A stretch of DNA of 64,000 nt from Candidatus Omnitrophota bacterium (lineage in GTDB: Bacteria; Omnitrophota; Gorgyraeia; Gygaellales; Gygaellaceae). Location of the stretch: NCBI GenBank assembly GCA_018400015.1, contig JAGYNB010000002.1:52402-116401 (forward strand), in the 5' to 3' direction. The notes beneath the pieces were generated by a model. It had not been told where the DNA came from. It ran no database searches and saw nothing but the letters and a program-made list of their open reading frames with translations. Numbering within the stretch: position 1 is the first letter of the stretch; every line of letters starts with the position of its first letter. Below are positions 1 to 64,000 of the stretch, one piece after another. The position numbers and the translations under genes are program-made.

Positions 1-1137
1 GTAAAAAGAATAGCAGTTTTAGGTTCAACGGGAACTATTGGAAAAAAGGCTTTAGAGATTATCTATCAGTATCCGGATAGGTTCAAACTAAAAGCGATCG
101 CATGCTGGTCAAATATAAGAGAGTTAGAAAAACAGATTAGAAGATTTGATCCAAAGATAGTTGCCGTAGGAGATGTTCAGGCGGCTAAGAATTTTAAAAC
201 GAAGAAAAAACTTTTTATCGGCCAAGATGGTATCGATAGTATCGCTAGCTTAGGTGATGTGGATATCGTGCTTATTGCTATTAACACAACAAGCGCTTTA
301 TCGAGTGTGTTAGCTGCTTTAAAATCAGGTAAAGATGTTGCTTTGGCAAATAAAGAAGCTTTAGCTATGGCCGGTTCGGTAATTATGCAAACTGCCAAAA
401 AGCATAACGCGCAGGTTTTGCCGATCGATAGCGAACAATCCGCGATATGGCAGTGTTTACAAGGACATGATAAAAGTTTATTGAGAAGAGTCTATCTTAC
501 GGCATCGGGCGGTTCTCTTTATAGAGTTGCTGCCAGCCGTTTCGCTAATCTTACAAAGAAAGAGGTCCTTGCTCATCCGCGTTGGAAAATGGGTGCGAAA
601 ATTACTGTTGATTCGGCAACTCTGATGAATAAGGCTTTGGAAATTATCGAAGCAATGTGGCTTTTTGGCTTGAATTTTGAGCAAATAAAAGTTTTGGTTC
701 ATCCAGAAGCGATAATTCATTCCATGGTGGAATTTGTTGACGGTTCTATAATCGCTCAGTTGGCAGTTACCGATATGCGGCTTCCTATACAGTATGCCCT
801 TGGATACCCACAGAGGTTCAACAGTAAACAGAATATAGATTTTTTAAAGCTTGGGTCTTTGCATTTTGATAAGCCGGATTTAAAACGGTTTCAATGTTTG
901 ATGTTAGGTTATGAGGCAGCAAAAACCGGAGGTAGCTTGCCGTGCGTATTGAATGCGTCCGATGAGGTAGCGGTGAACGCTTTTTTAAAGGATAAGATAC
1001 CATTTTTGGCAATACCTGAGGTTATCGAAAAAGTTATGCGTAAACACAAAGTTATTAAAAACCCAGACCTTGACAGTTTATATAGAATAGATAACTGGGC
1101 AAGGATAAAGACGCAGGAGTTATTATGTCGTTTTTGA
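1..1137 (+). CDS. dxr: 1-deoxy-D-xylulose 5-phosphate reductoisomerase (5' partial; frame 1 from base 1)
   Basis: Translation from base 1 gives VKRIAVLGSTGTIGKKALEI, the Dxr N-terminal NADPH-binding motif; the rest of the ORF matches the Dxr family. Confidence 0.9.
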   Translation, partial: VKRIAVLGSTGTIGKKALEIIYQYPDRFKLKAIACWSNIRELEKQIRRFDPKIVAVGDVQAAKNFKTKKKLFIGQDGIDSIASLGDVDIVLIAINTTSALSSVLAALKSGKDVALANKEALAMAGSVIMQTAKKHNAQVLPIDSEQSAIWQCLQGHDKSLLRRVYLTASGGSLYRVAASRFANLTKKEVLAHPRWKMGAKITVDSATLMNKALEIIEAMWLFGLNFEQIKVLVHPEAIIHSMVEFVDGSIIAQLAVTDMRLPIQYALGYPQRFNSKQNIDFLKLGSLHFDKPDLKRFQCLMLGYEAAKTGGSLPCVLNASDEVAVNAFLKDKIPFLAIPEVIEKVMRKHKVIKNPDLDSLYRIDNWARIKTQELLCRF

Positions 1138-2213
1138 TTTTTCTTGTTATTTTAAGTGTGATGATATTGGTTCATGAAGCCGGACATTTTATTGTTGCCA
1201 GACGTCAGGGGATGAAAGTTGAAAAATTCTCTCTTGGCTTTGGTAAAAAGATTTTTTCATTTAAAAGAAATGATACAGAATATTCTTTAGGCTTAGTTCC
1301 TTTTGGGGGTTATGTAAAAATAGCTGGTTTTTCCGATACGGAAAAAACAGGCAGCAAGGAAGATTTTCTCGCGCATTCCGTGGGTTCACGTGCTAAAGTT
1401 ATTTTTGCCGGACCTTTTGTAAATTACATTTTTGCTTTTTTGTGTTTCTGGGTAATTTTTATGATCGGGTTCCCGCGCGCAACTTCTAAGGTTGGAGCTT
1501 TATTGGAAGATTTCCCTGCACAGAAAGCAGGTATAGAAAAGGGCGATAAAATAGTTAAAATTGACGGAATCGATGTTAGATATTGGGATGAACTGCAGGA
1601 AATTATTTATAATACCAAAAAAGATGTTTTACCTGTTGAGATAGAAAGAGAAACCGATATTATTGCTTTAGATATTTCTGTAAAAAGCGAAGAGGTAAAG
1701 GATATTTTTGGTAACAGCGTAAAGCTTAATGTAATCGGGATAAAAGCAAGCGATGATTTTATTATTTCAAAATATAATCCTTATCAGGCGTTTTTGAATG
1801 GTTTTATGCATCTTATAGATCTGACAAAATTGACTTATTCGAGTCTTTGGTGGATGATTACGGGAAAAATATCTTTTAGGGAATCAGTTACTGGTCCAGT
1901 AGGCATTTATGATATGACCAGGCAAGTTATCCAGATAGGTTTTACCGCTGTGTTAAATTTAGTTGGCGTTTTAAGCATGAGTTTGGCCATTTTTAATCTT
2001 TTACCTTTTCCTATACTTGACGGCGGTCATATATTCTTTTTGTTTATAGAAAAATTGCGTGGCAAAAGATTAAATCAAAAGATTGAAGAATTTATCAGTA
2101 ATATAGGCTTAAGTTGTATAGTTGCTTTAGCTATATATGTAGTTTATAACGACCTTATGCGTTTTGGCCATATAGGTAAGATTTTGCAATTTTTTAAGGA
2201 TTGGTTTAAATGA
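1125..2213 (+). CDS. rseP: RIP metalloprotease RseP (site-2 protease, PDZ domain)
   Basis: HEAGH zinc motif within a TM helix, PDZ-like middle section, C-terminal LDGG motif. Confidence 0.85.
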   Translation: MSFLIFLVILSVMILVHEAGHFIVARRQGMKVEKFSLGFGKKIFSFKRNDTEYSLGLVPFGGYVKIAGFSDTEKTGSKEDFLAHSVGSRAKVIFAGPFVNYIFAFLCFWVIFMIGFPRATSKVGALLEDFPAQKAGIEKGDKIVKIDGIDVRYWDELQEIIYNTKKDVLPVEIERETDIIALDISVKSEEVKDIFGNSVKLNVIGIKASDDFIISKYNPYQAFLNGFMHLIDLTKLTYSSLWWMITGKISFRESVTGPVGIYDMTRQVIQIGFTAVLNLVGVLSMSLAIFNLLPFPILDGGHIFFLFIEKLRGKRLNQKIEEFISNIGLSCIVALAIYVVYNDLMRFGHIGKILQFFKDWFK

Positions 2214-3271
2214 AAAAGAGAACACGCGTTGTTAAAATCGGCAATATTAAGATAGGCGGTAAGAACCCAATTGCTATACAGGGGATGGTCAAGACCGCTA
2301 TTAAAAATAAGACCCTAGCTTTAAAAGAGATAACGTCTTTATTCGAAACAGGATCTGATATAGTAAGGTTTGCGGTAAAAGACAGCGAAGATGTTCAGGC
2401 GGTAAAGTATATTAGAAAAAGAATTAATTCTCCTCTTGTTGCCGACATTCATTTTGATTATAGACTTGCTTTAATGTGTATAAAAAATGGAATAGATAAG
2501 ATTCGGCTTAATCCCGGCAATATTCAACAAGAATTTCAAATCAGGCAAGTTGCCCTTTTGGCAAAGAAATCAAATGTACCGATAAGGATAGGTGTTAATT
2601 CTGGCTCTCTTGCCAAGAGTAGTTTAATTAAAAATAAAGCATCTCTTATGGTAAAGAGCGCCCTTGGCTATATAAGAATTTTAGAAAAAAATAATTTCAA
2701 AGATATTGTGGTTTCATTAAAAGCCGAAGATGTTAATACTACAATCGAGGCATATAGAAAGTTTTCTCGAAAGTGCAATTATCCGCTGCATCTTGGAGTT
2801 ACTGCTACAGGGAGTTTGGTGTCTGCAATTGTAAAGTCTAGCATTGGCATAGGGGTACTTCTAAGCGAGGGCATTGGAGATACTTTCAGAGTATCCATGA
2901 CCGGTGCGTCAACTGATGAAATTGAGGTAGCAAAAAAGATACTCAGCAGTTTAAGCTTGCGTAATTTTGGCCCAGAAGTTATCAGTTGTCCTACGTGCGG
3001 ACGTTGCAGCGTTAACTTAGGAATAGTTGTAGAAAAACTGGAAAAGATCTTATCAAAGAAAAAAGAGCGTTTTTTAAGACCCGGTATGAAAATTGCAGTT
3101 ATGGGCTGTGAGGTCAATGGTCCAGGAGAAGCAAGTTCAGCCGATTTGGGGGTTGCTTTTGGCAATAATGGTGCTATATTATTTAGAGACGGTGTTATTG
3201 TAAAAAGAATAAAAAAAGAGGATGTTTTAACGATATTAACCAAGGAATTGGAGAAATATTATGAAACATGA
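2210..3271 (+). CDS. ispG: 4-hydroxy-3-methylbut-2-enyl diphosphate synthase (GcpE)
   Basis: TIM-barrel GcpE N-domain, C-terminal CPTCGRC Fe-S motif; ATGA overlap with rseP. Confidence 0.9.
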   Translation: MKKRTRVVKIGNIKIGGKNPIAIQGMVKTAIKNKTLALKEITSLFETGSDIVRFAVKDSEDVQAVKYIRKRINSPLVADIHFDYRLALMCIKNGIDKIRLNPGNIQQEFQIRQVALLAKKSNVPIRIGVNSGSLAKSSLIKNKASLMVKSALGYIRILEKNNFKDIVVSLKAEDVNTTIEAYRKFSRKCNYPLHLGVTATGSLVSAIVKSSIGIGVLLSEGIGDTFRVSMTGASTDEIEVAKKILSSLSLRNFGPEVISCPTCGRCSVNLGIVVEKLEKILSKKKERFLRPGMKIAVMGCEVNGPGEASSADLGVAFGNNGAILFRDGVIVKRIKKEDVLTILTKELEKYYET

Positions 3272-4535
3272 TTTAAATAGCGTTAAAAATTTGATTAAGC
3301 ACCAGTTTATTACCGAATACAGCCATATGTTTAAGCAGGGGCCCGACAGGACAAAAGAAAGAATTAAATCATGTATTGAAGAGATTATTGTTAAATTGTT
3401 TACAGATAAGGAAGATGCTCCGAATAAGGAAGAAAAAGATAAATTGATAAAGGAACTTACAGTGGATTTCTTGGCTTTTGGCCGTTTAACTCCTCTTATG
3501 GAAGATGATTCCATAACGGAAATTATGGTTAATGGTCCTACTAAGGTATTTGCGGAAAGAAACGGTAAAACAGAATTAACTGATGTAAAATTTGATACAG
3601 AATCCCAGCTTATGCATTTAGTACAGAATATGCTTGCGCCCACACGCAGAAGAGTGGATGAGTCCAATCCTTATACGGATTTGATGCTTTCGGATAACTC
3701 TAGGGTCAATATTGTGCTTGAACCCGTATCTTTGCAGGGGCCTTTGATTACAATTAGGAAATTTATGAAGGGTATTGAGAAGATTGAAGATCTTATTGCT
3801 TTTGATTCGTTAGATGATAACATGGGTAAATTCTTGACTGCGGCAATAAAGAGCAAGTTAAACATGGTATTTGCCGGAGCTACCGGAGCCGGTAAAACCA
3901 CCACATTGAATGTATTGTCTCATTATATACCCGTAAACGAGAGAATAATTACAATTGAAGATGCCGCTGAGCTTAATCTCTCGCAGGAACATGTGGTTAG
4001 ACTTGAGGCAAAATTACCAAATATCGAGGGTAAAGGAGAGATTAGTATCAGGGATTTGTTTAAGAATTCTTTGCGTATGCGTCCTAGTAGAATTATTTTA
4101 GGCGAGGTAAGGGGAGCTGAGGCGTTGGATTTACTTCAGGCGATTTCATCAGGCCATACAGGATCGCTGACGGTCATTCATGCCAGCAGTCCTTTTGATG
4201 TTTTAGCGCGTCTTGAGACAATGATACTTATGGCCGGAGTGGGAATTAGTCCTACTGTTGTGAGACGTCAGCTTGCTAATTGCATTGACGTTATTATTCA
4301 GCATGAGCAATTATCTGACGGTTCTAGAAAGCTTACACATATATCCTGTGTTAAAGGAATGAGCGATGGTGAAGTGGATTTAGTAGATTTATTTAAATTC
4401 GAGCAGGCTGAGATATCTGATGATGGAAAGGTGACAGGAACTTTTCATTGTTCTGGAGAGAGGCCAGATGTATTAAACGAAAAGTTTAAAAAATATAATC
4501 TTGATATAAAAGACTATATTCCGGAAAAATATTAA
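3261..4535 (+). CDS. CpaF/TadA/VirB11-family secretion ATPase (orphan)
   Basis: ITEIMVNGP N-domain motif, Walker A GATGAGKTTTLN, Asp box IITIEDAAEL, His box GHTGSLTVIHAS. Confidence 0.75.
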   Translation: MKHDLNSVKNLIKHQFITEYSHMFKQGPDRTKERIKSCIEEIIVKLFTDKEDAPNKEEKDKLIKELTVDFLAFGRLTPLMEDDSITEIMVNGPTKVFAERNGKTELTDVKFDTESQLMHLVQNMLAPTRRRVDESNPYTDLMLSDNSRVNIVLEPVSLQGPLITIRKFMKGIEKIEDLIAFDSLDDNMGKFLTAAIKSKLNMVFAGATGAGKTTTLNVLSHYIPVNERIITIEDAAELNLSQEHVVRLEAKLPNIEGKGEISIRDLFKNSLRMRPSRIILGEVRGAEALDLLQAISSGHTGSLTVIHASSPFDVLARLETMILMAGVGISPTVVRRQLANCIDVIIQHEQLSDGSRKLTHISCVKGMSDGEVDLVDLFKFEQAEISDDGKVTGTFHCSGERPDVLNEKFKKYNLDIKDYIPEKY

Positions 4536-4540
4536 TAATT

Positions 4541-5785
4541 ATGTATTATTCAAAAAGCTTTATCAATACATTAAGAGATTCGCCTCAAGACGCAGAGATT
4601 CCAAGTCATAAGCTGATGATTCGTGCTAGTCTAATCAGCATGCTTATGGCCGGAGTTTATAGTTATTTACCTTTAGGTTTAAGTGTGCTTGAGAACATAA
4701 AGAAAATAATCAGAGAAGAAATGAATGCTATTGGCGCAGAAGAAGTGCTTCTGCCGGCATTACAGCCAATGGATTTGTGGAATAAGACTTCCCGTTTTGA
4801 GCTTATGAAAGAGATTATGATAACTTTTAAAGATAGGCGCTCTAAAACTGTCTGTTTGGGTCCGACACACGAGGAGGTAATAACTGATTTAGTTGCCAGA
4901 TTCCTGCAATCCTACAAACAGCTTCCGTTTTGCCTTTATCAGATTCAAACTAAGTTCCGCGATGAACTGCGTCCAAGATTCGGCCTGGTAAGGTCTTGTG
5001 AGTTTATTATGAAAGATGCATATAGTTTTGATATAAATGATGAGTCTTTGGATAAAAGCTATCAGCTTCAGCATGAGGCCTATTGCAGGATATTTAATCG
5101 CTGCGGTCTTGATTTTGCCGCTGTAAGCGCAGATTCAGGAGCAATGGGTGGCAGTGTTTCGCATGAATTCTTAGCTATGACTTCATCTGGTGAAGATAAA
5201 CTATTGGTTTGTCCCAAATGCGCTTTTAAGAAGAATTTCTCGCAAGACAATCAACAATGTCCAGAATGCAAGATAACGATGGAAATTAAGGCTGCTTTGG
5301 AAATCGGTCATATATTTAAACTAGGCACTAAATATTCCGATGTGCTTTCTGCGAAGTTTCTGGATAAAGACGGTGTGCAAAAACCTGTGGTTATGGGTTG
5401 TTATGGTATTGGTGTCAGCAGGATCATAGCTGCTGTTATAGAGCAGAATCATGACGATAAAGGTATTGTTTGGCCAAAAGAGATAAGTCCCTTTTCCGTG
5501 ACTATATTGGCGTTAAATCCGCAGGAGGAAAAGATTATAAAATCCGGCCAGGATTTGCATAATGCATTGGAAAAAGAAAATATCAGCTGTTTAATGGATG
5601 ATCGCGATGAAAAAGCGGGAATAAAATTTAACGATGCAGATCTTCTAGGTTTTCCTATAAGGATTACTCTGGGTAAACAATTTTTAGAGAGCGCTTTAGT
5701 TGAAATTAAAATGCGTAATTCTCAAGAAGTGATAAAGGTGAAAAAAAACGCAGTGATAAAAAAAATAAAGGAACTATTAAAGTGA
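4541..5785 (+). CDS. proS: prolyl-tRNA synthetase, short bacterial type without INS editing domain
   Basis: Class II motifs, GHIFKLGTKYS, C-terminal anticodon-binding domain; only 414 aa; CPKC..CPEC insert. Confidence 0.85.
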   Translation: MYYSKSFINTLRDSPQDAEIPSHKLMIRASLISMLMAGVYSYLPLGLSVLENIKKIIREEMNAIGAEEVLLPALQPMDLWNKTSRFELMKEIMITFKDRRSKTVCLGPTHEEVITDLVARFLQSYKQLPFCLYQIQTKFRDELRPRFGLVRSCEFIMKDAYSFDINDESLDKSYQLQHEAYCRIFNRCGLDFAAVSADSGAMGGSVSHEFLAMTSSGEDKLLVCPKCAFKKNFSQDNQQCPECKITMEIKAALEIGHIFKLGTKYSDVLSAKFLDKDGVQKPVVMGCYGIGVSRIIAAVIEQNHDDKGIVWPKEISPFSVTILALNPQEEKIIKSGQDLHNALEKENISCLMDDRDEKAGIKFNDADLLGFPIRITLGKQFLESALVEIKMRNSQEVIKVKKNAVIKKIKELLK

Positions 5786-6240
5786 GAAACGATTTAGATT
5801 CGGTTTTAGATAATGTTTTAGGGGAGTACTCAAGAAATAATAATCTTGATTTGGTGGATGTTCATGTTAACAGAACAAGGCAATCTTTTAATATAAGGGT
5901 TCTAATCGATAAACCCGAAGGAGGTATTACTCTCGGAGAATGCAGTCAGGCAAATAAGGAAATTAGAGAAGAGTTAGAGAATAAGGGTTTTCTTTCGGGG
6001 AATTTCTTTCTTGAAGTTTGTTCTCCGGGCATCGACAGGCCGCTTTATAAAGAAGCGGATTATAAAAGAGTAAAAGGCAAGAAACTAAAATTTATATTAA
6101 AAGATGAATTTGATAAAACAAAAGAATTAGTTGCTGATTTAATAGAGGTTAAGGATAATTCGCTTGTTATCAATCAAAACAACGGTGAAATAATTATCAA
6201 TTTAAAAAACGTAATAAAAGCAAAGCAGGTAATAAAATGA
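5782..6240 (+). CDS. rimP: ribosome maturation factor RimP
   Basis: DUF150-like sequence, conserved position immediately upstream of nusA, GTGA overlap with proS. Confidence 0.75.
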   Translation: MRNDLDSVLDNVLGEYSRNNNLDLVDVHVNRTRQSFNIRVLIDKPEGGITLGECSQANKEIREELENKGFLSGNFFLEVCSPGIDRPLYKEADYKRVKGKKLKFILKDEFDKTKELVADLIEVKDNSLVINQNNGEIIINLKNVIKAKQVIK

Positions 6241-7397
6241 GCACAGAATTGTTATCAGTATTAGAACACATTGAAAGAGAAAAAGGAATAAGTAAGGACA
6301 AGCTTATTGAGGCTGTTGAGCTGGCTTTGGTCAGTGCGGTAAAAAAGATGGTTGATGTAAAACCGGGCATAGATGTAAAAGTAACACTAGATAGAGAAAC
6401 AGGTAAGATTAAAGCTTATGTAGGCAAAAAGGAGTTTAAGTCTGTTGAGCTCGGGAGGATCGCTGCGCAAACCGCAAAACAGGTCATAATTCAGCGTATT
6501 AGAGAGGCTGAAAAAGAACTGGTTTTCAATGAATTTCAGAATAAAGTGGGTCAGATTGCAAGCGGAACAGTATATCGGTTTGAGAAAGATAATATTATAG
6601 TCGACCTTTTGGGTAAAACAGAAGCATTTTTACCAAAAAGAGAACAGTGTTTTAACGAGGCTTTTAAACAGGGTGAGCGTATTAGCGCATATATACTAGA
6701 TGTAAAACAGAATGCAAAGGGGCCGTTGATAATCCTTTCTCGTTCGCATCCTAACTTTGTAAGAAAATTATTTGAATTGGAGGTTCCCGAAATTTACGAA
6801 GGCATAGTGGAAATTAAGTCGATTTCTCGTCAGCCAGGAGAAAGAACAAAGATTGCCGTATGGTCTAAGGACGAAAAGGTTGATTCTTTAGGTTCCTGCG
6901 TGGGTATGCGCGGTACAAGAGTAAAGAATATCGTAAATGAATTGCACGGTGAAAAGATTGATATTGTTCGTTATAAAGACGATATTAAAGAATATATAAT
7001 TGAAGCATTATCGCCTGCTAAGATTTCAGAAATCAAGCTTGATAAAGATAATAAAAAAGCAGAGATTATAGTTGCCGATGATCAGCTTTCTTTGGCAATA
7101 GGTAAACACGGTCAGAATGTTAGGCTCGCTTCGAAATTGGTCGGATGGGAGCTTGATATTAGAACCAGAGAAACTGCCGGTATGGACAAAAAAGATATAA
7201 CCCGTTCCAAAGAAAAGGATTTGAGCAATCTTGAAGGTATTGGTGAAAAGCTGCAGGGTGTGCTTATTGAAGGTGGTTTTGATTCTGTTGAGAAGATCTC
7301 CAATGCCGATATAAAGGATATCACTTCTTTAAAAGGTATTGGTAAGGCAAAAGGTGAGAAGATTATCAAGGGCGCCAAGAAGTTAATGAAAGGTTAG
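6237..7397 (+). CDS. nusA: transcription termination/antitermination factor NusA
   Basis: N-terminal NusA domain, S1 and KH domains (GMRGTRVKNI); rimP-nusA-infB synteny. Confidence 0.9.
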   Translation: MSTELLSVLEHIEREKGISKDKLIEAVELALVSAVKKMVDVKPGIDVKVTLDRETGKIKAYVGKKEFKSVELGRIAAQTAKQVIIQRIREAEKELVFNEFQNKVGQIASGTVYRFEKDNIIVDLLGKTEAFLPKREQCFNEAFKQGERISAYILDVKQNAKGPLIILSRSHPNFVRKLFELEVPEIYEGIVEIKSISRQPGERTKIAVWSKDEKVDSLGSCVGMRGTRVKNIVNELHGEKIDIVRYKDDIKEYIIEALSPAKISEIKLDKDNKKAEIIVADDQLSLAIGKHGQNVRLASKLVGWELDIRTRETAGMDKKDITRSKEKDLSNLEGIGEKLQGVLIEGGFDSVEKISNADIKDITSLKGIGKAKGEKIIKGAKKLMKG

Positions 7398-7401
7398 TGT
7401 A

Positions 7402-9498
7402 TTGAAAAAAGCGACAAAAAAGACAACTAAAAATAAAGAAACGAAAACTTCTAAAAAGTCTACTGTTAAGAAACCAGCTAAGAAAGCACCTGTTTTAAAA
7501 AAGAAAAAAACTAAAGACTTAAAAGCTGCGTCAAAGCCTAAGGCTAAGGCCAAGACAACTGTCCATAAGAAAAAACATCCCTCTTTAGTAAAGAAGGAAG
7601 AAAGAAAACATCTTCATTCTGTTAATATTGAGGTAGCATCTAATGATGAAAAGCCGGTTGTGAAGACGGTTTTACCCAATCCGGAAGTAGATAAACCTAA
7701 AGAAGAAAGTATTAAATCAAACGCCCGTATTTTGGAAATGGATTTGCCGCTTAATGTAAAAGACCTTTCCGTGAAACTACAGGAAAAGCCGAGCGTGCTT
7801 ATTAAGCGCCTTCTGGATAAAAGAATTTTTGTTACGTTAAACCAGTATTTAAGCGAGGAGATACTACAGGTCTTAAAAGATGAATTTAATTTTGATGTAA
7901 AACCTACCGTTACACATGAAGATAGGTTGTTAGACGAACATGAAAAAACCGATGATGATAAGAATTTAAAACCGCGTCCTCCGGTAGTAACTTTTATGGG
8001 GCATGTTGATCATGGTAAGACATCGCTTTTGGATAGAATTAGAGAAAGTAATCTTGCTGATAAAGAACACGGTGGCATAACGCAGCATATTGGAGCGTAC
8101 GAGGTAAATGTAGCCAATAAGAAAAAGCATGGACATATTTCATGTATTACTTTTTTGGATACTCCTGGTCACGAAGCGTTTACGGAATTAAGGGCAAGGG
8201 GTTCTAAGGTTACTGATATAGTAGTATTAGTAGTTGCCGCAGATGACGGAGTGATGCCGCAGACAATTGAAGCGATTGACCATTCAAAGTTAGCAGAAGT
8301 ATCGATTATTGTTGCAGTGAACAAAATCGATAAACCAGGCGCTAATGTCGACAAGATTAAAAAGCAGCTTAATGAACTAGGGCTTATTCCTGAAGATTGG
8401 GGAGGCAAAACTATATTTGTTAATGTGTCTGCAAAGACGGGTGAAGGAATTGAAGATTTGCTGGAAATGATTCTTTTGGAGTCAGAAATGTTGGAGTTGA
8501 AGGCAAATTATGATAAATTAGCCAGTGGTGTCGTGCTTGAGGCAAAGGTGTCAAAAGATAGAGGTAATGCCGTAACTGTTTTAGTTCAAAGCGGCACTAT
8601 GAACATTAATGATTTTATTTTAGCAGAGAGCCATTACGGTAAGATTAGGGCTATGTTTGATGAATTTAGAAATAATAAAGAGCAGGCCGGTCCATCTGTA
8701 CCTGTAGAAATATTAGGTTTTACAAGTCTTCCTCAGGCAGGAGAAAAATTCTTTTGTAGCCTTGATGAAAAATTGATTAAAGAATTAAGCAATAAACGTC
8801 AATTGGAAAATAAAGCAAAAAAAATGGTAGCCCAGAAAAAGATTAGCCTGGAAGAGCTTTCCGAGCAGATAAAATCAGGCAAGAAAGTAAAAGAACTCAA
8901 AATTATTATAAAAGCAGATGTACAGAGTTCTTTAGATGCGATAAATAAAACCTTGGCCGGTCTTAGCCACGAAGAGATAAAAATAGACATTTTACATAAA
9001 GGTGTTGGCGCAGTGAATACATCGGACGTATTGATGGCAACAGTTTCCGGTGCTTTGGTTATTAGTTTTAACGTGGGCATTGATGATTTAGCTAAGGAAA
9101 GGGCGGTTAAAGATAGCATTGAGGTACGCAGCTATAATATCATTTATGAGTTAGCTAATGAGTTGAAGCAGGCCTTAGAAGGTATGCTTGAGCCAAAGTA
9201 CAAGAAGATTTTTGTTGGAAGAGCATTAGTAAAACAGGTTTTTAATACTTCTAAATCAGGGGTTGTTGCAGGTTGTCTGGTTCAAAAAGGGAAAATAATG
9301 CGTAAGACCAAAGCGAGTATTGTTAGAAACGGAACAATAGTTTATGAAACTGAACTCGCATCTCTAAAACGTTTTAAAGATGATGTTAAAGAGGTTACCG
9401 AAGGCACGGAATGCGGTATATCTTTAAATGAGAAAGATATAAAAGCAGGAGACATAATAGAAATTTACCAGTCGCAGCAGATACAGAGAAAATTATAG
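7402..9498 (+). CDS. infB: translation initiation factor IF-2 (TTG start)
   Basis: Lys-rich N-terminus, G-domain GHVDHGKTSLLD, DTPGHEAF, NKIDK. Confidence 0.9.
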   Translation: MKKATKKTTKNKETKTSKKSTVKKPAKKAPVLKKKKTKDLKAASKPKAKAKTTVHKKKHPSLVKKEERKHLHSVNIEVASNDEKPVVKTVLPNPEVDKPKEESIKSNARILEMDLPLNVKDLSVKLQEKPSVLIKRLLDKRIFVTLNQYLSEEILQVLKDEFNFDVKPTVTHEDRLLDEHEKTDDDKNLKPRPPVVTFMGHVDHGKTSLLDRIRESNLADKEHGGITQHIGAYEVNVANKKKHGHISCITFLDTPGHEAFTELRARGSKVTDIVVLVVAADDGVMPQTIEAIDHSKLAEVSIIVAVNKIDKPGANVDKIKKQLNELGLIPEDWGGKTIFVNVSAKTGEGIEDLLEMILLESEMLELKANYDKLASGVVLEAKVSKDRGNAVTVLVQSGTMNINDFILAESHYGKIRAMFDEFRNNKEQAGPSVPVEILGFTSLPQAGEKFFCSLDEKLIKELSNKRQLENKAKKMVAQKKISLEELSEQIKSGKKVKELKIIIKADVQSSLDAINKTLAGLSHEEIKIDILHKGVGAVNTSDVLMATVSGALVISFNVGIDDLAKERAVKDSIEVRSYNIIYELANELKQALEGMLEPKYKKIFVGRALVKQVFNTSKSGVVAGCLVQKGKIMRKTKASIVRNGTIVYETELASLKRFKDDVKEVTEGTECGISLNEKDIKAGDIIEIYQSQQIQRKL

Positions 9499-9502
9499 CA
9501 AG

Positions 9503-10489
9503 ATGAAAAAAAGAATTTTAAGCGGAATGAGGCCTACGGGCCGGCTGCATATAGGGCATTTAGCGGGAGCACTTGATAATTGGGTTAAGCTACAGGATGA
9601 ATTCAATTGTTTTTTTATGGTTGCTGATTGGCATGCTTTGATGAGTGAGTATGAAAATCCGAAAGAGCTTAAAAAAAACATTCTTGATAATGTCTGTGAT
9701 TGGTTAAGCTGCGGTTTAGATCCTGAAAAGGCAGTTATTTTTGTTCAATCCCACGTAAGCGAACATCTTGATCTGGCAATGATTTTTTCTTGTATTACGC
9801 CTTTGGGTTGGTTGGAGCGCTGCCCTACATATAAGGAGCAAATAAAGGAGCTTAAAGGGAAAGATATCAACAATTATGCCTTTTTAGGTTATCCGGTGTT
9901 ACAGGCAGCGGATATCCTGCTTTATAAAGCAGAAGTTGTTCCTGTAGGCAAAGATCAGCTTCCTCATTTGGAGTTGACCCGGGAAATAGCCAGAAGATTC
10001 AATAATATTTATAAAAAAGAACTTTTTCCTGAGCCAAAGGCACTGTTAACAGAGTCTGCAAAACTCACCGGGCTTGATGGCAGAAAGATGAGTAAAAGTT
10101 ACGATAATACTATTAATCTATCCGATAGTGAGTCTGAAGTTGAAAAAAAAGTTATGCAGATGATAACGGATCCAAAGCGTATTAAGCTATCCGATGCCGG
10201 CAATCCGGATGTATGTAATGTGTTTAGTTATTATAATGTTTTTTGTCCTGAAAGAGAACAAGAAGTAAAAGACCGTTGTATTAACGCAAAAGTCGGTTGC
10301 ACTAAATGTAAAAAACAATTAGCTAGTTGTCTCAGTGATAAATTAGCTCCTATTCAAAAAACAAGAAAAAGAATTCTTCAGGATAAAAGCTATCTTGATA
10401 AAATCTTGAAAGCGGGCTCGGTAAAAGCAAAGGAATCTGCTTCCTCAACAGTAAAACAGACAAAAGAACTACTGCATTTTTATGTATAA
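9503..10489 (+). CDS. trpS: tryptophanyl-tRNA synthetase with C-terminal Cys cluster
   Basis: HIGH-type motif (GHLAGAL), KMSKS present; C-terminal C..C..C-x6-C-x2-C cluster. Confidence 0.85.
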   Translation: MKKRILSGMRPTGRLHIGHLAGALDNWVKLQDEFNCFFMVADWHALMSEYENPKELKKNILDNVCDWLSCGLDPEKAVIFVQSHVSEHLDLAMIFSCITPLGWLERCPTYKEQIKELKGKDINNYAFLGYPVLQAADILLYKAEVVPVGKDQLPHLELTREIARRFNNIYKKELFPEPKALLTESAKLTGLDGRKMSKSYDNTINLSDSESEVEKKVMQMITDPKRIKLSDAGNPDVCNVFSYYNVFCPEREQEVKDRCINAKVGCTKCKKQLASCLSDKLAPIQKTRKRILQDKSYLDKILKAGSVKAKESASSTVKQTKELLHFYV

Positions 10490-11234
10490 AATCAAATTAG
10501 ATATATTCGAAGGCCCTTTAGATCTACTCTTATATCTTGTCAAGAAAGAACACGTCAATATTTGCGATATACCGATTGTTAACATAACCGAGCAGTATCT
10601 TAAATATCTAGAATTGATGAAATTATTGGATTTAAATATTGCCGGAGATTTTTTAGTTATGGCGGCAACGCTTATTAACATTAAATCTAAAATGCTTTTG
10701 CCTCAAGAGAAAAGCGAGGAAGAGCCAGAAGAAGAGGATCCGCGTTCAGAGCTTGTGCAGAGGTTGCTTGAATATCAGAAGTTCAAGGAAGTGGCGAATG
10801 AACTGCGTGACAAAGAAGAGAACCGGCAAAAGGTTTTTGTTAGGCCCCGGGATAAGCAATTGCAGGATCAGCCTCCGGAAGTATATTTTGAAGCAAGTGT
10901 ATTTGATTTAATATCTGCTTTCTCCAAGGCATTAAAGCAGGTGCCTAAAGAGGTGTTTTATCAGGTTATAAAAGATGAATTTACCGTAGAGGAGAAAATA
11001 CATCAGCTTTTGCATATGCTTGTTAAGAAGCCTCAGGTAGGTTTATTCGAATTGTTCAACAGTGCTAAAAGCAAATTGGAAATAGTTGCATATTTCTTGG
11101 CTGTTTTGGAACTTATTCGTTTAAAAGAAATAGTTGTAATGCAGGAGCAGACTTTTGATAACATAGTTTTATTCTTGAATAGGGATAATGTAGCGCCAAT
11201 AGCAAAAGATGAAAGAGAAAGTGCTCAGCAGTAA
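10482..11234 (+). CDS. scpA: segregation and condensation protein A
   Basis: N-terminal FEGPLDLLLYLV motif typical of ScpA. Confidence 0.8.
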   Translation: MYKIKLDIFEGPLDLLLYLVKKEHVNICDIPIVNITEQYLKYLELMKLLDLNIAGDFLVMAATLINIKSKMLLPQEKSEEEPEEEDPRSELVQRLLEYQKFKEVANELRDKEENRQKVFVRPRDKQLQDQPPEVYFEASVFDLISAFSKALKQVPKEVFYQVIKDEFTVEEKIHQLLHMLVKKPQVGLFELFNSAKSKLEIVAYFLAVLELIRLKEIVVMQEQTFDNIVLFLNRDNVAPIAKDERESAQQ

Positions 11235-12240
11235 TAATATTGTTCAGCAGAACGAAACAGAAGAAGATGTAGTTTTTAATCTTTCTATTCGCCCTACTAA
11301 GCTTTCTGAGTTTGTGGGGCAGAAAGAGGTAGTTAATAATTTAAAGGTTGCTTTACAGGCTGCAAAACAAAGAAGCGAGCCTATCGAACATGTGCTATTA
11401 TCCGGTCCTCCGGGATTGGGGAAAACATCTTTAGCACATATTATTGCTCATGAAATGGATTCAAAGATTACCGCTACTTCCGGACCGGCAATTGCCAGGG
11501 CGGGAGATTTAATCGGTGTTTTGACCAATCTGGAAAAAGGCGATATCCTTTTTATTGACGAGATCCATAGGCTCAGCAAGACAGTGGAAGAGTTTTTATA
11601 TCCGGCAATGGAAAATTTCCAGATTGATTTTATTATTGATAAAGGTCCTTATGCCAAGACAATTAAGTTTAACTTAAAGCCTTTCACTTTAGTCGGCGCG
11701 ACAACGCGTTCAGGGCTTTTGGCAGCGCCTTTACGCAGTAGATTCGGTATGTTTTATAATTTGAATTTCTACGATATTGATCAACTTGCTTTGATTGTAA
11801 GGCATTCAGCTGGTAGCCTTTGTGTAAAGATAGACAAAGATGCTTCATTAGAGATCGCCAGGCGTTCTAGAGGCACACCGCGTATTGCTAACAGATTGTT
11901 GCGCAGAGTGAGGGATTACTCTCAGGTGAAGAAAATTGATACGATAGATAAATCAACGGTGATCATTTCTTTAGAAGAGTTAAATATTGATAATGCCGGG
12001 CTTGACGATTTGGATAGAAGAGTTTTAAAGACAATAATAGATATTTATAATGGTGGGCCTGTTGGGATAGAGTCAGTTGCTGCTACTTTAAATGAGGAGA
12101 CCGATACTATAGTTGATACTATAGAGCCTTATCTTTTACAGGCAGGATTTTTAAAACGAACTCCTCGCGGACGGTCAATTACCAAAGCTACTTACGCGCA
12201 TTTCGGTATTAAAAAAGAGAAACAAGAAGAATTATTCTAA
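11209..12240 (+). CDS. ruvB: Holliday junction DNA helicase RuvB
   Basis: Walker A GPPGLGKTSLAHIIA, RuvB winged-helix C-terminus. Confidence 0.9.
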   Translation: MKEKVLSSNNIVQQNETEEDVVFNLSIRPTKLSEFVGQKEVVNNLKVALQAAKQRSEPIEHVLLSGPPGLGKTSLAHIIAHEMDSKITATSGPAIARAGDLIGVLTNLEKGDILFIDEIHRLSKTVEEFLYPAMENFQIDFIIDKGPYAKTIKFNLKPFTLVGATTRSGLLAAPLRSRFGMFYNLNFYDIDQLALIVRHSAGSLCVKIDKDASLEIARRSRGTPRIANRLLRRVRDYSQVKKIDTIDKSTVIISLEELNIDNAGLDDLDRRVLKTIIDIYNGGPVGIESVAATLNEETDTIVDTIEPYLLQAGFLKRTPRGRSITKATYAHFGIKKEKQEELF

Positions 12241-12269
12241 CGACACTTTTATTTTGGTGAAATTTGTTT

Positions 12270-12809
12270 ATGAAATTGTTGCTTCATACCTGTTGTGCCC
12301 CTTGCTTAGTGTATCCTTTAGAAAGATTAAAGGAAAAGTTTTATGTAACCGCATTTTTTTATAATCCAAATATCCACGGTTTTATTGAATATAGAAATAG
12401 ACTAAATTCAGTTAAGGATTTTTCCTTAAAAGAGTCTTTAGATGTTATATGCCCGGATTATCTGCCGGAAGAGTTCTTTGATAACGTTGATACAAAAGTT
12501 ATGCCGCAAAGATGCAGGCTTTGCTGGAGTTTGCGTCTTGAGAAAGCTGCAGTGTTTGCCAGAGAAAATGGGTACGATTATTTTTCCACAACGCTTTTAG
12601 TCAGTCCTTACCAGAGCCAGGAAATTATCAAGGAAGTCGCCCAAGAGATATCAGATAGGCTTAAGGTTAAGTTTTATTATGAAGATTTTCGCTTTGGATT
12701 TAAAAAGAGCCATGATTTTGCAAGGGCAAATAATATGTATATGCAAAAGTATTGCGGTTGTATATTTTCCGAGATGGATAGGTTCAAAAAAAAGAAAAAA
12801 AATGCTTAA
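12270..12809 (+). CDS. queH: epoxyqueuosine reductase QueH (DUF208)
   Basis: LLLHTCCAPC motif characteristic of QueH; adjacent to queA and tgt. Confidence 0.75.
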   Translation: MKLLLHTCCAPCLVYPLERLKEKFYVTAFFYNPNIHGFIEYRNRLNSVKDFSLKESLDVICPDYLPEEFFDNVDTKVMPQRCRLCWSLRLEKAAVFARENGYDYFSTTLLVSPYQSQEIIKEVAQEISDRLKVKFYYEDFRFGFKKSHDFARANNMYMQKYCGCIFSEMDRFKKKKKNA

Positions 12810-13017
12810 CTTCGCAAAGATTATAATTATTTCAGGCATAGTTATCACTTTAATCGGGTTAATATTGTTATTTTTAGGTAAATTTTTTAATCTTGGCAAG
12901 TTGCCTGGAGATTTATTATTAAGAAAAGGCAATTTTACTTTTTATTTTCCTCTTACTACCTGTTTAATCGTAAGTTTAGTTTTATCAGCCATTTTTTGGT
13001 TATGGATAAAAAGATGA
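12802..13017 (+). CDS. small membrane protein, DUF2905-like
   Basis: Two TM helices and an LPGDLLLRKGNF motif; probable start MLNFAKI, internal to the tracked ORF 12679..13017. Confidence 0.5.
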   Translation: MLNFAKIIIISGIVITLIGLILLFLGKFFNLGKLPGDLLLRKGNFTFYFPLTTCLIVSLVLSAIFWLWIKR

Positions 13018-14158
13018 ATTTAATATTTAAGTTGTTTATTTGTTTATTTTTAGCTAGCTCGGTAGTTTTGATTAACCAAAGTGTCGTTTTTGCTCAAAAT
13101 CAGACTATCCGCGTAATGATACAGGATGATGTTGAAAGCTTTTCTTTTGTAGTGAGAAAAAATTATAAGTTATATGATGTAAGGAATAATAGACTTATAA
13201 AAGAATCAAAAAGTTATTTTAAAGATGAAGTAAGCGTAGTAAATGAGAATACAATCAAGATGGGCAAAAGTATTTTTAAATTAAGTCAAATTAAGGTAGA
13301 TTGTTCCGCTGAAGGGCAGTTTTTTCTGAATAAAAGAAGGTACAAGGGGGATTTAAATATAATTTTAAAAGAAAATGCTAAATTTGCCCTTGTTAATGTA
13401 GTTGATTTGGAAGATTATTTAAAAAGCGTTGTTCCTTCGGAAATCCCTTGGTACTGGCCTTATGAAGTATTAAAGGCGCAGGCGGTTATTGCCAGGACGT
13501 TTGCGGTATATAAAATAGGTCAAAATGCAAAGAATATTTTTGATGTTACCGCAGATACCTATTCTCAAGTGTATGGTGGTGATACCTCGCGTAGGTTCCG
13601 CGCGAGCATTGCTGTAGAAAAAACCGATGGTCTTGTTTTAAAATGTAATGGGAAAATATTCCCGGCTTTTTTCCATGCTACTTGCGGCGGGTATACTGAA
13701 AATCCTGAAAATCTCTGGGGGCCATCGGTAGATTGTATAAAAAGCGTTAAGTGCGGTTATTGTAAAACCTCTCCTCATTATAAATGGCTGAAGAGTTTAA
13801 CAGCTGATGAGATTACCGGACTTCTGCAGAAAAAAGGCATCAATGTAAAAGGTATAAAAAATATAAAGATTATTAAGCTTAATAGCAGTAACAGAGTGGA
13901 AAAATTATTGTTCGATTGTTCTGACGGGCAAAAGTCAATAAATGGAAAAGATTTCAGAAATGCACTTGGTGCTAATATCATAAAAAGTCTAAATTTCACG
14001 ATAACAAAGGATGCGTCCGGATTTAATTTTGATGGTTTAGGCTGGGGGCATGGGGTGGGGTTTTGTCAATGGGGCGGTTATTTTATGGCCCGTTCTGGAA
14101 AAGATTTTAAAGAAATTCTAACTTATTATTATCCTTCTAGTTTAATCGAATATTTAAA

Positions 14159-14162
<4 letters not shown>
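12996..14162 (+). CDS. SpoIID/LytB-domain protein (secreted)
   Basis: Signal/TM N-terminus and the SpoIID core motif AQAVIARTFAVYK. Confidence 0.75.
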
Positions 14163-16259
<2,097 letters not shown>

Positions 16260-16267
16260 GCAAACAA

Positions 16268-16981
16268 ATGCGCATAGATATTGTTACGATTTTTCCTGAT
16301 ATGTTTAAAGCTGTATTGGATGAATCCATAATCAAAAGGGCCCAGAACAAGAAAAAGGTTAAGATATATGTTCATAATCTGCGCGATTATACTCAGGATA
16401 AACATAAGAAAGTAGACGACCGTCCTTTTGGCGGAGGCCCGGGTATGGTCATGAATGCACAGCCTTTTTTCGATGCCGTAGAATCAATTAAGAAAAAAAC
16501 ACGTTTTAAGAAAAATCTTACCAGGGTAGTTCTTTTAAGCCCCAAAGGTAGAAAGCTTACTCAGAAAGTAGCAATGAGATATTCTCATTTTAAGCATATT
16601 ATTATGTTATGCGGTCATTATGAGGGAATAGATAATAGAGTAAGCGATTATCTTATTGATGAGGAGGTTTCCATTGGGGATTATGTTTTGACTGGAGGGG
16701 AGCTTCCGGCCATGGTATTATTGGATTCTTTGGTGAGGTTAATACCGGGAGTGCTGGGGGATAAAAAATCCTTGATTTTTGAGAGTTTTCAGGGTAATCT
16801 ATTGGAGTATCCGCAGTATACACGCCCAGCAAATTACGCAGGTATGAAGGTGCCTTCCGTTTTGCTGTCAGGAAAACACAATGATATAGAATCTTGGCGT
16901 AAGAAAAAGTCTTTAGAGGCTACAAGGAAAAAAAGACCGGATCTATTAAAAAATAAATATTTTTTAAGGAGAGAAAAATGA
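16268..16981 (+). CDS. trmD: tRNA (guanine37-N1)-methyltransferase
   Basis: [13 protein letters not shown] and GGGPGMVM motifs. Confidence 0.9.
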
Positions 16982-17319
16982 ATAAAATCAGAAAATTAGA
17001 ATCAACTTTTCTAAAAAAGGATATGCCTGAATTTGGTATCGGAGATGAAGTTAAAGTGTTGGTGAAGATTCCCGAAGGAGACAAGATAAGATTGCATCCT
17101 TTTGAAGGCACTGTGATTGCCAGAAAAGGTGCAGGGATTAATGAGATCTTTACCGTGAGAAAGATATCTTTTGGTGAGGGTATTGAAAGGGTTTTTCCTA
17201 TACATTCACCAAGCGTGGATTCTATTAAGGTGGTACATAAAGCCGTAAAGGTTCGCCGAGCGAAGTTGTATTATTTAAGAGATAAAAAAGGCAAGAAAGC
17301 AAAGATAAAGCAAATTTAA
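16978..17319 (+). CDS. rplS: 50S ribosomal protein L19
   Basis: L19 family sequence; conserved trmD-rplS synteny. Confidence 0.9.
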
Positions 17320-17324
17320 TTTTT

Positions 17325-17906
17325 ATGCTTTATTATGAAAAGAAAGCCAAGAAAGATGGTTTTCGTATTGTTGCAGGCATAGATGAAGCAGGCAGAGGCC
17401 CTTTGGCTGGACCTGTTGTTGCAGCAGCTGCAGTATTAAAAAACCTCCATTTTAAAACAAGAATAGACGATTCTAAAAAACTTTCCTCCGCACAGAGGGA
17501 AAAGGCTTTTTCAGAGATTTATGAAAATTGTTTTATTGGTGTAGGTATAGTAAACGAATTACTAATTGACATAATTAATATTCGTAGAGCCACTTTTTTA
17601 GCTTGTGAATTGGCAGTTAATGATCTTCATTTAAAGCCGGACTATCTACTTTTAGACGGAGCGATTAATCTGCGATTGAATATTCCAGAGAAGACTATTA
17701 TTGCTGGAGATTCTAAAAGCATATCTATTGCTTGTGCTTCAATTGTTGCTAAGGTTACCCGCGATAGGATCATGCATATATACGATCATATCTATCCAAA
17801 ATACGGCTTTGCCAGACATAAAGGATATGCCACTAGTTTTCATGTAGGCATGCTTAAAAAATTCGACGCTTGTCCTATTCATAGAAGAAGTTTTTCATAT
17901 ACTTAA
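17325..17906 (+). CDS. rnhB: ribonuclease HII
   Basis: VAGIDEAGRGPLAGPVV catalytic motif. Confidence 0.9.
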   Translation: MLYYEKKAKKDGFRIVAGIDEAGRGPLAGPVVAAAAVLKNLHFKTRIDDSKKLSSAQREKAFSEIYENCFIGVGIVNELLIDIINIRRATFLACELAVNDLHLKPDYLLLDGAINLRLNIPEKTIIAGDSKSISIACASIVAKVTRDRIMHIYDHIYPKYGFARHKGYATSFHVGMLKKFDACPIHRRSFSYT

Positions 17907-17910
17907 AAAT

Positions 17911-19605
17911 ATGCTTACCAACTTACAGATTGCTAAACAAGCCAAATTAAAACCTATTAGTGTTATTGCCCGTAATATTGGTTTAAGGAATAAAGATATT
18001 ATTCCTTATGCTAATTATGCGGCCAAGGTGGATCTAGATAGCGTAAGGCCGATATTAAGAAAACATAAAGGAAAATATATATTAGTTACCGGGATAAATC
18101 CTACACCGTTTGGTGAAGGGAAAACCGTTACTTCCATCGGTTTATCTATGGCTTTGGCAAAAAAAGGCAATCAAAAATCAATAGCCTGTATTAGACAGCC
18201 TTCCTTGGGGCCGATTTTTGGTATTAAAGGTGCTGGTACAGGAGGAGGGTTTTCGCAGGTTGTGCCTAGGGAAGACTTGAATCTGCATTTTACCGGAGAC
18301 CTTCATGCAGTGGGCGTTGCCCATAATCTATGCGCAGCTTTTCTGGATAATCATATCTATAGGGGAAACGCTTTAGATATTGATGCAAGAAATATATTTC
18401 TAAGAAGGGTAATTGATATTAATGATAGGGCCTTGCGCAACATCAAGATCTCCGTAGGATTAAAAAATAATAGTTTAGCGAGAATTAGCGGTTTTGACAT
18501 GACAACCAGTTCGGAAGTGATGTCGATCCTGTCGTTATGCAAAAGTTTTAAGGATTTAAGGAAACGTTTAGGAAGAATGACCTTGGCTTTATCACATAAG
18601 AAGACTCTGATTACCGCAGACGATCTTAAGGTGTCTGGGGCAATGGCAGTTTTGTTAAAAGATACTATAAAACCTAATCTGGTGCAGACTGTTGAGAATA
18701 CGCCGTGTTTTATGCATACCGGTCCTTTTGCAAATATATCACACGGGAATACCTCTATTTTAGCTGATAAATTGGCGCTAAACTTGAGCGAATTCGTAGT
18801 GACTGAATCAGGTTTTGGCACTGACTGCGGAGCAGAAAAGTTTTTTGATATTAAATCACGCATCTCAGGCGATATTCCGGATTGTGTCGTTTTGGTTTGT
18901 TCGGTGAGGGCAATAAAAATGCACAGTAATAAAATTGCTGTTTATCCGGGAAGGCCATTGGATAAAAGACTATATCAAGAGAATTTGGGGCTTCTAAAAA
19001 AAGGTATTTGTAATTTAAAGAGGCATATTGAAAATATTAGGCTTTTTGGTTTGTCTTGTGTTGTAGCAATCAATAGATTCGATAGCGATACAGATGAAGA
19101 AATAGATTTCTTAATAAAATCATCTTTAGAGTTTGGCGCAGATTTTGCCGCAGAAAATAGATGTTTTTCGAAGGGGTCAGAAGGTGCTTTGGAATTAGCA
19201 GGTTGTGTTATAAAAGCAAGCAATAAGAGTAAGAATTTCCGTTATTTGTATGATTTGGATATGTCAATTAGGGAAAAGATATCCATTATCGCAAAAAAAA
19301 TCTATGGTGCCAGAAGTGTTAGGTTTTCTCGCTTTACAGAAGAAAAAATAAGGTTGTTTAATCGCTTGAAATTTGATAAACTACCCGTGTGTATAGCTAA
19401 AACTCATTTATCGCTGTCGCATGATTCTTTACGTAAAGGGGCGCCGACAGATTTTGTTATACCGATAAATGATTTAAGGCTTCAAAGCGGAGCTGGTTTT
19501 TTATATGCTTTAGCCGGCAAGATAAACACGATGCCGGGATTGCCCACAAGACCCATAGGTGAATTGATGGATATCGATTCAAAAGGGAACCCAAAAGGTT
19601 TTTAG
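17911..19605 (+). CDS. fhs: formate--tetrahydrofolate ligase
   Basis: GINPTPFGEGKTVTSIGL P-loop and full-length FTHFS similarity. Confidence 0.9.
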   Translation: MLTNLQIAKQAKLKPISVIARNIGLRNKDIIPYANYAAKVDLDSVRPILRKHKGKYILVTGINPTPFGEGKTVTSIGLSMALAKKGNQKSIACIRQPSLGPIFGIKGAGTGGGFSQVVPREDLNLHFTGDLHAVGVAHNLCAAFLDNHIYRGNALDIDARNIFLRRVIDINDRALRNIKISVGLKNNSLARISGFDMTTSSEVMSILSLCKSFKDLRKRLGRMTLALSHKKTLITADDLKVSGAMAVLLKDTIKPNLVQTVENTPCFMHTGPFANISHGNTSILADKLALNLSEFVVTESGFGTDCGAEKFFDIKSRISGDIPDCVVLVCSVRAIKMHSNKIAVYPGRPLDKRLYQENLGLLKKGICNLKRHIENIRLFGLSCVVAINRFDSDTDEEIDFLIKSSLEFGADFAAENRCFSKGSEGALELAGCVIKASNKSKNFRYLYDLDMSIREKISIIAKKIYGARSVRFSRFTEEKIRLFNRLKFDKLPVCIAKTHLSLSHDSLRKGAPTDFVIPINDLRLQSGAGFLYALAGKINTMPGLPTRPIGELMDIDSKGNPKGF

Positions 19606-19606
19606 A

Positions 19607-20095
19607 ATGTATATAGAGAAAAGTATAAAAAAATATATTGAAGATTTATCTTCCCGTAAATCCACACCCGGTGGCGGTTCTGCCGCTGCCTTGACCGCGT
19701 GTTTGGGGGTTTGTTGTATGTGTATGGCCGCTCGTTTTAGTATTGGCAAAGGGAAAAACAAGGGTTTTGAAAGAAAAATAAAATCGATAATAAGCAAACT
19801 TGAAAAAATAAGGAATAGACTCAAGAGATTGGTTGATTTGGATATCGTAGCATATAATAAATACTCCCGGTCGCGCAGTAAACCTTTAGAGGTAAGACAG
19901 TTACTGTTAGAAAAAGCTGCAGCAGTACCAAAAGAGGTTTGTCAATTATGCTATGAGGCTTTGCTTTTGGCTCCAGAATTGGCAGAAAAAGGCAATTTTA
20001 ACCTTATCGCCGATGTGGAAGTCGGTGTTGAGTTGTTGGAGGCCGCTTTTAAATCTGCACTTATAAACGTAAGAATAAATAATGAAACTGCTTGA
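19607..20095 (+). CDS. fchA: cyclodeaminase/cyclohydrolase-family protein (methenyl-THF cyclohydrolase FchA-like)
   Basis: FTCD_C-like TPGGGSAAALTA motif; lies between fhs and folD. Confidence 0.7.
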   Translation: MYIEKSIKKYIEDLSSRKSTPGGGSAAALTACLGVCCMCMAARFSIGKGKNKGFERKIKSIISKLEKIRNRLKRLVDLDIVAYNKYSRSRSKPLEVRQLLLEKAAAVPKEVCQLCYEALLLAPELAEKGNFNLIADVEVGVELLEAAFKSALINVRINNETA

Positions 20096-20918
20096 AGGTA
20101 AGACTATAGCTGAAGAGATTAAAGCATCCTTAAAAAAGGATATCAATAATTTTAATCAGCAGCCTGTTTTAGCCAGCGTAAGATTGGGAGATAATTCTTC
20201 TGTGGAAAGCTATGTAAGAGCCCAGCAAAAATGCGCTCAGGAATTAGGGATTGATTATAAGTTAAAATCTCTGTCTACTCAGACTACACAAGAACAGTTA
20301 ATAGAATCTATCATTGAGTTTAATAGAAACAAAAATATAAACGGTATTATTATACAATTGCCTTTGCCGGAACATATCGATGTAAGAGGTATTTATTTAG
20401 CCGTTTCGCCGGGAAAAGATGTGGAGTCTATGCATCCTGAGAATTTAGGAAAGCTTTTTTTCCCGCAAGAGACAATCGCTCCCTGTACGGCAACCGCAGT
20501 AATGGAATTATTAAAATCTATTAATTTTAAGCTTTACGGGAAAGAGGTTGTTGTAGTTGGCCACAGTATGATCTTAGGGAAGCCTTTGTCGATAATGCTG
20601 TTAAATAATTATGCTACAACTACCGTTTGTCATATTGCAACATATAAGGCAGAGCATTTAATAGAGCACATAAAACAGGCTGATGTTTTAGTCGTTGCCG
20701 TGGGGAAAGCAAATTTTATAAAACAGGATTGGGTAAAAAAAGATGCGGTAGTTATTGATGTAGGGATAAATAGTCTAAATGGTAAAATAACCGGAGACGT
20801 GGATTTCGAAAGTGTCAGCAAGAAAGCGAGTTTTATCACTCCTGTTCCAGGAGGAGTAGGACCTTTGACTTCGGCGATATTAATGCGTAATTTAGTTAGA
20901 TTAGCGAAAAGAAAATGA
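20082..20918 (+). CDS. folD: bifunctional methylene-THF dehydrogenase/methenyl-THF cyclohydrolase
   Basis: FolD family, C-terminal PVPGGVGPLT. Confidence 0.9.
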   Translation: MKLLEGKTIAEEIKASLKKDINNFNQQPVLASVRLGDNSSVESYVRAQQKCAQELGIDYKLKSLSTQTTQEQLIESIIEFNRNKNINGIIIQLPLPEHIDVRGIYLAVSPGKDVESMHPENLGKLFFPQETIAPCTATAVMELLKSINFKLYGKEVVVVGHSMILGKPLSIMLLNNYATTTVCHIATYKAEHLIEHIKQADVLVVAVGKANFIKQDWVKKDAVVIDVGINSLNGKITGDVDFESVSKKASFITPVPGGVGPLTSAILMRNLVRLAKRK

Positions 20919-21574
20919 TAGTTACAAAACAAAAAAGTTTTCAAGATATAATGGAAGCGCTAAAAAATAAAACCAATATATTTATTATTGGTTGTGGGGA
21001 ATGTGCTACGACTTGTAAAACTGGTGGAGAAGATGAGGTTAAACTTCTCTGTGCAGAGTTATCTAAAAACAACAAGAACATAACCGGTTTTGTTATTCCT
21101 AAAGCTCCTTGTGTTGTCAGCCAGACAAAAAGAGACTTGTCAAAGTTTCGCGCGGAGTTGGAAAGATCAGACTGCATTTTAGTTATGGCATGTGGTTTGG
21201 GTGTTCAGGCTGTTATACAAAGCAAGCGTTTTAACTCAAAAGTTGTCAGCGGTTGCGATACGTTGTTTGCCGGTTCGATGACTTCATTGGGTGAGTTCTT
21301 TGAATTTTGTTCTTCGTGCGGAGAGTGTTTATTAAATATTACCGGTGGTCTTTGTCCCGTAACGCGGTGTCCAAAATCATTATTAAACGGCCCCTGCGGC
21401 GGTGCAAAAGACGGAAAATGTGAAGTAGATAGAACCAAGGATTGCGTATGGATATTGATTTATGAGCGTCTTAAAGAGTTGGGAGAACTTGATAATATCA
21501 AGTCCATAGTCAAGGCAAAAAATCATCGTAAGAATTTACGACCGGGAGTAAGGTCTTTAAAAAAAGAAAATTAA
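20915..21574 (+). CDS. metV: methylene-THF reductase C-terminal-domain protein (MetV-like, Cys-rich)
   Basis: Several CxxC pairs (IGCGECATTC, CSSCGEC, CPVTRCP); sits immediately 5' of metF as in acetogens. Confidence 0.65.
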   Translation: MIVTKQKSFQDIMEALKNKTNIFIIGCGECATTCKTGGEDEVKLLCAELSKNNKNITGFVIPKAPCVVSQTKRDLSKFRAELERSDCILVMACGLGVQAVIQSKRFNSKVVSGCDTLFAGSMTSLGEFFEFCSSCGECLLNITGGLCPVTRCPKSLLNGPCGGAKDGKCEVDRTKDCVWILIYERLKELGELDNIKSIVKAKNHRKNLRPGVRSLKKEN

Positions 21575-21576
21575 TT

Positions 21577-22446
21577 ATGAGTAAATTAGAAGCAGCTTTT
21601 AAAAACAATAAATTTGCAATTACAAGTGAAATCGGTCCGCCCAAGGGTGTTTCTTTTGAACAGATTTTAAAGGAAAATATTTCTTTAAGAGAAAGAGTGG
21701 ATGCGATTAATGTTACTGATTTGCAGAGTTCTGTTATGCGTTTGGGTTCATTGGCATTTTCTAAGATTTTATTGGATAATGGCATAGAACCGGTTTTTCA
21801 GCTTACCTGTAGAGATAGAAATAGGCTTGCTTTGCAGTCAGATCTTCTGAGCGCGGCAGTTTTAGGCATTGAAAACGTTCTCTTATTGACCGGAGATCAC
21901 CCTGTTTTGGGTGACCATCCAGAGGCAAAACCTGTATATGATTTAGACAGCGTACAACTTTTAGATTGTGCGAAAGGCCTTATAAATGGAGTTGATCTTT
22001 GCGGTAATAAACTTACCGGTAGTCCCAAATTATTTTTAGGCGCAGTTGTCAACCCGGGTGTAGAGACAATAGACCTGGAATTATTAAAGATGGAAAAAAA
22101 GGTAAAAGCAGGGGCGCAGTTTTTTCAGACTCAGGCAGTTTATGATTTATCCAGTTTTGAAAGGTTTATGAAAAAAGCAATTACTTTTGGTGTTCCGATA
22201 ATGGCAGGTATAGTACTTTTGAAATCTGCCAATATGGCCAGATACTTGAACGATAATGTTGCCGGTATAAATGTACCGGATGGATTGATTAAACGCATGC
22301 AAGATTCAAAGGATAAAGTCAAAACGTCAATTGGAATTGCTTCAAGCTTGATAAAGGAGCTGAAGGGCAATTGCCAGGGCGTACATATTATGCCTATCGG
22401 TTGGGATAAACACGTAGTAGCAGTTTTAGATCAGGCCGGTTTATAA
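21577..22446 (+). CDS. metF: 5,10-methylenetetrahydrofolate reductase
   Basis: MTHFR TIM-barrel similarity (LTCRDRNR, FFQTQAVYD motifs). Confidence 0.8.
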   Translation: MSKLEAAFKNNKFAITSEIGPPKGVSFEQILKENISLRERVDAINVTDLQSSVMRLGSLAFSKILLDNGIEPVFQLTCRDRNRLALQSDLLSAAVLGIENVLLLTGDHPVLGDHPEAKPVYDLDSVQLLDCAKGLINGVDLCGNKLTGSPKLFLGAVVNPGVETIDLELLKMEKKVKAGAQFFQTQAVYDLSSFERFMKKAITFGVPIMAGIVLLKSANMARYLNDNVAGINVPDGLIKRMQDSKDKVKTSIGIASSLIKELKGNCQGVHIMPIGWDKHVVAVLDQAGL

Positions 22447-22448
22447 TT

Positions 22449-23321
22449 ATGAATATCTTAATTATTGGAAGTTCTGCTGCAGGTATTGAGGCTGCAGGTA
22501 TGATTGTTTCCGCAGATAAATCTCACAATGTTACCATAGCAAGCGAGGATTCGGTTTTGCCCTATTATCGGTTTAAACTCGCGGATTTTCTTTTTAGTAA
22601 GGCTTGTGAGAACGGGTTTTATTTTAAGGATCAAACTTTCTTTGATAAGAACAAGATAAAATTATTATTAGGTAAGAAAGCAATAAGCTTGGATACGAGA
22701 CGTAAAAGAGTCAAATTAGATGATAATGGCTATCTGGATTTTGACAGGCTTTTGGTTGCCACAGGAGCCAATTGCGTATTGCCGGATATTAAAGGCATAA
22801 ATAAAAAGAATGTTTATGGATTAAGGAGTTTTTCCGACGTGGAAGAGATAAAAAAGAACTTGCCGGTATCTGATACAATATTTTTGGTAGGCAATGAAGC
22901 ATATTTACAGGATATGGCTTCAAATTTAAGCTCTCAGGGAAAAGAAGTTTTCTTGATTACTCAAAATAATGAACTTTTGAATAATATTAAGCAAAGCGAT
23001 AATTTAAGGTTTGTCCTTGATGATGAAATATCTGAAATAATCGGAGAATCTCAGGTTCAGGCAGTTAAGCTTAAAAGTGGTAAAGTCTTTGCCTGTTCTT
23101 TATTGATATATAATGGTAATTTTAGTCCGAACATATCATTATTGAAAGGCTCGCCGGTTGATTTATCCGATAATGGGGTAATTGTAGATGAAAATATGCG
23201 TACTAATTTAGATTTTATTTTTGCCGCTGGAGACGTGGTTGCAAATGAGACAATATCAAATCGTACTTGGGAAAATGCGCTCAAACAGGGCAGGAAAGCT
23301 GGCTTGGCAATAGTTTTATAG
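22449..23321 (+). CDS. truncated pyridine-nucleotide-disulfide oxidoreductase-family flavoprotein (LpdA/Nox N-terminal-like)
   Basis: Rossmann N-terminus IIGSSAAG, LVATGANCVLPDIKG and AAGDVV motifs; no dimerisation domain; GxGxxG motifs degenerate. Confidence 0.6.
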   Translation: MNILIIGSSAAGIEAAGMIVSADKSHNVTIASEDSVLPYYRFKLADFLFSKACENGFYFKDQTFFDKNKIKLLLGKKAISLDTRRKRVKLDDNGYLDFDRLLVATGANCVLPDIKGINKKNVYGLRSFSDVEEIKKNLPVSDTIFLVGNEAYLQDMASNLSSQGKEVFLITQNNELLNNIKQSDNLRFVLDDEISEIIGESQVQAVKLKSGKVFACSLLIYNGNFSPNISLLKGSPVDLSDNGVIVDENMRTNLDFIFAAGDVVANETISNRTWENALKQGRKAGLAIVL

Positions 23322-23370
23322 TTCATTTCTTTATGCCGCACGATAGATTAACAATCCCTGATCTCTTATA

Positions 23371-25419
23371 ATGACAAATAAATTTTCTTTAGAAAAATCG
23401 TTATCAATAGTAGAAAATAATACCAAAAGATTTTTTCAAGAATATATAATTGGTAATTCCAATATAAGATTTTCTTTTGATGATATTGAAAATGCTTTTC
23501 CTTTGTTTTTGTGTTTTTTTGGCAATAGGATTATCAGTAAGAAACAATTAAGCTTGGCTCTCGATAAGATATCTTGCATGCAGAATAAGACGGTGAAAAA
23601 TACGAAAACATTAAAATTGAGTGAATATGTTAGAAGGCTTGGTTTGATTGCTTTATTTTATGAAGAGATTCGTATATATTGTCAAATTATATTAAAACAT
23701 ATAGAATTAGAAAAAGCAATTTATAGTGATGAACGAATCAGGAACCTCGGCATAGGTTTATTAGATAATTCCTTAAGCGGCTTTATTATAGTGCCAAAGA
23801 AGACAAAAGATAAAAGTTTAGCGGATAACATAATAAGACGAAATCTGTTTTATAATGATAATATTTACAGAACCGTTCAGTGCTTAGTCAGGATTAGTTT
23901 GATGTTTGGTTGTAAAAATAAAATAAACCGGCAGTCTGTAATTAATTACTGCGCGCAGAACATACCGGCTGCAACTGTTTTGTTTGGTGATGCAAAACCC
24001 GAATATATTGCGCAAGCATTGGGTGGATTGAATTTTTCTTTAGCGGTTATTGCAAATAAAAACTTAGCAAGCGTTAAATATATTAAAGCAAAAGATGGTT
24101 TTGATAATGTTGTATTTTTTAAGAACAATGATGAAATTATCGATAAGGCAATCGAAACAAGAAATATTAGGATTAATCCTGATTTAAGCCGTTTTCCTGT
24201 AGGCTTTTCAGATACTTTTCAAGGGCAAATAATTAAAGATAAGGATCTATTGATTGATTTTCCTGTTGGATCAACCTGTGAATTGTTGGTAGATAAACCA
24301 TCTTCTTTTGTACATGACGGGAAGATTGAATTAATTGGGCATGAGTTAGATAAAATAGTTTACAATGATAAAAACAACAGGTTTTTTATATTGTTAGAAG
24401 TGGCGTTTAAAAATGAAACTAGTCGATTTAATGCTGTTCTAGAAAGGCAAATACACAGGTTTATAAATTATATAGATGGTGTAAGCCATCGGGGGCAGAA
24501 GGATTTTTTTAGCTTATCAATTAGCAAAGACGCATTCAGAAAAGGTTTGAGATTGAAAGACATTGCTTTTTTTATTTATGCAATGTTGCATAAAGAGTAT
24601 CATAGTATCGTTAGTAAGGTCCAGATAAAAATAGTTACAGACAAAAAAGAATTTGAAAAACAACTGAAAAAAACTAAAGTCATATACAGCAGTCGTTTAT
24701 TGAAAAGCTTTAAGTTAACAGATACATATGTCAAAGAATTTTATTCGTGTTCGATATGTAGCAGTTTTGTTTTAAATCATGCCTGCATTATTACTCCTGA
24801 ACATCCCGGTCTTTGCGGTTCTTATTCATTTGATGATGCAAGGATTGCTTTTAGGATTGATCCTTCCGGCGCTAGTCGTCCTATAAAAAAAGGCAAAATT
24901 ATTAGCCGCAGGCTTGGGCAATGGCAGGGGATAAACGAATTTGTCGCTAAGACAAGCAAAGAGAAAATTAAGAATATTAATCTTTATTCTATAATGCAAT
25001 CTCCACATACTTGTTCTGCGTGTTTTGAGTGTATAGTTTTGGTATTGCCGGAAGTCAACGCAGTTATGGCAGTAAGCAGAGATTATAATGGTAATACTCC
25101 TATGGGGCTGGGATTTACAGAATTGGCAGAGTTGTTTGAGTATGACAAACAGTCTCCCGGGATGATCTGTTCTAGCCGGATTTTCTTATTGAGTAAAAAA
25201 TTCATTGCTGCAGAGGGGGGTTTGGATAGGGTTGTTTGGATGAATAGCAGCTTAAAGCAATTTCTCCTAAAACACAATGGTTTTTATTTTAAAAATGATC
25301 AACTGAAGAACAGTTTAAGGAAAATTGCAGATGAGCATAACTGTATAACCTTAAAGGGGCTAGGAGAATTCATAAGTAGGGTAAAGCATCCTTGTCTGGG
25401 TATGAAGAATATTATCTAA
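23371..25419 (+). CDS. acsB: acetyl-CoA synthase (CO-methylating ACS, AcsB/CdhC family), full length with N-terminal CODH-interaction domain
   Basis: FYSCSICSSFVLNHACIITPEHPGLCGS reproduces the C-x2-C-x8-C-x9-C A-cluster [4Fe-4S] motif; ERQIHRFINY, VHDGKIELIG and LLSKKFIAAEGGLDRVVWM match conserved ACS blocks. Confidence 0.8.
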   Translation: MTNKFSLEKSLSIVENNTKRFFQEYIIGNSNIRFSFDDIENAFPLFLCFFGNRIISKKQLSLALDKISCMQNKTVKNTKTLKLSEYVRRLGLIALFYEEIRIYCQIILKHIELEKAIYSDERIRNLGIGLLDNSLSGFIIVPKKTKDKSLADNIIRRNLFYNDNIYRTVQCLVRISLMFGCKNKINRQSVINYCAQNIPAATVLFGDAKPEYIAQALGGLNFSLAVIANKNLASVKYIKAKDGFDNVVFFKNNDEIIDKAIETRNIRINPDLSRFPVGFSDTFQGQIIKDKDLLIDFPVGSTCELLVDKPSSFVHDGKIELIGHELDKIVYNDKNNRFFILLEVAFKNETSRFNAVLERQIHRFINYIDGVSHRGQKDFFSLSISKDAFRKGLRLKDIAFFIYAMLHKEYHSIVSKVQIKIVTDKKEFEKQLKKTKVIYSSRLLKSFKLTDTYVKEFYSCSICSSFVLNHACIITPEHPGLCGSYSFDDARIAFRIDPSGASRPIKKGKIISRRLGQWQGINEFVAKTSKEKIKNINLYSIMQSPHTCSACFECIVLVLPEVNAVMAVSRDYNGNTPMGLGFTELAELFEYDKQSPGMICSSRIFLLSKKFIAAEGGLDRVVWMNSSLKQFLLKHNGFYFKNDQLKNSLRKIADEHNCITLKGLGEFISRVKHPCLGMKNII

Positions 25420-25437
25420 GCAGGATTATTTTTTTAC

Positions 25438-25467
25438 TTGACTTGACCGTATTTTATGAGGTATATT
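25438..25467 (+). promoter_or_regulatory. sigma70-like promoter (TTGACT-18-TATATT) for the TPR gene
   Basis: Hexamers read in the 59-nt gap upstream of ATG 25479. Confidence 0.35.
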
Positions 25468-25478
25468 ATAGTTAAATT

Positions 25479-26432
25479 ATGCGTAACTATTTGAAATTCT
25501 TTTTTTTAGGTGTTTTTCTGGTAGTATTTATTTTCTCTATCAGCAGCGTTTGTTTAGCTGATAGCAAAGACGAAGCACTAAATTTACGCAATAAAGGTCT
25601 TTTAGCTCAAGGGACAGGAGATATCGATAAGGCTCTTGAATTTTATCTTCAAGCCCGTAAGAAATGGTCTTCTTGGCCGGTAATTTATAATGATATCGGC
25701 GTTATTTATGAGTTGCAAAATAGAATAAACGAAGCTGAATCCGTATATCTAAAGGCCATACAATTTGACCCTTATTATCCTTCCAGTTATACCAACATGG
25801 CTTTTCTTTATGAGAAGAAGCAGGATTTTAAGAACGCTATTTTCTATTGGGGAAAAAGAAGTCAGTTGGGTAATTCTGATGATCCGTGGGTAAAGACTGC
25901 ACGCGAAAGAATTGCAATTCTAAGGGGCAAGATCGGTTTACAGGGTTCTGATTCTGCTGAGGCATTTGTAAAACAAAGAAGCAGGGATATTCCTGTTGAC
26001 AATAGACATATTTTCCCTTTTAGCGATATTGAAGATACTGAATCTATAGATGACCTCACCAGAAGCGAAAAGCTTGCAAAGATCGAAAAAGATAAGATCA
26101 GAGCAGGATGGTTTCGCGATAATGGTTTTTCTGTTTTAGAGACAGAGCAACTGGAGGGTGTTGAGGAATTAGAAGATGCTATTGAAAAAGAAGACAGGCT
26201 TGAATATTTACAGCAAATGAAAAAAGACAATAATTTACTGCAGGATTTAGATAGCGAGGAATCGTTAGGGTTATTAAGAGAATTGTTAAAAGATGCAGAT
26301 CCGCAAGTAAGAAAAAGCGCTGAAGATGCCCTTTGGTATAATAGCCAGGGTTTTGGAATGTTAGCAGAAGAAGAGGCAGAGCGTATCACGCAGATGCGCA
26401 GTTTACCTTCAAGTAAATCACAGACAGAATAA
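25479..26432 (+). CDS. secreted/membrane-anchored TPR-repeat protein with acidic C-terminus
   Basis: N-terminal hydrophobic segment, TPR-like repeats (AIQFDPYYP..), acidic DE-rich tail. Confidence 0.6.
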   Translation: MRNYLKFFFLGVFLVVFIFSISSVCLADSKDEALNLRNKGLLAQGTGDIDKALEFYLQARKKWSSWPVIYNDIGVIYELQNRINEAESVYLKAIQFDPYYPSSYTNMAFLYEKKQDFKNAIFYWGKRSQLGNSDDPWVKTARERIAILRGKIGLQGSDSAEAFVKQRSRDIPVDNRHIFPFSDIEDTESIDDLTRSEKLAKIEKDKIRAGWFRDNGFSVLETEQLEGVEELEDAIEKEDRLEYLQQMKKDNNLLQDLDSEESLGLLRELLKDADPQVRKSAEDALWYNSQGFGMLAEEEAERITQMRSLPSSKSQTE

Positions 26433-26490
26433 TTAGTGCTAATCTCTAAAATTTAAAAGAGTAATGGTTTATTCCTTCCATTAGTTTTAT

Positions 26491-29013
26491 ATGAAAAATC
26501 CTAAAGAGTTAATATTGATTGACGCGAATTCTTTTTGTTACCGTGCTTTCTATGCGATAAGGCAGCTGCAGACGAGCTATGGACAGCCAACTAATGCTGT
26601 TTATGGTTTTGTTGCAATGATAAATAAACTGCTGGAAGTTTTTAATCCGGAATATGTGGCTGTTTGTTTTGATATCTCCAGGAAGACGTTCCGCAGCGAG
26701 AAATTCAAGGATTATAAATCGAACAGACCGCCCATGCCGGATGATTTGGTTTCGCAAATAGGGCTGATTAAGGAGTTGGTAAAAAGTTATAATTTTTGCC
26801 TACTAGAACGCCAAGGATATGAGGCTGATGATATTATTGCCAGTATGTGTAAGAGATTTAAAAATGAAGGTATCAAAAATATAGTTATTAGCTCTGATAA
26901 AGACATGCTGCAGTTGGTAGATGATGGTACGGTTATTTATAATCCCCAAAAAGAAAAAGGGGTTATGTTTGATGAGAAGGCTGTTATTGAAAGGTATGGT
27001 CTACGCCCCAGTCAAATAGTTGATTATATTAGTTTAATTGGAGATAATGTCGATAATATACCGGGTGTTAAGGGTATTGGAGAAAAGACCGCTCTAACAT
27101 TGCTGCGTGAATTTAAAACAATAGATAAGCTTATTGAAAACTTGGATAAAATCCAAAAGCCAAAGCTAAAAGAATCTATTTATCATGCTAAAAAGCAGCT
27201 TGCTTTAAACCGTGAGTTAGTGACTTTGGATTCTGATATAGAAATATCTCTATCTTTAGATGATTTAAAGGTAAAAGAACCGGATCTTAAGATGCTTGCC
27301 CAGCTATACAGACGCCTAGAGTTTAAGAGTTTATTAAAACAGTTACCTGTAAATGATGAAATCGAGATTATTAAAGTTAAAGAAGACCAGAAATCTTTTA
27401 TCCAGCAGATGAGAGGGAAAAAGTCTATTTCTTTTTTGATTGAGGAAGATTCTTTTTATTTGTCTTTTAATTCCTCTGATATCTGGAAATTTGATCGCAT
27501 ATTCAAAGAGCTAAAATCGCTGTTGGAAGACAAAGGCATTTTAAAAATTACCCATGATGTTAAAAAAGCTTATAAAGTTTTATCAAGAAATAAAATTACC
27601 ATCAATGGCGATATTTTCGATACATTGCTTGCCGGATATCTTTTAGATACTGGCAAAAGCGCATACCCGATAAAAGAAGTGCTTTTTGATTATCTGGAAA
27701 AACAGGTCAATAATGATTTTGAAGCTTCGATTCATTTGTTGTCATTGAAGGAAGTTCTTTTGAAAAAACTAAAAGCAAATAATTTGGAGAAGATTTTTTT
27801 GGAAGTAGAATTGCCTCTTGCCAAGGTTTTATCCAGCTTGGAAGAAGAAGGTTTCTCAATTGATACCAAATTCTTAGCTGAATTATCTAAAGAGTTTGAA
27901 AAAAGACTAAAGAAAATAACGCAGAAGATCTTTGATGTAAGCGAAGATGAGTTTAATATAAATTCACCAAAACAGTTGCGCGTAATCTTATTCGAGAAGT
28001 TAAAACTTCCTGTGGTGAAAAAGACTAAAACAGGCCCCTCAACAGATGAGGAGGTTTTACATGTATTATCTTCTAAACATGAATTGCCAGCACTTTTATT
28101 AGATTATCGTCAGATAACCAAATTAAAATCTACATATGTTGATGTGTTGCCTAGTTTGGTTGATAAAAAAGATAAGATCCATTGTAATTTAAAGCAGTTT
28201 GGGACAAGTACAGGGAGGTTATCTTGTGAAAACCCGAATTTACAGAATATACCTATAAAGACAGCTATGGGTAAAGAAATCAGACGGGCGTTCGTGTGTT
28301 CTAAAAAAGATAATGTTCTCATTTCAAGCGATTATTCGCAGATTGAGTTGAGGATGTTGGCACATTTGTCTCGTGATGAGAATTTAATCAAGGCGTTTAA
28401 TAAAGGTGATGATATTCATAAGTTCACAGCTTCTTTGGTATATGATATTAAAGAAGAAGATGTTGATAGCAAGATGCGTGATGTGGCTAAAAGAGTAAAT
28501 TTTGGCATAATCTATGGAATGAGTGCTTTTGGTCTGGCGAAAGATTTAGTTATTACCAATCAGGAGGCCCAGAATTTTATCGATACGTATTTTTTAAGGT
28601 ATCCCAAGGTCAAAGAATATATTCAAAATCAGATTGAATTTGCTGAAAAAAACGGTTATGTTGAAACGATTCTTGGCAGAAAAAGATTCTTGCCTTTTAT
28701 CAAAAGCAAGATTAACGCTCAAAAGCAGTTTGCCCATCGCCAGGCGATCAATACCCCTGTCCAGGGCTCAGCTGCCGATTTGATGAAGTTAGCAATGATA
28801 AATATTCAAGAGACGATTATTAAGAAGGACTTATCTTTGAAAATGATTTTACAGGTTCATGATGAGCTGATATTCGAGACGGATAAGAAAATAGCTAACG
28901 AGGCCGTGGATTTTATTCGCAGAAGCATGGAGCAGGTTTACAAGATAGACGTACCGATAAAGGCTAATTTAAAACAAGGTCATAATTGGTTCGATATGAA
29001 GAGTGTTAATTAA
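26491..29013 (+). CDS. polA: DNA polymerase I (5'-3' exonuclease + vestigial 3'-5' exo + polymerase)
   Basis: 5' nuclease and H3TH motifs, motif A (ISSDYSQIELR), motif B (RDVAKRVNFGIIYG), motif C (QVHDE); exo domain resembles the Taq-like inactive form (DTLLAGYLLD). Confidence 0.9.
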   Translation: MKNPKELILIDANSFCYRAFYAIRQLQTSYGQPTNAVYGFVAMINKLLEVFNPEYVAVCFDISRKTFRSEKFKDYKSNRPPMPDDLVSQIGLIKELVKSYNFCLLERQGYEADDIIASMCKRFKNEGIKNIVISSDKDMLQLVDDGTVIYNPQKEKGVMFDEKAVIERYGLRPSQIVDYISLIGDNVDNIPGVKGIGEKTALTLLREFKTIDKLIENLDKIQKPKLKESIYHAKKQLALNRELVTLDSDIEISLSLDDLKVKEPDLKMLAQLYRRLEFKSLLKQLPVNDEIEIIKVKEDQKSFIQQMRGKKSISFLIEEDSFYLSFNSSDIWKFDRIFKELKSLLEDKGILKITHDVKKAYKVLSRNKITINGDIFDTLLAGYLLDTGKSAYPIKEVLFDYLEKQVNNDFEASIHLLSLKEVLLKKLKANNLEKIFLEVELPLAKVLSSLEEEGFSIDTKFLAELSKEFEKRLKKITQKIFDVSEDEFNINSPKQLRVILFEKLKLPVVKKTKTGPSTDEEVLHVLSSKHELPALLLDYRQITKLKSTYVDVLPSLVDKKDKIHCNLKQFGTSTGRLSCENPNLQNIPIKTAMGKEIRRAFVCSKKDNVLISSDYSQIELRMLAHLSRDENLIKAFNKGDDIHKFTASLVYDIKEEDVDSKMRDVAKRVNFGIIYGMSAFGLAKDLVITNQEAQNFIDTYFLRYPKVKEYIQNQIEFAEKNGYVETILGRKRFLPFIKSKINAQKQFAHRQAINTPVQGSAADLMKLAMINIQETIIKKDLSLKMILQVHDELIFETDKKIANEAVDFIRRSMEQVYKIDVPIKANLKQGHNWFDMKSVN

Positions 29014-29026
29014 AGAAGGAAACTAC

Positions 29027-30439
29027 ATGAAAATACTTTTTTGTTCCAGCGAAGTTGTGCCTTTTGCAAAAACCGGGGGCTTAGCTGATGTTGCCGGAGC
29101 ATTGCCTGTTGCTTTAAAAGAGCTTAAACATGATATTCGCGTGGTAATGCCAAAGTATGCTTCAATTGATAAAAATAAATTTTCTCTAAAGAAGGTTAAT
29201 AAGTATTTATTTACTTCTAAAATCTCTGACAAGGTAACGGTTTATTTTATCGACCACGATAGTTTTTTTAAGCATGATGGTTTATATGGCGACAAAAAAG
29301 GCGATTATCCTGATAACCTGGAAAGATTTTCTTATTTCTCAAAGAAGGCAATAGAGCTGATAAAAGAAGTTAAATTTGTTCCTGACGTAGTACATTGCAA
29401 TGATTGGCAGACGGCTTTGATAATCGTTTATTTAAAAACTTTGTATAAAAAAGATCCTGTCTATTCAAAGATAAAGACTGTCTTTACGATTCATAATCTT
29501 GCTTACCAGGGGCTTTTTGGAAAGGAAAGTTTTTCTAAGCTAGGGTTAGACGAGAAATATTTTCATGTAGATTACCTTGAATATTACGATAAGATTAATT
29601 TCTTAAAAGGCGGTTTAGTTTTTAGCGATATAATTACTACTGTCAGCGAAGCCTATTCAAAAGAAATTCAGACTAAAGAATTCGGCTGCGGCCTGGAAGG
29701 GTTATTAGCTAAACGTAAAGACGCTCTTTTCGGTATAATCAATGGGCTTGATTATAATTTATGGAATCCCGCACAAGATGCGCTTATTTACAAAAAATAC
29801 TCAGGTAAAAGTTTAAAGGATAAGCATGAGAATAAAATTAAGTTGCAGGCAGAGTGCGGGTTTACAAAAAATAAAGACATTTTAACCTGCGGTATGGTCT
29901 CCAGGCTTGCTGAGCAAAAAGGAGTAGATGTTTTGAGCGATTCTTTAGATGAGCTGATGAAGCTTAATCTACAGGTTGTTATTTTAGGGACTGGGGATGT
30001 GAAGTACCACGATATTTTATTAGATTTAGCGCAAAAACATAAAGACAGTTTACGCGTATTTTTAAAATTTGATAACAAAATTGCTCATAGGATATATGCA
30101 GCAAGTGATTTATTTCTTATGCCTTCTCGTTATGAACCATGCGGACTGGGGCAAATGATAAGTTTAAAGTATGCCACGATTCCTTTAGTTTTTAAAACCG
30201 GCGGTTTGGCTGATACGATAATTGATTTTCATAAGGATAAAGCTAATGGTAATGGGTTTGTATTCGAGAATTTTTCTAAATATGATTTTATCTCAACCGT
30301 AAAAAGGGCAATGGATGTTTTTAAAAAAGATAAATTCAAAGTTCTTATAAATAGAGCTGTTAAAAGCAATTTTTCATGGCAGGCATCTGCAGTAAAATAT
30401 ATAGATTTATTTAAGCGTTTACTAAAAGAGAAGGTATAG
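29027..30439 (+). CDS. glgA: glycogen/starch synthase
   Basis: MKILFCSSEVVPFAKTGGLADV N-terminal ADP-glucose-binding motif. Confidence 0.9.
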   Translation: MKILFCSSEVVPFAKTGGLADVAGALPVALKELKHDIRVVMPKYASIDKNKFSLKKVNKYLFTSKISDKVTVYFIDHDSFFKHDGLYGDKKGDYPDNLERFSYFSKKAIELIKEVKFVPDVVHCNDWQTALIIVYLKTLYKKDPVYSKIKTVFTIHNLAYQGLFGKESFSKLGLDEKYFHVDYLEYYDKINFLKGGLVFSDIITTVSEAYSKEIQTKEFGCGLEGLLAKRKDALFGIINGLDYNLWNPAQDALIYKKYSGKSLKDKHENKIKLQAECGFTKNKDILTCGMVSRLAEQKGVDVLSDSLDELMKLNLQVVILGTGDVKYHDILLDLAQKHKDSLRVFLKFDNKIAHRIYAASDLFLMPSRYEPCGLGQMISLKYATIPLVFKTGGLADTIIDFHKDKANGNGFVFENFSKYDFISTVKRAMDVFKKDKFKVLINRAVKSNFSWQASAVKYIDLFKRLLKEKV

Positions 30440-30446
30440 GCGTTTT

Positions 30447-31037
30447 ATGGTTATTGGCGTTACCGGAGGGTTTGCATGCGGCAAGAGCACTGTAAGTAAG
30501 ATGTTTCGTAATTTGGGTGCGAAGCTTATCGATGCAGACAGAATTGCACACAACGTTTTACAAACGCCTATTGTAAAGAAACATTTAGTCAGGCGTTTTA
30601 GAAAAGATATTTTGGATCTTAAGAATGATATCGATAGAAAAAAATTATCGAAGATTGTTTTCTCAAAACGCAGCGACCTGAATTTTATTAACAGAGTTAT
30701 TCATCCAGAAGTAGTTAAAAGGATAAAATCGCTTATAAAGTTATCGGGTGAGAAAATATGCGTTTTGGACATACCACTGTTGTTTGAAGCAAAATTAGCA
30801 TATTTAGTTGATTATATTGTTGTAGTTAAATGCTTAAAGTGCAGTCAGATTAAAAGAGCAGAAAATAACAATTTTGATATAGAGCGAGTTAAGAAAATAA
30901 TCCAGGCTCAGATGCCTTTAAAATATAAAGTGAAACAGGCTGATTATGTAGTAGATAATAGCTATTCGTTAAAAAAGACCAATATGGAGGTTAAAAGAAT
31001 ATGGCAGGACATGGTTCAAAAACAGAACAAGAAGTAA
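30447..31037 (+). CDS. coaE: dephospho-CoA kinase
   Basis: P-loop [13 protein letters not shown]. Confidence 0.85.
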
Positions 31038-31039
31038 AG

Positions 31040-32287
31040 ATGGATATCAGTAATCTTAAAGACAAAAAAGTAACTGATCTTAATAAAATCGCCAGGGATT
31101 TGCATGTTAATGGTGCTAGCGTTTTGAAAAAGCAGGATTTGATCTTTAAAATATTGCAGGCCCAGGCGGAAAAAGCCGGACTCATGTTTGGAGAAGGGAC
31201 TCTAGAGATCTTACCCGAAGGTTTTGGGTTCTTAAGATCGGCAAATTATAATTATTTGCCTTCTCCGGACGATATATATATTTCACCATCTCAGATACGC
31301 AAGTTCGATTTAAGAACTGGTGATACTGTAAGTGGTCAGATCAGGCCACCTAAAGAAGGAGAAAAGTATTTTGCGCTTTTAAAAGTTGAAGCGGTTAATT
31401 TTGAAAATCCTGAGAATTCGAAAGAGAAAGTATTGTTTGATAATCTTACACCGCTTTATCCGCAGGAAAAGTTCGTTTTAGAGACCAAGCCGGAAGAGGT
31501 GTCTATGCGGGTTATGAGTCTTTTGACTCCTTTAGGCAAGGGACAGCGTGCTTTGATTGTTGCACCGCCTTATAGCGGAAAGACTGTATTGTTACAAAAA
31601 ATCGGCAATGCGATAATGAGTAATCAACCTGATGCCACATTGATGGTGCTTTTAATCGACGAGCGTCCTGAAGAGGTTACGGATATGCAGCGCAATGTCA
31701 AAGGTGAAGTTATAAGTTCCACCTTTGATGAGGCACCTGAGCGTCATGTGCAGGTAGCGGAAATCGTTTTAGAAAAGGCAAAAAGGCTGATTGAACACAA
31801 GCGCGATGTTGTAATTCTACTTGATAGTATTACCCGTTTAGCGCGTGCCTATAACTCTGTAATGCCCCATAGCGGTAAGATTTTATCAGGCGGCATTGAT
31901 TCCAACGCATTGCAAAAACCAAAGAGGTTTTTTGGTGCAGCACGCGCTTTGGAAGAAGGAGGTTCTCTTACTATAATTGCCACGGCTTTAGTTGATACCG
32001 GAAGCCGCATGGACGATGTTATCTTTGAAGAGTTCAAAGGTACAGGCAATATGGAACTGCAGCTTGATAGAAACCTATTCCAGCGCAGAATATATCCGGC
32101 AATTGACATCAAGCGTTCCAATACACGACATGAGGAACTGCTTCTTAAGGAAGATGAACTTACTAAAATCTGGATACTGCGTAAGGTTTTAAATGATTTA
32201 AATTCCGTAGAGGCTATGGAGTTATTGATACAAAAGCTTGCTAAGACAAAGAATAATAAGGATTTTTTAAACAGCATGAATCAGTAA
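31040..32287 (+). CDS. rho: transcription termination factor Rho
   Basis: Rho N-domain, [20 protein letters not shown]-binding motif, Walker A PPYSGKT; start chosen at MDISNLK after the coaE stop. Confidence 0.9.
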
Positions 32288-32301
32288 AAAAGGAAAATGT
32301 T

Positions 32302-33513
32302 ATGAGAAAAAAAGTTGTTATTTTCTTTGTTTTTATATTTCTTGCTGTTTTTTCCTTTGCCCAAGAAGTAGAGGAAATCCGTATTGTTACCTATTATCCA
32401 GCGCCATACGGAAGTTATACCGAGCTTGCGGCAAGCAGGATGAAGATTGGTCCTACTTTTTCCCAAAGCGGCACAAGCGTTGGTAATGGTAATTTGATTG
32501 TGGAAAATAATGTCGCAATCGGAACTGCTACTCCAATATCTGGTGTAGCAGGTTCAGATAAGATATTAACTATTGCCGGAACCAACCCTACAATAAGATT
32601 TAATGATTTAGATGTAGGTGAAAACGATATGGAAATTCACGTGCAAAACGGGGAAATGGGTTTTTATAATCTGAGCACACTTATTATGATGTTAAAAAAC
32701 AATAATCTTGGAATTGGAACTTCTAACCCAACAGAAAGACTTCATGTTGCAGGTAATATTTTAACAACCGGTGATATTGATATTCGTGGGTCAGATATTA
32801 ATTATGGTGCGAATTCAGAGCTTCGTTTATTTGCTAATTCACCTTCTGGAACCAATCGCCGTCTTTATATCTGTGGTTATGATAGCAGTTCATCATCTGT
32901 TAAGTGCGCAAATATGTGGGTGAATGGTTCTGGGGAATTTCACCTTAATGGAAGCACTAATGATGCTTTTAATATAAATGCTCAAGGGGGTCCGCTGCTT
33001 CTTTATTCGGGAACTGGAAGTCAAATGATTTTTCATTCTACGAATTATTATCAATGGAGAAATGGCAATACCAATGCTGAGATTATGCGTTTAGACGCTT
33101 CATCTGGCAACCTCGGCGTTGGCGATACCACTCCTACAGAAGCTAAAATAGTTGCCAGAGGCGGTACGGTTGCAGGTGAAGGCGCTTATAATAATTTATC
33201 ATCTCATTCTAGTTTAAAAGACAGGTTTAAGGATATCAATGTATTAGATAAGATAAGCTCGCTTAGGATAAAAGAATGGCAGTATAAGGATGATACCGCA
33301 GAAAGGATCAATGATTACGCGAGACATCTGTATCCTTTTGCCGATGATTTTTATAAAATGTTTAGTATTGGAAAAGATGACCGCTCCATAAACGCTTTGG
33401 ATGTTGCCGGTGTTGCCTTAAAAGGTGTGCAAGAGTTAAATAAAAAAGTTGAAGATTTAGTTGTAGAAAATAAACTGTTAAAAGAGAAAATAAGTCAGTT
33501 GGAATCAAATTAA
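32302..33513 (+). CDS. secreted tail-fibre-domain protein with C-terminal endosialidase-chaperone (peptidase S74-like) domain and coiled coil
   Basis: Signal peptide; repeats NLGIGTSNPTERLHVAGNI and NLGVGDTTPTEAKIV; C-terminal SLKDRFKDIN...WQYKDD...SINALDVAGVALKGVQEL resembles the S74 intramolecular-chaperone domain. Confidence 0.6.
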   Translation: MRKKVVIFFVFIFLAVFSFAQEVEEIRIVTYYPAPYGSYTELAASRMKIGPTFSQSGTSVGNGNLIVENNVAIGTATPISGVAGSDKILTIAGTNPTIRFNDLDVGENDMEIHVQNGEMGFYNLSTLIMMLKNNNLGIGTSNPTERLHVAGNILTTGDIDIRGSDINYGANSELRLFANSPSGTNRRLYICGYDSSSSSVKCANMWVNGSGEFHLNGSTNDAFNINAQGGPLLLYSGTGSQMIFHSTNYYQWRNGNTNAEIMRLDASSGNLGVGDTTPTEAKIVARGGTVAGEGAYNNLSSHSSLKDRFKDINVLDKISSLRIKEWQYKDDTAERINDYARHLYPFADDFYKMFSIGKDDRSINALDVAGVALKGVQELNKKVEDLVVENKLLKEKISQLESN

Positions 33514-33546
33514 AATACGAATTAACCAAGAAAGGAAAGGGAAAAA

Positions 33547-33750
33547 ATGAAAAAAGAGATCCACCCAAAATACAAGGATTGTACGATTATTTGTGCTTGT
33601 GGAGAGGTGATTCATACGCGTTCCACAAAAGACAATATCCGCGTGGATATATGTTCTAAGTGTCATCCGTTCTTTACGGGAAAGCAGAAATTCATTGATT
33701 CTGCCGGACGCGTTGAAAAGTTCAGAAAAAAATACAATAAGAACAAGTAA
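33547..33750 (+). CDS. rpmE: 50S ribosomal protein L31
   Basis: MKKEIHPKY start and CxxG..CSKCHPF zinc motif. Confidence 0.9.
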
Positions 33751-34799
33751 TGTTTGAAAAGTTTGAGGCATTGGAAAAAAGATACGAAGAGCTTGAGCAT
33801 CTTTTGGCTTCGCATGAGCTGATGAAGGATCAGGAAAAATATCAGGCTTTAGCCAAAGAGCTTGCTTCTATTGCCAAGATAGTTTCCAAATATAGAGATT
33901 ATAAAAAATCATCTGTTGAGAAGATTGATCTTGAAAAGGTCTTGTCAGAAAAGCACGAGGCTGATTTTATTCAGCTTGCCGAAGAAGAGCTTAAAAATAT
34001 CCAGAAGAAAGTTGTAGAATCAGAGGCTTCTCTTAAGGAATTTTTAGAAAGCGAGAATGACGTTCCCGATAGGGAAATAGTTCTTGAAATTCGTGCTGGA
34101 ACAGGCGGCCAAGAGGCAAGCCTTTTTGCCGGAGATTTATTCCGCATGTATACTAAATATGCCCAGTCAAAATCATGGACTGTGGAGTATCTATCAGGCC
34201 ACCCAACCGAATTAGGGGGGTTTAAGGAAGCGATTTTCGCGATTAACGGCAAAGGTGCTTATAAAAGGCTTAGATTCGAGTCTGGGGTACATCGTGTACA
34301 GCGTGTTCCGCAAACTGAGGCTTCTGGAAGGATTCATACGTCTACCGCGACTGTAGTAGTTATGGTTGAGCCGGAAGAGGTAGAGTTAAATATAGAGCCT
34401 AAGGATTTGCGCATTGATGTATACCGGTCTTCCGGACATGGCGGACAAAGTGTTAATACTACAGATTCAGCTGTACGCATTACCCATATTCCTTCAGGTT
34501 TAGTTGTTACTTGTCAGGATGAGCGTTCGCAGATAAAAAATAAAGCAAAGGCAATGAAGGTGTTGCGGGCAAGGCTTTTAGACCGCAAAGTTCAAGAGGA
34601 GCAGAAAAAAGCCACACAGATGAGGAAGTCTCAAATCGGTACAGGCGATAGAAGTGAAAAGATCCGTACCTATAATTTTCCCGAGCGGCGCGTTACCGAC
34701 CACCGGATCGGTTTTACCATTCATCAGCTGGAGAAAATAATAGAAGGAGAATTGGATTTGGTAATAGAGGCATTATTAAAAGAAGATTCCAGAAAATGA
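33750..34799 (+). CDS. prfA: peptide chain release factor 1
   Basis: GGQ motif ([13 protein letters not shown]); tripeptide region reads PQT. Confidence 0.9.
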
Positions 34800-35593
34800 G
34801 AGAAAGAGATCTGATACTAACCGATATTTTAGATTGTAGCCCAATTGATTTATATACTAAAAGAGTTGGTTTAACTGCTGCCCAAGAAAAAAAACTGGAT
34901 TTTATCTTAAAAAAAAGAGCGCAAGGGATTCCTTTACAGCATCTTTTGGGCAGGACTTATTTTTACAATTTACCTTTTTTGGTTAAGGAATCGGTTTTTA
35001 TTCCTCGTTTTGAAACAGAGATTTTGGTGGAAAAAGCCATTGAATTATCAGGAGATTATAAAAACTCAGAGAAAATAGATATTCTTGATATATGTTCAGG
35101 CTCAGGTAATATCTCCATTTCTTTAGCGCATAATATAAAGAATTCTCAAGTCACGGCAATAGATATTAATAAAAAAGCCATTGAGCTCTCAGAAAAAAAC
35201 GCTTGTTTGAATCATGTAGATGGGAAAATCAATTTTTTATGTGAGGATGTTTTTAAGCTAAAAGAACTTAATAGGCGGTTTGATATTATTGTGAGTAACC
35301 CCCCATATTTAAGGGATGAGGAAGTATTCAATTTGTCTGAAGAAGTATTGCATGAGCCAAAGGAAAGTCTTTTTGCAGGAGACGGATTGAGGTTTTTTCG
35401 TCATGTTTTAAAAATAGCCCCGGATTTATTAAAACAGGAAGCATATATTATTTTTGAAATCGGACATGATCAGGCTGAACAGTTAAGAAAAATCTCATTT
35501 TTAAATAAGTGTTTTACTTTTTATGAAATGATAAAAGATTACTGCGGGTTCGATAGGGTAGTAGTGATCAGATACAGAAAGAAAAATGGATAA
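34796..35593 (+). CDS. prmC: release-factor glutamine N5-methyltransferase PrmC/HemK
   Basis: NPPY motif and SAM-binding fold; prfA-prmC synteny. Confidence 0.85.
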
Positions 35594-36851
35594 ACTTATT
35601 ATTGAAGGCGGTATATCCTTAAGTGGAGAGGTTACTGTTAGCGGGGCAAAAAATTCATGTCTTCCTATAATGGCAGCAACTCTTTTGACAAGCGAGCGTT
35701 GCGTTATCAAGAATGTCCCTGATCTAAGAGATGTGCATACAATGGTAAAGATTTTACGTTCTTTAGGTGCTCAGGCTGATTTTAATAATAATAGCGTTAC
35801 GATAGAAGCTAAAAACGTCAACAACCTCAAAGCTGATTATAAACTTGTTTCAACGATGAGGGCTTCTTTTTGTGTGTTGGGGCCATTATTGAGTAGGTTT
35901 AAGAAAGCAAAAGTTTCTTATCCAGGAGGATGTGTATTTGGGTTAAGACCGGTTAATCTGCATATAAAAGGATTATTAGCTTTGGGTGCTGAAATCAAAA
36001 CTCAGTCTGGCTATGTTATTGCTACAGCAGGAAAAAAATTTAAAGGTGCAACTGTATACCTGGGAGGGGAATTTGGTTCTACAGTCTTAGGAACAATAAA
36101 CGTAATGATGGCTGCAGTATTATGCAGAGGGAAAACCATTATTCAATCTGCTGCCTGTGAACCAGAAGTAGCAGATACTGGTAATTTCTTGAAGAAAATG
36201 GGCGCAGATATTACCGGGCTGGGTACTCCTACGATTGAAATTACGGGTGTACGTTTTTTAAGAGGTGTTGAATATAAGGTTATTTCTGATAGAATAGAAG
36301 CTGGTACTCTTATGCTTGCTTCTGCGATTACCAACGGGAATGTAGCCATAAAAGGCACTGATCTATCGTTTCACTCCGCATTGGTTGACCGTTTAAGGAG
36401 TGCCCGTGTTAAGATTAAGCAAATTGGCACCAGTAGTATAAATATAAAAGGCGCTTTTTACAGGAAGCCTGTAAACATTACCACACAGCCTTATCCGGGA
36501 TTTCCTACGGATATGCAGGCGCAGTTTATCAGTTTGATGAGCGTGACAAGCGGCGTGAGTGTGGTTATGGAAAAGATTTATCCGGATAGATTCATGCATA
36601 TTGCCGAACTTAATCGTATGGGCGCAAGAATTAGAAAAGAAGGTTCCTGTGCGATTATCGAGGGAGTAAGGAGCTTGAGTGCTGCAGAAGTTATGGCATC
36701 TGATTTAAGGGCTTCGGCTGCTTTGGTTTTGGCTGGTCTCGTTGCAAAAGGAAAAACCAGAATAAACCGTATTTATCATTTGGACAGAGGATATGAGGCA
36801 CTAGATGTAAAACTTAATTCTTTAGGCGCGCGAATAATTAGAAGGAAATAA
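35586..36851 (+). CDS. murA: UDP-N-acetylglucosamine 1-carboxyvinyltransferase
   Basis: Full-length MurA similarity (KNSCLPIMAATLL...). Confidence 0.9.
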   Translation: MDKLIIEGGISLSGEVTVSGAKNSCLPIMAATLLTSERCVIKNVPDLRDVHTMVKILRSLGAQADFNNNSVTIEAKNVNNLKADYKLVSTMRASFCVLGPLLSRFKKAKVSYPGGCVFGLRPVNLHIKGLLALGAEIKTQSGYVIATAGKKFKGATVYLGGEFGSTVLGTINVMMAAVLCRGKTIIQSAACEPEVADTGNFLKKMGADITGLGTPTIEITGVRFLRGVEYKVISDRIEAGTLMLASAITNGNVAIKGTDLSFHSALVDRLRSARVKIKQIGTSSINIKGAFYRKPVNITTQPYPGFPTDMQAQFISLMSVTSGVSVVMEKIYPDRFMHIAELNRMGARIRKEGSCAIIEGVRSLSAAEVMASDLRASAALVLAGLVAKGKTRINRIYHLDRGYEALDVKLNSLGARIIRRK

Positions 36852-37420
36852 TGGTTTTAGTTATAGATAATTACGATTCTTTTACCTATAATCTTGTTCA
36901 GTATATAGAAGAACAGGGTTTTTCGGCTAAAGTGTACCGCAACGATAAAATATCTTTAAAAAAGATTGCCAAGTTAAAGCCAGAGAAGATTATTATTTCT
37001 CCAGGTCCGGGCAGGCCGGAAGATTCAGGAATAACCTGTAGCTGTATAGAAGAGTTTTCTAATAAAGTTCCCTTACTTGGCGTTTGTTTGGGACACCAGG
37101 CAATAGCTTATGTTTTTGGAGCAAAGATTGTTCAGGCTAAAAAACTGATGCACGGTAAAACTTCATTGATCTATCATAATAAAAAGACGATTTTTAAAAA
37201 TCTGCCAAATCCCTTTGAAGCAACTCGCTATCATTCATTGATTGTGGATAAAAAAAGTCTCCCTGAGTGTTTCGAAGTAATTGCCCAGACTAAAGTAAAA
37301 GAAATAATGGCTATTAAACATAACAGTCTTTCTTTGTGGGGTGTTCAGTTCCATCCGGAGTCTGTTTTGACCAAATGCGGCAAGAATCTGTTGAAGAATT
37401 TTTTAGTATTGAGAAATTAA
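36851..37420 (+). CDS. trpG: glutamine amidotransferase of anthranilate/aminodeoxychorismate synthase (TrpG/PabA)
   Basis: Class I GATase motif GVCLGHQ, with His and Glu of the catalytic triad. Confidence 0.85.
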   Translation: MVLVIDNYDSFTYNLVQYIEEQGFSAKVYRNDKISLKKIAKLKPEKIIISPGPGRPEDSGITCSCIEEFSNKVPLLGVCLGHQAIAYVFGAKIVQAKKLMHGKTSLIYHNKKTIFKNLPNPFEATRYHSLIVDKKSLPECFEVIAQTKVKEIMAIKHNSLSLWGVQFHPESVLTKCGKNLLKNFLVLRN

Positions 37421-37427
37421 AATTATT

Positions 37428-38447
37428 ATGACAATAAAAAAATATTTAAATAAAATTGTTTCTAAAACTGATTTAAACAAATCAGAAGCCAAAAGTTTGT
37501 TTAACCATATTATGAAAGGTAAACTTTCTGATATCGAACTTGCTGCCGTATTGACTGCTTTAAAGATAAAAGGCGAATCGCCTTCTGAAATTGCAGGAGC
37601 TGCTTTAGCCATGCGCGAAAATATGCTTAAAGTGCATAGACCCAAGAAAAGCATTGTGTTAGATACTTGTGGTACGGGAGGTTCGGGTAAAAACACTTTT
37701 AATATTTCAACCGCTGTTGCTTTTGTAGTAAGCGGGGCGGGCATTAGTGTTGCTAAACACGGCAATAGAGGTGTATCCAGTAATTTCGGCAGTGCAGACG
37801 CCATAGAATCCTTAGGAATAAATATTAATTTAACTCCTGAACAAGCAGAATATATTCTAAAGAAAACAGGAATTGTATTTTTGTTTGCACCGCTTTTTCA
37901 TCCGGCAATGAAACATGCTGTAAACGCAAGAAGAAATCTTAAAACAAGGACGATATTTAATCTATTAGGTCCGTTGTGTAATCCGGCGTTGGCCGATGTA
38001 CAGCTTATTGGTGTATATGATGCTGCGCTTACCGAATTAATCTGCAAGACGTTGAAACAACTAAAGGTTAAAAGGGCTTTTGTTGTTCACGGTATGGATG
38101 GCCTTGACGAAGTGACGATTTCCGCAAAAACCAAGGTAAGCGAACTTAACAACAACAGAATAAAGACTTTTTATTTAAGCCCAAAGGATTTTGGCTTAAG
38201 GAAACATAATTTAAATAGTGTTACCGTTAAGAACAAGCTTCAAAATAAAAAAGCTATCATTGGTTGTCTTAATGGTAAGCCGGGAGCGAAATTAGATATT
38301 GTATTGATGAATGCGGCATTAGCGTTAGTTCTATCAGGCTGTGCTAATGGTTTTAAACATGGGTTGCGCTTAGCCGAAGAATCTATACAAAATAAAAAAG
38401 CATTAAACAAACTTAATCTTATTAAAAAATATTCTAATAACTTATAA
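37428..38447 (+). CDS. trpD: anthranilate phosphoribosyltransferase
   Basis: GTGGSGKNTFNISTA and KHGNRGVSS motifs. Confidence 0.9.
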   Translation: MTIKKYLNKIVSKTDLNKSEAKSLFNHIMKGKLSDIELAAVLTALKIKGESPSEIAGAALAMRENMLKVHRPKKSIVLDTCGTGGSGKNTFNISTAVAFVVSGAGISVAKHGNRGVSSNFGSADAIESLGININLTPEQAEYILKKTGIVFLFAPLFHPAMKHAVNARRNLKTRTIFNLLGPLCNPALADVQLIGVYDAALTELICKTLKQLKVKRAFVVHGMDGLDEVTISAKTKVSELNNNRIKTFYLSPKDFGLRKHNLNSVTVKNKLQNKKAIIGCLNGKPGAKLDIVLMNAALALVLSGCANGFKHGLRLAEESIQNKKALNKLNLIKKYSNNL

Positions 38448-39238
38448 TGAAAAAACAAGCATTTTTAAAGCAGATAATTAAGCAGAAGAAAATCCGCATA
38501 GAAGAAAGCAAAAATATGCTTTCCTTGGAAGAGATTAAACAAAAGTTGAGTCAGGCTCCCAAAACCAAGGATTTTAAAAAAATCATTTTTAAGCCTCAAG
38601 AGGTTAGTTTGATTGCTGAGATAAAGAAAGCATCTCCTTCTCAGGGTATTATCAGAAATGATTTTGACCCAGTATCGATCGCTAAGACTTATGAATCTTG
38701 CGGTGTACAGGCTGTTTCCGTTTTGACCGAAGAGGATTTTTTTAAAGGATGTATTGAGAATATAAAATTGGTTAAAGATAATACACAGATGGCAATATTA
38801 AGAAAAGATTTTATTTTAGACCCTTATCAGGTATATGAATCGCGAATTTTTGGTGCCGATTGCATTCTTTTAATCGTTTCTATATTAAAAAAAGACCTTT
38901 TAATCGAGCTTTTGGATTTGGCTTATAGTCTGGGAATGCATTGTTTAGTTGAGGTGCATAACGATGTAGAGTTAAAAAGAGTTTTGTCTTTAAAAAAGGA
39001 TTTTATTCTTGGGATTAACAATCGTAATTTAGAAACTTTTGAAGTAGATATTAAAACCAGCGAGAAAATGCTTCCTTTTATACCAAAAGGCAATACAATA
39101 GTTGTTGAAAGCGGCATAAAAAATTATCAGGATGTTTTATTTCTAAAATTCTTACGTGTGAACGCCGTTTTAATCGGTGAAACGTTTATGAGGTCTGATG
39201 ATATAGCCGGTAAAGTAAAAGAGGTAATGAATTGGTAA
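38447..39238 (+). CDS. trpC: indole-3-glycerol phosphate synthase
   Basis: IGPS TIM-barrel motifs (IAEIKKASPS, GINNRNLETF). Confidence 0.85.
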   Translation: MKKQAFLKQIIKQKKIRIEESKNMLSLEEIKQKLSQAPKTKDFKKIIFKPQEVSLIAEIKKASPSQGIIRNDFDPVSIAKTYESCGVQAVSVLTEEDFFKGCIENIKLVKDNTQMAILRKDFILDPYQVYESRIFGADCILLIVSILKKDLLIELLDLAYSLGMHCLVEVHNDVELKRVLSLKKDFILGINNRNLETFEVDIKTSEKMLPFIPKGNTIVVESGIKNYQDVLFLKFLRVNAVLIGETFMRSDDIAGKVKEVMNW

Positions 39239-39849
39239 AGATAAAAATATGCGGCATAACTAATTTTGAAGATGCTTTAAAAGCAGTTGATTTAGGAGTG
39301 GATATTCTCGGTTTTAATTTTTTCAAACGAAGCCCGCGCTATATACCGCCAAAAGAAGCGGAAAAAATAATAAAGAAACTGCCTTGTTTTATATACACCG
39401 TGGGAGTTTTCGTTAACGATGATCCCAAGTATATAAATAAAACTATTGATATTACGGGAATTCAAGCCTTGCAGTTCCACGGTAACGAGACTGTTGAGTT
39501 TTGCGATAAGTTTGATTATCCTGTGATCAAAGCATTTCGCGTAAGGAATAAGGCGAGTTTCAACGATATTCCTAATTATAATGTCGACGCATACTTGCTT
39601 GATACTTATGAAGCAAGAAAATTTGGAGGAACTGGTAAAACATTCAATTGGAGGCTTGTTAAAAACTTAAAAAAGACAAGTCTTCCGATTTTTATTTCCG
39701 GCGGACTTAATCCGAAGAATGTTGTACAGGCTATTAAAGTGACCAATCCTTACGCCGTAGATGTAAATTCAGGGATAGAAAAACATCCGGGTAAAAAAGA
39801 CCCCAAACTTATGAAAGAGTTTGTTTATAAGGCAAGAGGGACAATTTAG
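39232..39849 (+). CDS. trpF: phosphoribosylanthranilate isomerase
   Basis: PRAI family (KICGIT.., FISGGLNP). Confidence 0.85.
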   Translation: MVKIKICGITNFEDALKAVDLGVDILGFNFFKRSPRYIPPKEAEKIIKKLPCFIYTVGVFVNDDPKYINKTIDITGIQALQFHGNETVEFCDKFDYPVIKAFRVRNKASFNDIPNYNVDAYLLDTYEARKFGGTGKTFNWRLVKNLKKTSLPIFISGGLNPKNVVQAIKVTNPYAVDVNSGIEKHPGKKDPKLMKEFVYKARGTI

Positions 39850-39873
39850 TATCCTCAGAACAAAGGAGAAAAA

Positions 39874-40602
39874 ATGGTATTTCTTCTGGTATTATTGATG
39901 GCAGCGACAGCAGGGTTGTCGTTTTTTATTATCATGAATATCAATTCCTCAGAGCAGGATCAAAAATTAGCAATCAAGAGACTTCAAGATGACGTTAAAA
40001 GGAAATCTCACGAGCTTGAAGATACCCAGATTCACCTAAAAGAGTTTATCGATAAGCACCAGCAGAAAGAAAACGACAGGGAAGCCGTAAACGAACAGTT
40101 GAAGGAGCTTCATAAGCTGCGTGATATGTTAAAACAAAGAGAAACTGAGATTGCAAAGCTTACAAGGACAAATGAAGGTTTGAATAATGATTTATCTAGC
40201 GCCAAAAAGAATATGGAAAAGTTAAATACAGAGCTTGCTAGCGTCAATGAAGTATACAATGGTCTAAAAGAGCAGTACGCTGAATTGGAAAAAGAGATGG
40301 AGACTTCTAAAGATAAACCTACAGAATTTAAACCAAAACCGGCAATAGAAAAGGAACCGCCAAAAGATTTGCCAACACAAGAGAAGATTATTTCTAGTAA
40401 TACGGAAAAACCCAATGAAGCAATCAATAAAAAACCCATATTGGGAAAAGAGAACATATACACGCTTTCTAAGGATGATTCGGTTTCTTTAGATAAAGAT
40501 AAAACTTTGGACGATGTTTCTAAGAATGAAGATAAAACTTTCAAGAAGGAAGAAGAAGACAATCTCGATAACGGGGATAATAAATTATCAAGTAATCAAT
40601 GA
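39874..40602 (+). CDS. membrane-anchored coiled-coil protein of unknown function
   Basis: One N-terminal TM helix, about 130 aa of heptad-like coiled coil, low-complexity K/E/D-rich tail; no recognisable enzymatic motif. Confidence 0.5.
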
Positions 40603-41765
40603 ATAAAAAAGGATATTTTGGAGAATTTGGTGGTAGTTTTGTTCCGGAGACCCTGGTCGCTTGTTTAAAAGAGTTGGATGCCGAATATAGTAAGGCCAGA
40701 AGGAGCACTGCTTTTAGAAAAGAGCTCTCATATTATCTGAGCGATTTTGCCGGTAGGCCTACGCCATTATATTTTGCTTCCAATATAAGTAGAATCTTAA
40801 AACTAAAGGTGTATCTTAAAAGAGAAGATCTTTTGCATACTGGAGCACACAAGATAAACAATACTCTTGGCCAGGTGATTTTGGCTAAACGTATGGGTAA
40901 AAAAAGGATCATTGCTGAAACGGGAGCTGGCCAGCATGGAGTAGCAACAGCCACAGTGGCAGCTTTATTTGGTTTGACCTGCGATATTTACATGGGACAG
41001 GAAGATATTGTCAGACAAAGGCTCAATGTTTTCAGGATGCAGCTTTTGGGCGCCAATGTTATACCTGTAAAAAACGGTTCGCAAACCTTAAAGGACGCAA
41101 TGACCGAAGCCTTGCGTGACTGGGTCACAAATGTCAGAGATACCTATTATATAATCGGTAGCGTTGCCGGTCCGCATCCTTATCCTGTAATGGTAAGAGA
41201 TTTTCAGGCAGTTATCGGAGAAGAAACAAAAAAAGAGATTGTAAAGATAACAAAAAGGCTTCCCGATTATCTTGTTGCTTGCGTAGGCGGTGGTAGTAAT
41301 GCCATGGGTTTATTCCATCCTTTTTTTAAATACAAAAAAGTAAAGTTTATCGGGGTTGAAGCAGCTGGACTAGGGATTGGTTCTAAATATCATTCTGCTA
41401 CTTTGGTTGCCGGTAAATTAGGGGTTTTGCATGGTTCCAAGTCGACAGTTTTACAAGATAAATATGGACAGATAAAAATCGCACATTCTGTAGCAGCAGG
41501 GCTTGATTACCCAGGCGTGGGGCCAGAGCACTCTTTTTATAAGAAGATAAAAAGAGCTCAATATGTTGCTGTAACAGATAATGAAGCATTGGAGGGTTTT
41601 AAATTTCTAAGCGAGAAAGAAGGAATCATTCCTGCTCTTGAAACCGCTCATGCTATAGCTTATCTAAAGAAGCTCTCAAAGAAAGCCAAGAAAAACTCAC
41701 TTGTTGTGCTTTGTTTGTCCGGCAGGGGCGATAAAGACATGGATATAGTCTATAAAAGAATCTAA
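40599..41765 (+). CDS. trpB: tryptophan synthase beta chain
   Basis: [12 protein letters not shown]-lysine motif and GGGSNAMG. Confidence 0.9.
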
Positions 41766-41766
41766 T

Positions 41767-42567
41767 ATGAAGATGAATAGGATTCAAAGAAAATTTATTG
41801 ATTTGAAGAAGAAGGGCAAGAAAGCTTTTATTGCTTTTTTGACTGCAGGATTTCCTTCGATAGATAAGACCTATAAACTTGTTCTTGATTTTGAAAAAAG
41901 GGGAGTTGATCTTATTGAGATCGGTGTTCCTTTTTCCGATCCTTTAGCCGATGGTCCAGTGATTCAGAAAGCCTCAAGTTTTGCTTTAAAAAAAGAAGTA
42001 ACTTTGGAAAAAATATTGTTTTTGGTAAAAAAAATAAGGACGAAAAGCCAGATTCCGATTTTGCTAATGAGCTATTACAATCCGATATTGCATTTTCCAC
42101 AGGAGCGTTTTATTGAACACGCTCATCAAGCAGGGGTAGATGGATTGATTATTCCCGATCTTCCACCGGAAGAGGCTGCAGTTATTTTAAAGAAAGCTAA
42201 TAATTTCAATGTTGATATAGTTTTTTTTGCCGCCCCTACGAGTTCTAATTTTCATATAGAGCGGGTTTCTCACTTTTCAAAAGGTTTTATTTATTATATA
42301 AGTGTTACCGGGGTAACTGGCGTAAGAAATAAGCTTGCGGTTGATTTAGCAAAGAATATAAAAAAAATTAAACTCCTGACAAAGAAACCGGTTTGTATTG
42401 GTTTTGGTATTTCGTCAGCTAAACATGTAAAGGAAGTTTCTCGATTCTGCGATGGTGTTATTGTTGGTAGCGCAATCGTAAGTAAGATCGCAGAAAATAT
42501 CAATACTTCCGATATGGTCAAAAAAGTCGGTAAATTTGTAGAAACTCTTGCTAACGCAACAAAATAA
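41767..42567 (+). CDS. trpA: tryptophan synthase alpha chain
   Basis: TrpA TIM-barrel similarity (GVPFSDPLADGP). Confidence 0.85.
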   Translation: MKMNRIQRKFIDLKKKGKKAFIAFLTAGFPSIDKTYKLVLDFEKRGVDLIEIGVPFSDPLADGPVIQKASSFALKKEVTLEKILFLVKKIRTKSQIPILLMSYYNPILHFPQERFIEHAHQAGVDGLIIPDLPPEEAAVILKKANNFNVDIVFFAAPTSSNFHIERVSHFSKGFIYYISVTGVTGVRNKLAVDLAKNIKKIKLLTKKPVCIGFGISSAKHVKEVSRFCDGVIVGSAIVSKIAENINTSDMVKKVGKFVETLANATK

Positions 42568-42574
42568 TCAAGAT

Positions 42575-43846
42575 ATGGAACACCATTTAGAAACCTTAAA
42601 TAACGGTTTGCGCGCAATTTGTGTAAAAGAACCAGATAAAAGATCCGTTTCCTTGGGTATTTGGTTTAATGTCGGTTCGCGCTATGAACATGAAAAGGAA
42701 AAAGGAATTGCCCATTTTATCGAGCATATGTTGTTTAAAGGTTCAAAGCGGTTTGATAAAGATCAAATTAAGCGTTCTATAGAAGGAGTAGGGGGAACTT
42801 TAAACGCTTTTACCAGCGAAGAGTTTACTTGTTATTTGGCAAAAGTGCCTTATCAGCATTTAGATTTGACTTTGGATGTGTTAAGCGATATGTGTCTTAA
42901 TCCAACATTGGATCCCCAGGAGCTGGAAAAAGAAAGATTAGTAATTTTAGAAGAAATCAAAATGTATAAAGATCATCCGGCAATCTATGTAAATGAGTTG
43001 CTGGATCGTTTGATGTGGCCGGACTGTTCTTTGGGAGACCCGGTTATCGGATATGAAAATATCCTTTTGAACATGACAAAAGATGACCTTGTTAATTTTA
43101 GGAATAGGTTTTATGCTCCTAACAACACCGTTATTTCAGTTTGCGGTTATTTCGATATCGATAAATTTAACAAAAAAGTTTCTTCTGTGTTCTCTGGATA
43201 CAAACCGGCAGAATTGAGAATGTTTGAAAAGGCGGTTATGAATAATCATTCCCCTCAGGTAAAAATATTAAAGAAAGACACAGAGCAGACTCATTTGGCT
43301 CTTGGGTTTTATTCTTCTAAAAGAAAAAGCCCTGATAGGTATGCTTTAGCAGTGTTGAATGTGATCATGGGTGCAAATATGTCCAGCAGGCTGTTTGACG
43401 TAATAAGGGAAAAAGAAGGTCTTGCTTATTCAATTTCCAGCTCTTTAAGGAAATTTCACGATGCGGGATTATTTTTAGTGCGTTCTGGTATAAAGAATGA
43501 GAATTTAACTAAGTGTGTTAAGTTGTTGTTAAAAGAACTATCAAAAGTAAAAAAAGAACTAGTACCGGAAAATGAGTTCAAAAGAGCCAAAGATTTCCTT
43601 ATAGGGCAGCTGGAGCTGTCTTTAGAAGATACGTTAGAAAAGATGATTTTCGCAGGGGAATCAATCATGGCTTTAGGAAAGTTTGATTCTTTGGATACGA
43701 TAGTAAAGAAAGTTCAGGCTGTTACGCAAGATGAAGTTAGGGATTTGGCAAAAACAATTTTTGATAAATGTAAGCTGAATATGGCCATAATCGGACCGCA
43801 CGAAACCGATACCGCAGATTTAATTATAAAGGAGATAATGTTATAA
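42575..43846 (+). CDS. M16-family zinc peptidase (insulinase-like)
   Basis: HFIEHMLFKGS inverted zinc motif HxxEH. Confidence 0.8.
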   Translation: MEHHLETLNNGLRAICVKEPDKRSVSLGIWFNVGSRYEHEKEKGIAHFIEHMLFKGSKRFDKDQIKRSIEGVGGTLNAFTSEEFTCYLAKVPYQHLDLTLDVLSDMCLNPTLDPQELEKERLVILEEIKMYKDHPAIYVNELLDRLMWPDCSLGDPVIGYENILLNMTKDDLVNFRNRFYAPNNTVISVCGYFDIDKFNKKVSSVFSGYKPAELRMFEKAVMNNHSPQVKILKKDTEQTHLALGFYSSKRKSPDRYALAVLNVIMGANMSSRLFDVIREKEGLAYSISSSLRKFHDAGLFLVRSGIKNENLTKCVKLLLKELSKVKKELVPENEFKRAKDFLIGQLELSLEDTLEKMIFAGESIMALGKFDSLDTIVKKVQAVTQDEVRDLAKTIFDKCKLNMAIIGPHETDTADLIIKEIML

Positions 43847-43848
43847 CA

Positions 43849-44868
43849 ATGCAAGACTTATTTAATCTCCCAGTTATTTTTATTACGCTTGCTGTATTGG
43901 TTATACTTTCGATGTTTTTTGCCCTTTCGGAAACAGCATTCGTGGCGTTGAATAAATTACGGTTAAGACAGCTTTTGAAGAAAAAAGTTAAGGGAGCTCA
44001 AAGTGCCCAGAGAGTTTTTTCAAAAATGGACCAGTTGATTTCTTTGATTCTCATAGGCAATAATTTTGTGAATATTGCAATCTCTGCTTTGGTGACAAGC
44101 GTATTTATGTTGATTTTTGGCCCAAAGTGGGGCGTAATAATCGCTACAGTATGTGTAGGCATATTTATAGTTATATTTTGTGAGATCATACCGAAACTGT
44201 TTGCCGTACAGCATTCCAAGAGAACGGCTTTGTTTTTAGCCCCGCTTTTGGAGCATCTAATAAAGATCTTCTCTCCTTTAGTAACTGTTTTTGCGTCTTT
44301 TAGCAACTTTGTATTAAGGATTTTTGGAGGTAAACCTCAAAAAAGGGTTCCTTTGATATCAGAAGAAGAACTGCGCATAATGATTGAGTTGGGACGAGAA
44401 GAAGGCGTTGTTACCGAACAGGAACTTAAAATACTTCATAAGACTTTTGAATTTAGTGATTTAAAGGTTAAAGATATTCTTATTTCTAAAGATGATATTG
44501 TGGCAATTAACATTAAAGACAACGCTTCGGAATTGATGCGTGTGCTTGTTGAGGAGGGACATTCTAGGATTCCGGCTTACGAAGGTTCGATTGATAATAT
44601 CAAAGGTATAATATATGCAAGAGATTTACTTTACCTTTTAAGCCATAAAGATTTATTTTTAGTTTCTGATATAGTGCATCCGGCATATTTTATAGGTGCA
44701 GATAAGAAAATCAGTGAATTATTAAAGGAATTTCAGCAAAAAAGGCTGCAGATTGCAATTGTTACCGATAGCACCGGTCGTACGCTGGGGTTGGTGACCT
44801 TAGAGGATTTATTGGAAGAGATTGTTGGAGAGATAGAAGAAGATACTTATAATATTCCCGTAAAATAG
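43849..44868 (+). CDS. hemolysin-family/CNNM transporter-associated protein (DUF21 + CBS pair + CorC_HlyC)
   Basis: Four N-terminal TM helices, CBS domains, C-terminal transporter-associated domain. Confidence 0.75.
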   Translation: MQDLFNLPVIFITLAVLVILSMFFALSETAFVALNKLRLRQLLKKKVKGAQSAQRVFSKMDQLISLILIGNNFVNIAISALVTSVFMLIFGPKWGVIIATVCVGIFIVIFCEIIPKLFAVQHSKRTALFLAPLLEHLIKIFSPLVTVFASFSNFVLRIFGGKPQKRVPLISEEELRIMIELGREEGVVTEQELKILHKTFEFSDLKVKDILISKDDIVAINIKDNASELMRVLVEEGHSRIPAYEGSIDNIKGIIYARDLLYLLSHKDLFLVSDIVHPAYFIGADKKISELLKEFQQKRLQIAIVTDSTGRTLGLVTLEDLLEEIVGEIEEDTYNIPVK

Positions 44869-44898
44869 TACGGTCTTGGATTGTAATAGAGCCTATTG

Positions 44899-44927
44899 TT
44901 GACATTGATTTTAAATTGTGGTAGTAT
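44899..44927 (+). promoter_or_regulatory. sigma70-like promoter TTGACA-17-TAGTAT (TG-extended -10)
   Basis: Near-consensus hexamers in the 94-nt gap; AAAGGAG RBS precedes ATG 44963. Confidence 0.45.
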
Positions 44928-44962
44928 CTTCCTATACTATCAATAGAAAGGAGTTGTTTGCT

Positions 44963-45109
44963 ATGGAACAAGGATATTGCGTAAAATGTAAAGCAAAAAA
45001 AGATATGAAAGATGAACAGAAAGTAACCCTTAAGAACGGCCGTTTGGCTCTTAAAGGAAAATGCTCCACTTGCGGTACAAGCATGTTCAAGATTTTAGGT
45101 AAAAAGTAA
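44963..45109 (+). CDS. small zinc-ribbon protein (DUF5679-like)
   Basis: CVKCKAKKDM...KGKCSTCGTSMFKILGKK, two CxxC pairs; good RBS. Confidence 0.6.
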   Translation: MEQGYCVKCKAKKDMKDEQKVTLKNGRLALKGKCSTCGTSMFKILGKK

Positions 45110-45117
45110 CAAGCAAG

Positions 45118-45501
45118 TTGATAACTTCTAGAAAAAAAGCATACTTAGCAGGAAAGTTAGCGTTAGATAAGAAAGTTAAGGACCTTACGATTTTGGATAT
45201 GCGTAAGGTCTGTAATTTTTGCAGTTATTTTGTAGTGCTTACGGTTAAATCCACCCCCCAGTCCCAGGCGGTTAAGGACGCAATCGTTGAGGGGTTTGGC
45301 AAACAGGGTATAGATTACCGTATTAATGGAAATAACAGCGATTGGGTGTTAATTGATTCTTATGATGTAGTAGTGCATATTTTTGATGAAAACGCCAGAG
45401 ATTTCTATAGCCTAGAACGTCTTTGGCAGAATGCAAGCCAGTTAAAATTACCCGCCTCGATTAAAAATGGTCCAAAAAAAGTTAGAAGAAAATCTCGTTA
45501 A
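45118..45501 (+). CDS. rsfS: ribosomal silencing factor RsfS (Iojap)
   Basis: RsfS family similarity (DYFVVLTVKS..., WVLIDSYDVVVHIF); non-ATG (TTG) start. Confidence 0.8.
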   Translation: MITSRKKAYLAGKLALDKKVKDLTILDMRKVCNFCSYFVVLTVKSTPQSQAVKDAIVEGFGKQGIDYRINGNNSDWVLIDSYDVVVHIFDENARDFYSLERLWQNASQLKLPASIKNGPKKVRRKSR

Positions 45502-47116
45502 GGCTATAAAAACAGTATTGGCGGAACTTTCTCTAACCGAGCCTTCAATTATAAATGAATTATCTTTAGATATTCCTGATTCGGTTTTTGGAGATTTATC
45601 TTCTAATATTGCCTTTAAACTTACCAAGTATTTAAAAAAACCTCCCGTTGTAATTGCCAAAGATTTATCTCAAAGGCTATCATCATTAATTGAAAGCGAC
45701 GCATTCTTATCTAAGAATATAGATAAGGTAAATGTTTCCGCATCCGGTTTTATAAATTTTTTGTTTAAAAAAGATTTTTATATCGATTTGTTGAAAGAGA
45801 TATTAAAAACCAAAGGTAACTTTGCCAGGGATGATTTTGGCAGAGGTAAAAAAGTACAGATAGAGTTTGTTAGCGCTAACCCCACTGGGCCGCTTTCTAT
45901 AGCACATGCAAGGCAGGCGGCAATCGGAGACGCTTTATGCAATCTTTTTAAGTTTTTTGGTTTTTGCGCTGTAAAAGAATATTATATAAATGATGAGGGT
46001 AACCAGATCAATATTTTAGCTCAGTCTACACAGGCGAGGATTAAAGAATTATTAAAAGAGCCGGTGGAATTTAAGGATGAGTTTTATCAGGGAGAGTATA
46101 TTTTTGATATCGCTAAAAGCGTATTGAACAGCAATCTTAAGAAAAAAGACGATTTAAATTTTTTGGCTGATTATTCAGTTAAGTACTTGCTTGATGTAAT
46201 AAAAAAAGACCTGAAAGATTTTGGAGTGGTTTTTGATATATGGTTTTCTCAGAAGAAGCTTACCCTTAATAATGTCCTTAAACTAATCGAGCGTCTTCGA
46301 AAAAAAGATTATATATATGATTTAGACGGTGCCGTATGGTTTAAATCTACTGTTTTTGGCGATGATAAAGATAGGGTTGTTGTAAAGAAAGATAATACTC
46401 TCACTTATCTTGCCTGGGATATACTTTACCATGAAAATAAATTTAAGCGAGGATTTAAGGAAATTATAGATATCTGGGGGCCTGATCATCATGGTTACAA
46501 AGCTCGGATGAATTCAGCTGTACAGGCTTTGGGTTTTCAAAAAGAACAATTGTCTATTTTGATAATTCAATTAGCTACAATCTATAGGGGTGGCAAACCG
46601 GTTTCAATGTCAACAAGAAGGGGCACTTACATATCCTTAAGGGAAGTCTTAGATGAAGTGGGCAAAGATGCTGCAAGATTCTTTTTTATGATGCGTAGAA
46701 TCTCAAGCCACTTAGATTTTGATTTGGAGTTGGCAAAGCGTCAGACTCCGGAAAACCCTGTATATTATGTTCAGTATGCCCATGCACGCATTGCCAATAT
46801 AATCAAGAATGCTTCCAGCTATAAGCTGGGCTGTGATATGGAGTTATTAAACGAACCAGAAGAATTAAATTTAATGCGTACGCTTTTAAAGTATTCTTTT
46901 GTTTTAAGGCAGTGTGTTAGCATTAAAGATCCCTGTAATCTCACTGGTTATCTGCAGGAGCTTGCTGCAGCATTCCATAAGTTCTACGATAAACATAAGG
47001 TTTTGCTTGATGACAGCGGTTTGCGCAATGCCAGAATAACTCTTATTGCCTGCGTTAAGATTATCTTGAGCAATTCTTTTTCCTTTTTAGGTATTAGTTC
47101 TCCTGAGAAGATGTGA
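45467..47116 (+). CDS. argS: arginyl-tRNA synthetase
   Basis: ANPTGPLSIAH(A)R, degenerate HIGH region; C-terminal DALR anticodon-binding domain. Confidence 0.85.
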   Translation: MVQKKLEENLVKAIKTVLAELSLTEPSIINELSLDIPDSVFGDLSSNIAFKLTKYLKKPPVVIAKDLSQRLSSLIESDAFLSKNIDKVNVSASGFINFLFKKDFYIDLLKEILKTKGNFARDDFGRGKKVQIEFVSANPTGPLSIAHARQAAIGDALCNLFKFFGFCAVKEYYINDEGNQINILAQSTQARIKELLKEPVEFKDEFYQGEYIFDIAKSVLNSNLKKKDDLNFLADYSVKYLLDVIKKDLKDFGVVFDIWFSQKKLTLNNVLKLIERLRKKDYIYDLDGAVWFKSTVFGDDKDRVVVKKDNTLTYLAWDILYHENKFKRGFKEIIDIWGPDHHGYKARMNSAVQALGFQKEQLSILIIQLATIYRGGKPVSMSTRRGTYISLREVLDEVGKDAARFFFMMRRISSHLDFDLELAKRQTPENPVYYVQYAHARIANIIKNASSYKLGCDMELLNEPEELNLMRTLLKYSFVLRQCVSIKDPCNLTGYLQELAAAFHKFYDKHKVLLDDSGLRNARITLIACVKIILSNSFSFLGISSPEKM

Positions 47117-48807
47117 TCATGAGAAGAGTCTGGAATATAAATAAAATAAGCGAAGACCTGGAAGATAATTTTGTCAAATCTTTATCAATTACTCCTATTC
47201 TGGCAAGAATCCTGATTAAAAGAGGGTTGACTACAGTAGATCAGGCAAAAGAATTTTTAAGTCCTAATCTTAATAAACTGCTTGATCCTTTTATGCTGCC
47301 AGATATGCAAAAAGCGGTTTTGCGTATTAAAAAAGCAATATCTGAGGATGAGAAGATACTCATTTTTTCAGATTACGATGTTGATGGTATAACTTCATGT
47401 GCGGTTTTAAAAAAAGTTATCTTATCCATGTCGGGTCAAGTATTGCATTATTTCCCGCATCGCATAAAACAAGGCTACGGTTTAAATAATGATGTTGTGA
47501 AGTTTTGTTCTCGCAATAAGATCAGTTTGTTAATTACTTTAGATTGCGGTACATCTGATAAAGAAATTATTGGTACGCTTACAAAAAAAGGTATTGATGT
47601 GATAGTAGTTGATCATCATTTACCTGTAGCTCAAAACGTATCTGAAGCCTATTGTTTAATAAATCCAAAACTTGATAATTCCGGGTACAGCTTTAAAGAT
47701 CTTGCTAGCGTGGGCTTGAGTTTTAAGCTTTCCCAGGCCTTGACAGGGAAAAAATTATGGGATGACTTGGATCTTGTTTGTTTAGGAACGGTTGCTGATG
47801 TTGTTCCATTATTAGGGGAGAACCGTATTATCGTAAAGGAAGGTCTAAAAAGACTAGAAGCTACGAATAAACCTGGTTTAAAGGCATTGTTGAAATTAAG
47901 TAATGTCAAGCCAGGCGTTTTAAGTCCGTTTCATATAGGTTTTATTTTAGGTCCGCGTTTAAATGCAGCAGGGAGGATGGATTCAGCCGAGATTGCTTTT
48001 AAGTTGTTGATGAGTGATTCTTTTGATAACGGTTTAAATTATGCAGATTTGCTCAATCAACATAATAGAAAAAGACAGAAGGTGGAATCCGATGTATATC
48101 GTCAGGTAGTAGAAAGCATAGAAAGGTATTTTGATTTTGATAAAGATAGAATAATAGTCGCACACGGCGAAAAATGGCATTTGGGTGTAACTGGTATCGT
48201 AGCCTCAAAGATAGCTGATAAGTATTACCGGCCTGCAATAATTATTTCTTTTGAAAACGGTTTCGGAAGAGGTTCGGCACGTTCAATCGAAAGTTTCCAT
48301 ATCTTGGATAGCCTTAAACAGTGTTCTGCTTTGTTAAAGGATTTTGGCGGGCATAAACGTGCTGCTGGTTTAAGCATTGAAGAAGATAAAATCAAACTTT
48401 TTAGCGAAAAGATAAATAATTTTGCAAGGAATGTTATAACTGATCTGGATCTATGTCGCAATATAGAAATAGACTCTTTTATAGATTTTGATTCTATTAA
48501 TCACGACCTGTTGAATGAGTTGGAGTTATTGGCTCCTTTTGGAGAAGGTAATCCACAGCCAAAGTTTTGCACAAAGTCCCTGTCTTTAAAAAATGTTCCG
48601 AGAATTCTTTCCAAAGAAACCCTTAAATTATGGTTATCCGATAACACAAGAGTTTTTCCTGCTATAGGTTTTGGTATGAGTTCTTTTTTGTCTACAGTAA
48701 ATAATGCCAAACAGATAGACCTTATTTATGGTATATCTAAAGATACCTGGCAGGGACAAGATAATATTATCTTGAAGATTAAGGATTTGAGGTCTTCTTC
48801 GGTTTGA
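47113..48807 (+). CDS. recJ: single-stranded-DNA-specific exonuclease RecJ
   Basis: DHH motifs (DYDVDGITS, VIVVDHHLP), DHHA1 domain. Confidence 0.9.
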   Translation: MIMRRVWNINKISEDLEDNFVKSLSITPILARILIKRGLTTVDQAKEFLSPNLNKLLDPFMLPDMQKAVLRIKKAISEDEKILIFSDYDVDGITSCAVLKKVILSMSGQVLHYFPHRIKQGYGLNNDVVKFCSRNKISLLITLDCGTSDKEIIGTLTKKGIDVIVVDHHLPVAQNVSEAYCLINPKLDNSGYSFKDLASVGLSFKLSQALTGKKLWDDLDLVCLGTVADVVPLLGENRIIVKEGLKRLEATNKPGLKALLKLSNVKPGVLSPFHIGFILGPRLNAAGRMDSAEIAFKLLMSDSFDNGLNYADLLNQHNRKRQKVESDVYRQVVESIERYFDFDKDRIIVAHGEKWHLGVTGIVASKIADKYYRPAIIISFENGFGRGSARSIESFHILDSLKQCSALLKDFGGHKRAAGLSIEEDKIKLFSEKINNFARNVITDLDLCRNIEIDSFIDFDSINHDLLNELELLAPFGEGNPQPKFCTKSLSLKNVPRILSKETLKLWLSDNTRVFPAIGFGMSSFLSTVNNAKQIDLIYGISKDTWQGQDNIILKIKDLRSSSV

Positions 48808-49033
48808 TGTACTTCTTGACTTTGCCTGCTTTAATGCACTTGGTGCAGACATTGACTGTTTTTATACTTTTTTTGTCAATTATGCGCACTTTCTGCAAAT
48901 TAGGCGAGAAGTATCTCTTATTCACACGGGCGATTTTACTTCCGGTACCGCCTTTTTTCTTATAGAGACCTTTACGAGAATGGGTTTTCCCCGCTACTTT
49001 TTTCTTTCCGCAATAAAAACATTGTTTAGCCAT
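48779..49033 (-). CDS. rpmB: 50S ribosomal protein L28
   Basis: MAKQCFYCGKKKVAGKTHSRKG...KRYFSPNLQKVRI matches the L28 family; start taken at MAKQ, internal to the tracked ORF. Confidence 0.8.
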   Translation of the reverse strand: MAKQCFYCGKKKVAGKTHSRKGLYKKKGGTGSKIARVNKRYFSPNLQKVRIIDKKSIKTVNVCTKCIKAGKVKKYIKPKKTSNP

Positions 49034-49092
49034 AGGTAAAAGTATATATAAAAAGATTTTTTTGTCAAGTTTTTTCAATAATTATAAATAGA

Positions 49093-49121
49093 TTGATTTA
49101 CTAATTGAGGCTTTGTATAAT
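49093..49121 (+). promoter_or_regulatory. consensus sigma70 promoter TTGATT-17-TATAAT directly abutting ATG 49131
   Basis: TATAAT at 49116-49121 sits 9 nt before ATG 49131; the tracked TTG start 49113 lies inside the -10 element. Confidence 0.4.
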
Positions 49122-49130
49122 GAACATACC

Positions 49131-50525
49131 ATGGCAATAAAATTAAAGTTTTGCGGAGGAGTGAGGACTGTTACGGGATCAAGCCATCTGTTGGTTACGG
49201 AAAAATCGCTTATTTTGATCGATGCAGGTATATTTTATGGTCATCGCGAAGAATTTTATTCCGTAAATTCATCTTTTTCTTATAAGGTGCATAAGTTAAA
49301 TGCAGTGGTTGTATCACATGCCCATATTGATCATTGTGGAAATGTGCCTAGTTTGATAAAAAGGGGTTTACGTTGTAGGATTTTCTCCACATCTGCAACT
49401 CGTTCTTTATGCCGGCTTATGTTGGCTGACAGCGGTAAGATCCAGGAAGAAGATATTAATTATCTTAATAAAGTTAATAAAAAATTAGGTCTGCCTTTTA
49501 GGCAGGCGCTATATACCAAAAAAGAAGGTGAGAAGTCAGTAAAAAAATTCCGTGGCATTGCTTACGGGCAGAAATTTAAAATTGCTAAAGATGTGACGCT
49601 TACTTTTGTAAATGCAGGTCATATTCTTGGATCGGCAGTAGTAGTTTTGGATATTATTGAGAAAAATAAAAGTTTAAGGCTTGGCTATGCCGTGGATTTA
49701 GGCAGAAGCGGTCTTCCGATTTTAGATGGCCCGGTAGCACCTGATGGGTTAGATTATTTGGTTATTGAAACTACCTATGGCGGTAGGTTTCATCCCCCGA
49801 TTGTGGACGCAAAAGAGCAGTTTAAGAATGTGATTAACCGTACTATTGAAGCAAGAGGCAAGGTTATTATACCTTCTTTTGCTCTGGAGAGAACCCAGGA
49901 AGTTATTTATTTTTTAAACGAGCTTTTGAAAGAAAAAGCGATTCCTTCAGTTCCTATATATGTGGATAGCCCATTGGCGATAGACATTACAGAAGTATTT
50001 AAAGATAATCTTGCTTTCTTGGATGAAAAAACACGCACCTTGATTAGGATGAAGCAGAGTCCTTTTGAATTTTTGAATTTAAAACGTACAAGAAGCCGCA
50101 GGGAATCAAAAGTATTAAACGAAGATAAGCGCCCGATGATTATTATTGCCGGTTCTGGTATGTGCGAATCAGGTAGGATTCTGCATCATTTGAAAAATAA
50201 CATCGAAGATTCGCGTAATACCGTTTTGATCGTAGGTTATACCGCTAAAGATACTCTTGGCGATCGGATAAGAAGGAAAGAGAGATTCGTTAAGATATTC
50301 GGTATTGAGCATCAGCTGAACGCAAATGTAGAGGTTATTGCGGGTTTTTCCGTACACGCCGACAGTAACGAACTGTTTAATTATGTAAAAAAATATCCTG
50401 ATTTGAAGCGGGTTTTTCTTGTTCATGGTGATGAAGATCAGAGCCAGGCATTTTACAATAGGCTTATCAATGATAACGTCCCTGTTTATAGGCCTGTGCA
50501 GGATGAAGAGGTAGTTCTTGGGTAA
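49131..50525 (+). CDS. beta-CASP family MBL-fold ribonuclease (RNase J/CPSF-like)
   Basis: HAHIDHCG metallo-beta-lactamase motif and C-terminal beta-CASP/RMMBL region. Confidence 0.7.
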   Translation: MAIKLKFCGGVRTVTGSSHLLVTEKSLILIDAGIFYGHREEFYSVNSSFSYKVHKLNAVVVSHAHIDHCGNVPSLIKRGLRCRIFSTSATRSLCRLMLADSGKIQEEDINYLNKVNKKLGLPFRQALYTKKEGEKSVKKFRGIAYGQKFKIAKDVTLTFVNAGHILGSAVVVLDIIEKNKSLRLGYAVDLGRSGLPILDGPVAPDGLDYLVIETTYGGRFHPPIVDAKEQFKNVINRTIEARGKVIIPSFALERTQEVIYFLNELLKEKAIPSVPIYVDSPLAIDITEVFKDNLAFLDEKTRTLIRMKQSPFEFLNLKRTRSRRESKVLNEDKRPMIIIAGSGMCESGRILHHLKNNIEDSRNTVLIVGYTAKDTLGDRIRRKERFVKIFGIEHQLNANVEVIAGFSVHADSNELFNYVKKYPDLKRVFLVHGDEDQSQAFYNRLINDNVPVYRPVQDEEVVLG

Positions 50526-52348
50526 TGGATGAGTTTTCTTTTCGTAACAATTTAACCGCAAAAAACAATTTTTGTTTTTTTGATACCAGTCTCACAGATA
50601 AGACCAACCAAAAAAGTTTTCTTTTTACAGATCCGGTAGATATATTAACTACAAATAAGACTTTAGAAGTAAGTAAAATCCTGAAAACAATCGAAAAGGC
50701 GAGAAGAAAATACTATCTTGCAGGGTTTTTAAGTTACGAGCTTGCTAGTTTTGTCGAACCTTCTATAGGAGAAAATAATTTATGTGGTTTTCCTTTGTTA
50801 TGGTTCGGGGTTTATAAGAAACCATCCATAATTGAAAATACGAGTAAATTAAATTACAGGAATAAAGAGTTTTCATATTTTACATCAGAACACAAACCTA
50901 ATATAACCGATGTTCAGTATTTGGAAAGAATCAAAAAAATCAAAGATTATATCCGAAAGGGGCAAACCTACCAGATAAATTTTACTTATAAGAATAAGTT
51001 TAAGTTTTTTGGCAATGCTTTGGATTTTTACCTTAACGTAAGAAAAAGACAGCCTACCAGTTACAGTGCGTTTATCAATTTTGGCGATAGCAGCATTCTT
51101 TGTTTTTCTCCGGAGTTGTTTTTTAAGAAAACCGGAGATTATATCTACACGAGGCCGATGAAGGGGACGATTGAAAAAGGAAAAAATCGTCTTCAGCAGA
51201 AGCATAACATTAGTTTTTTGAAAAAAAGCAAAAAAGATAAAAGCGAGAATATCATGATTGTCGATCTAATCCGTAACGACCTGGGTAGGATTGCCTTAAA
51301 TGAAACCGTTAAAACATATGATTTATTCCGGGTTGAAAGGTATAGGTCGATCTTGCAGATGACCTCTTCTATAAGGGCAAGATTGAATAAAGATATTTCT
51401 TTTTTGCAACTGGTAAAAAGCATATTCCCTTCGGGATCGGTTACGGGAGCACCCAAGGTAAGTTCTATGCGTTTTATTAAGAGTTTAGAAAATGAACCGC
51501 GTAAGATTTATACGGGCTCTATTGGTTTCATAACCCCTAAAAATAACAGCTGTTTTAATGTCGCTATACGCACCGTCTTGATAGATAAAAAAGAAAATAA
51601 TGCCGAAGTTGGTATTGGCAGTGGAATTGTTTATGATTCAAATCCAAAAAGAGAATTAAAAGAGTGCAGACTTAAAGCTAAATTCCTGACAGATATTGTT
51701 CAGCCTGAATTTAAGCTTATTGAGACGATATTTTTCTCACAAAAAGATGGATATTATTTACTTAAGTATCATTTGAACAGGTTGTCTAAGTCGGCAAAGT
51801 TTTTCAGTTATTTTTTTGATAGACATAATATTAGAAAAAAGCTTGATGATTTTGCCAGCAGGATAGGATCAAAAGAAGATTTATTCAAGGTAAGACTTTT
51901 ATTATCAAAACAAGGAAATGTTTCTCTGGAGGATTATAAGATAAAAATTAGCAACAAGCCTAGATATGTAAGAATAAGTACTGATAGGATAGATAAAGAT
52001 AATATTTTTGTTTATCATAAGACTACCAATAGAAGTTTTTATGACAACGGTCTTAAAAAAGCAAGAAAATCGGGCTTATTTGATTTTATTTATCTAAACA
52101 ATAACGAAGAGGTTTGTGAAAGTTCTATTGGTAACTTAGTTATAAAAAAGGGAAGTAGTTTTTTTACCCCACCTTTGAGTTGTGGTATACTTTGCGGTGT
52201 GTACCGGGAGTTTCTTTTAAGAGAGAGTTCTTTAAGTCGAAAAATAATCGAGAAGGTTATTTCGGCGCAAGATTTAGTAAACTGCGATAAAATTTTTATT
52301 ATAAATTCTGTTATAAAAATGCAGGAAGTAAAACTATTGACAAAATAA
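50525..52348 (+). CDS. pabB: aminodeoxychorismate synthase component I fused to aminodeoxychorismate lyase-like (class IV aminotransferase) domain
   Basis: Chorismate-binding motifs (PMKGTIEKG, SGSVTGAPKVSSM, GSIGFI); C-terminal PabC-like domain (GNLVIKKGSSFFTPPLSCGILCGVYR). Confidence 0.7.
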   Translation: MDEFSFRNNLTAKNNFCFFDTSLTDKTNQKSFLFTDPVDILTTNKTLEVSKILKTIEKARRKYYLAGFLSYELASFVEPSIGENNLCGFPLLWFGVYKKPSIIENTSKLNYRNKEFSYFTSEHKPNITDVQYLERIKKIKDYIRKGQTYQINFTYKNKFKFFGNALDFYLNVRKRQPTSYSAFINFGDSSILCFSPELFFKKTGDYIYTRPMKGTIEKGKNRLQQKHNISFLKKSKKDKSENIMIVDLIRNDLGRIALNETVKTYDLFRVERYRSILQMTSSIRARLNKDISFLQLVKSIFPSGSVTGAPKVSSMRFIKSLENEPRKIYTGSIGFITPKNNSCFNVAIRTVLIDKKENNAEVGIGSGIVYDSNPKRELKECRLKAKFLTDIVQPEFKLIETIFFSQKDGYYLLKYHLNRLSKSAKFFSYFFDRHNIRKKLDDFASRIGSKEDLFKVRLLLSKQGNVSLEDYKIKISNKPRYVRISTDRIDKDNIFVYHKTTNRSFYDNGLKKARKSGLFDFIYLNNNEEVCESSIGNLVIKKGSSFFTPPLSCGILCGVYREFLLRESSLSRKIIEKVISAQDLVNCDKIFIINSVIKMQEVKLLTK

Positions 52349-52364
52349 AAAATAATTGTATAAT
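52337..52364 (+). promoter_or_regulatory. sigma70-like promoter TTGACA-16-TATAAT for the por operon
   Basis: Consensus hexamers overlapping the 3' end of pabB, 45 nt upstream of porG ATG. Confidence 0.45.
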
Positions 52365-52408
52365 TAAAAATCGGTTTTGCCTTCAAGGTTTAAAAACTAA
52401 AAAACAGA

Positions 52409-52960
52409 ATGAAAGAGATTAGAATACATGCCCGTGCCGGTCAGGGCGCAATAACGACCGCGGTAATTTTAGGACAGGCTTATTTTCAGGAAGGGAAGTA
52501 TGTCTATGCCTTTCCGCATTTTGGGGCAGCCAGAATGGGTGCGCCTATGAATGCCTTTGTCCGCTTGGATGATAACCCTGTAAGGCTGAGAAGCCAGATA
52601 TATTATCCTAATTACCTTTTGGTTATAGATGATACTCTTTTGAGGGGTTTTAATTGTTTTGCCGGGTTTCAAGACCGGGGCATTGCTGTAATTAATACAA
52701 ACCAGGAGTCTTTGGCTACTGGTGTAAAAAAGACACAGAAAGCCTACTTTGTTCCAGGTAATGACATTGCTTTAAAGACTATAGGTAAGCCTTTAGGTAA
52801 TACTGCCATTTTGGGTGCTTTTGTTGCCGCAACCGATGAGCTAAAGTTGGATTCTTTATTAATTAGTATAGAAAAGCGTTTTCCTGAGAAGATCCGTAAG
52901 GTAAATATAGAAGCGGCAAAACAGGGTTACGAATTTGTAAAAAAAATAAGGAATAAATGA
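52409..52960 (+). CDS. porG: pyruvate/2-oxoacid:ferredoxin oxidoreductase gamma subunit
   Basis: HARAGQGAITTAVILGQA motif. Confidence 0.85.
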   Translation: MKEIRIHARAGQGAITTAVILGQAYFQEGKYVYAFPHFGAARMGAPMNAFVRLDDNPVRLRSQIYYPNYLLVIDDTLLRGFNCFAGFQDRGIAVINTNQESLATGVKKTQKAYFVPGNDIALKTIGKPLGNTAILGAFVAATDELKLDSLLISIEKRFPEKIRKVNIEAAKQGYEFVKKIRNK

Positions 52961-52961
52961 T

Positions 52962-53216
52962 ATGTTCGGTCCTTTAATAGCAAAACCAGGTTCAAGTCAG
53001 CATAATAAAACAGGTTCATGGCGAATAAAGTCTAGGCCAAAATTCTTAAAAAAAGAGTGTATTGGTTGTAAGCTGTGTATTTTAGTTTGTCCTGAAAGCT
53101 GCATTACGGGAAGCGATAAGGATACCATAAATTGCGATCTTGATTACTGTAAAGGTTGTGGTTTATGTGTAAAGATCTGTCCTAAAAAAGATATCATAAT
53201 GGAAGAGGAAAGATGA
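52962..53216 (+). CDS. porD: pyruvate:ferredoxin oxidoreductase delta subunit (2x[4Fe-4S])
   Basis: CIGCKLCILVCPE and CKGCGLCVKICP ferredoxin motifs. Confidence 0.85.
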   Translation: MFGPLIAKPGSSQHNKTGSWRIKSRPKFLKKECIGCKLCILVCPESCITGSDKDTINCDLDYCKGCGLCVKICPKKDIIMEEER

Positions 53217-54388
53217 GACAGTTTCTTGAAGGCTCACAGGCTATTGCTAAAATCGTATCTCTTTGTCGGCCGGGTGTGATATCGGCATATCCTATAACTC
53301 CCCAGACGCATATAGTTGAAGGCTTGGCACAGTATGTTGCCGATGGAAAGTTAAAAAGTGAATTTGTTAACGTAGAAAGTGAACATTCAGCAGCTTCTGT
53401 GGTATTAGGCGGTTCTGCAGCAGGATCAAGAGTATTTACGGCAACCAGCTCTCAAGGGCTGTTTTTGATGGCTGAGGTTGTATTTAATATTGCCGGTATG
53501 AGGCTTCCTGTTGTAATGGTTGTGGCAAACCGCGCGATATCAGCCCCTATAAATATTTGGAACGACCATCAGGACAGCATTTCTTTAAGAGATTCAGGTT
53601 GGATTCAGTTGTATGCTGAAAGCATACAAGAGGCAGTTGATGCTACAATTCTTGCATATAGAATTGCTGAGAATAAAGATATTCTTTTACCGGTTATGGT
53701 GTGTATGGACGGTTTTATACTTACTCATGGGTTAGAACCTGTTGATATGCCGCAGGAACAAGATGTTAAAAAGTTCCTTCCAGACTACAAGGCAATTCTG
53801 AAATTAGATGTTGATAAGCCTATAAGCATGGGTTTATTAGCCGATCCGGATTATTATCTGGAGACTAGGTATGCGATTCAAAAAACGCACGAAGATGTTT
53901 TAGGGCTTATTCCTAAATTATCCGAAGAATTCGAGAATGTATTTACAAGAAAATGTGTTGGTTTAGTAGAAGAGTACCATACTAAAGATGCGGATAAAAT
54001 TATTGTTGCTATGGGTTCTGTATGCGGAACGATAAAAGAAGCAGTTGATATAATGCGTTCTAAGAAAAAAAAGGTAGGGTTGTTAAAAATAAGTACCTAC
54101 AGACCATTTCCTTATAAGGAAATATGCCGGGTTCTTTCAAAGGCAAAATCAGTTGCCGTATTGGATAAGGCAGTTTCTTTAGGGGCATACGGTCCGTTAT
54201 ATGCAGATATAACCAGTGCTTTTTCAGGAAAATCTAAATCACCTAAAATTAGCGGTTTTGTAGCAGGTTTAGGTGGAAGAGATATTATGCTGGACACGAT
54301 TTATGCAATCTTTAAGAAGCTTAATGGTACGGCAAAACCTTGCGAATATGTCGATGTAAAACAGGAATTATTAAGAGATCATTTATGA
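53213..54388 (+). CDS. porA: pyruvate:ferredoxin oxidoreductase alpha subunit
   Basis: PorA family similarity, gene order G-D-A-B. Confidence 0.85.
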   Translation: MRQFLEGSQAIAKIVSLCRPGVISAYPITPQTHIVEGLAQYVADGKLKSEFVNVESEHSAASVVLGGSAAGSRVFTATSSQGLFLMAEVVFNIAGMRLPVVMVVANRAISAPINIWNDHQDSISLRDSGWIQLYAESIQEAVDATILAYRIAENKDILLPVMVCMDGFILTHGLEPVDMPQEQDVKKFLPDYKAILKLDVDKPISMGLLADPDYYLETRYAIQKTHEDVLGLIPKLSEEFENVFTRKCVGLVEEYHTKDADKIIVAMGSVCGTIKEAVDIMRSKKKKVGLLKISTYRPFPYKEICRVLSKAKSVAVLDKAVSLGAYGPLYADITSAFSGKSKSPKISGFVAGLGGRDIMLDTIYAIFKKLNGTAKPCEYVDVKQELLRDHL

Positions 54389-55278
54389 GTAAAGATACCG
54401 TTAATAACGAAAAACCTTATTTGTTAAAACCAGGGCATACTGCTTGTGCTGGCTGCGGGCAATCTTTGGCTGCGCGTCTTGTGATTGATGCAGCAGGTAA
54501 AAACACTATTGTGGTTAATAATACAGGATGTCTCGAGGTGTTTAGTACCAAATGTCCAGAATCAAGCTGGGATGTTCCTTGGGTGCATTCGCTTTTTGAG
54601 AATGCCGCTGCCGTAGCCTCAGGAGTAGAAGCCTCATTGAAGCATTTTAATAAAAAAGATAAAATAAATGTTATAGCTCAAGCTGGAGACGGCGGTACCG
54701 CGGATATCGGTTTACAGGCTCTTTCAGGCATGCTTGAAAGAGGTCATGATATATTATATGTTTGTTATGATAACGAAGCTTATATGAATACGGGAATTCA
54801 GCGTAGCGGTCTTACACCTTTTAGCTCCAACACAACGACAACTCCGCCAGGAAGCGAATCTAAAGGTAATTGGAGGCCGAAAAAACCAATTCATGAGATA
54901 TGTAATGCCCATGGGATACCTTATGTTGCAACTGCTACGATTGCCTATCCGCAGGATATACAGCAAAAGGTGAAAAAGGCTCTTTCTATTAAGGGGCCAA
55001 AATACATGCAGATACATGTACCCTGTCCTTTGGGGTGGAGATTTGATTCATCTTTGTCTTTAGAGGTTGCCAAGCTTGCTGTAGAAACCGGGCTTTATCC
55101 GATAATAGAATACGAACAGGGAGCCCTTTCCAGGGTCAGAAAAATTATCCCTAAGCCAGTAGTAGAATATTTGAAAACACAAGGAAGATTTAAACACCTT
55201 TTAAAAGACGAACAGGCAATATCTGGGGTTCAGAGGATTGCCGATATCAATATAGAAACATACGGTCTTAAAAGTTAG
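54385..55278 (+). CDS. porB: pyruvate:ferredoxin oxidoreductase beta subunit (TPP-binding)
   Basis: CAGCG.. and GDGGTADIG TPP/Fe-S motifs; start taken at MSKDTV, overlapping the porA stop. Confidence 0.85.
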   Translation: MSKDTVNNEKPYLLKPGHTACAGCGQSLAARLVIDAAGKNTIVVNNTGCLEVFSTKCPESSWDVPWVHSLFENAAAVASGVEASLKHFNKKDKINVIAQAGDGGTADIGLQALSGMLERGHDILYVCYDNEAYMNTGIQRSGLTPFSSNTTTTPPGSESKGNWRPKKPIHEICNAHGIPYVATATIAYPQDIQQKVKKALSIKGPKYMQIHVPCPLGWRFDSSLSLEVAKLAVETGLYPIIEYEQGALSRVRKIIPKPVVEYLKTQGRFKHLLKDEQAISGVQRIADINIETYGLKS

Positions 55279-55288
55279 TAAAAAGGAG

Positions 55289-55474
55289 ATGGCAATGAAA
55301 GTAACAGTTGATGAATCTTTATGCGTTGGTTGCGGTCTGTGTGAGACTAATTGTCCTGAAGTTTTCAAGATGGATAATGGCGTTGCCAAGGTGTTAAAAT
55401 CTGACGGTTCAGGATGCGATGTAAAATCTATGGCCGAGCAGTGTCCTGTAACAGCGATAAAGGTGGAAGAATAA
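55289..55474 (+). CDS. single-cluster [4Fe-4S]/[3Fe-4S] ferredoxin
   Basis: CVGCGLCETNCP ... CP motif in 61 aa. Confidence 0.8.
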   Translation: MAMKVTVDESLCVGCGLCETNCPEVFKMDNGVAKVLKSDGSGCDVKSMAEQCPVTAIKVEE

Positions 55475-55487
55475 TAAAATCACTCTT

Positions 55488-56336
55488 GTGAAAGAGGCAA
55501 GATTTTATAAGGCGTTAGATGGGGATAAGGTTCAGTGTGAGCTTTGTCCCCATTTTTGTTTAATAGAGCCTGATAAAATCGGGATCTGTAAGGTAAGAAA
55601 AAATATTAAAGGCAGGCTCTACTCGCTTAATTATGCAAAAATAAGTTCCCTCGCGTTAGACCCAATAGAAAAAAAACCTCTTTACCATTTTCATTCAGGA
55701 GAATATATTCTTTCAGTTGGCACATCCGGGTGTAATTTGAAATGTTTGTTTTGCCAGAACTGGAGCATATCACAAGAAACACCAGATTTAAAGCAAATTT
55801 CAAGCGAATTCTTGGTTCAGGAGGCCAAATCGAATGATTCTTTTGGTATCGCTTATACTTATAATGAGCCTTTTATCTGGTATGAGTTTGTGTTTGATAC
55901 GGCCAGACTCGCTAAGGAAAACGGTTTAAGAAATGTATTGGTTACAAATGGTTTTATAAATCCAAAGCCGCTTAAAGATATGTTGCAATTTATCGATGCG
56001 ATGAATATAGATTTAAAATCAATCGGTAATAATTTTTATAAAGATTATTGTAAAGCAAGCCTAAAACCAGTATTAGAAACGATAAAAACATCTTCTCGAT
56101 ATTGTCATGTGGAATTGACCAATCTTGTGATATCCGGTCTTAACGATAAAGAGGAGAATTTTATTCAGTTGAGAGATTGGATTTATGATAATCTTGGACC
56201 GGATGCGATTCTTCATATCTCTAGGTATTTTCCATGTTATAAGATGAATATAATACCCACCCCAATAGATACGCTTAAAAAAGCACAAGAGATAATTGGA
56301 AAAAAATTAAGATATGTATATTTGGGAAATGTTTAG
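55488..56336 (+). CDS. AmmeMemoRadiSam-system-type radical SAM enzyme (PFL-activase-like)
   Basis: N-terminal CELCPHFC and SGCNLKCLFCQNW radical-SAM CxxxCxxC cluster. Confidence 0.75.
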   Translation: MKEARFYKALDGDKVQCELCPHFCLIEPDKIGICKVRKNIKGRLYSLNYAKISSLALDPIEKKPLYHFHSGEYILSVGTSGCNLKCLFCQNWSISQETPDLKQISSEFLVQEAKSNDSFGIAYTYNEPFIWYEFVFDTARLAKENGLRNVLVTNGFINPKPLKDMLQFIDAMNIDLKSIGNNFYKDYCKASLKPVLETIKTSSRYCHVELTNLVISGLNDKEENFIQLRDWIYDNLGPDAILHISRYFPCYKMNIIPTPIDTLKKAQEIIGKKLRYVYLGNV

Positions 56337-57793
56337 TCTGTAAGGGCAGAAATATTGCTTTTTAGGTTAGCTTTTTCTCTTACCGAATTTAAAAGCTTCA
56401 AGTTGACGTTATTTTCTTCTTTTTCAAGTTCTGATTTTAGAAATTCCTCTTTTTTTTCAGCAAATTTATTTATATCCACCGGATAAAGTTTATCAAGCGA
56501 GATTATATAAAATTTGTTTTCAATCCTTAACGGAGGGCTTATTTCTTTATCTTTTAGTATAAAAGCGATATCGGAAAGCTCGTTGCTGTATCCTAATTTT
56601 GGGAACATCTTTGTTTGTCTGGTGAAGGTGTCAGTTGTGTAAGGTTTCTTTTTTAAAGATTTTGCCAATTGCTCGAACGTAATATTTGGGTTTTCTTTTT
56701 GTTTCTTTATCATTGCATCGTATAGGGAATTTATTTTCTCTAAAGCCAGTTTTGCTTTTTGTTCATTTATGATTTTGGTTATGAGCATATCTTTTGCTTT
56801 CATAAAGTCAATAGTATAGTCGGATTGTTTTTCTAAAACTTTTAGCATATAGTAACCGTTATTTATTTCCATAGGATTAGAGATTTTTCCAACCTCCATA
56901 AATGTAGAAATCGCAATTATTTGGTTTTCTGGATTATCGTTTAAAAGTAATTGATTATCAGCGATTTTTTCTCCCGTGGTTTTAAATACAAGGGAGTTAG
57001 ATTTGGCAAATTCTTCTAAATCAGTATCTTCATCGATGTTTTTTGCCAAGGAATCAAGTTTTTGTTTGAGGATTTCTTTTTCTTCTTTTGTCAATTGCTG
57101 CTTGTATGGTGAGCCTATGTAGGCAGCATTTATCATAACTTTATTTTGGAAATCGTTGATATTTTTTTCGTAGTAGTCTTTTAATTCCTCAATAGAGGGA
57201 TTTTTTATTTGGAAATCATCGCAATCTACGAATATGTAATCAATAGATACCTTTTCATATTGGTCTTTGTAACGAGAAAGAAGATCTTGGTCGGTAATTT
57301 TAATTTCAGATGTATTTTGGGAATAGAGCTTTTCAATGGTAAGCGCATCGCGAATTTCCTCTTCGAATTGTCGTTTTGATATATTAAATGTTGTTTGCAA
57401 TATTTGTTGGTAAAGGTATTTATCAAATACACCGTTTTTTTTGAAAAACGGCATTGAGGTTATTGTGTTTATTACTTCTTTATCGCTTACTTTTATTCTT
57501 CTTTTTCTCGCCTCGTTTAAAAGCAATAATCTGTCCCAGGACAGTTTATTTATGGTAAAAGGGTTTGGTTTTTGATTTATGCCTTTTAATGCGAATATAT
57601 GTTCTACCGCAAGTTTGCTTTTTAGGAATTTCTCTATAGATATTTTTTTGCCGAACATTTCTCCGGCATGTTCGCTTGACGATCTATTCTGAAGAGCGAA
57701 ATTCGCACCCCAGAATATAAAGGAAGGAACGATTAAAGCGGTTAAGACCCAAAATATTCCTTTTATGTGTTTTTTGCTTAATTTGCCGAACAT
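56333..57793 (-). CDS. PpiD/SurA-like periplasmic chaperone (N-terminal TM anchor)
   Basis: MFGKLSKKHIKGIFWVLTALIV anchor typical of PpiD and a SurA_N-like domain; no clear parvulin motif. Confidence 0.6.
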   Translation of the reverse strand: MFGKLSKKHIKGIFWVLTALIVPSFIFWGANFALQNRSSSEHAGEMFGKKISIEKFLKSKLAVEHIFALKGINQKPNPFTINKLSWDRLLLLNEARKRRIKVSDKEVINTITSMPFFKKNGVFDKYLYQQILQTTFNISKRQFEEEIRDALTIEKLYSQNTSEIKITDQDLLSRYKDQYEKVSIDYIFVDCDDFQIKNPSIEELKDYYEKNINDFQNKVMINAAYIGSPYKQQLTKEEKEILKQKLDSLAKNIDEDTDLEEFAKSNSLVFKTTGEKIADNQLLLNDNPENQIIAISTFMEVGKISNPMEINNGYYMLKVLEKQSDYTIDFMKAKDMLITKIINEQKAKLALEKINSLYDAMIKKQKENPNITFEQLAKSLKKKPYTTDTFTRQTKMFPKLGYSNELSDIAFILKDKEISPPLRIENKFYIISLDKLYPVDINKFAEKKEEFLKSELEKEENNVNLKLLNSVREKANLKSNISALTD

Positions 57794-57857
57794 AGTATAT
57801 ATTTATACACTAATTTAATATATTTGCAATAATTTTCTTTACAAAATATCCTTTAAT

Positions 57858-58775
57858 ATGTATAATGAGCGCAAACGAAATATGAAAATGAAGAAAAATA
57901 ATAATATTTTAAAGTTTGGTTTACCAAAGGGGAGTCTTCAGGAATCTACTTTCAAGATGTTGCGTAAAGCAGGGTTCAATATTTCTGTATCGTCGCGTTC
58001 GTATTTTCCTAGTATCGACGATAATGAGATTGAGTGTGTATTGTTGCGCGCTCAAGAAATGTCCCGTTACGTAGAACAAGGTGCTTTAGATTGCGGTATA
58101 ACTGGTAATGATTGGATTCTTGAAAATGGATCAAAAGTAGAAAAGATTGCCGATCTTGTTTATGCCAAGCAAAGTCTTATGCCTGTAAGATGGGTATTTG
58201 CGGTTCCGGAAAGTTCCTCTATGCGTAGCGTTCGTGATCTAAAAGGAAAGCTTATTGCCACTGAATTAGTTAACGCAACAAAGAAATTCTTAAAGAAAAA
58301 GAAAGTCAATGCCGAAGTGGAATTCAGTTGGGGAGCTACGGAAGTAAAAGTTGCGTCAAATCTAGTAGACGCGATAGTAGAACTTACCGAAACCGGCAGA
58401 AGCTTAAGAGCCAATAAATTAAGAATTATTGATACTTTGTGTACTTCTACAACACAGTTTATCGCCAATAAGTCTTCTTATAAGAATTCTTGGAAAAAAG
58501 AGAAAATTAATAATCTTAAATTGCTTTTAAACGGTGCTATTGCGGCTGAAGGAAAAGTCGGGCTAAAGATGAATGTTTGCGATAAGAATCTTAATAAATT
58601 GCTCAAGGTCGTTTCTGCTTTGAGAAACCCTACGATATCTAAATTAAGTAAGCCAGGCTGGGTGGCTTTGGAAGTAGTTATCAATGAGAGCATAGTACGA
58701 AAGATTATTCCCTCTTTAAAAGCAAACGGAGCAGAGGGGATTATCGAATACGCTCTTAATAAGCTTATATATTAG
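57858..58775 (+). CDS. hisG: ATP phosphoribosyltransferase, long form with C-terminal regulatory domain
   Basis: [10 protein letters not shown] and catalytic [12 protein letters not shown] motifs; true start may be one of the internal Met at 57882/57888. Confidence 0.8.
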
Positions 58776-58797
58776 TTTATATCAGGAGGAATTATTT

Positions 58798-58899
58798 ATG
58801 CCTTGCGGAAAAAAAAGAAAAAGAAGGAAAATCCGCACCCATAAGAGAAAGAAATCAAGAAGGCGTCTACGTCACGTCAAAAAGAGAGACTGGAACTAA
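58798..58899 (+). CDS. 33-aa hyper-basic peptide, putative ribosomal protein bS22/THX-like
   Basis: MPCGKKRKRRKIRTHKRKKSRRRLRHVKKRDWN; AGGAGG Shine-Dalgarno 8 nt upstream; not in the ORF track (<60 aa). Confidence 0.5.
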   Translation: MPCGKKRKRRKIRTHKRKKSRRRLRHVKKRDWN

Positions 58900-58921
58900 T
58901 TTCTCCTAACTTTGGCCACTG

Positions 58922-59920
58922 ATGTTCTTTTCTTTAAAGACAAGAATAATATTAAAGACGGCTTTACTGGTAGCGGCTTTTGTTGTTTTTGCGAAGTTAA
59001 CCTATGCAAAAACGAAAGTTGATAATGCTACTTTGTATAAGAATTATCTTTGTGGTGCTTATTCTAATTCACTTGGTGATTTAGAGAATGCAGAGTTCTT
59101 TTATAATCAGGCTTTAGCCATAGATAAAGATAGCATTGAGTTAAATTTAATGCTTTCTAATGTCTATATATATTCTGGAAATTTGTTAAAAGCCAGGGAT
59201 AGTTTAAGAAGAGTAACCGAACTTGATCCTGGTATTTTCTCTGCCAGGTTGTTTTTAGCTTTGGTTTATAATGCATTAGGCAATAATGCGGCAGCAAACA
59301 GCGAGTACGAAAAGTTGCTTTTGATTTTAGTTGATTCACATCCTGACAATATAGAATATAAACATTCTTTGGCGCAGATTTATTATAATAATGGAAGACT
59401 TGAGCAAGCCAGCGATATATTTAAAGATATTCTTGCGAAAGACCAAAAGGATTACAAAGCTAATTTTTTCCTTGGTTTAATATTTGAAGAAAGGGATAAT
59501 TTAAAGACTGCAGTTGAGTATCTAAAGAATGCGATTAATTATAAACCTGATTTTGCTCAGGCGTTGAATTCTTTGGGATATCTTTATGCTGATTGTGGTG
59601 AGAATCTTGAGGAAGCAGAGGAGTTGATTAAAAAAGCTTTAGAATTGGATCCGGAAAATCCTTTTTATCTTGATAGTTTAGGATGGGTTTATTATAAACG
59701 AGATAATTTTGAAGAAGCGATTTTTTATTTATCAAAAGCTGCAGGGTTAATGTCTGATAAAGTAATTTTTAATCATCTGGCAGATGTATACCATAAAAGC
59801 GGAAAGTTGGATAAAGCGACTGATTATTGGCAGAAATCATTAAACATTGATTCAAAGCAAAACGATATAAAAGAAATATTAAACAAGGTAAAAGTAAAAT
59901 TAAATGAAAACAAAAATTAA
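58922..59920 (+). CDS. TPR-repeat protein with N-terminal signal/anchor
   Basis: Hydrophobic N-terminus followed by multiple 34-aa TPR-like repeats. Confidence 0.6.
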   Translation: MFFSLKTRIILKTALLVAAFVVFAKLTYAKTKVDNATLYKNYLCGAYSNSLGDLENAEFFYNQALAIDKDSIELNLMLSNVYIYSGNLLKARDSLRRVTELDPGIFSARLFLALVYNALGNNAAANSEYEKLLLILVDSHPDNIEYKHSLAQIYYNNGRLEQASDIFKDILAKDQKDYKANFFLGLIFEERDNLKTAVEYLKNAINYKPDFAQALNSLGYLYADCGENLEEAEELIKKALELDPENPFYLDSLGWVYYKRDNFEEAIFYLSKAAGLMSDKVIFNHLADVYHKSGKLDKATDYWQKSLNIDSKQNDIKEILNKVKVKLNENKN

Positions 59921-60743
59921 TTACTCACAGCAAGATTTAGACCAGTTAAGTTGTTTAGCTAATAAAATTAGGTGTCATATTGTTAAGATGATTTCAATTG
60001 CTAAAAGCGGTCATCCAGGAGGAAGCCTTTCTTCTGCAGAATTATTGACAGCTTTATACTTTAAAGTTATGAAGCACGATCCAAAGCGTCCTGATTGGCC
60101 GGATAGAGATAGATTTCATCTTTCTAAAGGGCATTGTTGTCCATTGTGGTATGCAGTATTGGCAGAGTCAGGTTATTTTTCAGTTGAAGAATTAAATACC
60201 TTAAGGAAGCTTGGCACTACGCTTCAGGGTCATCCGGACAGACGCGCTAAAGGTGTTGATGTTGCTAGCGGTTCTTTAGGGCAGGGTTTATCCGTTGCGT
60301 TAGGAATGTCTTTAGCTGCTAAAATGGACAAGTTAGATTACAGAGTTTATTGTCTTATGGGCGATGGTGAAATTCAGGAAGGTAATATTTGGGAAGCGGC
60401 AATGGCCTGCGTTCATTATAAATGCGATAACATATGCGCATTATTGGATTATAATGGATTTCAGATAGATGGCAAGACAGAAGAAGTTATGAATCTTGAG
60501 CCATTATCTGATAAATGGCGTTCTTTTGGTTGGCATACAGTTACTATTGATGGTCATGACATGAAGCAGATACTCGATGCCTATAATGAGGCCTTGTCTA
60601 TCAAAACAAAACCTACGATTATTATTGCACGCACCACCAAAGGCAAAGGCGTAAGCTGTATGGAGAATATTTGTGATTTTCACGGGCGCGCTCCCAACGA
60701 AGAAGAAACAAAACAGGCTCTTAAAGATCTAGGGGAAAACTAA
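59904..60743 (+). CDS. transketolase, N-terminal (TPP-binding) subunit
   Basis: SGHPGGSLSSAE and GDGEIQEG motifs. Confidence 0.85.
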   Translation: MKTKINYSQQDLDQLSCLANKIRCHIVKMISIAKSGHPGGSLSSAELLTALYFKVMKHDPKRPDWPDRDRFHLSKGHCCPLWYAVLAESGYFSVEELNTLRKLGTTLQGHPDRRAKGVDVASGSLGQGLSVALGMSLAAKMDKLDYRVYCLMGDGEIQEGNIWEAAMACVHYKCDNICALLDYNGFQIDGKTEEVMNLEPLSDKWRSFGWHTVTIDGHDMKQILDAYNEALSIKTKPTIIIARTTKGKGVSCMENICDFHGRAPNEEETKQALKDLGEN

Positions 60744-60745
60744 CT

Positions 60746-61675
60746 ATGGAAAAAATGTACCAAAGAGACGTTTATGGCAAGACTTTAGTCGAGCTAGGTA
60801 AAAAATATAAAGATATTGTGGTTTTAGATGCAGATCTTTCTGGTTCTACAAGGACATCTCTTTTTGCCAAAGAATTCAAGGATAGATTTTTTAATTTTGG
60901 CGTGGCTGAGCAGAATATGATGGCAACCGCTGCTGGTTTAGCAAGTTGCGGAAAGAAAGTATTCGTTTCTACTTTTGCTATGTTTGCATCCGGACGGGCT
61001 TGGGACCAGGTAAGAAATAGCATTTGTTACAATAGGTTTAATGTAAAAATAGTTGCAACTCATGCCGGACTTACCGTTGGGCCTGACGGTGCAAGCCATC
61101 AGGCTTTGGAAGATTTAGCCTTGATGAGCGTTATTCCAGGAATGAGAGTTATTATTCCCTGCGATGGTCCGCAAACAAAAGATGCAATTGTTGCTGCTTA
61201 TGAAAATGAAGGACCATTTTATGTTCGCCTTAGCCGTTCAAAATTCCCATCGGTAGAAAATCTTACTGGTTTTGAGCTTGGTAAGGCACAAAGATTAAAA
61301 GAAGGAAAAGACATAACGATTTGTGCATGCGGAATTATGGTTGATGCAGCACTTAAAGCAGCAGATATTTTAAAAGCATCAGGCATAGATGCTCGCGTAG
61401 TGAATATCCATACGTTGAAACCGATAGATGAACAGGAGATTATTGATGCAGCCAGTCAGACTAAAGCAATTTTGGTTTGTGAAGAGCACAATATCATCGG
61501 CGGGCTTTTTAGTGCTGTTAGTCAAGTTGTTTGTGAAAATCAACCGACAAAAGTATGTTCTATATCCGTTAGGAATCGTTTTGGCCAGTCAGGAGAGCCA
61601 GATGAGCTACTTAAGAAATATCATTTAGATTCTAAAGATATAGTAGAATCGGCAGAAAAAATCCTTAAAGCTTAG
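60746..61675 (+). CDS. transketolase, C-terminal (pyrimidine-binding) subunit
   Basis: Tkt Pyr and C-terminal domain similarity, adjacent to the N-terminal subunit. Confidence 0.85.
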   Translation: MEKMYQRDVYGKTLVELGKKYKDIVVLDADLSGSTRTSLFAKEFKDRFFNFGVAEQNMMATAAGLASCGKKVFVSTFAMFASGRAWDQVRNSICYNRFNVKIVATHAGLTVGPDGASHQALEDLALMSVIPGMRVIIPCDGPQTKDAIVAAYENEGPFYVRLSRSKFPSVENLTGFELGKAQRLKEGKDITICACGIMVDAALKAADILKASGIDARVVNIHTLKPIDEQEIIDAASQTKAILVCEEHNIIGGLFSAVSQVVCENQPTKVCSISVRNRFGQSGEPDELLKKYHLDSKDIVESAEKILKA

Positions 61676-61685
61676 CTTTTTTATC

Positions 61686-62567
61686 ATGAAGCGTCTTTCC
61701 AAAAAAAGTCCTGCAAAAATAAACCTCTATTTGGATGTTCTTTCCAAAAGAAAAGACGGTTATCACAATATTCTTACTCTTTTTGAAAGAATCTCACTTT
61801 ATGATAGGGTTATTCTAGAAATCAAACACAATTACAGACAAATTAAGTTAATTTGTAATAAAAAAGGTATTCCAAGAAATAGCGATAATTTAGCTTATAA
61901 GGCAGCTGAACTTATAAGAAGAGATTTCAACATAGCCTCAGGTTTAAAAATTAAGCTTATAAAGAGTATTCCTTCTGGTGCCGGTTTAGGCGGAGCTTCT
62001 AGTAATGCTGCAACAGTACTTCTTGGCTTAAATAAGTTATATAATTTGAGATTATCTAAGAAGAAACTCTTTGGATATGCAGCAAAAATCGGTGCTGATG
62101 TAGGTTTTTTCCTTCTGGAGAAGAGTTTTGCTCTTGCAAAAGGCAAAGGAGATGAATTTTTGCCTATAAAGGGGCTAAAAAATGCTAAATTATGGCATTT
62201 ATTGTTTATTCCTAAGGCAAAAATACTTACTAAAAACGTATATAAAAGCCTTAATATTGCCAAGAATAAAAGTTTGACAAGATCTTTAAATAATGTTAGA
62301 CTAATGACTTACGCGTTAAGTAAGAATGATAACTCTCTTCTCTCGGGATTATTGTACAATAAGTTAGAGCAAGTAACTAAAAAGAAGCTTGTTAAGATCG
62401 AGAGAATAAAATATAAGCTAAAAGCGCTGGGCATTGATTTATGTTTAATGTCAGGCAGCGGGCCTGCAGTTTTTGGGATTATTAATACAAGAAAGGAGGC
62501 GCTAAGGCTTAAAAGAGGGTTCTCAGATATACGCAATACTGATATTTTCGTAGTCAGCACTTGTTAA
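61686..62567 (+). CDS. ispE: 4-diphosphocytidyl-2-C-methyl-D-erythritol kinase
   Basis: GHMP kinase motif PSGAGLGGASSNAA and KINLYL N-terminus. Confidence 0.85.
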   Translation: MKRLSKKSPAKINLYLDVLSKRKDGYHNILTLFERISLYDRVILEIKHNYRQIKLICNKKGIPRNSDNLAYKAAELIRRDFNIASGLKIKLIKSIPSGAGLGGASSNAATVLLGLNKLYNLRLSKKKLFGYAAKIGADVGFFLLEKSFALAKGKGDEFLPIKGLKNAKLWHLLFIPKAKILTKNVYKSLNIAKNKSLTRSLNNVRLMTYALSKNDNSLLSGLLYNKLEQVTKKKLVKIERIKYKLKALGIDLCLMSGSGPAVFGIINTRKEALRLKRGFSDIRNTDIFVVSTC

Positions 62568-62593
62568 TTTTCTTAATAAGGAGGCTTGTTCCT

Positions 62594-62989
62594 ATGGAGA
62601 TTACAGAGGTTAGGATTTTTCCTAGAGAAAGCGTTGATAAAAAACTTAGAGCTTACGCAGCTGTTACTTTTGATAATTCTTTTGTTGTTAGAAATATAAA
62701 AGTTATTCAAGGCAATAACGGATTGTTTATTGCAATGCCGTCGAGAAAAATAAAACAGTCATGTCCGAAATGTAATTTTAAAAATGAATCAAGGAGCAAA
62801 TTTTGCAATCAGTGTGGTGTGAGTTTACCAATAAAAGAAAAGCCTTTAACTCCAGGCGCTGATATGTTAAGCCAGATACAGGCCGAACATAAAGATATAG
62901 CCCATCCAATAACCCAAAGTTTCAGGGATTATTTGCAAAAAAGCATTCTTGAGGCATACGAACAGGAAAAGAATAAAATTCCTGCTTGA
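62594..62989 (+). CDS. spoVG: SpoVG-family protein with inserted zinc ribbon
   Basis: MEITEVRIFP...VIQGNNGLFIAMPS...DIAHPIT match SpoVG; CPKC..CNQC insert; AAGGAGG RBS. Confidence 0.75.
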   Translation: MEITEVRIFPRESVDKKLRAYAAVTFDNSFVVRNIKVIQGNNGLFIAMPSRKIKQSCPKCNFKNESRSKFCNQCGVSLPIKEKPLTPGADMLSQIQAEHKDIAHPITQSFRDYLQKSILEAYEQEKNKIPA

Positions 62990-63002
62990 AAAATTTTAAC
63001 TT

Positions 63003-63074
63003 TGCCCGGTAGTGTAATTGGTAACACACGAGAATTTGGGTCTCGCTTTTCTGGTTCGAGTCCAGACCGGGCAG
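63003..63074 (+). tRNA. tRNA-Gln (anticodon UUG)
   Basis: Manual cloverleaf: 7-bp acceptor stem (U1:A72), U8, D-stem GTGT/ACAC, anticodon stem CGAGA/TCTCG with loop ATTTGGG, T-arm TCTGG-TTCGAGT-CCAGA, discriminator G. Confidence 0.8.
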
Positions 63075-63092
63075 AATATGAAGGTAAAAATT

Positions 63093-64000
63093 ATGAAAAA
63101 TGTAACTACGGTAATTTTGGCCGCAGGTAAAGGCGTACGTATGAAGTCGCAGAAGCCAAAGGTTTTGCATAAGTTATGTGGAAAGTCTTTATTACAATAT
63201 AGTATTGATTTGTCGCTTAGATTGGGAATAAAACCAATATTGATATTAGGCAGTGATAAACAATTATTTTTAAAGTATATAGCTAATTTTAAAACGATAT
63301 TTCAGACAAAGCCTAAGGGTACTGCCGATGCGGTTAAGTCTTTAAAAAAGATTTCCCATGTGATTTCGTCAAACTTAGTTGTTTTGTATGGCGATATTCC
63401 TCTTTTAACCGCGGATACGGTGAGAAACCTTATTAATGCCCACGTAAAAAGTGAGGCAGCTGCTACTGTGTTAACCGCCTATATGGATAATCCTACAGGT
63501 TACGGCAGGATAGTAAGAGACAATCTTAGCAATATTTTAAAGATCGTTGAAGAAAAAGATGCAACTTTAGAGGAAAAGAACATAAAAGAGGTAAATACTG
63601 GAATAATTTGTTTTAAGAAAAAAGTGTTGTTTTCTTTTATAAATAGGATAAAATCTAACAACAGTAAAAATGAGTTTTATCTTACGGATATTTTTTCTAT
63701 ATTTAAAGAGCATAATATTAAGATCAATTCATTTTTATTGGAAGATAGCACTGAAAGTCTGGGAATTAACACTCAGAAAGATTTAGTTCAAGCTTCCAAG
63801 ACTATGCGTAGCCGTATTATCGATGGTTTCCTTGATAAAGGAGTAAGGATAATTGCTCCCGAGACTTTATTTATGGAGTCGGATGTGGAGATTGGAATTG
63901 ATACTGTAATTTATCCTTATGTGGTTATTGATCACAATGTAAGAATTGGTGCTAATTGTCATATTGGACCTTTTTGTCATATCAGAGAAGATACTGTTAT
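63093..64000 (+). CDS. glmU: bifunctional UDP-GlcNAc pyrophosphorylase / GlcN-1-P acetyltransferase (3' partial)
   Basis: N-terminal LAAGKGVRMKS nucleotidyltransferase motif, left-handed beta-helix hexapeptide repeats at the end of the window. Confidence 0.85.
   Translation, partial: MKNVTTVILAAGKGVRMKSQKPKVLHKLCGKSLLQYSIDLSLRLGIKPILILGSDKQLFLKYIANFKTIFQTKPKGTADAVKSLKKISHVISSNLVVLYGDIPLLTADTVRNLINAHVKSEAAATVLTAYMDNPTGYGRIVRDNLSNILKIVEEKDATLEEKNIKEVNTGIICFKKKVLFSFINRIKSNNSKNEFYLTDIFSIFKEHNIKINSFLLEDSTESLGINTQKDLVQASKTMRSRIIDGFLDKGVRIIAPETLFMESDVEIGIDTVIYPYVVIDHNVRIGANCHIGPFCHIREDTV

What the first reader, a model, noticed from the sequence alone, without database searches (positions are those of the whole stretch)
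17911..25419. Contiguous Wood-Ljungdahl methyl-branch operon fused to a lone acetyl-CoA synthase gene
fhs, fchA, folD, metV, metF, an LpdA-like flavoprotein and acsB are consecutive, co-oriented and mostly overlapping. The order fhs-fchA-folD-metV-metF-lpdA mirrors the acetogen cluster, but here it is condensed and followed directly by ACS. CODH (acsA/cooS), CFeSP (acsCD), methyltransferase acsE and cooC do not flank it; the downstream neighbours are a TPR protein and polA. The porGDAB operon later in the window would link acetyl-CoA to pyruvate.
Basis: partly seen in the sequence, partly recalled or inferred. Interest (0 to 1): 0.7.

Follow-up and report, generated by a model that had tools for sequence, protein, structure and literature searches.

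The report
CODH-less folate locus with degenerate ACS
The seven genes are real, but they are the usual one-carbon locus of the candidate phylum Omnitrophota after loss of its CO dehydrogenase, and the 'acetyl-CoA synthase' left behind has lost its nickel-binding Cys-Gly-Cys motif while still being kept by selection, so it probably no longer makes acetyl-CoA.

Summary
No CODH, CFeSP, acsE or cooC gene occurs anywhere in the 64-kb window.

The interpretation needs revision.
- This is not a condensed clostridial cluster. It is a chromosomal locus conserved across Omnitrophota (tgt-trmD-rplS-rnhB-…-TPR-polA-glgA).
- Relatives carry metF-cooS-cooF-flavoprotein(421 aa)-acsB(726 aa) there, or a CODH-less form with a flavoprotein::AcsB fusion. 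CODH-less partial Wood-Ljungdahl pathways in this phylum are already published.

What is unusual is the AcsB.
- Its only close relative is in Ca. Gygaella obscura (55% identity).
- Both proteins keep the four [4Fe-4S] cysteines and the CO-alcove residues.
- Both replace S-C-G-C with C-S-(A/L)-C and lose the CoA-stacking Trp and the N-terminal Pfam signature.
- The gene evolves fastest in its block, yet dN/dS is about 0.23.

The 'LpdA' is a truncated CODH-associated flavoprotein homologue.

My best reading is that the folate genes serve biosynthesis, and that the AcsB-like/flavoprotein pair is a retained, repurposed remnant. This is a new variant of a known kind, of moderate interest.

The parts
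17911..19605 (+). fhs, formate--tetrahydrofolate ligase (564 aa)
   Evidence: PF01268 at 753 bits and NF010030 at 718 bits, above its cut-off. It is 56-57% identical to Fhs at the same position in loci L007, L008 and L012. It is absent from the Gygaella locus, where only relic fragments remain.
19607..20095 (+). fchA-like methenyl-THF cyclohydrolase (FTCD_C domain, 162 aa)
   Evidence: PF04961 at 141 bits. NCBIfam FchA scores 109 bits, below its 275-bit cut-off. It is syntenic in all related loci.
20082..20918 (+). folD, bifunctional methylene-THF dehydrogenase/cyclohydrolase (278 aa)
   Evidence: PF02882 and PF00763. 75% identical to the Gygaella orthologue, with dN/dS 0.08.
20915..21574 (+). 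metV-like subunit of methylene-THF reductase (219 aa)
   Evidence: PF12225 at 117 bits. 85% identical to the Gygaella orthologue, with dN/dS 0.05. No gene with this Pfam domain lies between folD and metF in L007, L009, L012 or L013.
21577..22446 (+). metF, methylene-THF reductase (289 aa)
   Evidence: PF02219 at 133 bits. The best NCBIfam match is to the MTHFR half of PRK08645. 86.5% identical to the Gygaella orthologue, with dN/dS 0.06.
22449..23321 (+). Short FAD-type flavoprotein (290 aa). It is a truncated homologue of the CooS/CooF-associated 421-aa oxidoreductase, not LpdA.
   Evidence: Pyr_redox_2 is the only hit above its cut-off, and every NCBIfam hit is far below cut-off. Residues 4-285 align to residues 5-304 of the 421-aa L007 protein. 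The Rubredoxin_C domain is missing, and the second GxGxxG motif reads 'VGNEAYL' where L007 has 'GGGLVGL'. [quoted passage not shown]
23371..25419 (+). AcsB-like protein (682 aa) with the three-domain ACS fold and an altered A-cluster motif
   Evidence: Family and fold: PF03598 and PF19436 hit, PF18537 does not. The AF2 model has pLDDT 83 and matches 6ytt_A with TM 0.72; its N-terminal domain matches 6yua.

Kept residues:
- The four [4Fe-4S] cysteines, C460/C463/C472/C482.
- Alcove residues G127, I128, F179 and F466; the fifth is L131 in place of Val.

Lost residues:
- Canonical S594-C595-G596-C597 reads C548-S549-A550-C551.
- The CoA-stacking Trp is S381.

Evolution: 55% identical to Gygaella P0002 and only 34-39% to canonical Omnitrophota AcsB. 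dN/dS is 0.23.
24997..25032 (+). Codons for residues 543-554 (SPHTCSACFECI), the site of the replaced Cys-Gly-Cys nickel motif
   Evidence: Alignments. All 100 full-length canonical homologues compared, and 120 of 120 CODH-less Omnitrophota AcsB proteins, carry CGCFEC here.
52409..55278 (+). porG-porD-porA-porB, pyruvate:ferredoxin oxidoreductase. This is context only and is not part of the operon.
   Evidence: PF01558, PF01855 with PF17147, and PF02775. An 84-aa two-[4Fe-4S] porD lies at 52962-53216.

Best explanation
The region is the conserved one-carbon locus of Omnitrophota (class Velamenicoccia, Gygaella-related lineage), seen at a late stage of reductive evolution.

**History of the locus (inferred from comparison).** The ancestral locus read fhs-fchA-folD-metF-cooS-cooF-flavoprotein-acsB. 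In this lineage:
- cooS and cooF were cleanly deleted.
- The flavoprotein lost its C-terminal domain and its NAD(P)-binding motif.
- AcsB, freed from its CODH partner, diverged rapidly.

**The folate genes (inferred from family assignments and strong constraint).** They work as ordinary biosynthetic folate metabolism:
- Formate + THF + ATP gives 10-formyl-THF (Fhs).
- 10-formyl-THF is converted to methenyl- and then methylene-THF (FchA, FolD).
- Methylene-THF is reduced to methyl-THF (MetVF).
- These supply purines, fMet, thymidylate and methionine. They are not the methyl branch of an acetogenic pathway.

**The AcsB-like protein.**
- It no longer has the Cys-Gly-Cys site for the distal nickel, and it lacks the Trp that stacks on the CoA adenine. 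I therefore think it does not catalyse canonical acetyl-CoA synthesis or cleavage.
- It is nevertheless maintained. It keeps the [4Fe-4S] ligands and the bridging Cys.
- A cysteine has shifted by one position (S594C together with C595S), which preserves three thiolates around the proximal-metal site.
- The hydrophobic CO alcove is kept.

**Proposed function (inference only).** I infer a repurposed Fe-S protein, possibly with a single nickel. It would still bind a small gas or ligand at a Ni(Cys)3-like site and work with the adjacent short flavoprotein, to which AcsB is physically fused in sister lineages. Its substrate is not known.
For: **Orthology and deletion history.**
- Identical flanking genes occur in L001, L007, L008, L009/L010, L011, L012, L013 and L014 (ruvB-queH-spoIID-queA-tgt-trmD-rplS-rnhB upstream; TPR-polA-glgA-coaE-rho-rpmE-prfA-prmC-aroA downstream).
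- cooS-cooF lie between metF and the flavoprotein gene only in L007, L008 and L009; L011 also carries them upstream of the flavoprotein gene but is cut before metF.
- In an NJ tree the window and Gygaella proteins form one long branch inside the Omnitrophota AcsB clade. In 99 of 100 bootstraps the sister group held only sequences I had labelled as Omnitrophota-type.

**Accelerated evolution, but with constraint.**
- Window versus canonical Omnitrophota loci: AcsB is 34-39% identical, while folD is 52-56%, metF 61-66% and polA 49-51%.
- Canonical lineages are 61-74% identical to one another in AcsB.
- Window versus Gygaella: AcsB is 55% identical against 64-96% for all neighbours but one, a poorly conserved ORF at 36.5%. 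dN/dS is 0.23 against 0.02-0.21 for the neighbours tested.
- The CODH-docking A1 domain is the most conserved domain in the one canonical pair compared (78%) and the least conserved here (46%, dN/dS about 0.4).

**Active-site changes shared by both species.**
- SCGC is replaced by CS(A/L)C.
- The Trp equivalent to C. autoethanogenum Trp405 is Ser or Asn.
- PF18537 gives no hit.

**Retained features.**
- The three-domain fold.

**Link between flavoprotein and AcsB.**
- Fusions of 1014-1030 aa occur in several Omnitrophota lineages.
- The same short flavoprotein sits next to another degenerate AcsB in L014.

**Partner genes.**
- None occur in the window.
- None are listed for the Gygaella obscura MAG in Table S5 of PMC8542988. 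That MAG is 90-94% complete and 1.38 Mb.

**Ongoing decay of the locus.** Relic fragments of fhs remain in the Gygaella spacer.

**Chemistry.** A designed Ni(Cys)3 site binds CO and reacts with a methyl donor, according to the abstract of PMC10299331.
Against: - The rest of this genome could not be read. The window is part of a 246-kb contig in a genome that is probably about 1.4-1.5 Mb, so CFeSP, AcsE, CooC or a second acs cluster could lie elsewhere.
- The published Gygaella gene table also failed to list the AcsB-like gene, so it would miss equally divergent partners.
- Conservation of the CO alcove, of three thiolates and of His362/Gly375 is also what a still-working CO-dependent ACS with an unusual nickel site would show.
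- Synonymous divergence is near saturation (dS about 1.2-2), so the dN/dS values are approximate.
- No expression data, metal content or activity is available.
- The proposed partnership with the flavoprotein rests only on gene fusion and adjacency.
Confidence: 0.6

Rival explanations
1. It is a working, CODH-independent acetyl-CoA synthase. The cell takes CO from outside or from metabolism, methyl-THF from the adjacent methyl-branch genes and a CFeSP/AcsE encoded elsewhere, and makes acetyl-CoA, or runs the reaction in reverse as in Dehalococcoides. This is the reading Seymour et al. gave for CODH-less Omnitrophota.
For: - Partial Wood-Ljungdahl pathways lacking AcsA/CooS/F are reported for 24 Omnitrophota species, including a family of the same order, and are read as CO-using AcsB-E.
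- The CO-alcove residues, the [4Fe-4S] cysteines, three proximal-site thiolates, and His362/Gly375 are conserved.
- The gene is under purifying selection.
- fhs is retained in this genome.
Against: - The Cys-Gly-Cys tripeptide that forms the square-planar N2S2 distal-nickel site (PMC8910529) is absent, whereas all 100 full-length canonical sequences compared and 120 of 120 CODH-less Omnitrophota AcsB proteins keep it. Loss of the adjacent CODH therefore does not by itself explain the change.
- The CoA adenine-stacking Trp and the neighbouring conserved Arg residues are replaced.
- No CFeSP, AcsE or CooC gene is in the window or in the published Gygaella gene table.
- Gygaella has also lost fhs.
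Confidence: 0.2
2. It is a non-functional relic. The AcsB-like ORF is simply decaying after loss of CODH and the carbonyl branch, and it has not yet been disrupted.
For: - It is the fastest-evolving of the genes tested in the syntenic block.
- It has lost catalytic residues.
- fhs in the sister species has decayed to fragments at the same locus.
- Other Omnitrophota AcsB homologues have lost both nickel-binding cysteines: P0008 reads SSSSLFEC and P0125 reads TSSGYFEC.
- Genomes in this lineage are reduced.
Against: - Both species keep full-length, colinear ORFs (682 and 687 aa) despite near-saturated synonymous divergence.
- dN/dS is 0.23 overall and 0.20 in the cluster domain.
- The diverged N-terminal domain carries long motifs shared by the two species.
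- The S594C/C595S pair looks compensatory.
- Every residue that ligates the [4Fe-4S] cluster is invariant.
Confidence: 0.12
3. It is a laterally acquired clostridial-type Wood-Ljungdahl cluster that later lost cooC-acsD-acsC-acsE by internal deletion. This is what the first reader's 'mirrors the acetogen cluster' implies.
For: The order fhs-fchA-folD-metV-metF-flavoprotein-acsB resembles my recollection of the Clostridium ljungdahlii cluster order. That resemblance was not tested here.
Against: - The locus and its housekeeping flanks are shared vertically across Omnitrophota lineages.
- AcsB nests within the Omnitrophota clade.
- The flavoprotein is homologous to the Omnitrophota CooS/CooF-associated oxidoreductase.
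- GC content and GC skew are uniform across the window.
- In the ancestral version the genes missing from between metF and acsB are cooS and cooF, not acsCDE.
Confidence: 0.03

Closest known systems
Partial Wood-Ljungdahl pathway of Omnitrophota lacking AcsA/CooS/F (Seymour et al. 2023, PMC10066038; e.g. Velamenicoccus archaeovorus, Profunditerraquicolaceae)
   Same: It belongs to the same phylum and class. The chromosomal locus is the same, with no CODH and no formate dehydrogenase nearby, and acsB follows the folate genes directly (loci L012 and L013).
   Different: Those AcsB proteins are 842-1030 aa with an N-terminal flavoprotein domain or extension. All 120 examined keep CGCFEC, and they are reported together with AcsC/D/E. 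The window protein is 682 aa, has C-S-A-C, has lost the CoA-stacking Trp and the PF18537 signature, and no CFeSP or AcsE is known for its lineage.
Canonical bacterial CODH/ACS alpha subunit (Moorella thermoacetica AcsB, PDB 1OAO/1MJG; C. autoethanogenum, 6YTT/9G7I; monomeric ACS of Carboxydothermus hydrogenoformans, 1RU3)
   Same: It has the three-domain fold (TM 0.72 to 6ytt_A), the four [4Fe-4S] cysteines including the bridging Cys509 equivalent, alcove residues G145, I146, F229 and F512, and the Ca His386 and Gly399 equivalents.
   Different: - Sequence identity is only 27-28% over the structure-based alignment.
- The Cys595-Gly596-Cys597 motif is replaced.
- The Trp405(Ca) CoA contact is lost.
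- About 35 residues are deleted from domain A1, and only 24 of 70 highly conserved A1 positions are kept.
- There is no CODH partner.
Incomplete Wood-Ljungdahl pathway of Dehalococcoides mccartyi, in which acetyl-CoA cleavage supplies methyl groups (Zhuang et al. 2014; recalled from memory and seen only in titles listed)
   Same: It is an ACS without a CODH in a small-genome anaerobe, embedded in one-carbon metabolism.
   Different: As I recall it, Dehalococcoides keeps AcsC/D and CooC, lacks MetF, and uses ACS to make methyl-THF. Here MetVF is present and strongly conserved, CFeSP is not found, and the nickel site is altered.
Other degenerate AcsB homologues in Omnitrophota and in metagenomes (P0008 at L014, P0125, and other ACS-family cluster representatives lacking CGC)
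   Same: They are full-length ACS homologues that keep the four [4Fe-4S] cysteines but not the Cys-Gly-Cys motif. P0008 sits in the same syntenic locus, next to the same kind of short flavoprotein.
   Different: P0008 and P0125 have lost both nickel-binding cysteines (SSL and SGY) but keep a PF18537 hit. The window/Gygaella clade keeps Cys597 and gains a Cys at position 594. I found no published description of any of these.

Membership tests
Acetyl-CoA synthase (bacterial AcsB, A-cluster enzyme) | Four cysteines ligating the [4Fe-4S] cubane, including bridging Cys509 (C-x2-C-x8-C-x9-C) | tested here: met
   C460, C463, C472 and C482 are invariant in alignments with 10, 58 and 102 sequences and in the HMM alignment.
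Acetyl-CoA synthase (bacterial AcsB, A-cluster enzyme) | The Cys595-Gly596-Cys597 tripeptide, which provides the N2S2 distal-nickel site and two thiolates to the proximal nickel | tested here: not met
   The window reads C548-S549-A550-C551 and Gygaella reads C-S-L-C. The canonical sequence S-C-G-C is present in all 100 full-length homologues compared and in 120 of 120 Omnitrophota AcsB proteins of 789-1318 aa. Numbering and coordination are taken from PMC8910529.
Acetyl-CoA synthase (bacterial AcsB, A-cluster enzyme) | Hydrophobic CO alcove (Mt G145, I146, V149, F229, F512) | tested here: met
   The equivalents are G127, I128, L131 (Val to Leu), F179 and F466. The residue list comes from PMC11321310.
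Acetyl-CoA synthase (bacterial AcsB, A-cluster enzyme) | CoA/acetyl-CoA contacts in domain A2 (Ca Trp405 stacking on adenine, a basic patch, His386, Gly399) | tested here: inconclusive
   Trp405 is S381 in the window and Asn in Gygaella. The conserved Arg residues at window positions 377 and 383 are Lys/Ser and Ser. His362 and Gly375 are kept. Residue roles come from bioRxiv 10.1101/2024.08.05.606187.
Acetyl-CoA synthase (bacterial AcsB, A-cluster enzyme) | N-terminal A1 domain that docks on CODH and carries the CO tunnel (Pfam PF18537) | tested here: not met
   PF18537 gives no hit, although the full-length homologues carry it. Only 24 of 70 highly conserved A1 columns are kept, and about 35 residues are deleted. 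The fold itself is still predicted: it matches 6yua with target-normalised TM 0.69-0.70.
Acetyl-CoA synthase (bacterial AcsB, A-cluster enzyme) | Curated whole-protein score (NCBIfam NF040764 and NF007078) | tested here: not met
   514 bits against a cut-off of 800, and 509 bits against 809.
Complete Wood-Ljungdahl pathway (KEGG M00377) | CODH (AcsA/CooS) supplying CO | tested here: not met
   There is no Prismane-family ORF and no tblastn hit in the 64-kb window, and none at the position it occupies in L007, L008 and L009.
Complete Wood-Ljungdahl pathway (KEGG M00377) | Corrinoid iron-sulfur protein AcsC/AcsD and methyltransferase AcsE | not testable with these tools
   None is in the window. 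None is listed for the sister species in Table S5 of PMC8542988. The remainder of this genome could not be fetched.
Complete Wood-Ljungdahl pathway (KEGG M00377) | Methyl branch: Fhs, FolD (and FchA), MetF | tested here: met
   Formate dehydrogenase was not found in the window.
Dihydrolipoyl dehydrogenase (LpdA) | A flavoprotein of about 460 aa with a redox-active CxxxxC disulfide, an NAD-binding GxGxxG motif and a C-terminal dimerisation domain | tested here: not met
   - The protein is 290 aa.
- TIGR01350 scores 39 bits against a cut-off of 409.
- There is no dimerisation or Rubredoxin_C domain.
- The second Rossmann motif is degenerate.
- The CxxxxC disulfide was not examined.

The most novel reading that the evidence does not exclude
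The AcsB-like protein and its short flavoprotein partner form a previously unrecognised enzyme derived from acetyl-CoA synthase. It would have a [4Fe-4S] cluster bridged to a single Ni(Cys)3-type metal site, made by a one-residue shift of a cysteine, with the CO alcove kept but without the distal nickel, CODH, the corrinoid protein or the CoA-adenine pocket. It would do something other than acetyl-CoA synthesis in ultra-small, probably host-dependent Omnitrophota. One possibility is binding or converting CO or another small ligand to protect the cell's only [FeFe] hydrogenase. Another is a corrinoid-independent one-carbon reaction tied to the neighbouring MetVF. Several other Omnitrophota lineages with fully nickel-less AcsB would then be relatives of the same repurposed scaffold.
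Probability: 0.25. Interest if true: 0.75.

Novelty: new variant of a known kind. Interest (0 to 1): 0.45.

Why it matters
Acetyl-CoA synthase is one of the most conserved and best-studied organometallic enzymes. Its Ni-Ni-[4Fe-4S] cluster is usually treated as invariant, and genome surveys score 'acsB present' as evidence for acetogenesis or carbon fixation.

This locus shows that an acsB hit next to a full methyl branch can be misleading. In this lineage the nickel motif and a CoA contact are gone, and the partner genes are missing from the window and from the sister species' published gene table. Metabolic reconstructions of Omnitrophota and similar reduced genomes should therefore check the Cys-Gly-Cys motif before calling a partial Wood-Ljungdahl pathway.

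It also provides a natural series for asking what each part of ACS is for. The same locus occurs with CODH, without CODH with a fused flavoprotein, with a shifted cysteine, and with no nickel cysteines at all. The same series can be used to ask what the conserved flavoprotein next to acsB does, and whether the ACS scaffold has a second, nickel-poor function.

The arrangement itself is ordinary for the phylum and is already published as a partial pathway.

Tried and rejected
**Searches that led nowhere.**
- I tried to identify the source genome and read the rest of it.
  - The exact-protein look-up found no contig on record.
  - Cluster look-ups gave only 'NCBI, 246148-bp contig' with no name.
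  - Genome-wide absence of cooS, acsCDE and cooC therefore remains untested for this organism.
- A metagenome-contig scan with the two-sequence profile returned nothing.
- The promoter and terminator scan was uninformative: 35 promoter-like sites against 32.7 expected, and no convincing terminator after acsB. Co-transcription is inferred from spacing only.

**Ideas considered and rejected.**
- A pseudogene. Rejected on the intact colinear ORFs and dN/dS 0.23.
- A clostridial origin or lateral transfer. Rejected on synteny, the tree and uniform composition.
- That loss of the neighbouring cooS alone explains the degenerate motif. Rejected because 120 of 120 AcsB proteins related to those at the CODH-less loci keep CGCFEC.
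- That the variant clade is widespread. Rejected because a word-indexed search of 5.8 billion proteins and an exhaustive HMMER search of 1.84 billion cluster representatives found only the window protein and the Gygaella protein, with a gap to the next hit (1412 versus 484 bits).

**Limits of what was done.**
- Structure prediction could confirm the fold but not the metal-site geometry, because no coordinates were available.

Full report
**1. The observation**

The window has 36% G+C and a uniformly positive GC skew, and almost every gene lies on the + strand.

At 17911-25419 there are seven consecutive ORFs:
- Fhs, 564 aa: PF01268 at 753 bits, and NCBIfam equivalog NF010030 above its cut-off.
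- An FTCD_C-domain cyclohydrolase, FchA-like, 162 aa.
- FolD, 278 aa.
- A MetV-like protein, 219 aa: PF12225.
- MetF, 289 aa.
- A 290-aa Pyr_redox_2 flavoprotein.
- A 682-aa protein with the CdhC and ACS_CODH_B_C domains of acetyl-CoA synthase.

Spacing is tight. There are two overlaps, three gaps of 1-2 nt, and one 49-nt spacer before acsB.

The flanks are all housekeeping genes:
- Upstream: ruvB, queH, spoIID, queA, tgt, trmD, rplS and rnhB.
- Downstream: a TPR protein, polA and glgA, then coaE, rho, prfA, prmC (by synteny with L001), then aroA and a trp operon.
- porGDAB lies at 52409-55278.

I scanned the + strand ORFs of at least 100 aa across the window against Pfam, apart from coaE, rho, prfA and prmC, which I assigned by synteny. 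None is a CODH, a CFeSP subunit, AcsE or CooC. tblastn with an Omnitrophota CooS and with the C-terminus of the long flavoprotein finds no relic. The observation therefore stands.

**2. Whose locus it is**

The AcsB homologue has one close relative among 5.8 billion proteins. It is a 'hypothetical protein' of Candidatus Gygaella obscura, at 55-56% identity. The next hits are canonical AcsB proteins at 29-43% local identity, 29-37% for the full-length ones, and the best of them are from Omnitrophota.

An exhaustive HMMER search of 1.84 billion cluster representatives found no further member. The self score is 1412 bits and the next hit scores 484. A scan of 185,579 species genomes with subfamily-specific motifs returned only Gygaella obscura.

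According to the supplementary tables of PMC10066038, Gygaella obscura belongs to class Velamenicoccia, order Gygaellales, family Gygaellaceae. Its MAG is 1.38 Mb and 90-94% complete, from Ace Lake, Antarctica.

The Gygaella locus is colinear with the window over at least 22 kb, except that fhs is missing. Its 279-bp rnhB-fchA spacer still encodes two fragments similar to Fhs residues 380-397 and 472-503.

**3. The ancestral arrangement**

Looking up the best canonical Omnitrophota AcsB proteins returned the same chromosomal neighbourhood each time.

- **With CODH.** Loci L007, L008 and L009 read tgt-trmD-rplS-rnhB-(UPF0102)-fhs-fchA-folD-metF-cooS-cooF-(an AAA_26/DRTGG protein in L008 and L011)-flavoprotein of 421 aa (Pyr_redox_2 + Rubredoxin_C)-acsB of 726 aa-TPR (absent in L008)-polA-glgA-coaE-rho-rpmE-prfA-prmC-aroA. 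L011 shows the same cooS-to-polA segment but is cut at both ends.
- **Without CODH.**
  - In L012, metF is followed directly by a 1028-aa fusion of a short flavoprotein domain with AcsB.
  - In L013, fhs is also absent and AcsB is 855 aa.
- **CFeSP and acsE.** Neither is part of this locus in any lineage.

The window is therefore the orthologous locus with cooS and cooF cleanly removed: metF ends at 22446 and the flavoprotein gene starts at 22449.

Seymour et al. 2023 already describe this 'partial WLP' lacking AcsA and CooS/F in 24 Omnitrophota species. They read it as CO-dependent use of AcsB-E. A lone acsB behind the methyl-branch genes is thus ordinary for the phylum.

**4. What is not ordinary: the AcsB itself**

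*Kept features*
- The four cysteines of the [4Fe-4S] cubane are kept: C460, C463, C472 and C482. C463 is the equivalent of the bridging Cys509.
- Alcove residues G127, I128, F179 and F466 are kept, and L131 stands where Moorella has Val149. The residue list is from PMC11321310.
- His362 and Gly375 are kept. They match His386 and Gly399 of the C. autoethanogenum enzyme, which contact the acetyl group.

*Lost or changed features*
- The sequence that canonically reads S594-C595-G596-C597-F598-E599-C600 (Moorella numbering, PMC8910529) reads C548-S549-A550-C551-F552-E553-C554 in the window. In Gygaella it reads C-S-L-C-F-E-C.
  - The Cys-Gly-Cys tripeptide supplies two thiolates and two backbone amides to the distal nickel, so that site cannot form as known.
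  - The number of thiolates is preserved, however, by a cysteine appearing one residue earlier. Both species share this change, which looks compensatory.
- Every one of the 100 full-length canonical homologues compared, and 120 of 120 Omnitrophota AcsB proteins related to those at the CODH-less loci, keep CGCFEC. Losing the neighbouring CODH is therefore not enough to explain the change.
- Trp405 of the C. autoethanogenum enzyme, which stacks on the adenine of acetyl-CoA, is Ser in the window and Asn in Gygaella. Two neighbouring conserved Arg residues are also replaced.
- The N-terminal A1 domain gives no PF18537 hit, keeps only 24 of 70 highly conserved positions, and has a deletion of about 35 residues.

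*Fold*
- AlphaFold still predicts all three ACS domains (pLDDT 83). The model matches 6ytt_A with TM 0.72, and the A1 domain alone matches 6yua.

**5. Tempo and mode of evolution**

Comparison with canonical Omnitrophota loci:

| Protein | Window vs canonical lineages | Canonical lineages vs each other |
|---|---|---|
| AcsB | 34-39% | 61-74% |
| FolD | 52-56% | 64-73% |
| MetF | 61-66% | 71-78% |
| PolA | 49-51% | 58-63% |

The flavoprotein behaves like AcsB (34-35%).

Comparison with Gygaella:
- AcsB is 55% identical, the lowest of the conserved block. The neighbours are 64-96% identical, apart from one poorly conserved ORF at 36.5%.
- Its Nei-Gojobori dN/dS is 0.23 (dN 0.34). The fifteen neighbours tested range from 0.02 to 0.21.
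- By domain, A1 is 46% identical with dN/dS about 0.40, and A3 is 61% identical with dN/dS about 0.20. In the one canonical pair compared (L007 vs L008), A1 is the best conserved domain at 78%.
- dS is close to saturation, so these ratios are rough.

Two intact, colinear ORFs of about 685 codons at this divergence are not what a neutral sequence would give.

An NJ tree of domains A2 and A3 puts the window/Gygaella pair on a long branch inside the Omnitrophota clade. In 99 of 100 bootstraps its sister group held only sequences I had labelled as Omnitrophota-type.

The picture is vertical descent, a burst of change after the partners were lost, and continued purifying selection that is weakest on the former CODH-docking domain.

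**6. The flavoprotein**

It is not LpdA: TIGR01350 scores 39 bits against a cut-off of 409.

Residues 4-285 align with residues 5-304 of the 421-aa CooS/CooF-linked oxidoreductase of L007. The protein lacks the Rubredoxin_C domain, and its second dinucleotide-binding motif is degenerate.

A domain of the same short type is fused to the N-terminus of canonical AcsB in several Omnitrophota lineages, giving proteins of 1014-1030 aa. A short flavoprotein whose stop overlaps the acsB start also precedes another degenerate AcsB in L014.

Fusion together with persistent adjacency suggests that the two proteins work together. What they do together is not shown.

**7. Other degenerate AcsB proteins**

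- P0008 (717 aa) sits in the same syntenic position and reads SSSSLFEC.
- P0125 (717 aa) reads TSSGYFEC.
- Both keep the four [4Fe-4S] cysteines.
- Many other 50%-identity cluster representatives of the ACS family also lack CGC. Some of these are fragments, and I did not examine them.

I found no paper describing such proteins in four literature searches.

**8. What it most likely does**

*Shown*
- The gene identities.
- The orthology of the locus.
- The loss of cooS and cooF.
- The altered motif.
- The retained fold and cluster ligands.
- The selection pattern.

*Inferred*
- The folate genes, which are the most constrained in the block (MetV and MetF at 85-86% identity, dN/dS 0.05-0.06), provide biosynthetic one-carbon units. 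That explains why they survive while the carbonyl branch is dismantled.
- The published reconstruction of Gygaella obscura as a sugar and 2-oxoacid fermenter fits this. It has Rnf, an [FeFe] hydrogenase and glycogen synthesis, and no Acs genes or Fhs are listed.
- The AcsB-like protein probably no longer makes or cleaves acetyl-CoA, because it lacks the distal-nickel site, a CoA contact and, as far as can be seen, its methyl donor.
- Its retained [4Fe-4S] ligands, three proximal thiolates and CO alcove suggest a metal site that still binds a small ligand. A designed Ni(Cys)3 site binds CO and reacts with a methyl donor (PMC10299331, abstract).

I rate this 'repurposed remnant' reading at about 0.6, a still-working CO-dependent ACS at about 0.2, and a functionless relic at about 0.12.

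**9. Verdict**

But the arrangement is the known partial Wood-Ljungdahl locus of Omnitrophota, not a novel condensed acetogen cluster.

That makes it a new variant of a known kind. It has practical consequences for pathway calling from acsB hits, and a modest chance of revealing a new use of the ACS scaffold.

The main gap is that the rest of the genome could not be examined.

Noticed in passing
L001:5951-6230 (Ca. Gygaella obscura, spacer between rnhB and fchA): The 279-bp spacer where the window has fhs still encodes fragments similar to Fhs residues 380-397 (61% identity) and 472-503 (53%). fhs therefore decayed in place in the sister species. L013 also lacks fhs at this position.
   Followed up: partly
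L012:10001-13087 (P0281); also P0124, P0272-P0278: In several Omnitrophota lineages a short Pyr_redox_2 domain of about 300 aa is fused to the N-terminus of a canonical AcsB, giving proteins of 1014-1030 aa. Many other Omnitrophota AcsB proteins are about 850 aa, and in some of them the N-terminal extension aligns to part of that flavoprotein domain (89% query coverage). The function of the fusion is unknown.
   Followed up: partly
L014:567-2720 (P0008); P0125, P0133, P0142, P0157, P0162 and others: These full-length ACS homologues keep the four [4Fe-4S] cysteines but lack the Cys-Gly-Cys motif altogether, reading for example SSSSLFEC or TSSGYFEC. P0008 lies in the same syntenic locus next to a short flavoprotein. 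Nickel-site-less ACS homologues seem to be recurrent and, as far as I could find, undescribed.
   Followed up: partly
window:20915-21574: The metV-like gene between folD and metF is present in the window and in Gygaella. It is absent from the orthologous loci L007, L009, L012 and L013, where folD abuts metF. L008 has an unrelated 167-aa ORF with no Pfam hit at that position.
   Followed up: no
window:32302-33513: A 403-aa ORF after rho has no Pfam hit. It is only 36.5% identical to the 451-aa protein at the same position in Gygaella, which carries a Peptidase_S74 domain. It is by far the least conserved gene of the syntenic block.
   Followed up: no
window:39874-40602: A 242-aa ORF with no Pfam hit sits inside an otherwise standard tryptophan operon, between the PRAI (trpF) and PALP (trpB) genes.
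   Followed up: no
window:50525-52348: A 607-aa fusion of a chorismate-binding domain with an aminotransferase class IV domain looks like a PabB-PabC fusion for p-aminobenzoate and folate synthesis. It lies just upstream of porGDAB and fits a cell that makes its own folate cofactors.
   Followed up: no
window:62561-62989: The SpoVG homologue carries an insertion. The 82-position Pfam model spans residues 12-135, and there is a weak double-zinc-ribbon match at residues 68-90.
   Followed up: no
window:1-64000: GC skew is positive in every 2-kb bin (0.11-0.27). Only one of the ORFs with a family assignment lies on the - strand (the SurA-like gene at 56333-57793). This suggests one long leading-strand stretch with extreme gene-strand bias.
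   Followed up: no

What the first reader, a model, noticed from the sequence alone, without database searches (positions are those of the whole stretch)
22449..23321. Truncated, motif-degenerate LpdA-like flavoprotein wedged between metF and acsB
The ORF is about 290 aa with a pyridine-nucleotide-disulfide oxidoreductase fold (LVATGANCVLPDIKG, AAGDVV). It lacks the C-terminal dimerisation domain, and both dinucleotide motifs are non-canonical (GSSAAG, VGNEAY). Acetogen WL clusters carry a full-length lpdA at this position. The electron donor of MetFV-type MTHFRs is unresolved in several lineages, so this mini-flavoprotein is a candidate, possibly novel, redox partner.
Basis: inference. Interest (0 to 1): 0.5.

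Follow-up and report, generated by a model that had tools for sequence, protein, structure and literature searches.

The report
Truncated CODH-linked flavoprotein remnant (short FNOR)
The small flavoprotein gene between metF and acsB is real and conserved, but it is a cut-down descendant of the flavoprotein (FNOR) that normally works with carbon monoxide dehydrogenase, kept in Omnitrophota bacteria that lost that enzyme; it has lost its NAD(P)H site, and its present partner is unknown.

Summary
The ORF (22449-23321, +, 290 aa) is real and intact. It is under purifying selection (dN/dS 0.13 against its Ca. Gygaella obscura ortholog) and folds confidently (pLDDT 96) as a two-domain flavoprotein. 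The three FAD motifs are present; GSSAAG is the normal form in this clade. The NAD(P)H motif is reduced to one Gly, part of the NAD domain is deleted, and the C-terminal domain is missing. That missing domain is the Rubredoxin_C type, not Pyr_redox_dim.

It is not LpdA-like. Its nearest relatives are ferredoxin/rubredoxin reductases, CoADR and, above all, FNOR, the flavoprotein of cooS-cooF-FNOR carbon monoxide dehydrogenase modules.

Related Omnitrophota contigs carry metF-(cooC)-cooS-cooF-FNOR(422-449 aa)-acsB-TPR-polA. All 28 loci with the short form lack cooS/cooF and read metF-short-acsB-TPR-polA. So adjacency to metF is best explained by deletion of the CODH genes.

At least 50 sequence clusters of 265-305 aa share this architecture. 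The partner is unresolved: some lineages keep the short form after metF without acsB, while one contig fuses it to AcsB.

Verdict: a new variant of a known kind, moderately interesting. The MetFV-partner idea is possible but has no specific support.

The parts
22449..23321 (+). Short FNOR-derived flavoprotein ORF (290 aa): FAD domain plus a vestigial NAD domain, with no C-terminal domain
22467..22484 (+). N-terminal FAD (ADP-binding) motif GSSAAG = GxSxxG; the acidic residue E34 follows at the end of beta-2
   Evidence: Position. G7, G12 and E34 are conserved across short and full-length relatives, and GNSAAG is the norm in full-length FNORs.
22752..22796 (+). 'ATG' motif (LVATGANCVLPDIKG) linking the FAD and NAD domains
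   Evidence: Position. D99, L101, G106 and G116 are invariant or nearly so in the family.
22887..22904 (+). Degenerate NAD(P)H dinucleotide motif VGNEAY (full-length relatives have GGGLIG or GAGIAG); a deletion of about 10-20 residues follows after beta-2
   Evidence: Motif table. PF00070 does not match this region in the ORF but matches aa 146-223 in P0037 and the L094/L095/L131 FNORs. Only 5 of 41 short members hit PF00070 at E<=1e-4.
23223..23240 (+). GD motif (AAGDVV) of the FAD domain. It is retained in the window subgroup but replaced by ACG[SAT] in most other short members
21577..22446 (+). metF (289 aa), ending 2 nt upstream of the ORF
   Evidence: PF02219 MTHFR, E 1.4e-38. Found directly upstream of the short ORF in 24 of the 25 loci with upstream sequence.
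20915..21574 (+). metV (219 aa, NGPCGG motif), present only in the window subgroup of loci
   Evidence: PF12225, E 2e-34. Seen in the window, L007 and L093 only.
23371..25419 (+). acsB-like gene (682 aa), 49 nt downstream. The [4Fe4S] cysteines are kept, but the Ni-binding Cys-Gly-Cys reads C-S-A-C
   Evidence: PF03598 and PF19436. Alignment to 6ytt. Motif comparison.
17911..20918 (+). fhs, fchA and folD: the methyl-branch genes that open the same co-directional gene string
   Evidence: Pfam FTHFS, FTCD_C and THF_DHG_CYH. Gene spacing of 1, -14 and -4 nt.

Best explanation
The ORF is a truncated descendant of FNOR. FNOR is the FAD/NAD(P)-dependent oxidoreductase that is encoded with CooS (Ni-CODH) and the Fe-S protein CooF.

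History. In the Omnitrophota ancestor the operon read metF-(cooC)-cooS-cooF-FNOR-acsB. In lineages that lost the CODH genes, FNOR came to lie directly after metF. It also lost its Rubredoxin_C-type C-terminal domain, its NAD(P)H dinucleotide motif and part of the NAD domain.

What remains. The product is a compact, stably folded two-domain protein. In this window's subgroup it keeps every FAD-binding motif, and it is maintained by purifying selection.

How it most likely works (inferred). It binds FAD but cannot be reduced by NAD(P)H in the canonical way. It probably acts as a pyridine-nucleotide-independent flavin subunit that exchanges electrons with an Fe-S partner. The protein face exposed by loss of the C-terminal domain would serve as a docking surface for a product of the same operon. 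In this lineage MetV/MetF is marginally the more likely partner and AcsB the second candidate.

Shown: gene integrity, fold, motif states, family breadth, positional homology to FNOR, and absence of cooS/cooF from every short-form locus.

Inferred: FAD occupancy, loss of NAD(P)H use, the direction of evolution, and the partner.
For: Gene and selection:
- The ORF is intact and tightly packed in the operon.
- dN/dS is 0.13 against Ca. Gygaella, similar to FolD, FchA and PolA.

Family breadth:
- An exhaustive profile search finds about 50 clusters (at 50% identity) of 265-305 aa before full-length proteins dominate the list.

Fold:
- The AF2 model has pLDDT 96 and pTM 0.92.

Motifs:
- The FAD motifs GxSxxG, E34, ATG and GD are present.
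- The NAD motif is reduced to G148, with a deletion after beta-2.
- PF00070 is absent from the NAD domain here but present in full-length relatives.

Synteny:
- L094, L095, L131 and L128 carry (metF)-cooC/cooS-cooF-FNOR(422-449 aa; Pyr_redox_2 + Pyr_redox + Rubredoxin_C)-acsB-TPR-polA.
- The 28 distinct short-form loci carry metF-short-acsB-TPR-polA or a variant of it. None has a cooS, cooF or cooC hit.
- Full-length relatives in many phyla sit next to a CooF-like gene.

Literature:
- FNOR is a recognised but biochemically uncharacterised CODH partner (PMC4703632, PMC6344411).
- Many Omnitrophota have a partial WL pathway lacking AcsA and CooS/F (PMC10066038).
[quoted passage not shown] That they belong to the same flavoprotein superfamily and do not use NADPH is from memory.
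Against: - No cofactor, activity or interaction has been measured.
- The NJ tree does not resolve which full-length clade is sister to the short forms. Monophyly of all short forms has 56% bootstrap, and deeper nodes 4-21%.
- By BLAST the closest full-length protein is P0037 (37% identity). It sits in a folD-X-metH context without cooF, slightly ahead of the L094 FNOR at 35%.
- Most short-family members outside this subgroup have lost the Asp of the GD motif. FAD binding may therefore not be universal in the family.
- The C-terminal domain lost here is the one that helps dock the Fe-S partner in solved ferredoxin-reductase complexes (from general knowledge of PdR-Pdx and BphA4-BphA3). Fe-S partnering is thus not guaranteed.
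- All loci share flanking housekeeping synteny, so the many loci are not independent observations of linkage.
Confidence: 0.6

Rival explanations
1. One reading: the short flavoprotein is a dedicated third subunit of the MetFV methylene-THF reductase. It would be a new electron-input or bifurcating flavin module, analogous in role to RnfC2 or HdrA.
For: - It lies directly after metF (-4 to +56 nt; 168 nt in L178/L179) in 24 of the 25 loci with upstream sequence.
- It is retained after metF in four or five divergent lineages whose locus has no acsB: L006, L009, L173, L175 and probably L172.
- metV occurs only in the window subgroup, which is among the few groups that keep the FAD GD motif.
- An unrelated Armatimonadota contig (L083) also has metF-metV followed by a 566-aa Pyr_redox_2 protein.
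- The physiological donor of MetFV-type enzymes is debated (PMC8760232).
Against: - Adjacency is explained by loss of cooC/cooS/cooF from metF-cooS-cooF-FNOR-acsB.
- There is no NAD(P)H site, so it cannot supply the missing NAD(P)H link.
- Most short-form loci have no metV at all.
- Tight spacing is general in this streamlined genome.
- The clostridial positional analogue LpdA was shown not to donate electrons to MTHFR (PMC8515935).
Confidence: 0.3
2. It is an accessory of the CODH-less acetyl-CoA synthase AcsB. It might deliver the activating electron to the A-cluster, or it might occupy structurally the N-terminal face where CODH used to dock.
For: - FNOR ancestrally belongs to the carbonyl-branch module cooS-cooF-FNOR-acsB.
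- acsB is directly downstream in most loci, and the two genes often overlap by 8-32 nt: L100, L102, L103, L109, L176, L178.
- One contig (L089, P0048, 1024 aa) encodes an in-frame fusion of the short flavoprotein to the N-terminus of AcsB. No alternative-frame continuation is visible.
- L090 has the order acsB-short-TPR with no gap.
- Every member examined that keeps the GD Asp, and whose context is known, lies in an acsB-containing locus.
Against: - Several lineages keep the gene although acsB is absent from the locus.
- The fusion is seen on a single metagenomic contig.
- Flavin potentials are not obviously low enough for Ni(I) formation (general knowledge).
Confidence: 0.25
3. It is a decaying relic of FNOR with no remaining function: an expressed pseudo-enzyme on its way out.
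For: - The NAD motif, the C-terminal domain and, in most family members, the GD Asp are lost.
- Its original partners CooS and CooF are gone.
Against: - dN/dS is 0.13.
- Length and domain boundaries are conserved in about 50 clusters that have diverged to about 28% identity.
- The N-terminal dinucleotide motif and many other columns are invariant.
- The truncation falls cleanly at the domain boundary, and the model has pLDDT 96.
Confidence: 0.07
4. It is a truncated LpdA, the glycine-cleavage L-protein, as found at this position in clostridial WL clusters.
For: lpdA does lie next to metVF in C. ljungdahlii and its relatives. It belongs to the same broad Pyr_redox_2 superfamily.
Against: - TIGR01350 scores 39 bits against a cutoff of 409.
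- There is no CxxxxC redox disulfide; the Cys are at 53, 109 and 216 only.
- There is no dimerisation domain and no NAD motif.
Confidence: 0.02

Closest known systems
FNOR, the FAD-NAD(P) oxidoreductase of CooS-CooF-FNOR carbon monoxide dehydrogenase gene clusters (COG1251; Geelhoed et al. 2016, PMC4703632; Inoue et al. 2019, PMC6344411)
   Same: - Same Pyr_redox_2 fold and the same FAD motifs, including GxSxxG.
- 31-35% identity to the Omnitrophota FNORs of L094, L095 and L131.
- Identical position in the operon, immediately upstream of acsB-TPR-polA and downstream of metF.
   Different: - No adjacent cooS or cooF.
- NAD(P) motif and PF00070 match lost.
- Deletion of about 10-20 residues in the NAD domain.
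- The roughly 125-aa Rubredoxin_C-type C-terminal domain is absent.
- FNOR itself has never been characterised biochemically.
NAD(P)H:ferredoxin/rubredoxin reductases and their relatives (PdR 1q1r/3lb8, TodA 3ef6, 3fg2, RdxR 2v3a, NROR 3klj, AorC 8c0z_E)
   Different: All of them bind NAD(P)H and carry a C-terminal domain that helps dock the Fe-S partner. The ORF has neither.
CoA-disulfide reductase / NADH oxidase / NADH peroxidase group
   Different: The redox-active Cys aligns with F42 of the ORF, so no Cys is present there. The dimerisation domain and the NAD motif are also absent.
Ferredoxin-dependent flavin thioredoxin reductases (FFTR) and low-Mr TrxR
   Different: The ORF has no CxxC redox disulfide in the second domain. 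It belongs to a different subfamily, and no thioredoxin context is present.
LpdA (dihydrolipoyl dehydrogenase) next to metVF in clostridial WL clusters
   Same: A Pyr_redox_2-superfamily flavoprotein gene placed after metF in a WL cluster.
   Different: It is a different subfamily. LpdA has a CxxxxC disulfide, an NAD motif and a Pyr_redox_dim domain, all of which are absent here. LpdA was shown not to serve MTHFR.

Membership tests
FNOR (CooS/CooF-associated FAD-NAD(P) oxidoreductase, COG1251) | Pyr_redox_2 fold with FAD-binding motifs (GxGxxG-type, ATG, GD) | tested here: met
   PF07992, E 7e-36. Motifs at aa 7-12, 102-116 and 259-264. Model and fold matches.
FNOR (CooS/CooF-associated FAD-NAD(P) oxidoreductase, COG1251) | NAD(P)-binding Rossmann motif in the second domain | tested here: not met
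   VGNEAY replaces GGGLIG/GAGIAG. There is no PF00070 match in the NAD domain, whereas L094/L095/L131/P0037 match at 58-66 bits.
FNOR (CooS/CooF-associated FAD-NAD(P) oxidoreductase, COG1251) | C-terminal Rubredoxin_C-type domain (total length about 390-450 aa) | tested here: not met
   The protein ends at aa 290, right after the last FAD-domain helix. There is no coding capacity in the 49-nt spacer.
FNOR (CooS/CooF-associated FAD-NAD(P) oxidoreductase, COG1251) | Encoded next to cooF and/or cooS | tested here: not met
   No cooS, cooF or cooC tblastn hit (E<=1e-6) anywhere in the 64-kb window or in any short-form locus in the database searched (L172-L179 fetched later were not included). The rest of the genome could not be searched.
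FNOR (CooS/CooF-associated FAD-NAD(P) oxidoreductase, COG1251) | Positional/evolutionary homology with FNOR of related genomes | tested here: met
   Same slot between metF and acsB-TPR-polA as the full-length FNOR in L094, L095 and L131. The phylogeny is only weakly resolved.
LpdA / dihydrolipoyl dehydrogenase (class I pyridine nucleotide-disulfide oxidoreductase) | Redox-active CxxxxC disulfide in the FAD domain | tested here: not met
   Cys occur only at 53, 109 and 216. There is no C....C and no C..C.
LpdA / dihydrolipoyl dehydrogenase (class I pyridine nucleotide-disulfide oxidoreductase) | Pyr_redox_dim C-terminal interface domain and the family-level HMM score | tested here: not met
   No PF02852 hit. 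TIGR01350 scores 39 bits against a cutoff of 408.8.
CoADR / Nox / Npx | Single redox-active Cys (about Cys42-44) on the flavin si-face | tested here: not met
   The CoADR Cys aligns with F42 of the ORF in the profile alignment to 3cgb.
Low-Mr TrxR / FFTR | CxxC redox disulfide in the second domain | tested here: not met
   No CxxC in the protein.
Accessory subunits of MetFV-type MTHFR (RnfC2, HdrABC-MvhD, NuoEFG-like) | Homology to a known MTHFR electron-input module, or demonstrated complex formation with MetFV | not testable with these tools
   No homology to RnfC, HdrA or NuoF families in Pfam/NCBIfam.
FAD-binding flavoprotein (holo-protein) | Actually carries FAD | not testable with these tools
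   The motifs are consistent with FAD binding, but most other family members lack the GD Asp. This needs purification and spectroscopy.

The most novel reading that the evidence does not exclude
The short FNOR is an obligate, pyridine-nucleotide-independent flavin subunit that defines a new enzyme architecture in Omnitrophota. One version is a MetF(V)-sFNOR methylene-THF reductase whose flavin takes electrons from ferredoxin, possibly by bifurcation. The other is a CODH-free acetyl-CoA synthase whose A-cluster is activated through the attached flavoprotein, as the natural sFNOR::AcsB fusion hints.
Probability: 0.22. Interest if true: 0.7.

Novelty: new variant of a known kind. Interest (0 to 1): 0.4.

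Why it matters
If the short FNOR is a working subunit, it would show how a redox module is repurposed after its enzyme (CODH) is lost. It would also give a concrete, testable candidate for how CODH-less, streamlined Omnitrophota feed electrons to methylene-THF reductase or activate a stand-alone acetyl-CoA synthase. Electron supply to MetFV-type MTHFR is an open point in Wood-Ljungdahl bioenergetics.

Practical value exists even if the function turns out to be modest. These genes are currently auto-annotated as 'NAD(P)H-nitrite reductase large subunit' or 'NAD(P)/FAD-dependent oxidoreductase', although they lack an NAD(P)H site. Metabolic reconstructions of Omnitrophota should neither count them as NAD(P)H-linked enzymes nor call them LpdA.

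Tried and rejected
- LpdA identity: rejected.
- Pseudogene or frameshift: rejected.
- CoADR/Nox-type thiol enzyme: rejected, since there is no active-site Cys.
- Correlation between the C-terminal CQT[SY] tail of many family members and presence of acsB: none found.
- Whether the 208-aa gene after the full-length relative in L087 is a MetV: no. It matches the T. maritima MetH activation-domain protein 1j6r.
- Whether the 180-aa gene before metF in L176 is a MetV: no.
- The gene between folD and metF in L012 and L009 is a DMT_6 membrane protein or a TPR protein, not metV.
- NJ phylogeny with 100 bootstraps: supports the window subgroup (99%) and the main short group (76%), but does not resolve the full-length sister group.
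- BLAST ranking of full-length relatives is also not decisive.
- Promoter and terminator scan of 16.9-26.6 kb: promoter-like sites are at chance level, and no terminator-like site lies between metF, the ORF and acsB. It is uninformative beyond being consistent with co-transcription.
- Technical dead ends. The 41-sequence alignment was too diverse for the metagenome pattern scan. The afdb50 fold library was unavailable.
- I decided against folding the 1024-aa fusion. Without PAE or coordinates, the pTM value would not show whether the domains dock.
Full report
**1. The observation**

The ORF at 22449-23321 (+) exists, starts with ATG and encodes 290 aa. It begins 2 nt after the metF stop. A 49-nt spacer with stops in every frame follows, and then an acsB-like gene. 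It closes a co-directional string of genes: fhs, fchA, folD, metV, metF, ORF, acsB. TPR, polA, glgA, coaE and rho follow, all identified by Pfam.

Pfam Pyr_redox_2 covers the whole protein (aa 2-281 of a 291-position profile, E 7e-36). No C-terminal domain family matches.

**2. It is a real, constrained gene and not an artefact**

An ortholog with 73% identity and 289 aa sits in the same position in Candidatus Gygaella obscura, an Omnitrophota MAG. Orthologs of 292 aa at 48-50% identity occur on other metagenomic contigs.

Nei-Gojobori dN/dS between the window and Gygaella is 0.13. That falls in the range of FolD (0.08), FchA (0.11) and PolA (0.09). dS is close to saturation, so the ratio is approximate.

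An exhaustive HMMER profile search of 1.84 billion representatives returned about 50 clusters of 265-305 aa ahead of the bulk of full-length (390-450 aa) relatives. AlphaFold2 with a 54-sequence alignment gives pLDDT 96 and pTM 0.92.

**3. What kind of flavoprotein it is**

- Sequence. The best NCBIfam partial matches are PadH, CoA-disulfide reductase, HcaD, NirB and NorW. Lipoamide dehydrogenase scores only 39 bits against a cutoff of 409.
- Solved structures. The family profile best matches CoADR 3cgb, a ferredoxin reductase annotated as putative rubredoxin reductase (3fg2), AorC 8c0z_E and NROR 3klj.
- Redox cysteines. The protein has none of those that define LpdA (CxxxxC), TrxR (CxxC) or CoADR/Nox (the Cys aligning with F42).

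'LpdA-like' is therefore correct only at superfamily level.

**4. Motif states**

The N-terminal motif GSSAAG is not degenerate. GxSxxG (mostly GNSAAG) is the norm in this clade, including full-length members whose NAD motif is intact. The acidic residue at the end of beta-2 (E34), the ATG motif and the GD motif (AAGD) are all present.

The second motif is genuinely lost. Full-length relatives have GGGLIG or GAGIAG, and the short family keeps only the first Gly (VGNEAY here). About 10-20 residues after beta-2 of the NAD domain are deleted.

PF00070, the NAD-binding Rossmann domain, matches aa 146-223 of full-length relatives at 58-66 bits. It does not match that region of the ORF, and only 5 of 41 short members reach E<=1e-4.

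The protein ends exactly at the last helix of the FAD domain. The domain that is missing is Rubredoxin_C (PF18267), not Pyr_redox_dim.

Outside the window's subgroup most short members have also replaced the GD Asp (ACG[SAT]). Many carry a C-terminal Cys tail, CQT[SY]. The window protein has neither feature.

**5. Where it comes from**

This is the key result. I scanned one genome per species and a metagenome collection, and looked up individual family members. That gave 28 distinct loci with the short form. All appear to be Omnitrophota or MAGs with the same flanking synteny.

- Common order: (fhs)-fchA-folD-(metV or a DMT_6/TPR gene)-metF-short-acsB-TPR-polA.
- Spacing: metF to short is -4 to +56 nt in most loci (168 nt in L178/L179). 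The short gene and acsB frequently overlap.

Four related contigs carry a full-length 422-449-aa homolog in the same slot. In each it is preceded by CODH genes:

- L094: metF-(GIY-YIG)-cooC-cooS-cooF-FNOR-acsB-TPR-polA.
- L095 and L131: metF-cooS-cooF-FNOR-acsB.
- L128: cooS-cooF-FNOR.

Pfam confirms these identities: CooS (Prismane/CODH, 581 bits), a CooF-like 4Fe-4S dicluster protein, a CooC-type ATPase, and a flavoprotein with Pyr_redox_2 + Pyr_redox + Rubredoxin_C.

No short-form locus in the searched set, and no part of the 64-kb window, has a cooS, cooF or cooC hit. Full-length relatives from many other phyla sit next to a CooF-like gene, some with CooS.

This gene trio is known in the literature as CooS-CooF-FNOR. 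FNOR (COG1251) is proposed to link CO oxidation or CO2 reduction to NAD(P)(H). As of 2019 it had not been characterised biochemically (PMC4703632, PMC6344411). Seymour et al. report that many Omnitrophota have a partial WL pathway lacking formate dehydrogenase, AcsA and CooS/F (PMC10066038).

The simplest history is this. The ancestral operon was metF-cooS-cooF-FNOR-acsB. Loss of the CODH genes brought FNOR next to metF, and FNOR then lost its NAD(P)H site and its C-terminal domain.

The direction of change and the exact sister group are inferred. The NJ tree supports the window subgroup (99%) and the main short group (76%). It gives only 56% for monophyly of all short forms and does not resolve deeper nodes. 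BLAST ranks a folD-linked full-length protein (P0037, 37%) marginally above the L094 FNOR (35%).

**6. What it does now**

Shown: the gene is constrained, the protein folds, the FAD motifs are kept in this subgroup, and the NAD site is gone.

Inferred: it binds FAD, cannot use NAD(P)H in the canonical way, and works with another protein of the operon. Ferredoxin-dependent flavin thioredoxin reductases are a precedent for a flavoprotein of this kind that takes its electrons from ferredoxin (superfamily membership and NADPH-independence from memory).

Two candidate partners have comparable support.

MetF/MetV:
- Four or five divergent lineages keep the short gene directly after metF although acsB is absent from the locus: L006, L009, L173, L175 and probably L172.
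- metV is present only in the window subgroup (window, L007, L093), one of the few groups that keep the GD motif.
- An unrelated Armatimonadota contig has metF-metV followed by a 566-aa Pyr_redox_2 protein.

AcsB:
- FNOR belonged to the carbonyl-branch module.
- The short gene overlaps acsB by 8-32 nt in several loci.
- L090 has the order acsB-short.
- One contig encodes an in-frame short::AcsB fusion of 1024 aa, with no sign of a simple frameshift.

Because all loci share flanking housekeeping synteny, these are not independent observations.

My probabilities:
- FNOR origin: about 0.8.
- NAD(P)H-independence: about 0.75.
- FAD binding in this subgroup: about 0.65.
- Partner is MetFV: about 0.3.
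- Partner is AcsB: about 0.25.
- Non-functional relic: under 0.1.

**7.

The statement that acetogen clusters carry lpdA at this position is correct for clostridia. However, that LpdA is a different subfamily. It was purified and shown not to donate electrons to MTHFR, and it was assigned to the glycine cleavage system (PMC8515935).

The window's MetFV has the features of a 2S-type enzyme: metV upstream of metF and an NGPCGG motif. A third, NAD(P)H-binding subunit is what that field is looking for, and this protein cannot be one. A ferredoxin- or Fe-S-linked flavin subunit remains possible but has no specific support.

**8. Novelty and interest**

The family carries only generic automatic names, such as 'NAD(P)/FAD-dependent oxidoreductase' and 'NAD(P)H-nitrite reductase large subunit'. 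My literature searches found no description of it.

It is best classed as a new variant of a known kind: a truncated FNOR without an NAD site. Interest is moderate.
- For: the origin is now explained. The family is a tidy example of a redox module surviving the loss of its enzyme. It also offers testable hypotheses about MTHFR or ACS in Omnitrophota.
- Against: nothing here directly resolves the MTHFR donor question.

Noticed in passing
window 23371-25419 (aa ~548-555 of the AcsB-like protein); L007 10930-12993: The A-cluster Ni-binding tripeptide Cys-Gly-Cys reads TCSACFEC in the window and TCSLCFEC in Ca. Gygaella. It is SSCGCFEC in other Omnitrophota AcsB and SCGCFEC in solved ACS. So the motif is CxxC instead of CGC, while the [4Fe4S] cysteines are kept. 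This AcsB also lacks a CODH_A_N Pfam match. It evolves faster than its neighbours (55% aa identity, dN/dS 0.23) and has no acsA/C/D/E beside it. It may be a functionally diverged ACS.
   Followed up: partly
L089 8001-11075 (protein P0048): A single 16.8-kb metagenomic contig encodes an in-frame fusion of the short flavoprotein to the N-terminus of AcsB (1024 aa). It sits in the usual metF-...-TPR-polA synteny. No alternative reading frame continues the flavoprotein C-terminus.
   Followed up: partly
L087 6515-12417: The closest full-length relative by BLAST (P0037, 421 aa, intact NAD motif) lies in fchA-folD-P0037-(208-aa homolog of the T. maritima MetH activation-domain protein 1j6r)-metH. 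No metF, cooF or acsB is nearby. This may be a reductase for reactivating the cobalamin of MetH.
   Followed up: partly
short-family proteins P0031, P0032, P0040, P0043, P0053-P0055, P0058, P0060, P0062, P0071-P0073, P0079; L013, L100: Many short-family members, though not the window protein, end in a conserved C-terminal Cys tail (…GExCQT[SY]). They also carry conserved Cys before the vestigial NAD-motif Gly (VCxxG) and in place of the residue before the GD Gly (ACG). The tail does not correlate with presence of acsB.
   Followed up: partly
window 20915-21574; L009, L012, L013, L089, L094, L176: metV is present only in the window subgroup (window, L007, L093). Other loci have a DMT_6 membrane gene, a TPR gene, a lipoprotein-like gene or nothing between folD and metF. 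Most of these Omnitrophota MetF (61-69% identical to the window's) therefore have no adjacent MetV.
   Followed up: partly
L001/L007 6880-7159 versus window 17911-19605: The Ca. Gygaella locus lacks fhs between rnhB and fchA, leaving only a gap of about 280 nt. The window and several other loci have fhs there.
   Followed up: no
L083 3623-7171: An Armatimonadota contig has metF-metV followed by a 566-aa Pyr_redox_2 protein with a canonical GGVAAG motif. This is an independent case of a group-3 flavoprotein after metFV.
   Followed up: no
proteins P0008, P0009, P0065, P0069, P0074, P0078: This is a separate, well-supported clade (100% bootstrap) of 341-447-aa relatives. Where I inspected the sequence (P0008, P0009), the NAD motif is degenerate (ESDTQEG, QSDQISG), and in P0009 the FAD motif as well (GNSPDV). 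Their genomic context was not examined.
   Followed up: no
window 52409-55474: A 2-oxoacid:ferredoxin oxidoreductase cluster. The alpha (POR_N/PFOR_II) and beta (TPP_enzyme_C) subunits have Pfam hits. The presumed gamma gene was not scanned. The delta subunit and a following 72-aa ferredoxin-like ORF are identified only by their Cys motifs. These two are the only ORFs in the window with CxxCxxCxxxCP motifs.
   Followed up: no
window 1-64000: Nearly all long ORFs are on the + strand. The few minus-strand ORFs of 150 aa or more mostly lie inside plus-strand genes, and only 56333-57793 has its own Pfam match. GC skew is uniformly positive (0.11-0.27), and genes are packed with few-nt gaps or overlaps. 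This fits a streamlined genome and means tight spacing alone is weak evidence of functional coupling.
   Followed up: no
window 32302-33513: A 403-aa ORF after rho has only a weak Peptidase_S74 (endosialidase chaperone) match. A homologous 451-aa gene occupies the same place in Ca. Gygaella.
   Followed up: no

What the first reader, a model, noticed from the sequence alone, without database searches (positions are those of the whole stretch)
23371..25419. ACS homolog with an altered Ni-binding motif: C-S-A-C in place of the canonical Cys-Gly-Cys
The four [4Fe-4S] cysteines of the A-cluster (C-x2-C-x8-C-x9-C, FYSCSICSSFVLNHACIITPEHPGLCGS) and the gating Phe are conserved. By contrast, the downstream block reads SPHTCSACFECIVLVLPE where Moorella-type ACS has, as I recall, PMTSCGCFEAIMAILPE. 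In a gap-free alignment the bridging Cys595 becomes Ser, Gly596 becomes Ala, and new Cys appear one residue upstream and three downstream. Since Cys595-Gly596-Cys597 supplies the thiolates and backbone amides for both Ni ions, this would imply a rearranged metal site (a C-x-x-C N2S2-type site) or a changed function. That would be unusual for the AcsB/CdhC family.
Basis: partly seen in the sequence, partly recalled or inferred. Interest (0 to 1): 0.75.

Follow-up and report, generated by a model that had tools for sequence, protein, structure and literature searches.

The report
Nickel-site-degenerate acetyl-CoA synthase relic
This gene descends from the nickel enzyme acetyl-CoA synthase but has lost its partner enzyme and the exact residues that hold the two nickel ions, while selection still keeps its iron-sulfur site, so it is most likely a repurposed ex-enzyme and not a new kind of nickel site.

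Summary
ORF 23371-25419 (682 aa) is an ACS homolog that keeps the four cubane Cys and Phe512, but reads T-C-S-A-C where 216/216 canonical relatives read x-C-G-C, in a gap-free alignment. One sub-claim is wrong: the Cys three residues downstream is the family norm (215/216).

Comparative genomics explains the variant. Canonical Omnitrophota loci read MetF-CODH-CooF-(CooC)-flavoprotein(421 aa)-ACS-TPR-PolA. The window and Ca. Gygaella obscura lack CODH, CooF and CooC, and their flavoprotein is cut to about 290 aa with its NAD(P)H motif and active-site Cys gone. The window's protein is the most diverged member of a nine-cluster Omnitrophota clade whose Ni ligands decayed in different ways (SCGF, SSGY, SGGY, TSGL, SSSL, CS[A/L]C). 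All nine keep the cubane Cys and all have lost invariant W427. Sister proteins in the same CODH-less locus still have CGC, so the deletion came first. The published Gygaella MAG has no CODH, CFeSP or MeTr.

dN/dS (0.22-0.23) shows purifying selection, so this is not a pseudogene. The best reading is an ex-ACS retained as a [4Fe-4S] protein together with a flavoprotein remnant. A rearranged Cys594/Cys597 metal site is not excluded (about 13%).

The parts
23371..25419 (+). ACS-derived protein (682 aa): three-domain ACS fold, cubane ligands kept, Ni-Ni ligand set disrupted
   Evidence: Pfam CdhC (275-427) and ACS_CODH_B_C (441-681). NCBIfam CODH_ACS_al_bet 514 bits against a cut-off of 800. AF2 pLDDT 84, TM 0.75 to 6ytt_A.
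23371..24180 (+). Strongly diverged N-terminal (A1, CODH-docking/tunnel) domain, aa 1-270. Not recognised by PF18537, about 35 aa deleted, 18-20% identity to canonical Omnitrophota ACS. Alcove residues G127, I128, L131 (V149->L) and F179 retained.
   Evidence: Fold still matches the isolated ACS N-domain 6yua (TMt 0.69-0.75). Alcove mapping plus PMC11321310.
24748..24816 (+). [4Fe-4S] ligand block C460-x2-C463-x2-F466-x5-C472-x9-C482 (= C506, C509, F512, C518, C528)
   Evidence: These Cys are invariant in 216/216 canonical proteins and in all nine variants.
25006..25032 (+). Former Ni-binding loop H546-T-C548-S549-A550-C551-F-E-C554 (canonical T-S-C595-G596-C597-F-E-C). Ser-Cys to Cys-Ser codon swap (TGT TCT).
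24511..24519 (+). S381-L-S383 replacing invariant W427-x-R429. W427 is the only >=99%-invariant ACS column changed in all nine variants.
22449..23321 (+). Flavoprotein remnant (290 aa, Pyr_redox_2) derived from the 421-aa FNOR-like protein of canonical loci. About 120-aa C-terminal domain deleted, NAD(P)H GxGxxG lost (GNEAYL), C-R-C lost, FAD-type N-terminal motif and GD motif kept.
   Evidence: dN/dS 0.13, and 0.08 in the L023/L024 pair.
21577..22446 (+). MetF (methylene-THF reductase), immediately upstream; 87% identical to the Gygaella copy
20915..21574 (+). MetV-like (DUF5981 / MTHFR C-terminal) protein
17911..20918 (+). Fhs (17911-19605), FchA (19607-20095) and FolD (20082-20918): the rest of the THF methyl branch
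25479..26432 (+). TPR protein, conserved downstream neighbour in canonical and derived loci alike

Best explanation
The gene is the direct (syntenic) descendant of a bacterial acetyl-CoA synthase (AcsB) in a Gygaella-like Omnitrophota lineage that has dismantled the carbonyl branch of the Wood-Ljungdahl pathway.

Shown. (1) In relatives the locus is MetF-CODH-CooF-(CooC)-flavoprotein-ACS. Here CODH, CooF and CooC are deleted and the flavoprotein is truncated and has lost its NAD(P)H motif and active-site Cys. (2) This deletion preceded the loss of the Ni ligands. (3) In one clade of nine protein clusters the Cys595-Gly596-Cys597 ligands and invariant Trp427 were then lost, in different ways in different sublineages. 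The window's protein is the most diverged member (S594C, C595S, G596A, C597 kept). (4) The four cubane cysteines, H516, F598 and C600 stay invariant in all nine, and the gene and its flavoprotein-remnant partner are under purifying selection.

Inferred. The protein can no longer build the Ni_p-Ni_d part of the A-cluster, so it does not make or cleave acetyl-CoA. It persists as a [4Fe-4S]-carrying, ACS-fold pseudoenzyme that works as a unit with the flavoprotein remnant; the two are fused into one polypeptide in many other Omnitrophota. Its role is probably structural or electron-transfer, within the MetF/MetV one-carbon operon where it is embedded. The C-S-A-C string is therefore mainly the footprint of ligand decay and not a designed N2S2 site.
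For: Orthology and deletion: the flanks are identical (TGT-TrmD-L19-RNaseHII-Fhs-FchA-FolD-MetF ... TPR-PolA-GlgA-CoaE-Rho-L31-PrfA-PrmC-AroA) in the window, Gygaella L001 and canonical L006/L007, and only the latter two have CODH (Prismane), Fer4 and CooC. No CODH, CFeSP, MeTr or CooC occurs in the 64 kb window. Table S5 of PMC8542988 lists no AcsA, B, C, D, E or CooF for the 85%-complete Gygaella MAG.

Clade: nine variants (CSAC, CSLC, SSSL, SCGF x2, TSGL, SSGY x2, SGGY) are monophyletic. All examined loci are CODH-less with a roughly 293-aa flavoprotein. Sisters P0122 and P0124, and the 854-aa P0162, keep CGC in the same CODH-less locus.

Site pattern: C595, G596 and C597 are 216/216 in canonical proteins and disrupted in 9/9 variants. 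W427 is changed in 9/9. The cubane Cys, H516, F598 and C600 are kept in 9/9.

Acceleration: identity to ACSs of other phyla falls from 0.55 (CODH at the locus) to 0.45-0.49 (CODH-less, CGC intact) to 0.34-0.46 (Ni-less) to 0.31 (query). The query keeps only 105 of 178 invariant columns and is the least conserved enzyme in its syntenic block.

Selection: dN/dS is 0.23 for window vs Gygaella. In the unsaturated pair L023/L024 it is 0.22 for the ACS-like gene and 0.08 for the flavoprotein.

Fold retained. Flavoprotein motif decay. Flavoprotein-ACS fusions.
Against: Loss of catalysis is inferred from sequence only; no metal content or activity data exist. C548 and C551, together with bridging C463, could still offer three thiolates next to the cubane, and the Ser-Cys to Cys-Ser swap is conserved in both carriers. 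Four of the five CO-alcove residues and Phe512 are retained. Absence of CODH and CFeSP rests on a 64-kb window and an 85%-complete MAG of a different genus. The proposed link to MetF/MetV rests only on conserved adjacency, which is ancestral, and on translational coupling. The clade topology comes from a simple NJ tree and could be affected by long-branch attraction, although synteny and the shared W427 loss support it independently.
Confidence: 0.66

Rival explanations
1. Rearranged but functional metal site. Cys548 (position 594) replaces Cys595 as a ligand, so that C463, C548 and C551 hold one metal (Ni, or Fe/Zn/Cu) bridged to the cubane, or a Cys-x-x-Cys amidate/thiolate site replaces Ni_d. 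The protein would keep some Ni-dependent or redox chemistry, possibly a CODH-independent ACS-like reaction as in Dehalococcoides.
For: Ser-Cys to Cys-Ser is a two-substitution adjacent-codon swap, conserved in both carriers at 56% overall identity, with a synonymous difference at C551. The side chain at 594 can reach the Ni_d position (S594H, PMC8910529). A Ni(Cys)3 site alone can bind CO and accept methyl in a designed peptide (PMC10299331). Cubane Cys, F512 and 4 of 5 alcove residues are kept. CODH-less ACS function has a precedent (Zhuang 2014, as cited in PMC7918482).
Against: Sister lineages lose the same ligands with no replacement and are still conserved. Residue 596 is Ala in one carrier and Leu in the other. 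W427, R429, Q510, P514, R524, W533 and the GGG636-638 loop are lost. No CooC/AcsF, CFeSP or MeTr is found in the window or the Gygaella MAG. There are only two sequences, so conservation of two residues is weak evidence.
Confidence: 0.13
2. Functionless relic on its way out. The ORF is simply a slowly decaying remnant that has not yet acquired stops.
For: It is the most diverged member of the whole family. It evolves about twice as fast as its neighbours. The cofactor motifs of its partner are also degenerate.
Against: dN/dS is 0.22-0.23, far below 1, with dS about 1.5 between window and Gygaella. At that divergence a neutral sequence would be scrambled and interrupted. Intact full-length ORFs occur in all 11 CODH-less loci examined, with overlapping, translationally coupled gene ends. 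64 of 122 invariant columns, including all cubane ligands, are kept in all nine variants. Omnitrophota genomes are small (1.38 Mb MAG) and unlikely to carry 2 kb of junk across genera.
Confidence: 0.1
3. Still a genuine acetyl-CoA synthase of a complete Wood-Ljungdahl pathway, whose other genes lie outside the window.
For: Methyl-branch genes (Fhs, FchA, FolD, MetV, MetF) are adjacent. The fold and cubane site are intact.
Against: Cys595 and Gly596, invariant in 216/216 canonical proteins and direct ligands of both Ni ions (PMC10299331), are replaced. The protein scores below the NCBIfam equivalog cut-off (514 vs 800). The CODH-docking domain is unrecognisable by sequence. The published Gygaella reconstruction shows no carbonyl branch. 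Methyl-branch genes are present in nearly all Ace Lake Omnitrophota whether or not they have the pathway.
Confidence: 0.04

Closest known systems
Bacterial acetyl-CoA synthase AcsB (CO-methylating acetyl-CoA synthase, alpha subunit of CODH/ACS; e.g. Moorella thermoacetica 1OAO, C. autoethanogenum 6YTT)
   Same: Three-domain fold (TM 0.75 to 6ytt_A). Pfam CdhC and ACS_CODH_B_C domains. C506/C509/C518/C528 cubane ligands, H516, F512, F598 and C600. Syntenic orthology with canonical Omnitrophota AcsB.
   Different: C595S, G596A and S594C. W427S and R429S, plus about 70 other invariant positions changed. N-terminal CODH-docking domain at 18-20% identity with an approximately 35-aa deletion. No CODH, CooF or CooC at the locus. 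Below the NCBIfam equivalog cut-off.
Ni-ligand-degenerate Omnitrophota ACS-like proteins (P0008, P0121, P0123, P0138, P0154, P0194, P0202; some are annotated in NCBI as 'acetyl-CoA decarbonylase/synthase complex subunit alpha/beta')
   Same: Same clade, same CODH-less locus with a truncated flavoprotein, loss of W427, cubane Cys retained, and purifying selection.
   Different: Those are 715-717 aa, still recognised by PF18537, and have lost C597 and mostly C595 with no new Cys. The query clade keeps C597, gains C594, keeps F512 and the flavoprotein GD motif, has MetV, and is much more diverged (31% vs 34-46% identity to ACSs of other phyla).
CODH-less ACS of Dehalococcoides mccartyi (incomplete Wood-Ljungdahl pathway; Zhuang et al. 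2014, as cited in PMC7918482)
   Same: An ACS kept in a genome without CODH, linked to folate one-carbon metabolism.
   Different: The Dehalococcoides enzyme is catalytically active together with CFeSP (acetyl-CoA cleavage to methyl-THF, releasing CO). From recall, not tested here, it has a canonical Ni site. In the present lineage the Ni ligands are altered, and CFeSP and MeTr were not found in the related MAG.
Pseudoenzymes (catalytically dead homologs retained for scaffolding or regulatory roles)
   Same: Active-site ligands lost while fold, partner association and purifying selection persist, in both the ACS-like protein and its flavoprotein partner.
   Different: No non-catalytic role has been demonstrated here. 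The retained [4Fe-4S] site may still be redox-active.

Membership tests
Acetyl-CoA synthase AcsB/CdhC (EC 2.3.1.169) | ACS catalytic core domains (Pfam CdhC PF03598 and ACS_CODH_B_C PF19436) and the three-domain fold | tested here: met
   E 1.7e-36 and 5.6e-79. AF2 model TM 0.75 to 6ytt_A and 0.87 (TMt) to the truncated ACS 3git.
Acetyl-CoA synthase AcsB/CdhC (EC 2.3.1.169) | Four Cys ligating the [4Fe-4S] cubane of the A-cluster (C506, C509, C518, C528) | tested here: met
   C460, C463, C472 and C482 in a gap-free alignment.
Acetyl-CoA synthase AcsB/CdhC (EC 2.3.1.169) | Cys595-Gly596-Cys597 tripeptide, supplying both bridging thiolates to Ni_p and the N2S2 site of Ni_d | tested here: not met
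   The query has S549-A550-C551. These positions are 216/216 C, G and C in canonical relatives. Ligand roles are from PMC10299331.
Acetyl-CoA synthase AcsB/CdhC (EC 2.3.1.169) | Score above the curated NCBIfam equivalog cut-off (NF040764 CODH_ACS_al_bet) | tested here: not met
   514 bits against a cut-off of 800. TIGR00316 cdhC scores 304 against 356.
Acetyl-CoA synthase AcsB/CdhC (EC 2.3.1.169) | N-terminal CODH-docking / CO-tunnel domain (PF18537) of bacterial AcsB | tested here: inconclusive
   No PF18537 hit, 18-20% identity and an approximately 35-aa deletion. However, the fold matches 6yua (TMt 0.69-0.75) and alcove residues G145, I146 and F229 are kept, with V149->L.
Acetyl-CoA synthase AcsB/CdhC (EC 2.3.1.169) | Genomic association with CODH (AcsA/CooS), CFeSP (AcsC/D), methyltransferase (AcsE) and the Ni-insertion ATPase (CooC/AcsF) | tested here: not met
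   None is in the 64-kb window. CODH, CooF and CooC are deleted from the syntenic position. None is listed for the Gygaella MAG. The whole source genome was not available.
Acetyl-CoA synthase AcsB/CdhC (EC 2.3.1.169) | Ni content and acetyl-CoA synthesis or CO/acetyl-CoA exchange activity | not testable with these tools
   Requires anaerobic purification, metal analysis and assays.
Omnitrophota Ni-ligand-degenerate ACS-like clade (defined here) | At least one of C595/C597 lost, W427 replaced, cubane Cys kept | tested here: met
   C595S, W427S, and C460/463/472/482 kept. Groups with the other eight variants in the NJ tree.
Omnitrophota Ni-ligand-degenerate ACS-like clade (defined here) | CODH-less MetF-flavoprotein remnant (about 290 aa, NAD motif lost)-ACS-like-TPR-PolA locus | tested here: met
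   Window 21577-29013. The same arrangement occurs in L001 and L022-L025.
Omnitrophota Ni-ligand-degenerate ACS-like clade (defined here) | Maintained by purifying selection | tested here: met
   dN/dS 0.23 (window vs L001, dS near saturation) and 0.22 (L023 vs L024, dS 0.27).
Nitrile-hydratase-type Cys-(S/T)-L-Cys-Ser-Cys amidate/thiolate metal site (considered because Gygaella reads C-S-L-C; the motif is recalled from memory) | Three Cys in C-x-x-C-S-C, with two backbone amidates | tested here: not met
   The query reads C-S-A-C-F-E and Gygaella C-S-L-C-F-E. The third Cys and the Ser are absent. This is a resemblance only.

The most novel reading that the evidence does not exclude
Cys548 (position 594), Cys551 (597) and the cubane-bridging Cys463 (509) form a mononuclear metal site attached to the [4Fe-4S] cluster. 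This would be a 'one-nickel A-cluster' lacking Ni_d, or a Cys-x-x-Cys replacement of the N2S2 site, that retains CO, methyl or redox chemistry independently of CODH. It would be a natural minimal version of the ACS active site.
Probability: 0.12. Interest if true: 0.85.

Novelty: new variant of a known kind. Interest (0 to 1): 0.5.

Why it matters
Three reasons. (1) Annotation and ecology. ACS is the marker gene for the Wood-Ljungdahl pathway. At least nine Omnitrophota protein clusters carry an ACS-fold gene without the Ni ligands, and some are named 'acetyl-CoA decarbonylase/synthase' in NCBI. Many more Omnitrophota have a CGC-intact ACS with no CODH at the locus. Marker-based calls of acetogenesis or autotrophy in this phylum are therefore at risk. 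(2) Enzyme evolution. The series from CODH-linked ACS, to orphan ACS with CGC, to Ni-less ACS-like, to the window's protein, is a stepwise natural dissection of a complex metalloenzyme. The cubane half of the A-cluster and the fold outlive the Ni half under selection, which points to an undescribed function for the ACS scaffold and its flavoprotein partner. (3) Bioinorganic chemistry. If the shifted Cys does bind a metal, this would be a natural test of whether Ni_d is dispensable. I found no paper describing these proteins, but the library searched is incomplete.

Tried and rejected
(1) A gap that restores C-G-C: rejected. HMMER and MAFFT alignments are gap-free from the cubane motif to the Ni motif with a constant offset of 46, and no CGC exists in the protein.

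(2) Assembly artefact: rejected. The Gygaella ortholog from 13 contigs in several samples shows C-S-L-C.

(3) Population polymorphism as a selection test: L001-L004 are nucleotide-identical over the gene, so there was no information.

(4) GTDB-representative genome scan with P0001: it returned only canonical ACSs of other phyla (<=46% identity) and neither the source genome nor Gygaella, so no new variant carriers. That scan could therefore not be used to look for CODH or CFeSP in the source genome.

(5) Exhaustive HMMER search: no intermediate relatives. The next-best hit is 35-36% identical.

(6) Literature searches for natural ACS homologs lacking the Ni ligands, and for the role of W427/R429: nothing found. 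One search failed on syntax.

(7) Measuring Cys-Cys distances in the AF2 model: coordinates are not exposed to the scripting environment.

(8) Pseudogene reading: rejected on dN/dS and ORF integrity.

(9) 'CODH loss at the locus explains the Ni-site loss directly': weakened. CGC-intact ACSs (P0122, P0124, P0162) sit in the same CODH-less locus, so the deletion is necessary background but not sufficient.

(10) Nitrile-hydratase-like CSLCSC site: rejected, because the third Cys is absent.
Full report
OBSERVATION. The ORF at 23371-25419 (+) encodes 682 aa. It hits Pfam CdhC (aa 275-427) and ACS_CODH_B_C (aa 441-681). It stays below the curated NCBIfam cut-offs for ACS (514 bits against 800). phmmer against all PDB sequences aligns aa 165-680 to bacterial ACS chains (6ytt_A, E 5e-92; also 1oao and 1mjg), with no gap between the cubane motif and the Ni motif. 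With a constant offset of 46 to Moorella numbering, C460, C463, C472 and C482 correspond to C506, C509, C518 and C528, and F466 to F512. P545-H-T-C548-S549-A550-C551-F-E-C554 aligns to P-M-T-S594-C595-G596-C597-F-E-(A/C)600. Two details are not. The Cys 'three downstream' is Cys in 215 of 216 canonical ACSs, so it is not new. The recalled Moorella string is also off by one residue (AIMAYLPE).

HOW UNUSUAL. In 216 canonical ACSs collected here, C595, G596 and C597 are each invariant. Two searches of 5.8 billion proteins gave 239 proteins, and nine lack the motif: the query (CSAC), its only close relative P0002 from Ca. Gygaella obscura (56% identity, CSLC), and P0008 (SSSL), P0121 and P0138 (SCGF), P0123 (TSGL), P0154 and P0194 (SSGY) and P0202 (SGGY). 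An exhaustive HMMER scan of 1.84 billion cluster representatives found nothing closer to the query than 35-36% identity. Across the 125 representatives of the whole ACS/CdhC superfamily that span the region, only 56 carry C-G-C. A further 14 have C-x-C with another residue, about 45 real sequences have lost one or both Cys, and about 8 are frameshift artefacts. Loss of the Ni ligands is thus rare by sequence count but recurrent among divergent lineages. I found no paper describing such proteins.

CONTEXT. The gene follows Fhs, FchA, FolD, MetV, MetF and a 290-aa Pyr_redox_2 protein, and precedes a TPR protein and PolA. Nothing else in the 64 kb encodes CODH, CFeSP, the methyltransferase or CooC. 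The same long synteny (TGT-TrmD-L19-RNaseHII ... PolA-GlgA-CoaE-Rho-L31-PrfA-PrmC-AroA) is found in other Omnitrophota. In canonical loci L006 and L007 the order is MetF-CODH (637 aa)-CooF-like ferredoxin-(CooC)-flavoprotein (421 aa, Pyr_redox_2 plus Rubredoxin_C)-ACS (726 aa, with the PF18537 N-domain). In the window and in Gygaella (L001) CODH, CooF and CooC are cleanly absent (MetF stops at 22446 and the flavoprotein starts at 22449), and the flavoprotein is about 290 aa. The gene is therefore the ortholog of AcsB and not a stray paralog.

THE CLADE AND THE ORDER OF EVENTS. All nine variants group together in an NJ tree. Every variant locus that could be read (L001, L022-L025, and L005 in part) has the CODH-less arrangement with a 289-294-aa flavoprotein whose end overlaps the start of the ACS-like gene. 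The nearest sisters P0124 and P0122 keep S-C-G-C yet already sit in the same CODH-less locus. So does P0162, an 854-aa form. Deletion of CODH and CooF and truncation of the flavoprotein therefore came first, and ligand loss followed in a subset. Within the variant clade the ligand positions read differently in each sublineage: C595 survives only in the SCGF pair and C597 only in the query pair. By contrast the four cubane Cys, H516, F598 and C600 are invariant in all nine. The only >=99%-invariant ACS column changed in all nine is W427; its role could not be found. Identity to ACSs of other phyla falls stepwise: 0.55 with CODH at the locus, 0.45-0.49 for CODH-less with CGC, 0.34-0.46 for Ni-less 717-aa forms, and 0.31 for the query clade. 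Canonical ACSs from different phyla never fall below 0.44. The query keeps only 105 of 178 columns that are >=97% invariant. Losses include R429, Q510, P514, R524, W533 and G636-G638, and many replacements are shared with Gygaella.

NOT A PSEUDOGENE. Between the window and Gygaella, synonymous sites are near saturation (dS about 1.5), yet the protein is 55-56% identical, giving dN/dS 0.23. Neighbours range from 0.02 to 0.22. In the unsaturated pair L023/L024 (dS 0.2-0.3) the Ni-less ACS-like gene has dN/dS 0.22, and the flavoprotein remnant 0.08, which is lower than MetF. The AF2 model is confident (pLDDT 84) and superposes on full-length C. autoethanogenum ACS (TM 0.75), including the N-terminal domain. 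By sequence, however, that domain is only 18-20% identical to canonical Omnitrophota ACS, has an approximately 35-aa deletion and is not recognised by PF18537. Of the five CO-alcove residues (G145, I146, V149, F229 and F512; PMC11321310) four are kept and V149 is Leu.

THE PARTNER. The 421-aa flavoprotein of canonical loci has a GGGLVG NAD(P)H motif, a C-R-C motif, a GD motif and a C-terminal domain. All truncated copies, including those next to CGC-intact ACSs, have lost the NAD motif (GNEAYL in the window), the C-R-C motif and about 120 C-terminal residues. The GD motif survives only in the window/Gygaella lineage. Most Omnitrophota ACSs in the set are fused to this remnant, either whole (1014-1029 aa) or as its central approximately 125 aa (about 850 aa). 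This argues that the remnant and ACS form one physical unit.

ORGANISM. The published reconstruction of Ca. Gygaella obscura (85%-complete MAG, 1.38 Mb, 35% GC, Ace Lake) describes a fermenter. Its Table S5 lists FolD and MetF but no AcsA, B, C, D, E, CooF or Fhs. Only Ca. Gorgyraea atricola among 14 MAGs has the carbonyl branch (PMC8542988). NCBI labels the Gygaella protein 'hypothetical protein', whereas Ni-less SSGY proteins are labelled as ACS.

INTERPRETATION. Shown: orthology to AcsB; deletion of CODH, CooF and CooC; prior truncation and decay of the flavoprotein; heterogeneous loss of the Ni ligands in one clade; retention of the cubane ligands and the fold; purifying selection. Inferred: the protein no longer assembles the Ni_p-Ni_d subsite. 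Both Ni ions depend on C595 and C597, and Ni_d on the Cys-Gly-Cys backbone (PMC10299331). It therefore is not an acetyl-CoA synthase. It persists as a [4Fe-4S] ACS-fold protein acting with the flavoprotein remnant, plausibly in the MetF/MetV one-carbon operon. That last step is the weakest, since it rests only on conserved adjacency and coupling. The Ser-Cys to Cys-Ser change is an adjacent-codon swap kept in both carriers, and a side chain at 594 can reach the Ni_d position (PMC8910529). Against it, the sister lineages lose these ligands without replacement and are equally conserved, residue 596 differs between the two carriers, and no Ni-maturation or methyl-donor genes are seen.

VERDICT. 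The feature is a new variant of a known kind: an ACS-derived, Ni-ligand-degenerate [4Fe-4S] protein, and the extreme member of a small Omnitrophota clade. It is of moderate interest for annotation of the Wood-Ljungdahl pathway and for metalloenzyme evolution.

Noticed in passing
P0125-P0239 set; L028:10001-12565: Most Omnitrophota ACSs with an intact S-C-G-C motif carry an N-terminal fusion to a remnant of the neighbouring flavoprotein. About 850-aa forms (78 of 119) carry about 125 aa of its NAD-domain-like part, and 1014-1029-aa forms carry the whole truncated flavoprotein (about 300 aa). The 854-aa P0162 sits in a CODH-less locus (FolD-MetF-fusion ACS-TPR-PolA). What an orphan, CGC-intact ACS does there is unknown.
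   Followed up: partly
P0154 cluster (MDD3987422.1 and others); L023:10001-12154: ACS-like proteins with no Ni-ligand Cys (S-S-G-Y) and with F512 replaced are named 'acetyl-CoA decarbonylase/synthase complex subunit alpha/beta' in NCBI records. This risks over-calling the Wood-Ljungdahl pathway in Omnitrophota.
   Followed up: partly
P0240-P0385 (superfamily representatives): Among 125 region-spanning 50%-identity cluster representatives of the ACS/CdhC superfamily, only 56 have C-G-C. 14 have C-x-C with Ser, Arg, Ala or His, and about 45 have lost one or both Cys; many of these are about 420-aa two-domain CdhC-like proteins. Their contexts were not examined.
   Followed up: no
window 24511-24513 (S381); all nine variants: Trp427 (Moorella numbering) is the only >=99%-invariant ACS column replaced in every Ni-ligand-degenerate variant. 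One CGC-intact near relative (P0128) has Arg there. Its structural or catalytic role could not be established from the literature available.
   Followed up: partly
window 17911-19605 vs L001:5951-6230: Formate-THF ligase (Fhs) is present in the window between RNase HII and FchA. It is absent from the same position in Ca. Gygaella obscura and is not listed for that MAG, so the methyl branch is also being eroded differentially.
   Followed up: partly
window 1-64000: Nearly every gene is on the + strand, and GC skew is strongly positive (+0.11 to +0.27) throughout, consistent with one long leading-strand replichore segment. The only sizeable minus-strand gene is a SurA/PPIase-like protein at 56333-57793, in the lowest-GC, lowest-skew stretch.
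   Followed up: no
window 39874-40602: A 242-aa ORF with no Pfam hit is embedded in the tryptophan operon, between TrpF (39232-39849) and TrpB (40599-41765).
   Followed up: no
window 62561-62989: A SpoVG homolog whose Pfam match spans aa 12-135 for an 82-position profile. It has an inserted double-zinc-ribbon-like segment around aa 68-90.
   Followed up: no
window 32302-33513: A protein with a Peptidase_S74 (endosialidase chaperone) domain lies between Rho and L31/PrfA. It is only 43% identical over its N-terminal 160 aa to the Gygaella counterpart, making it the fastest-evolving gene of the syntenic block.
   Followed up: no
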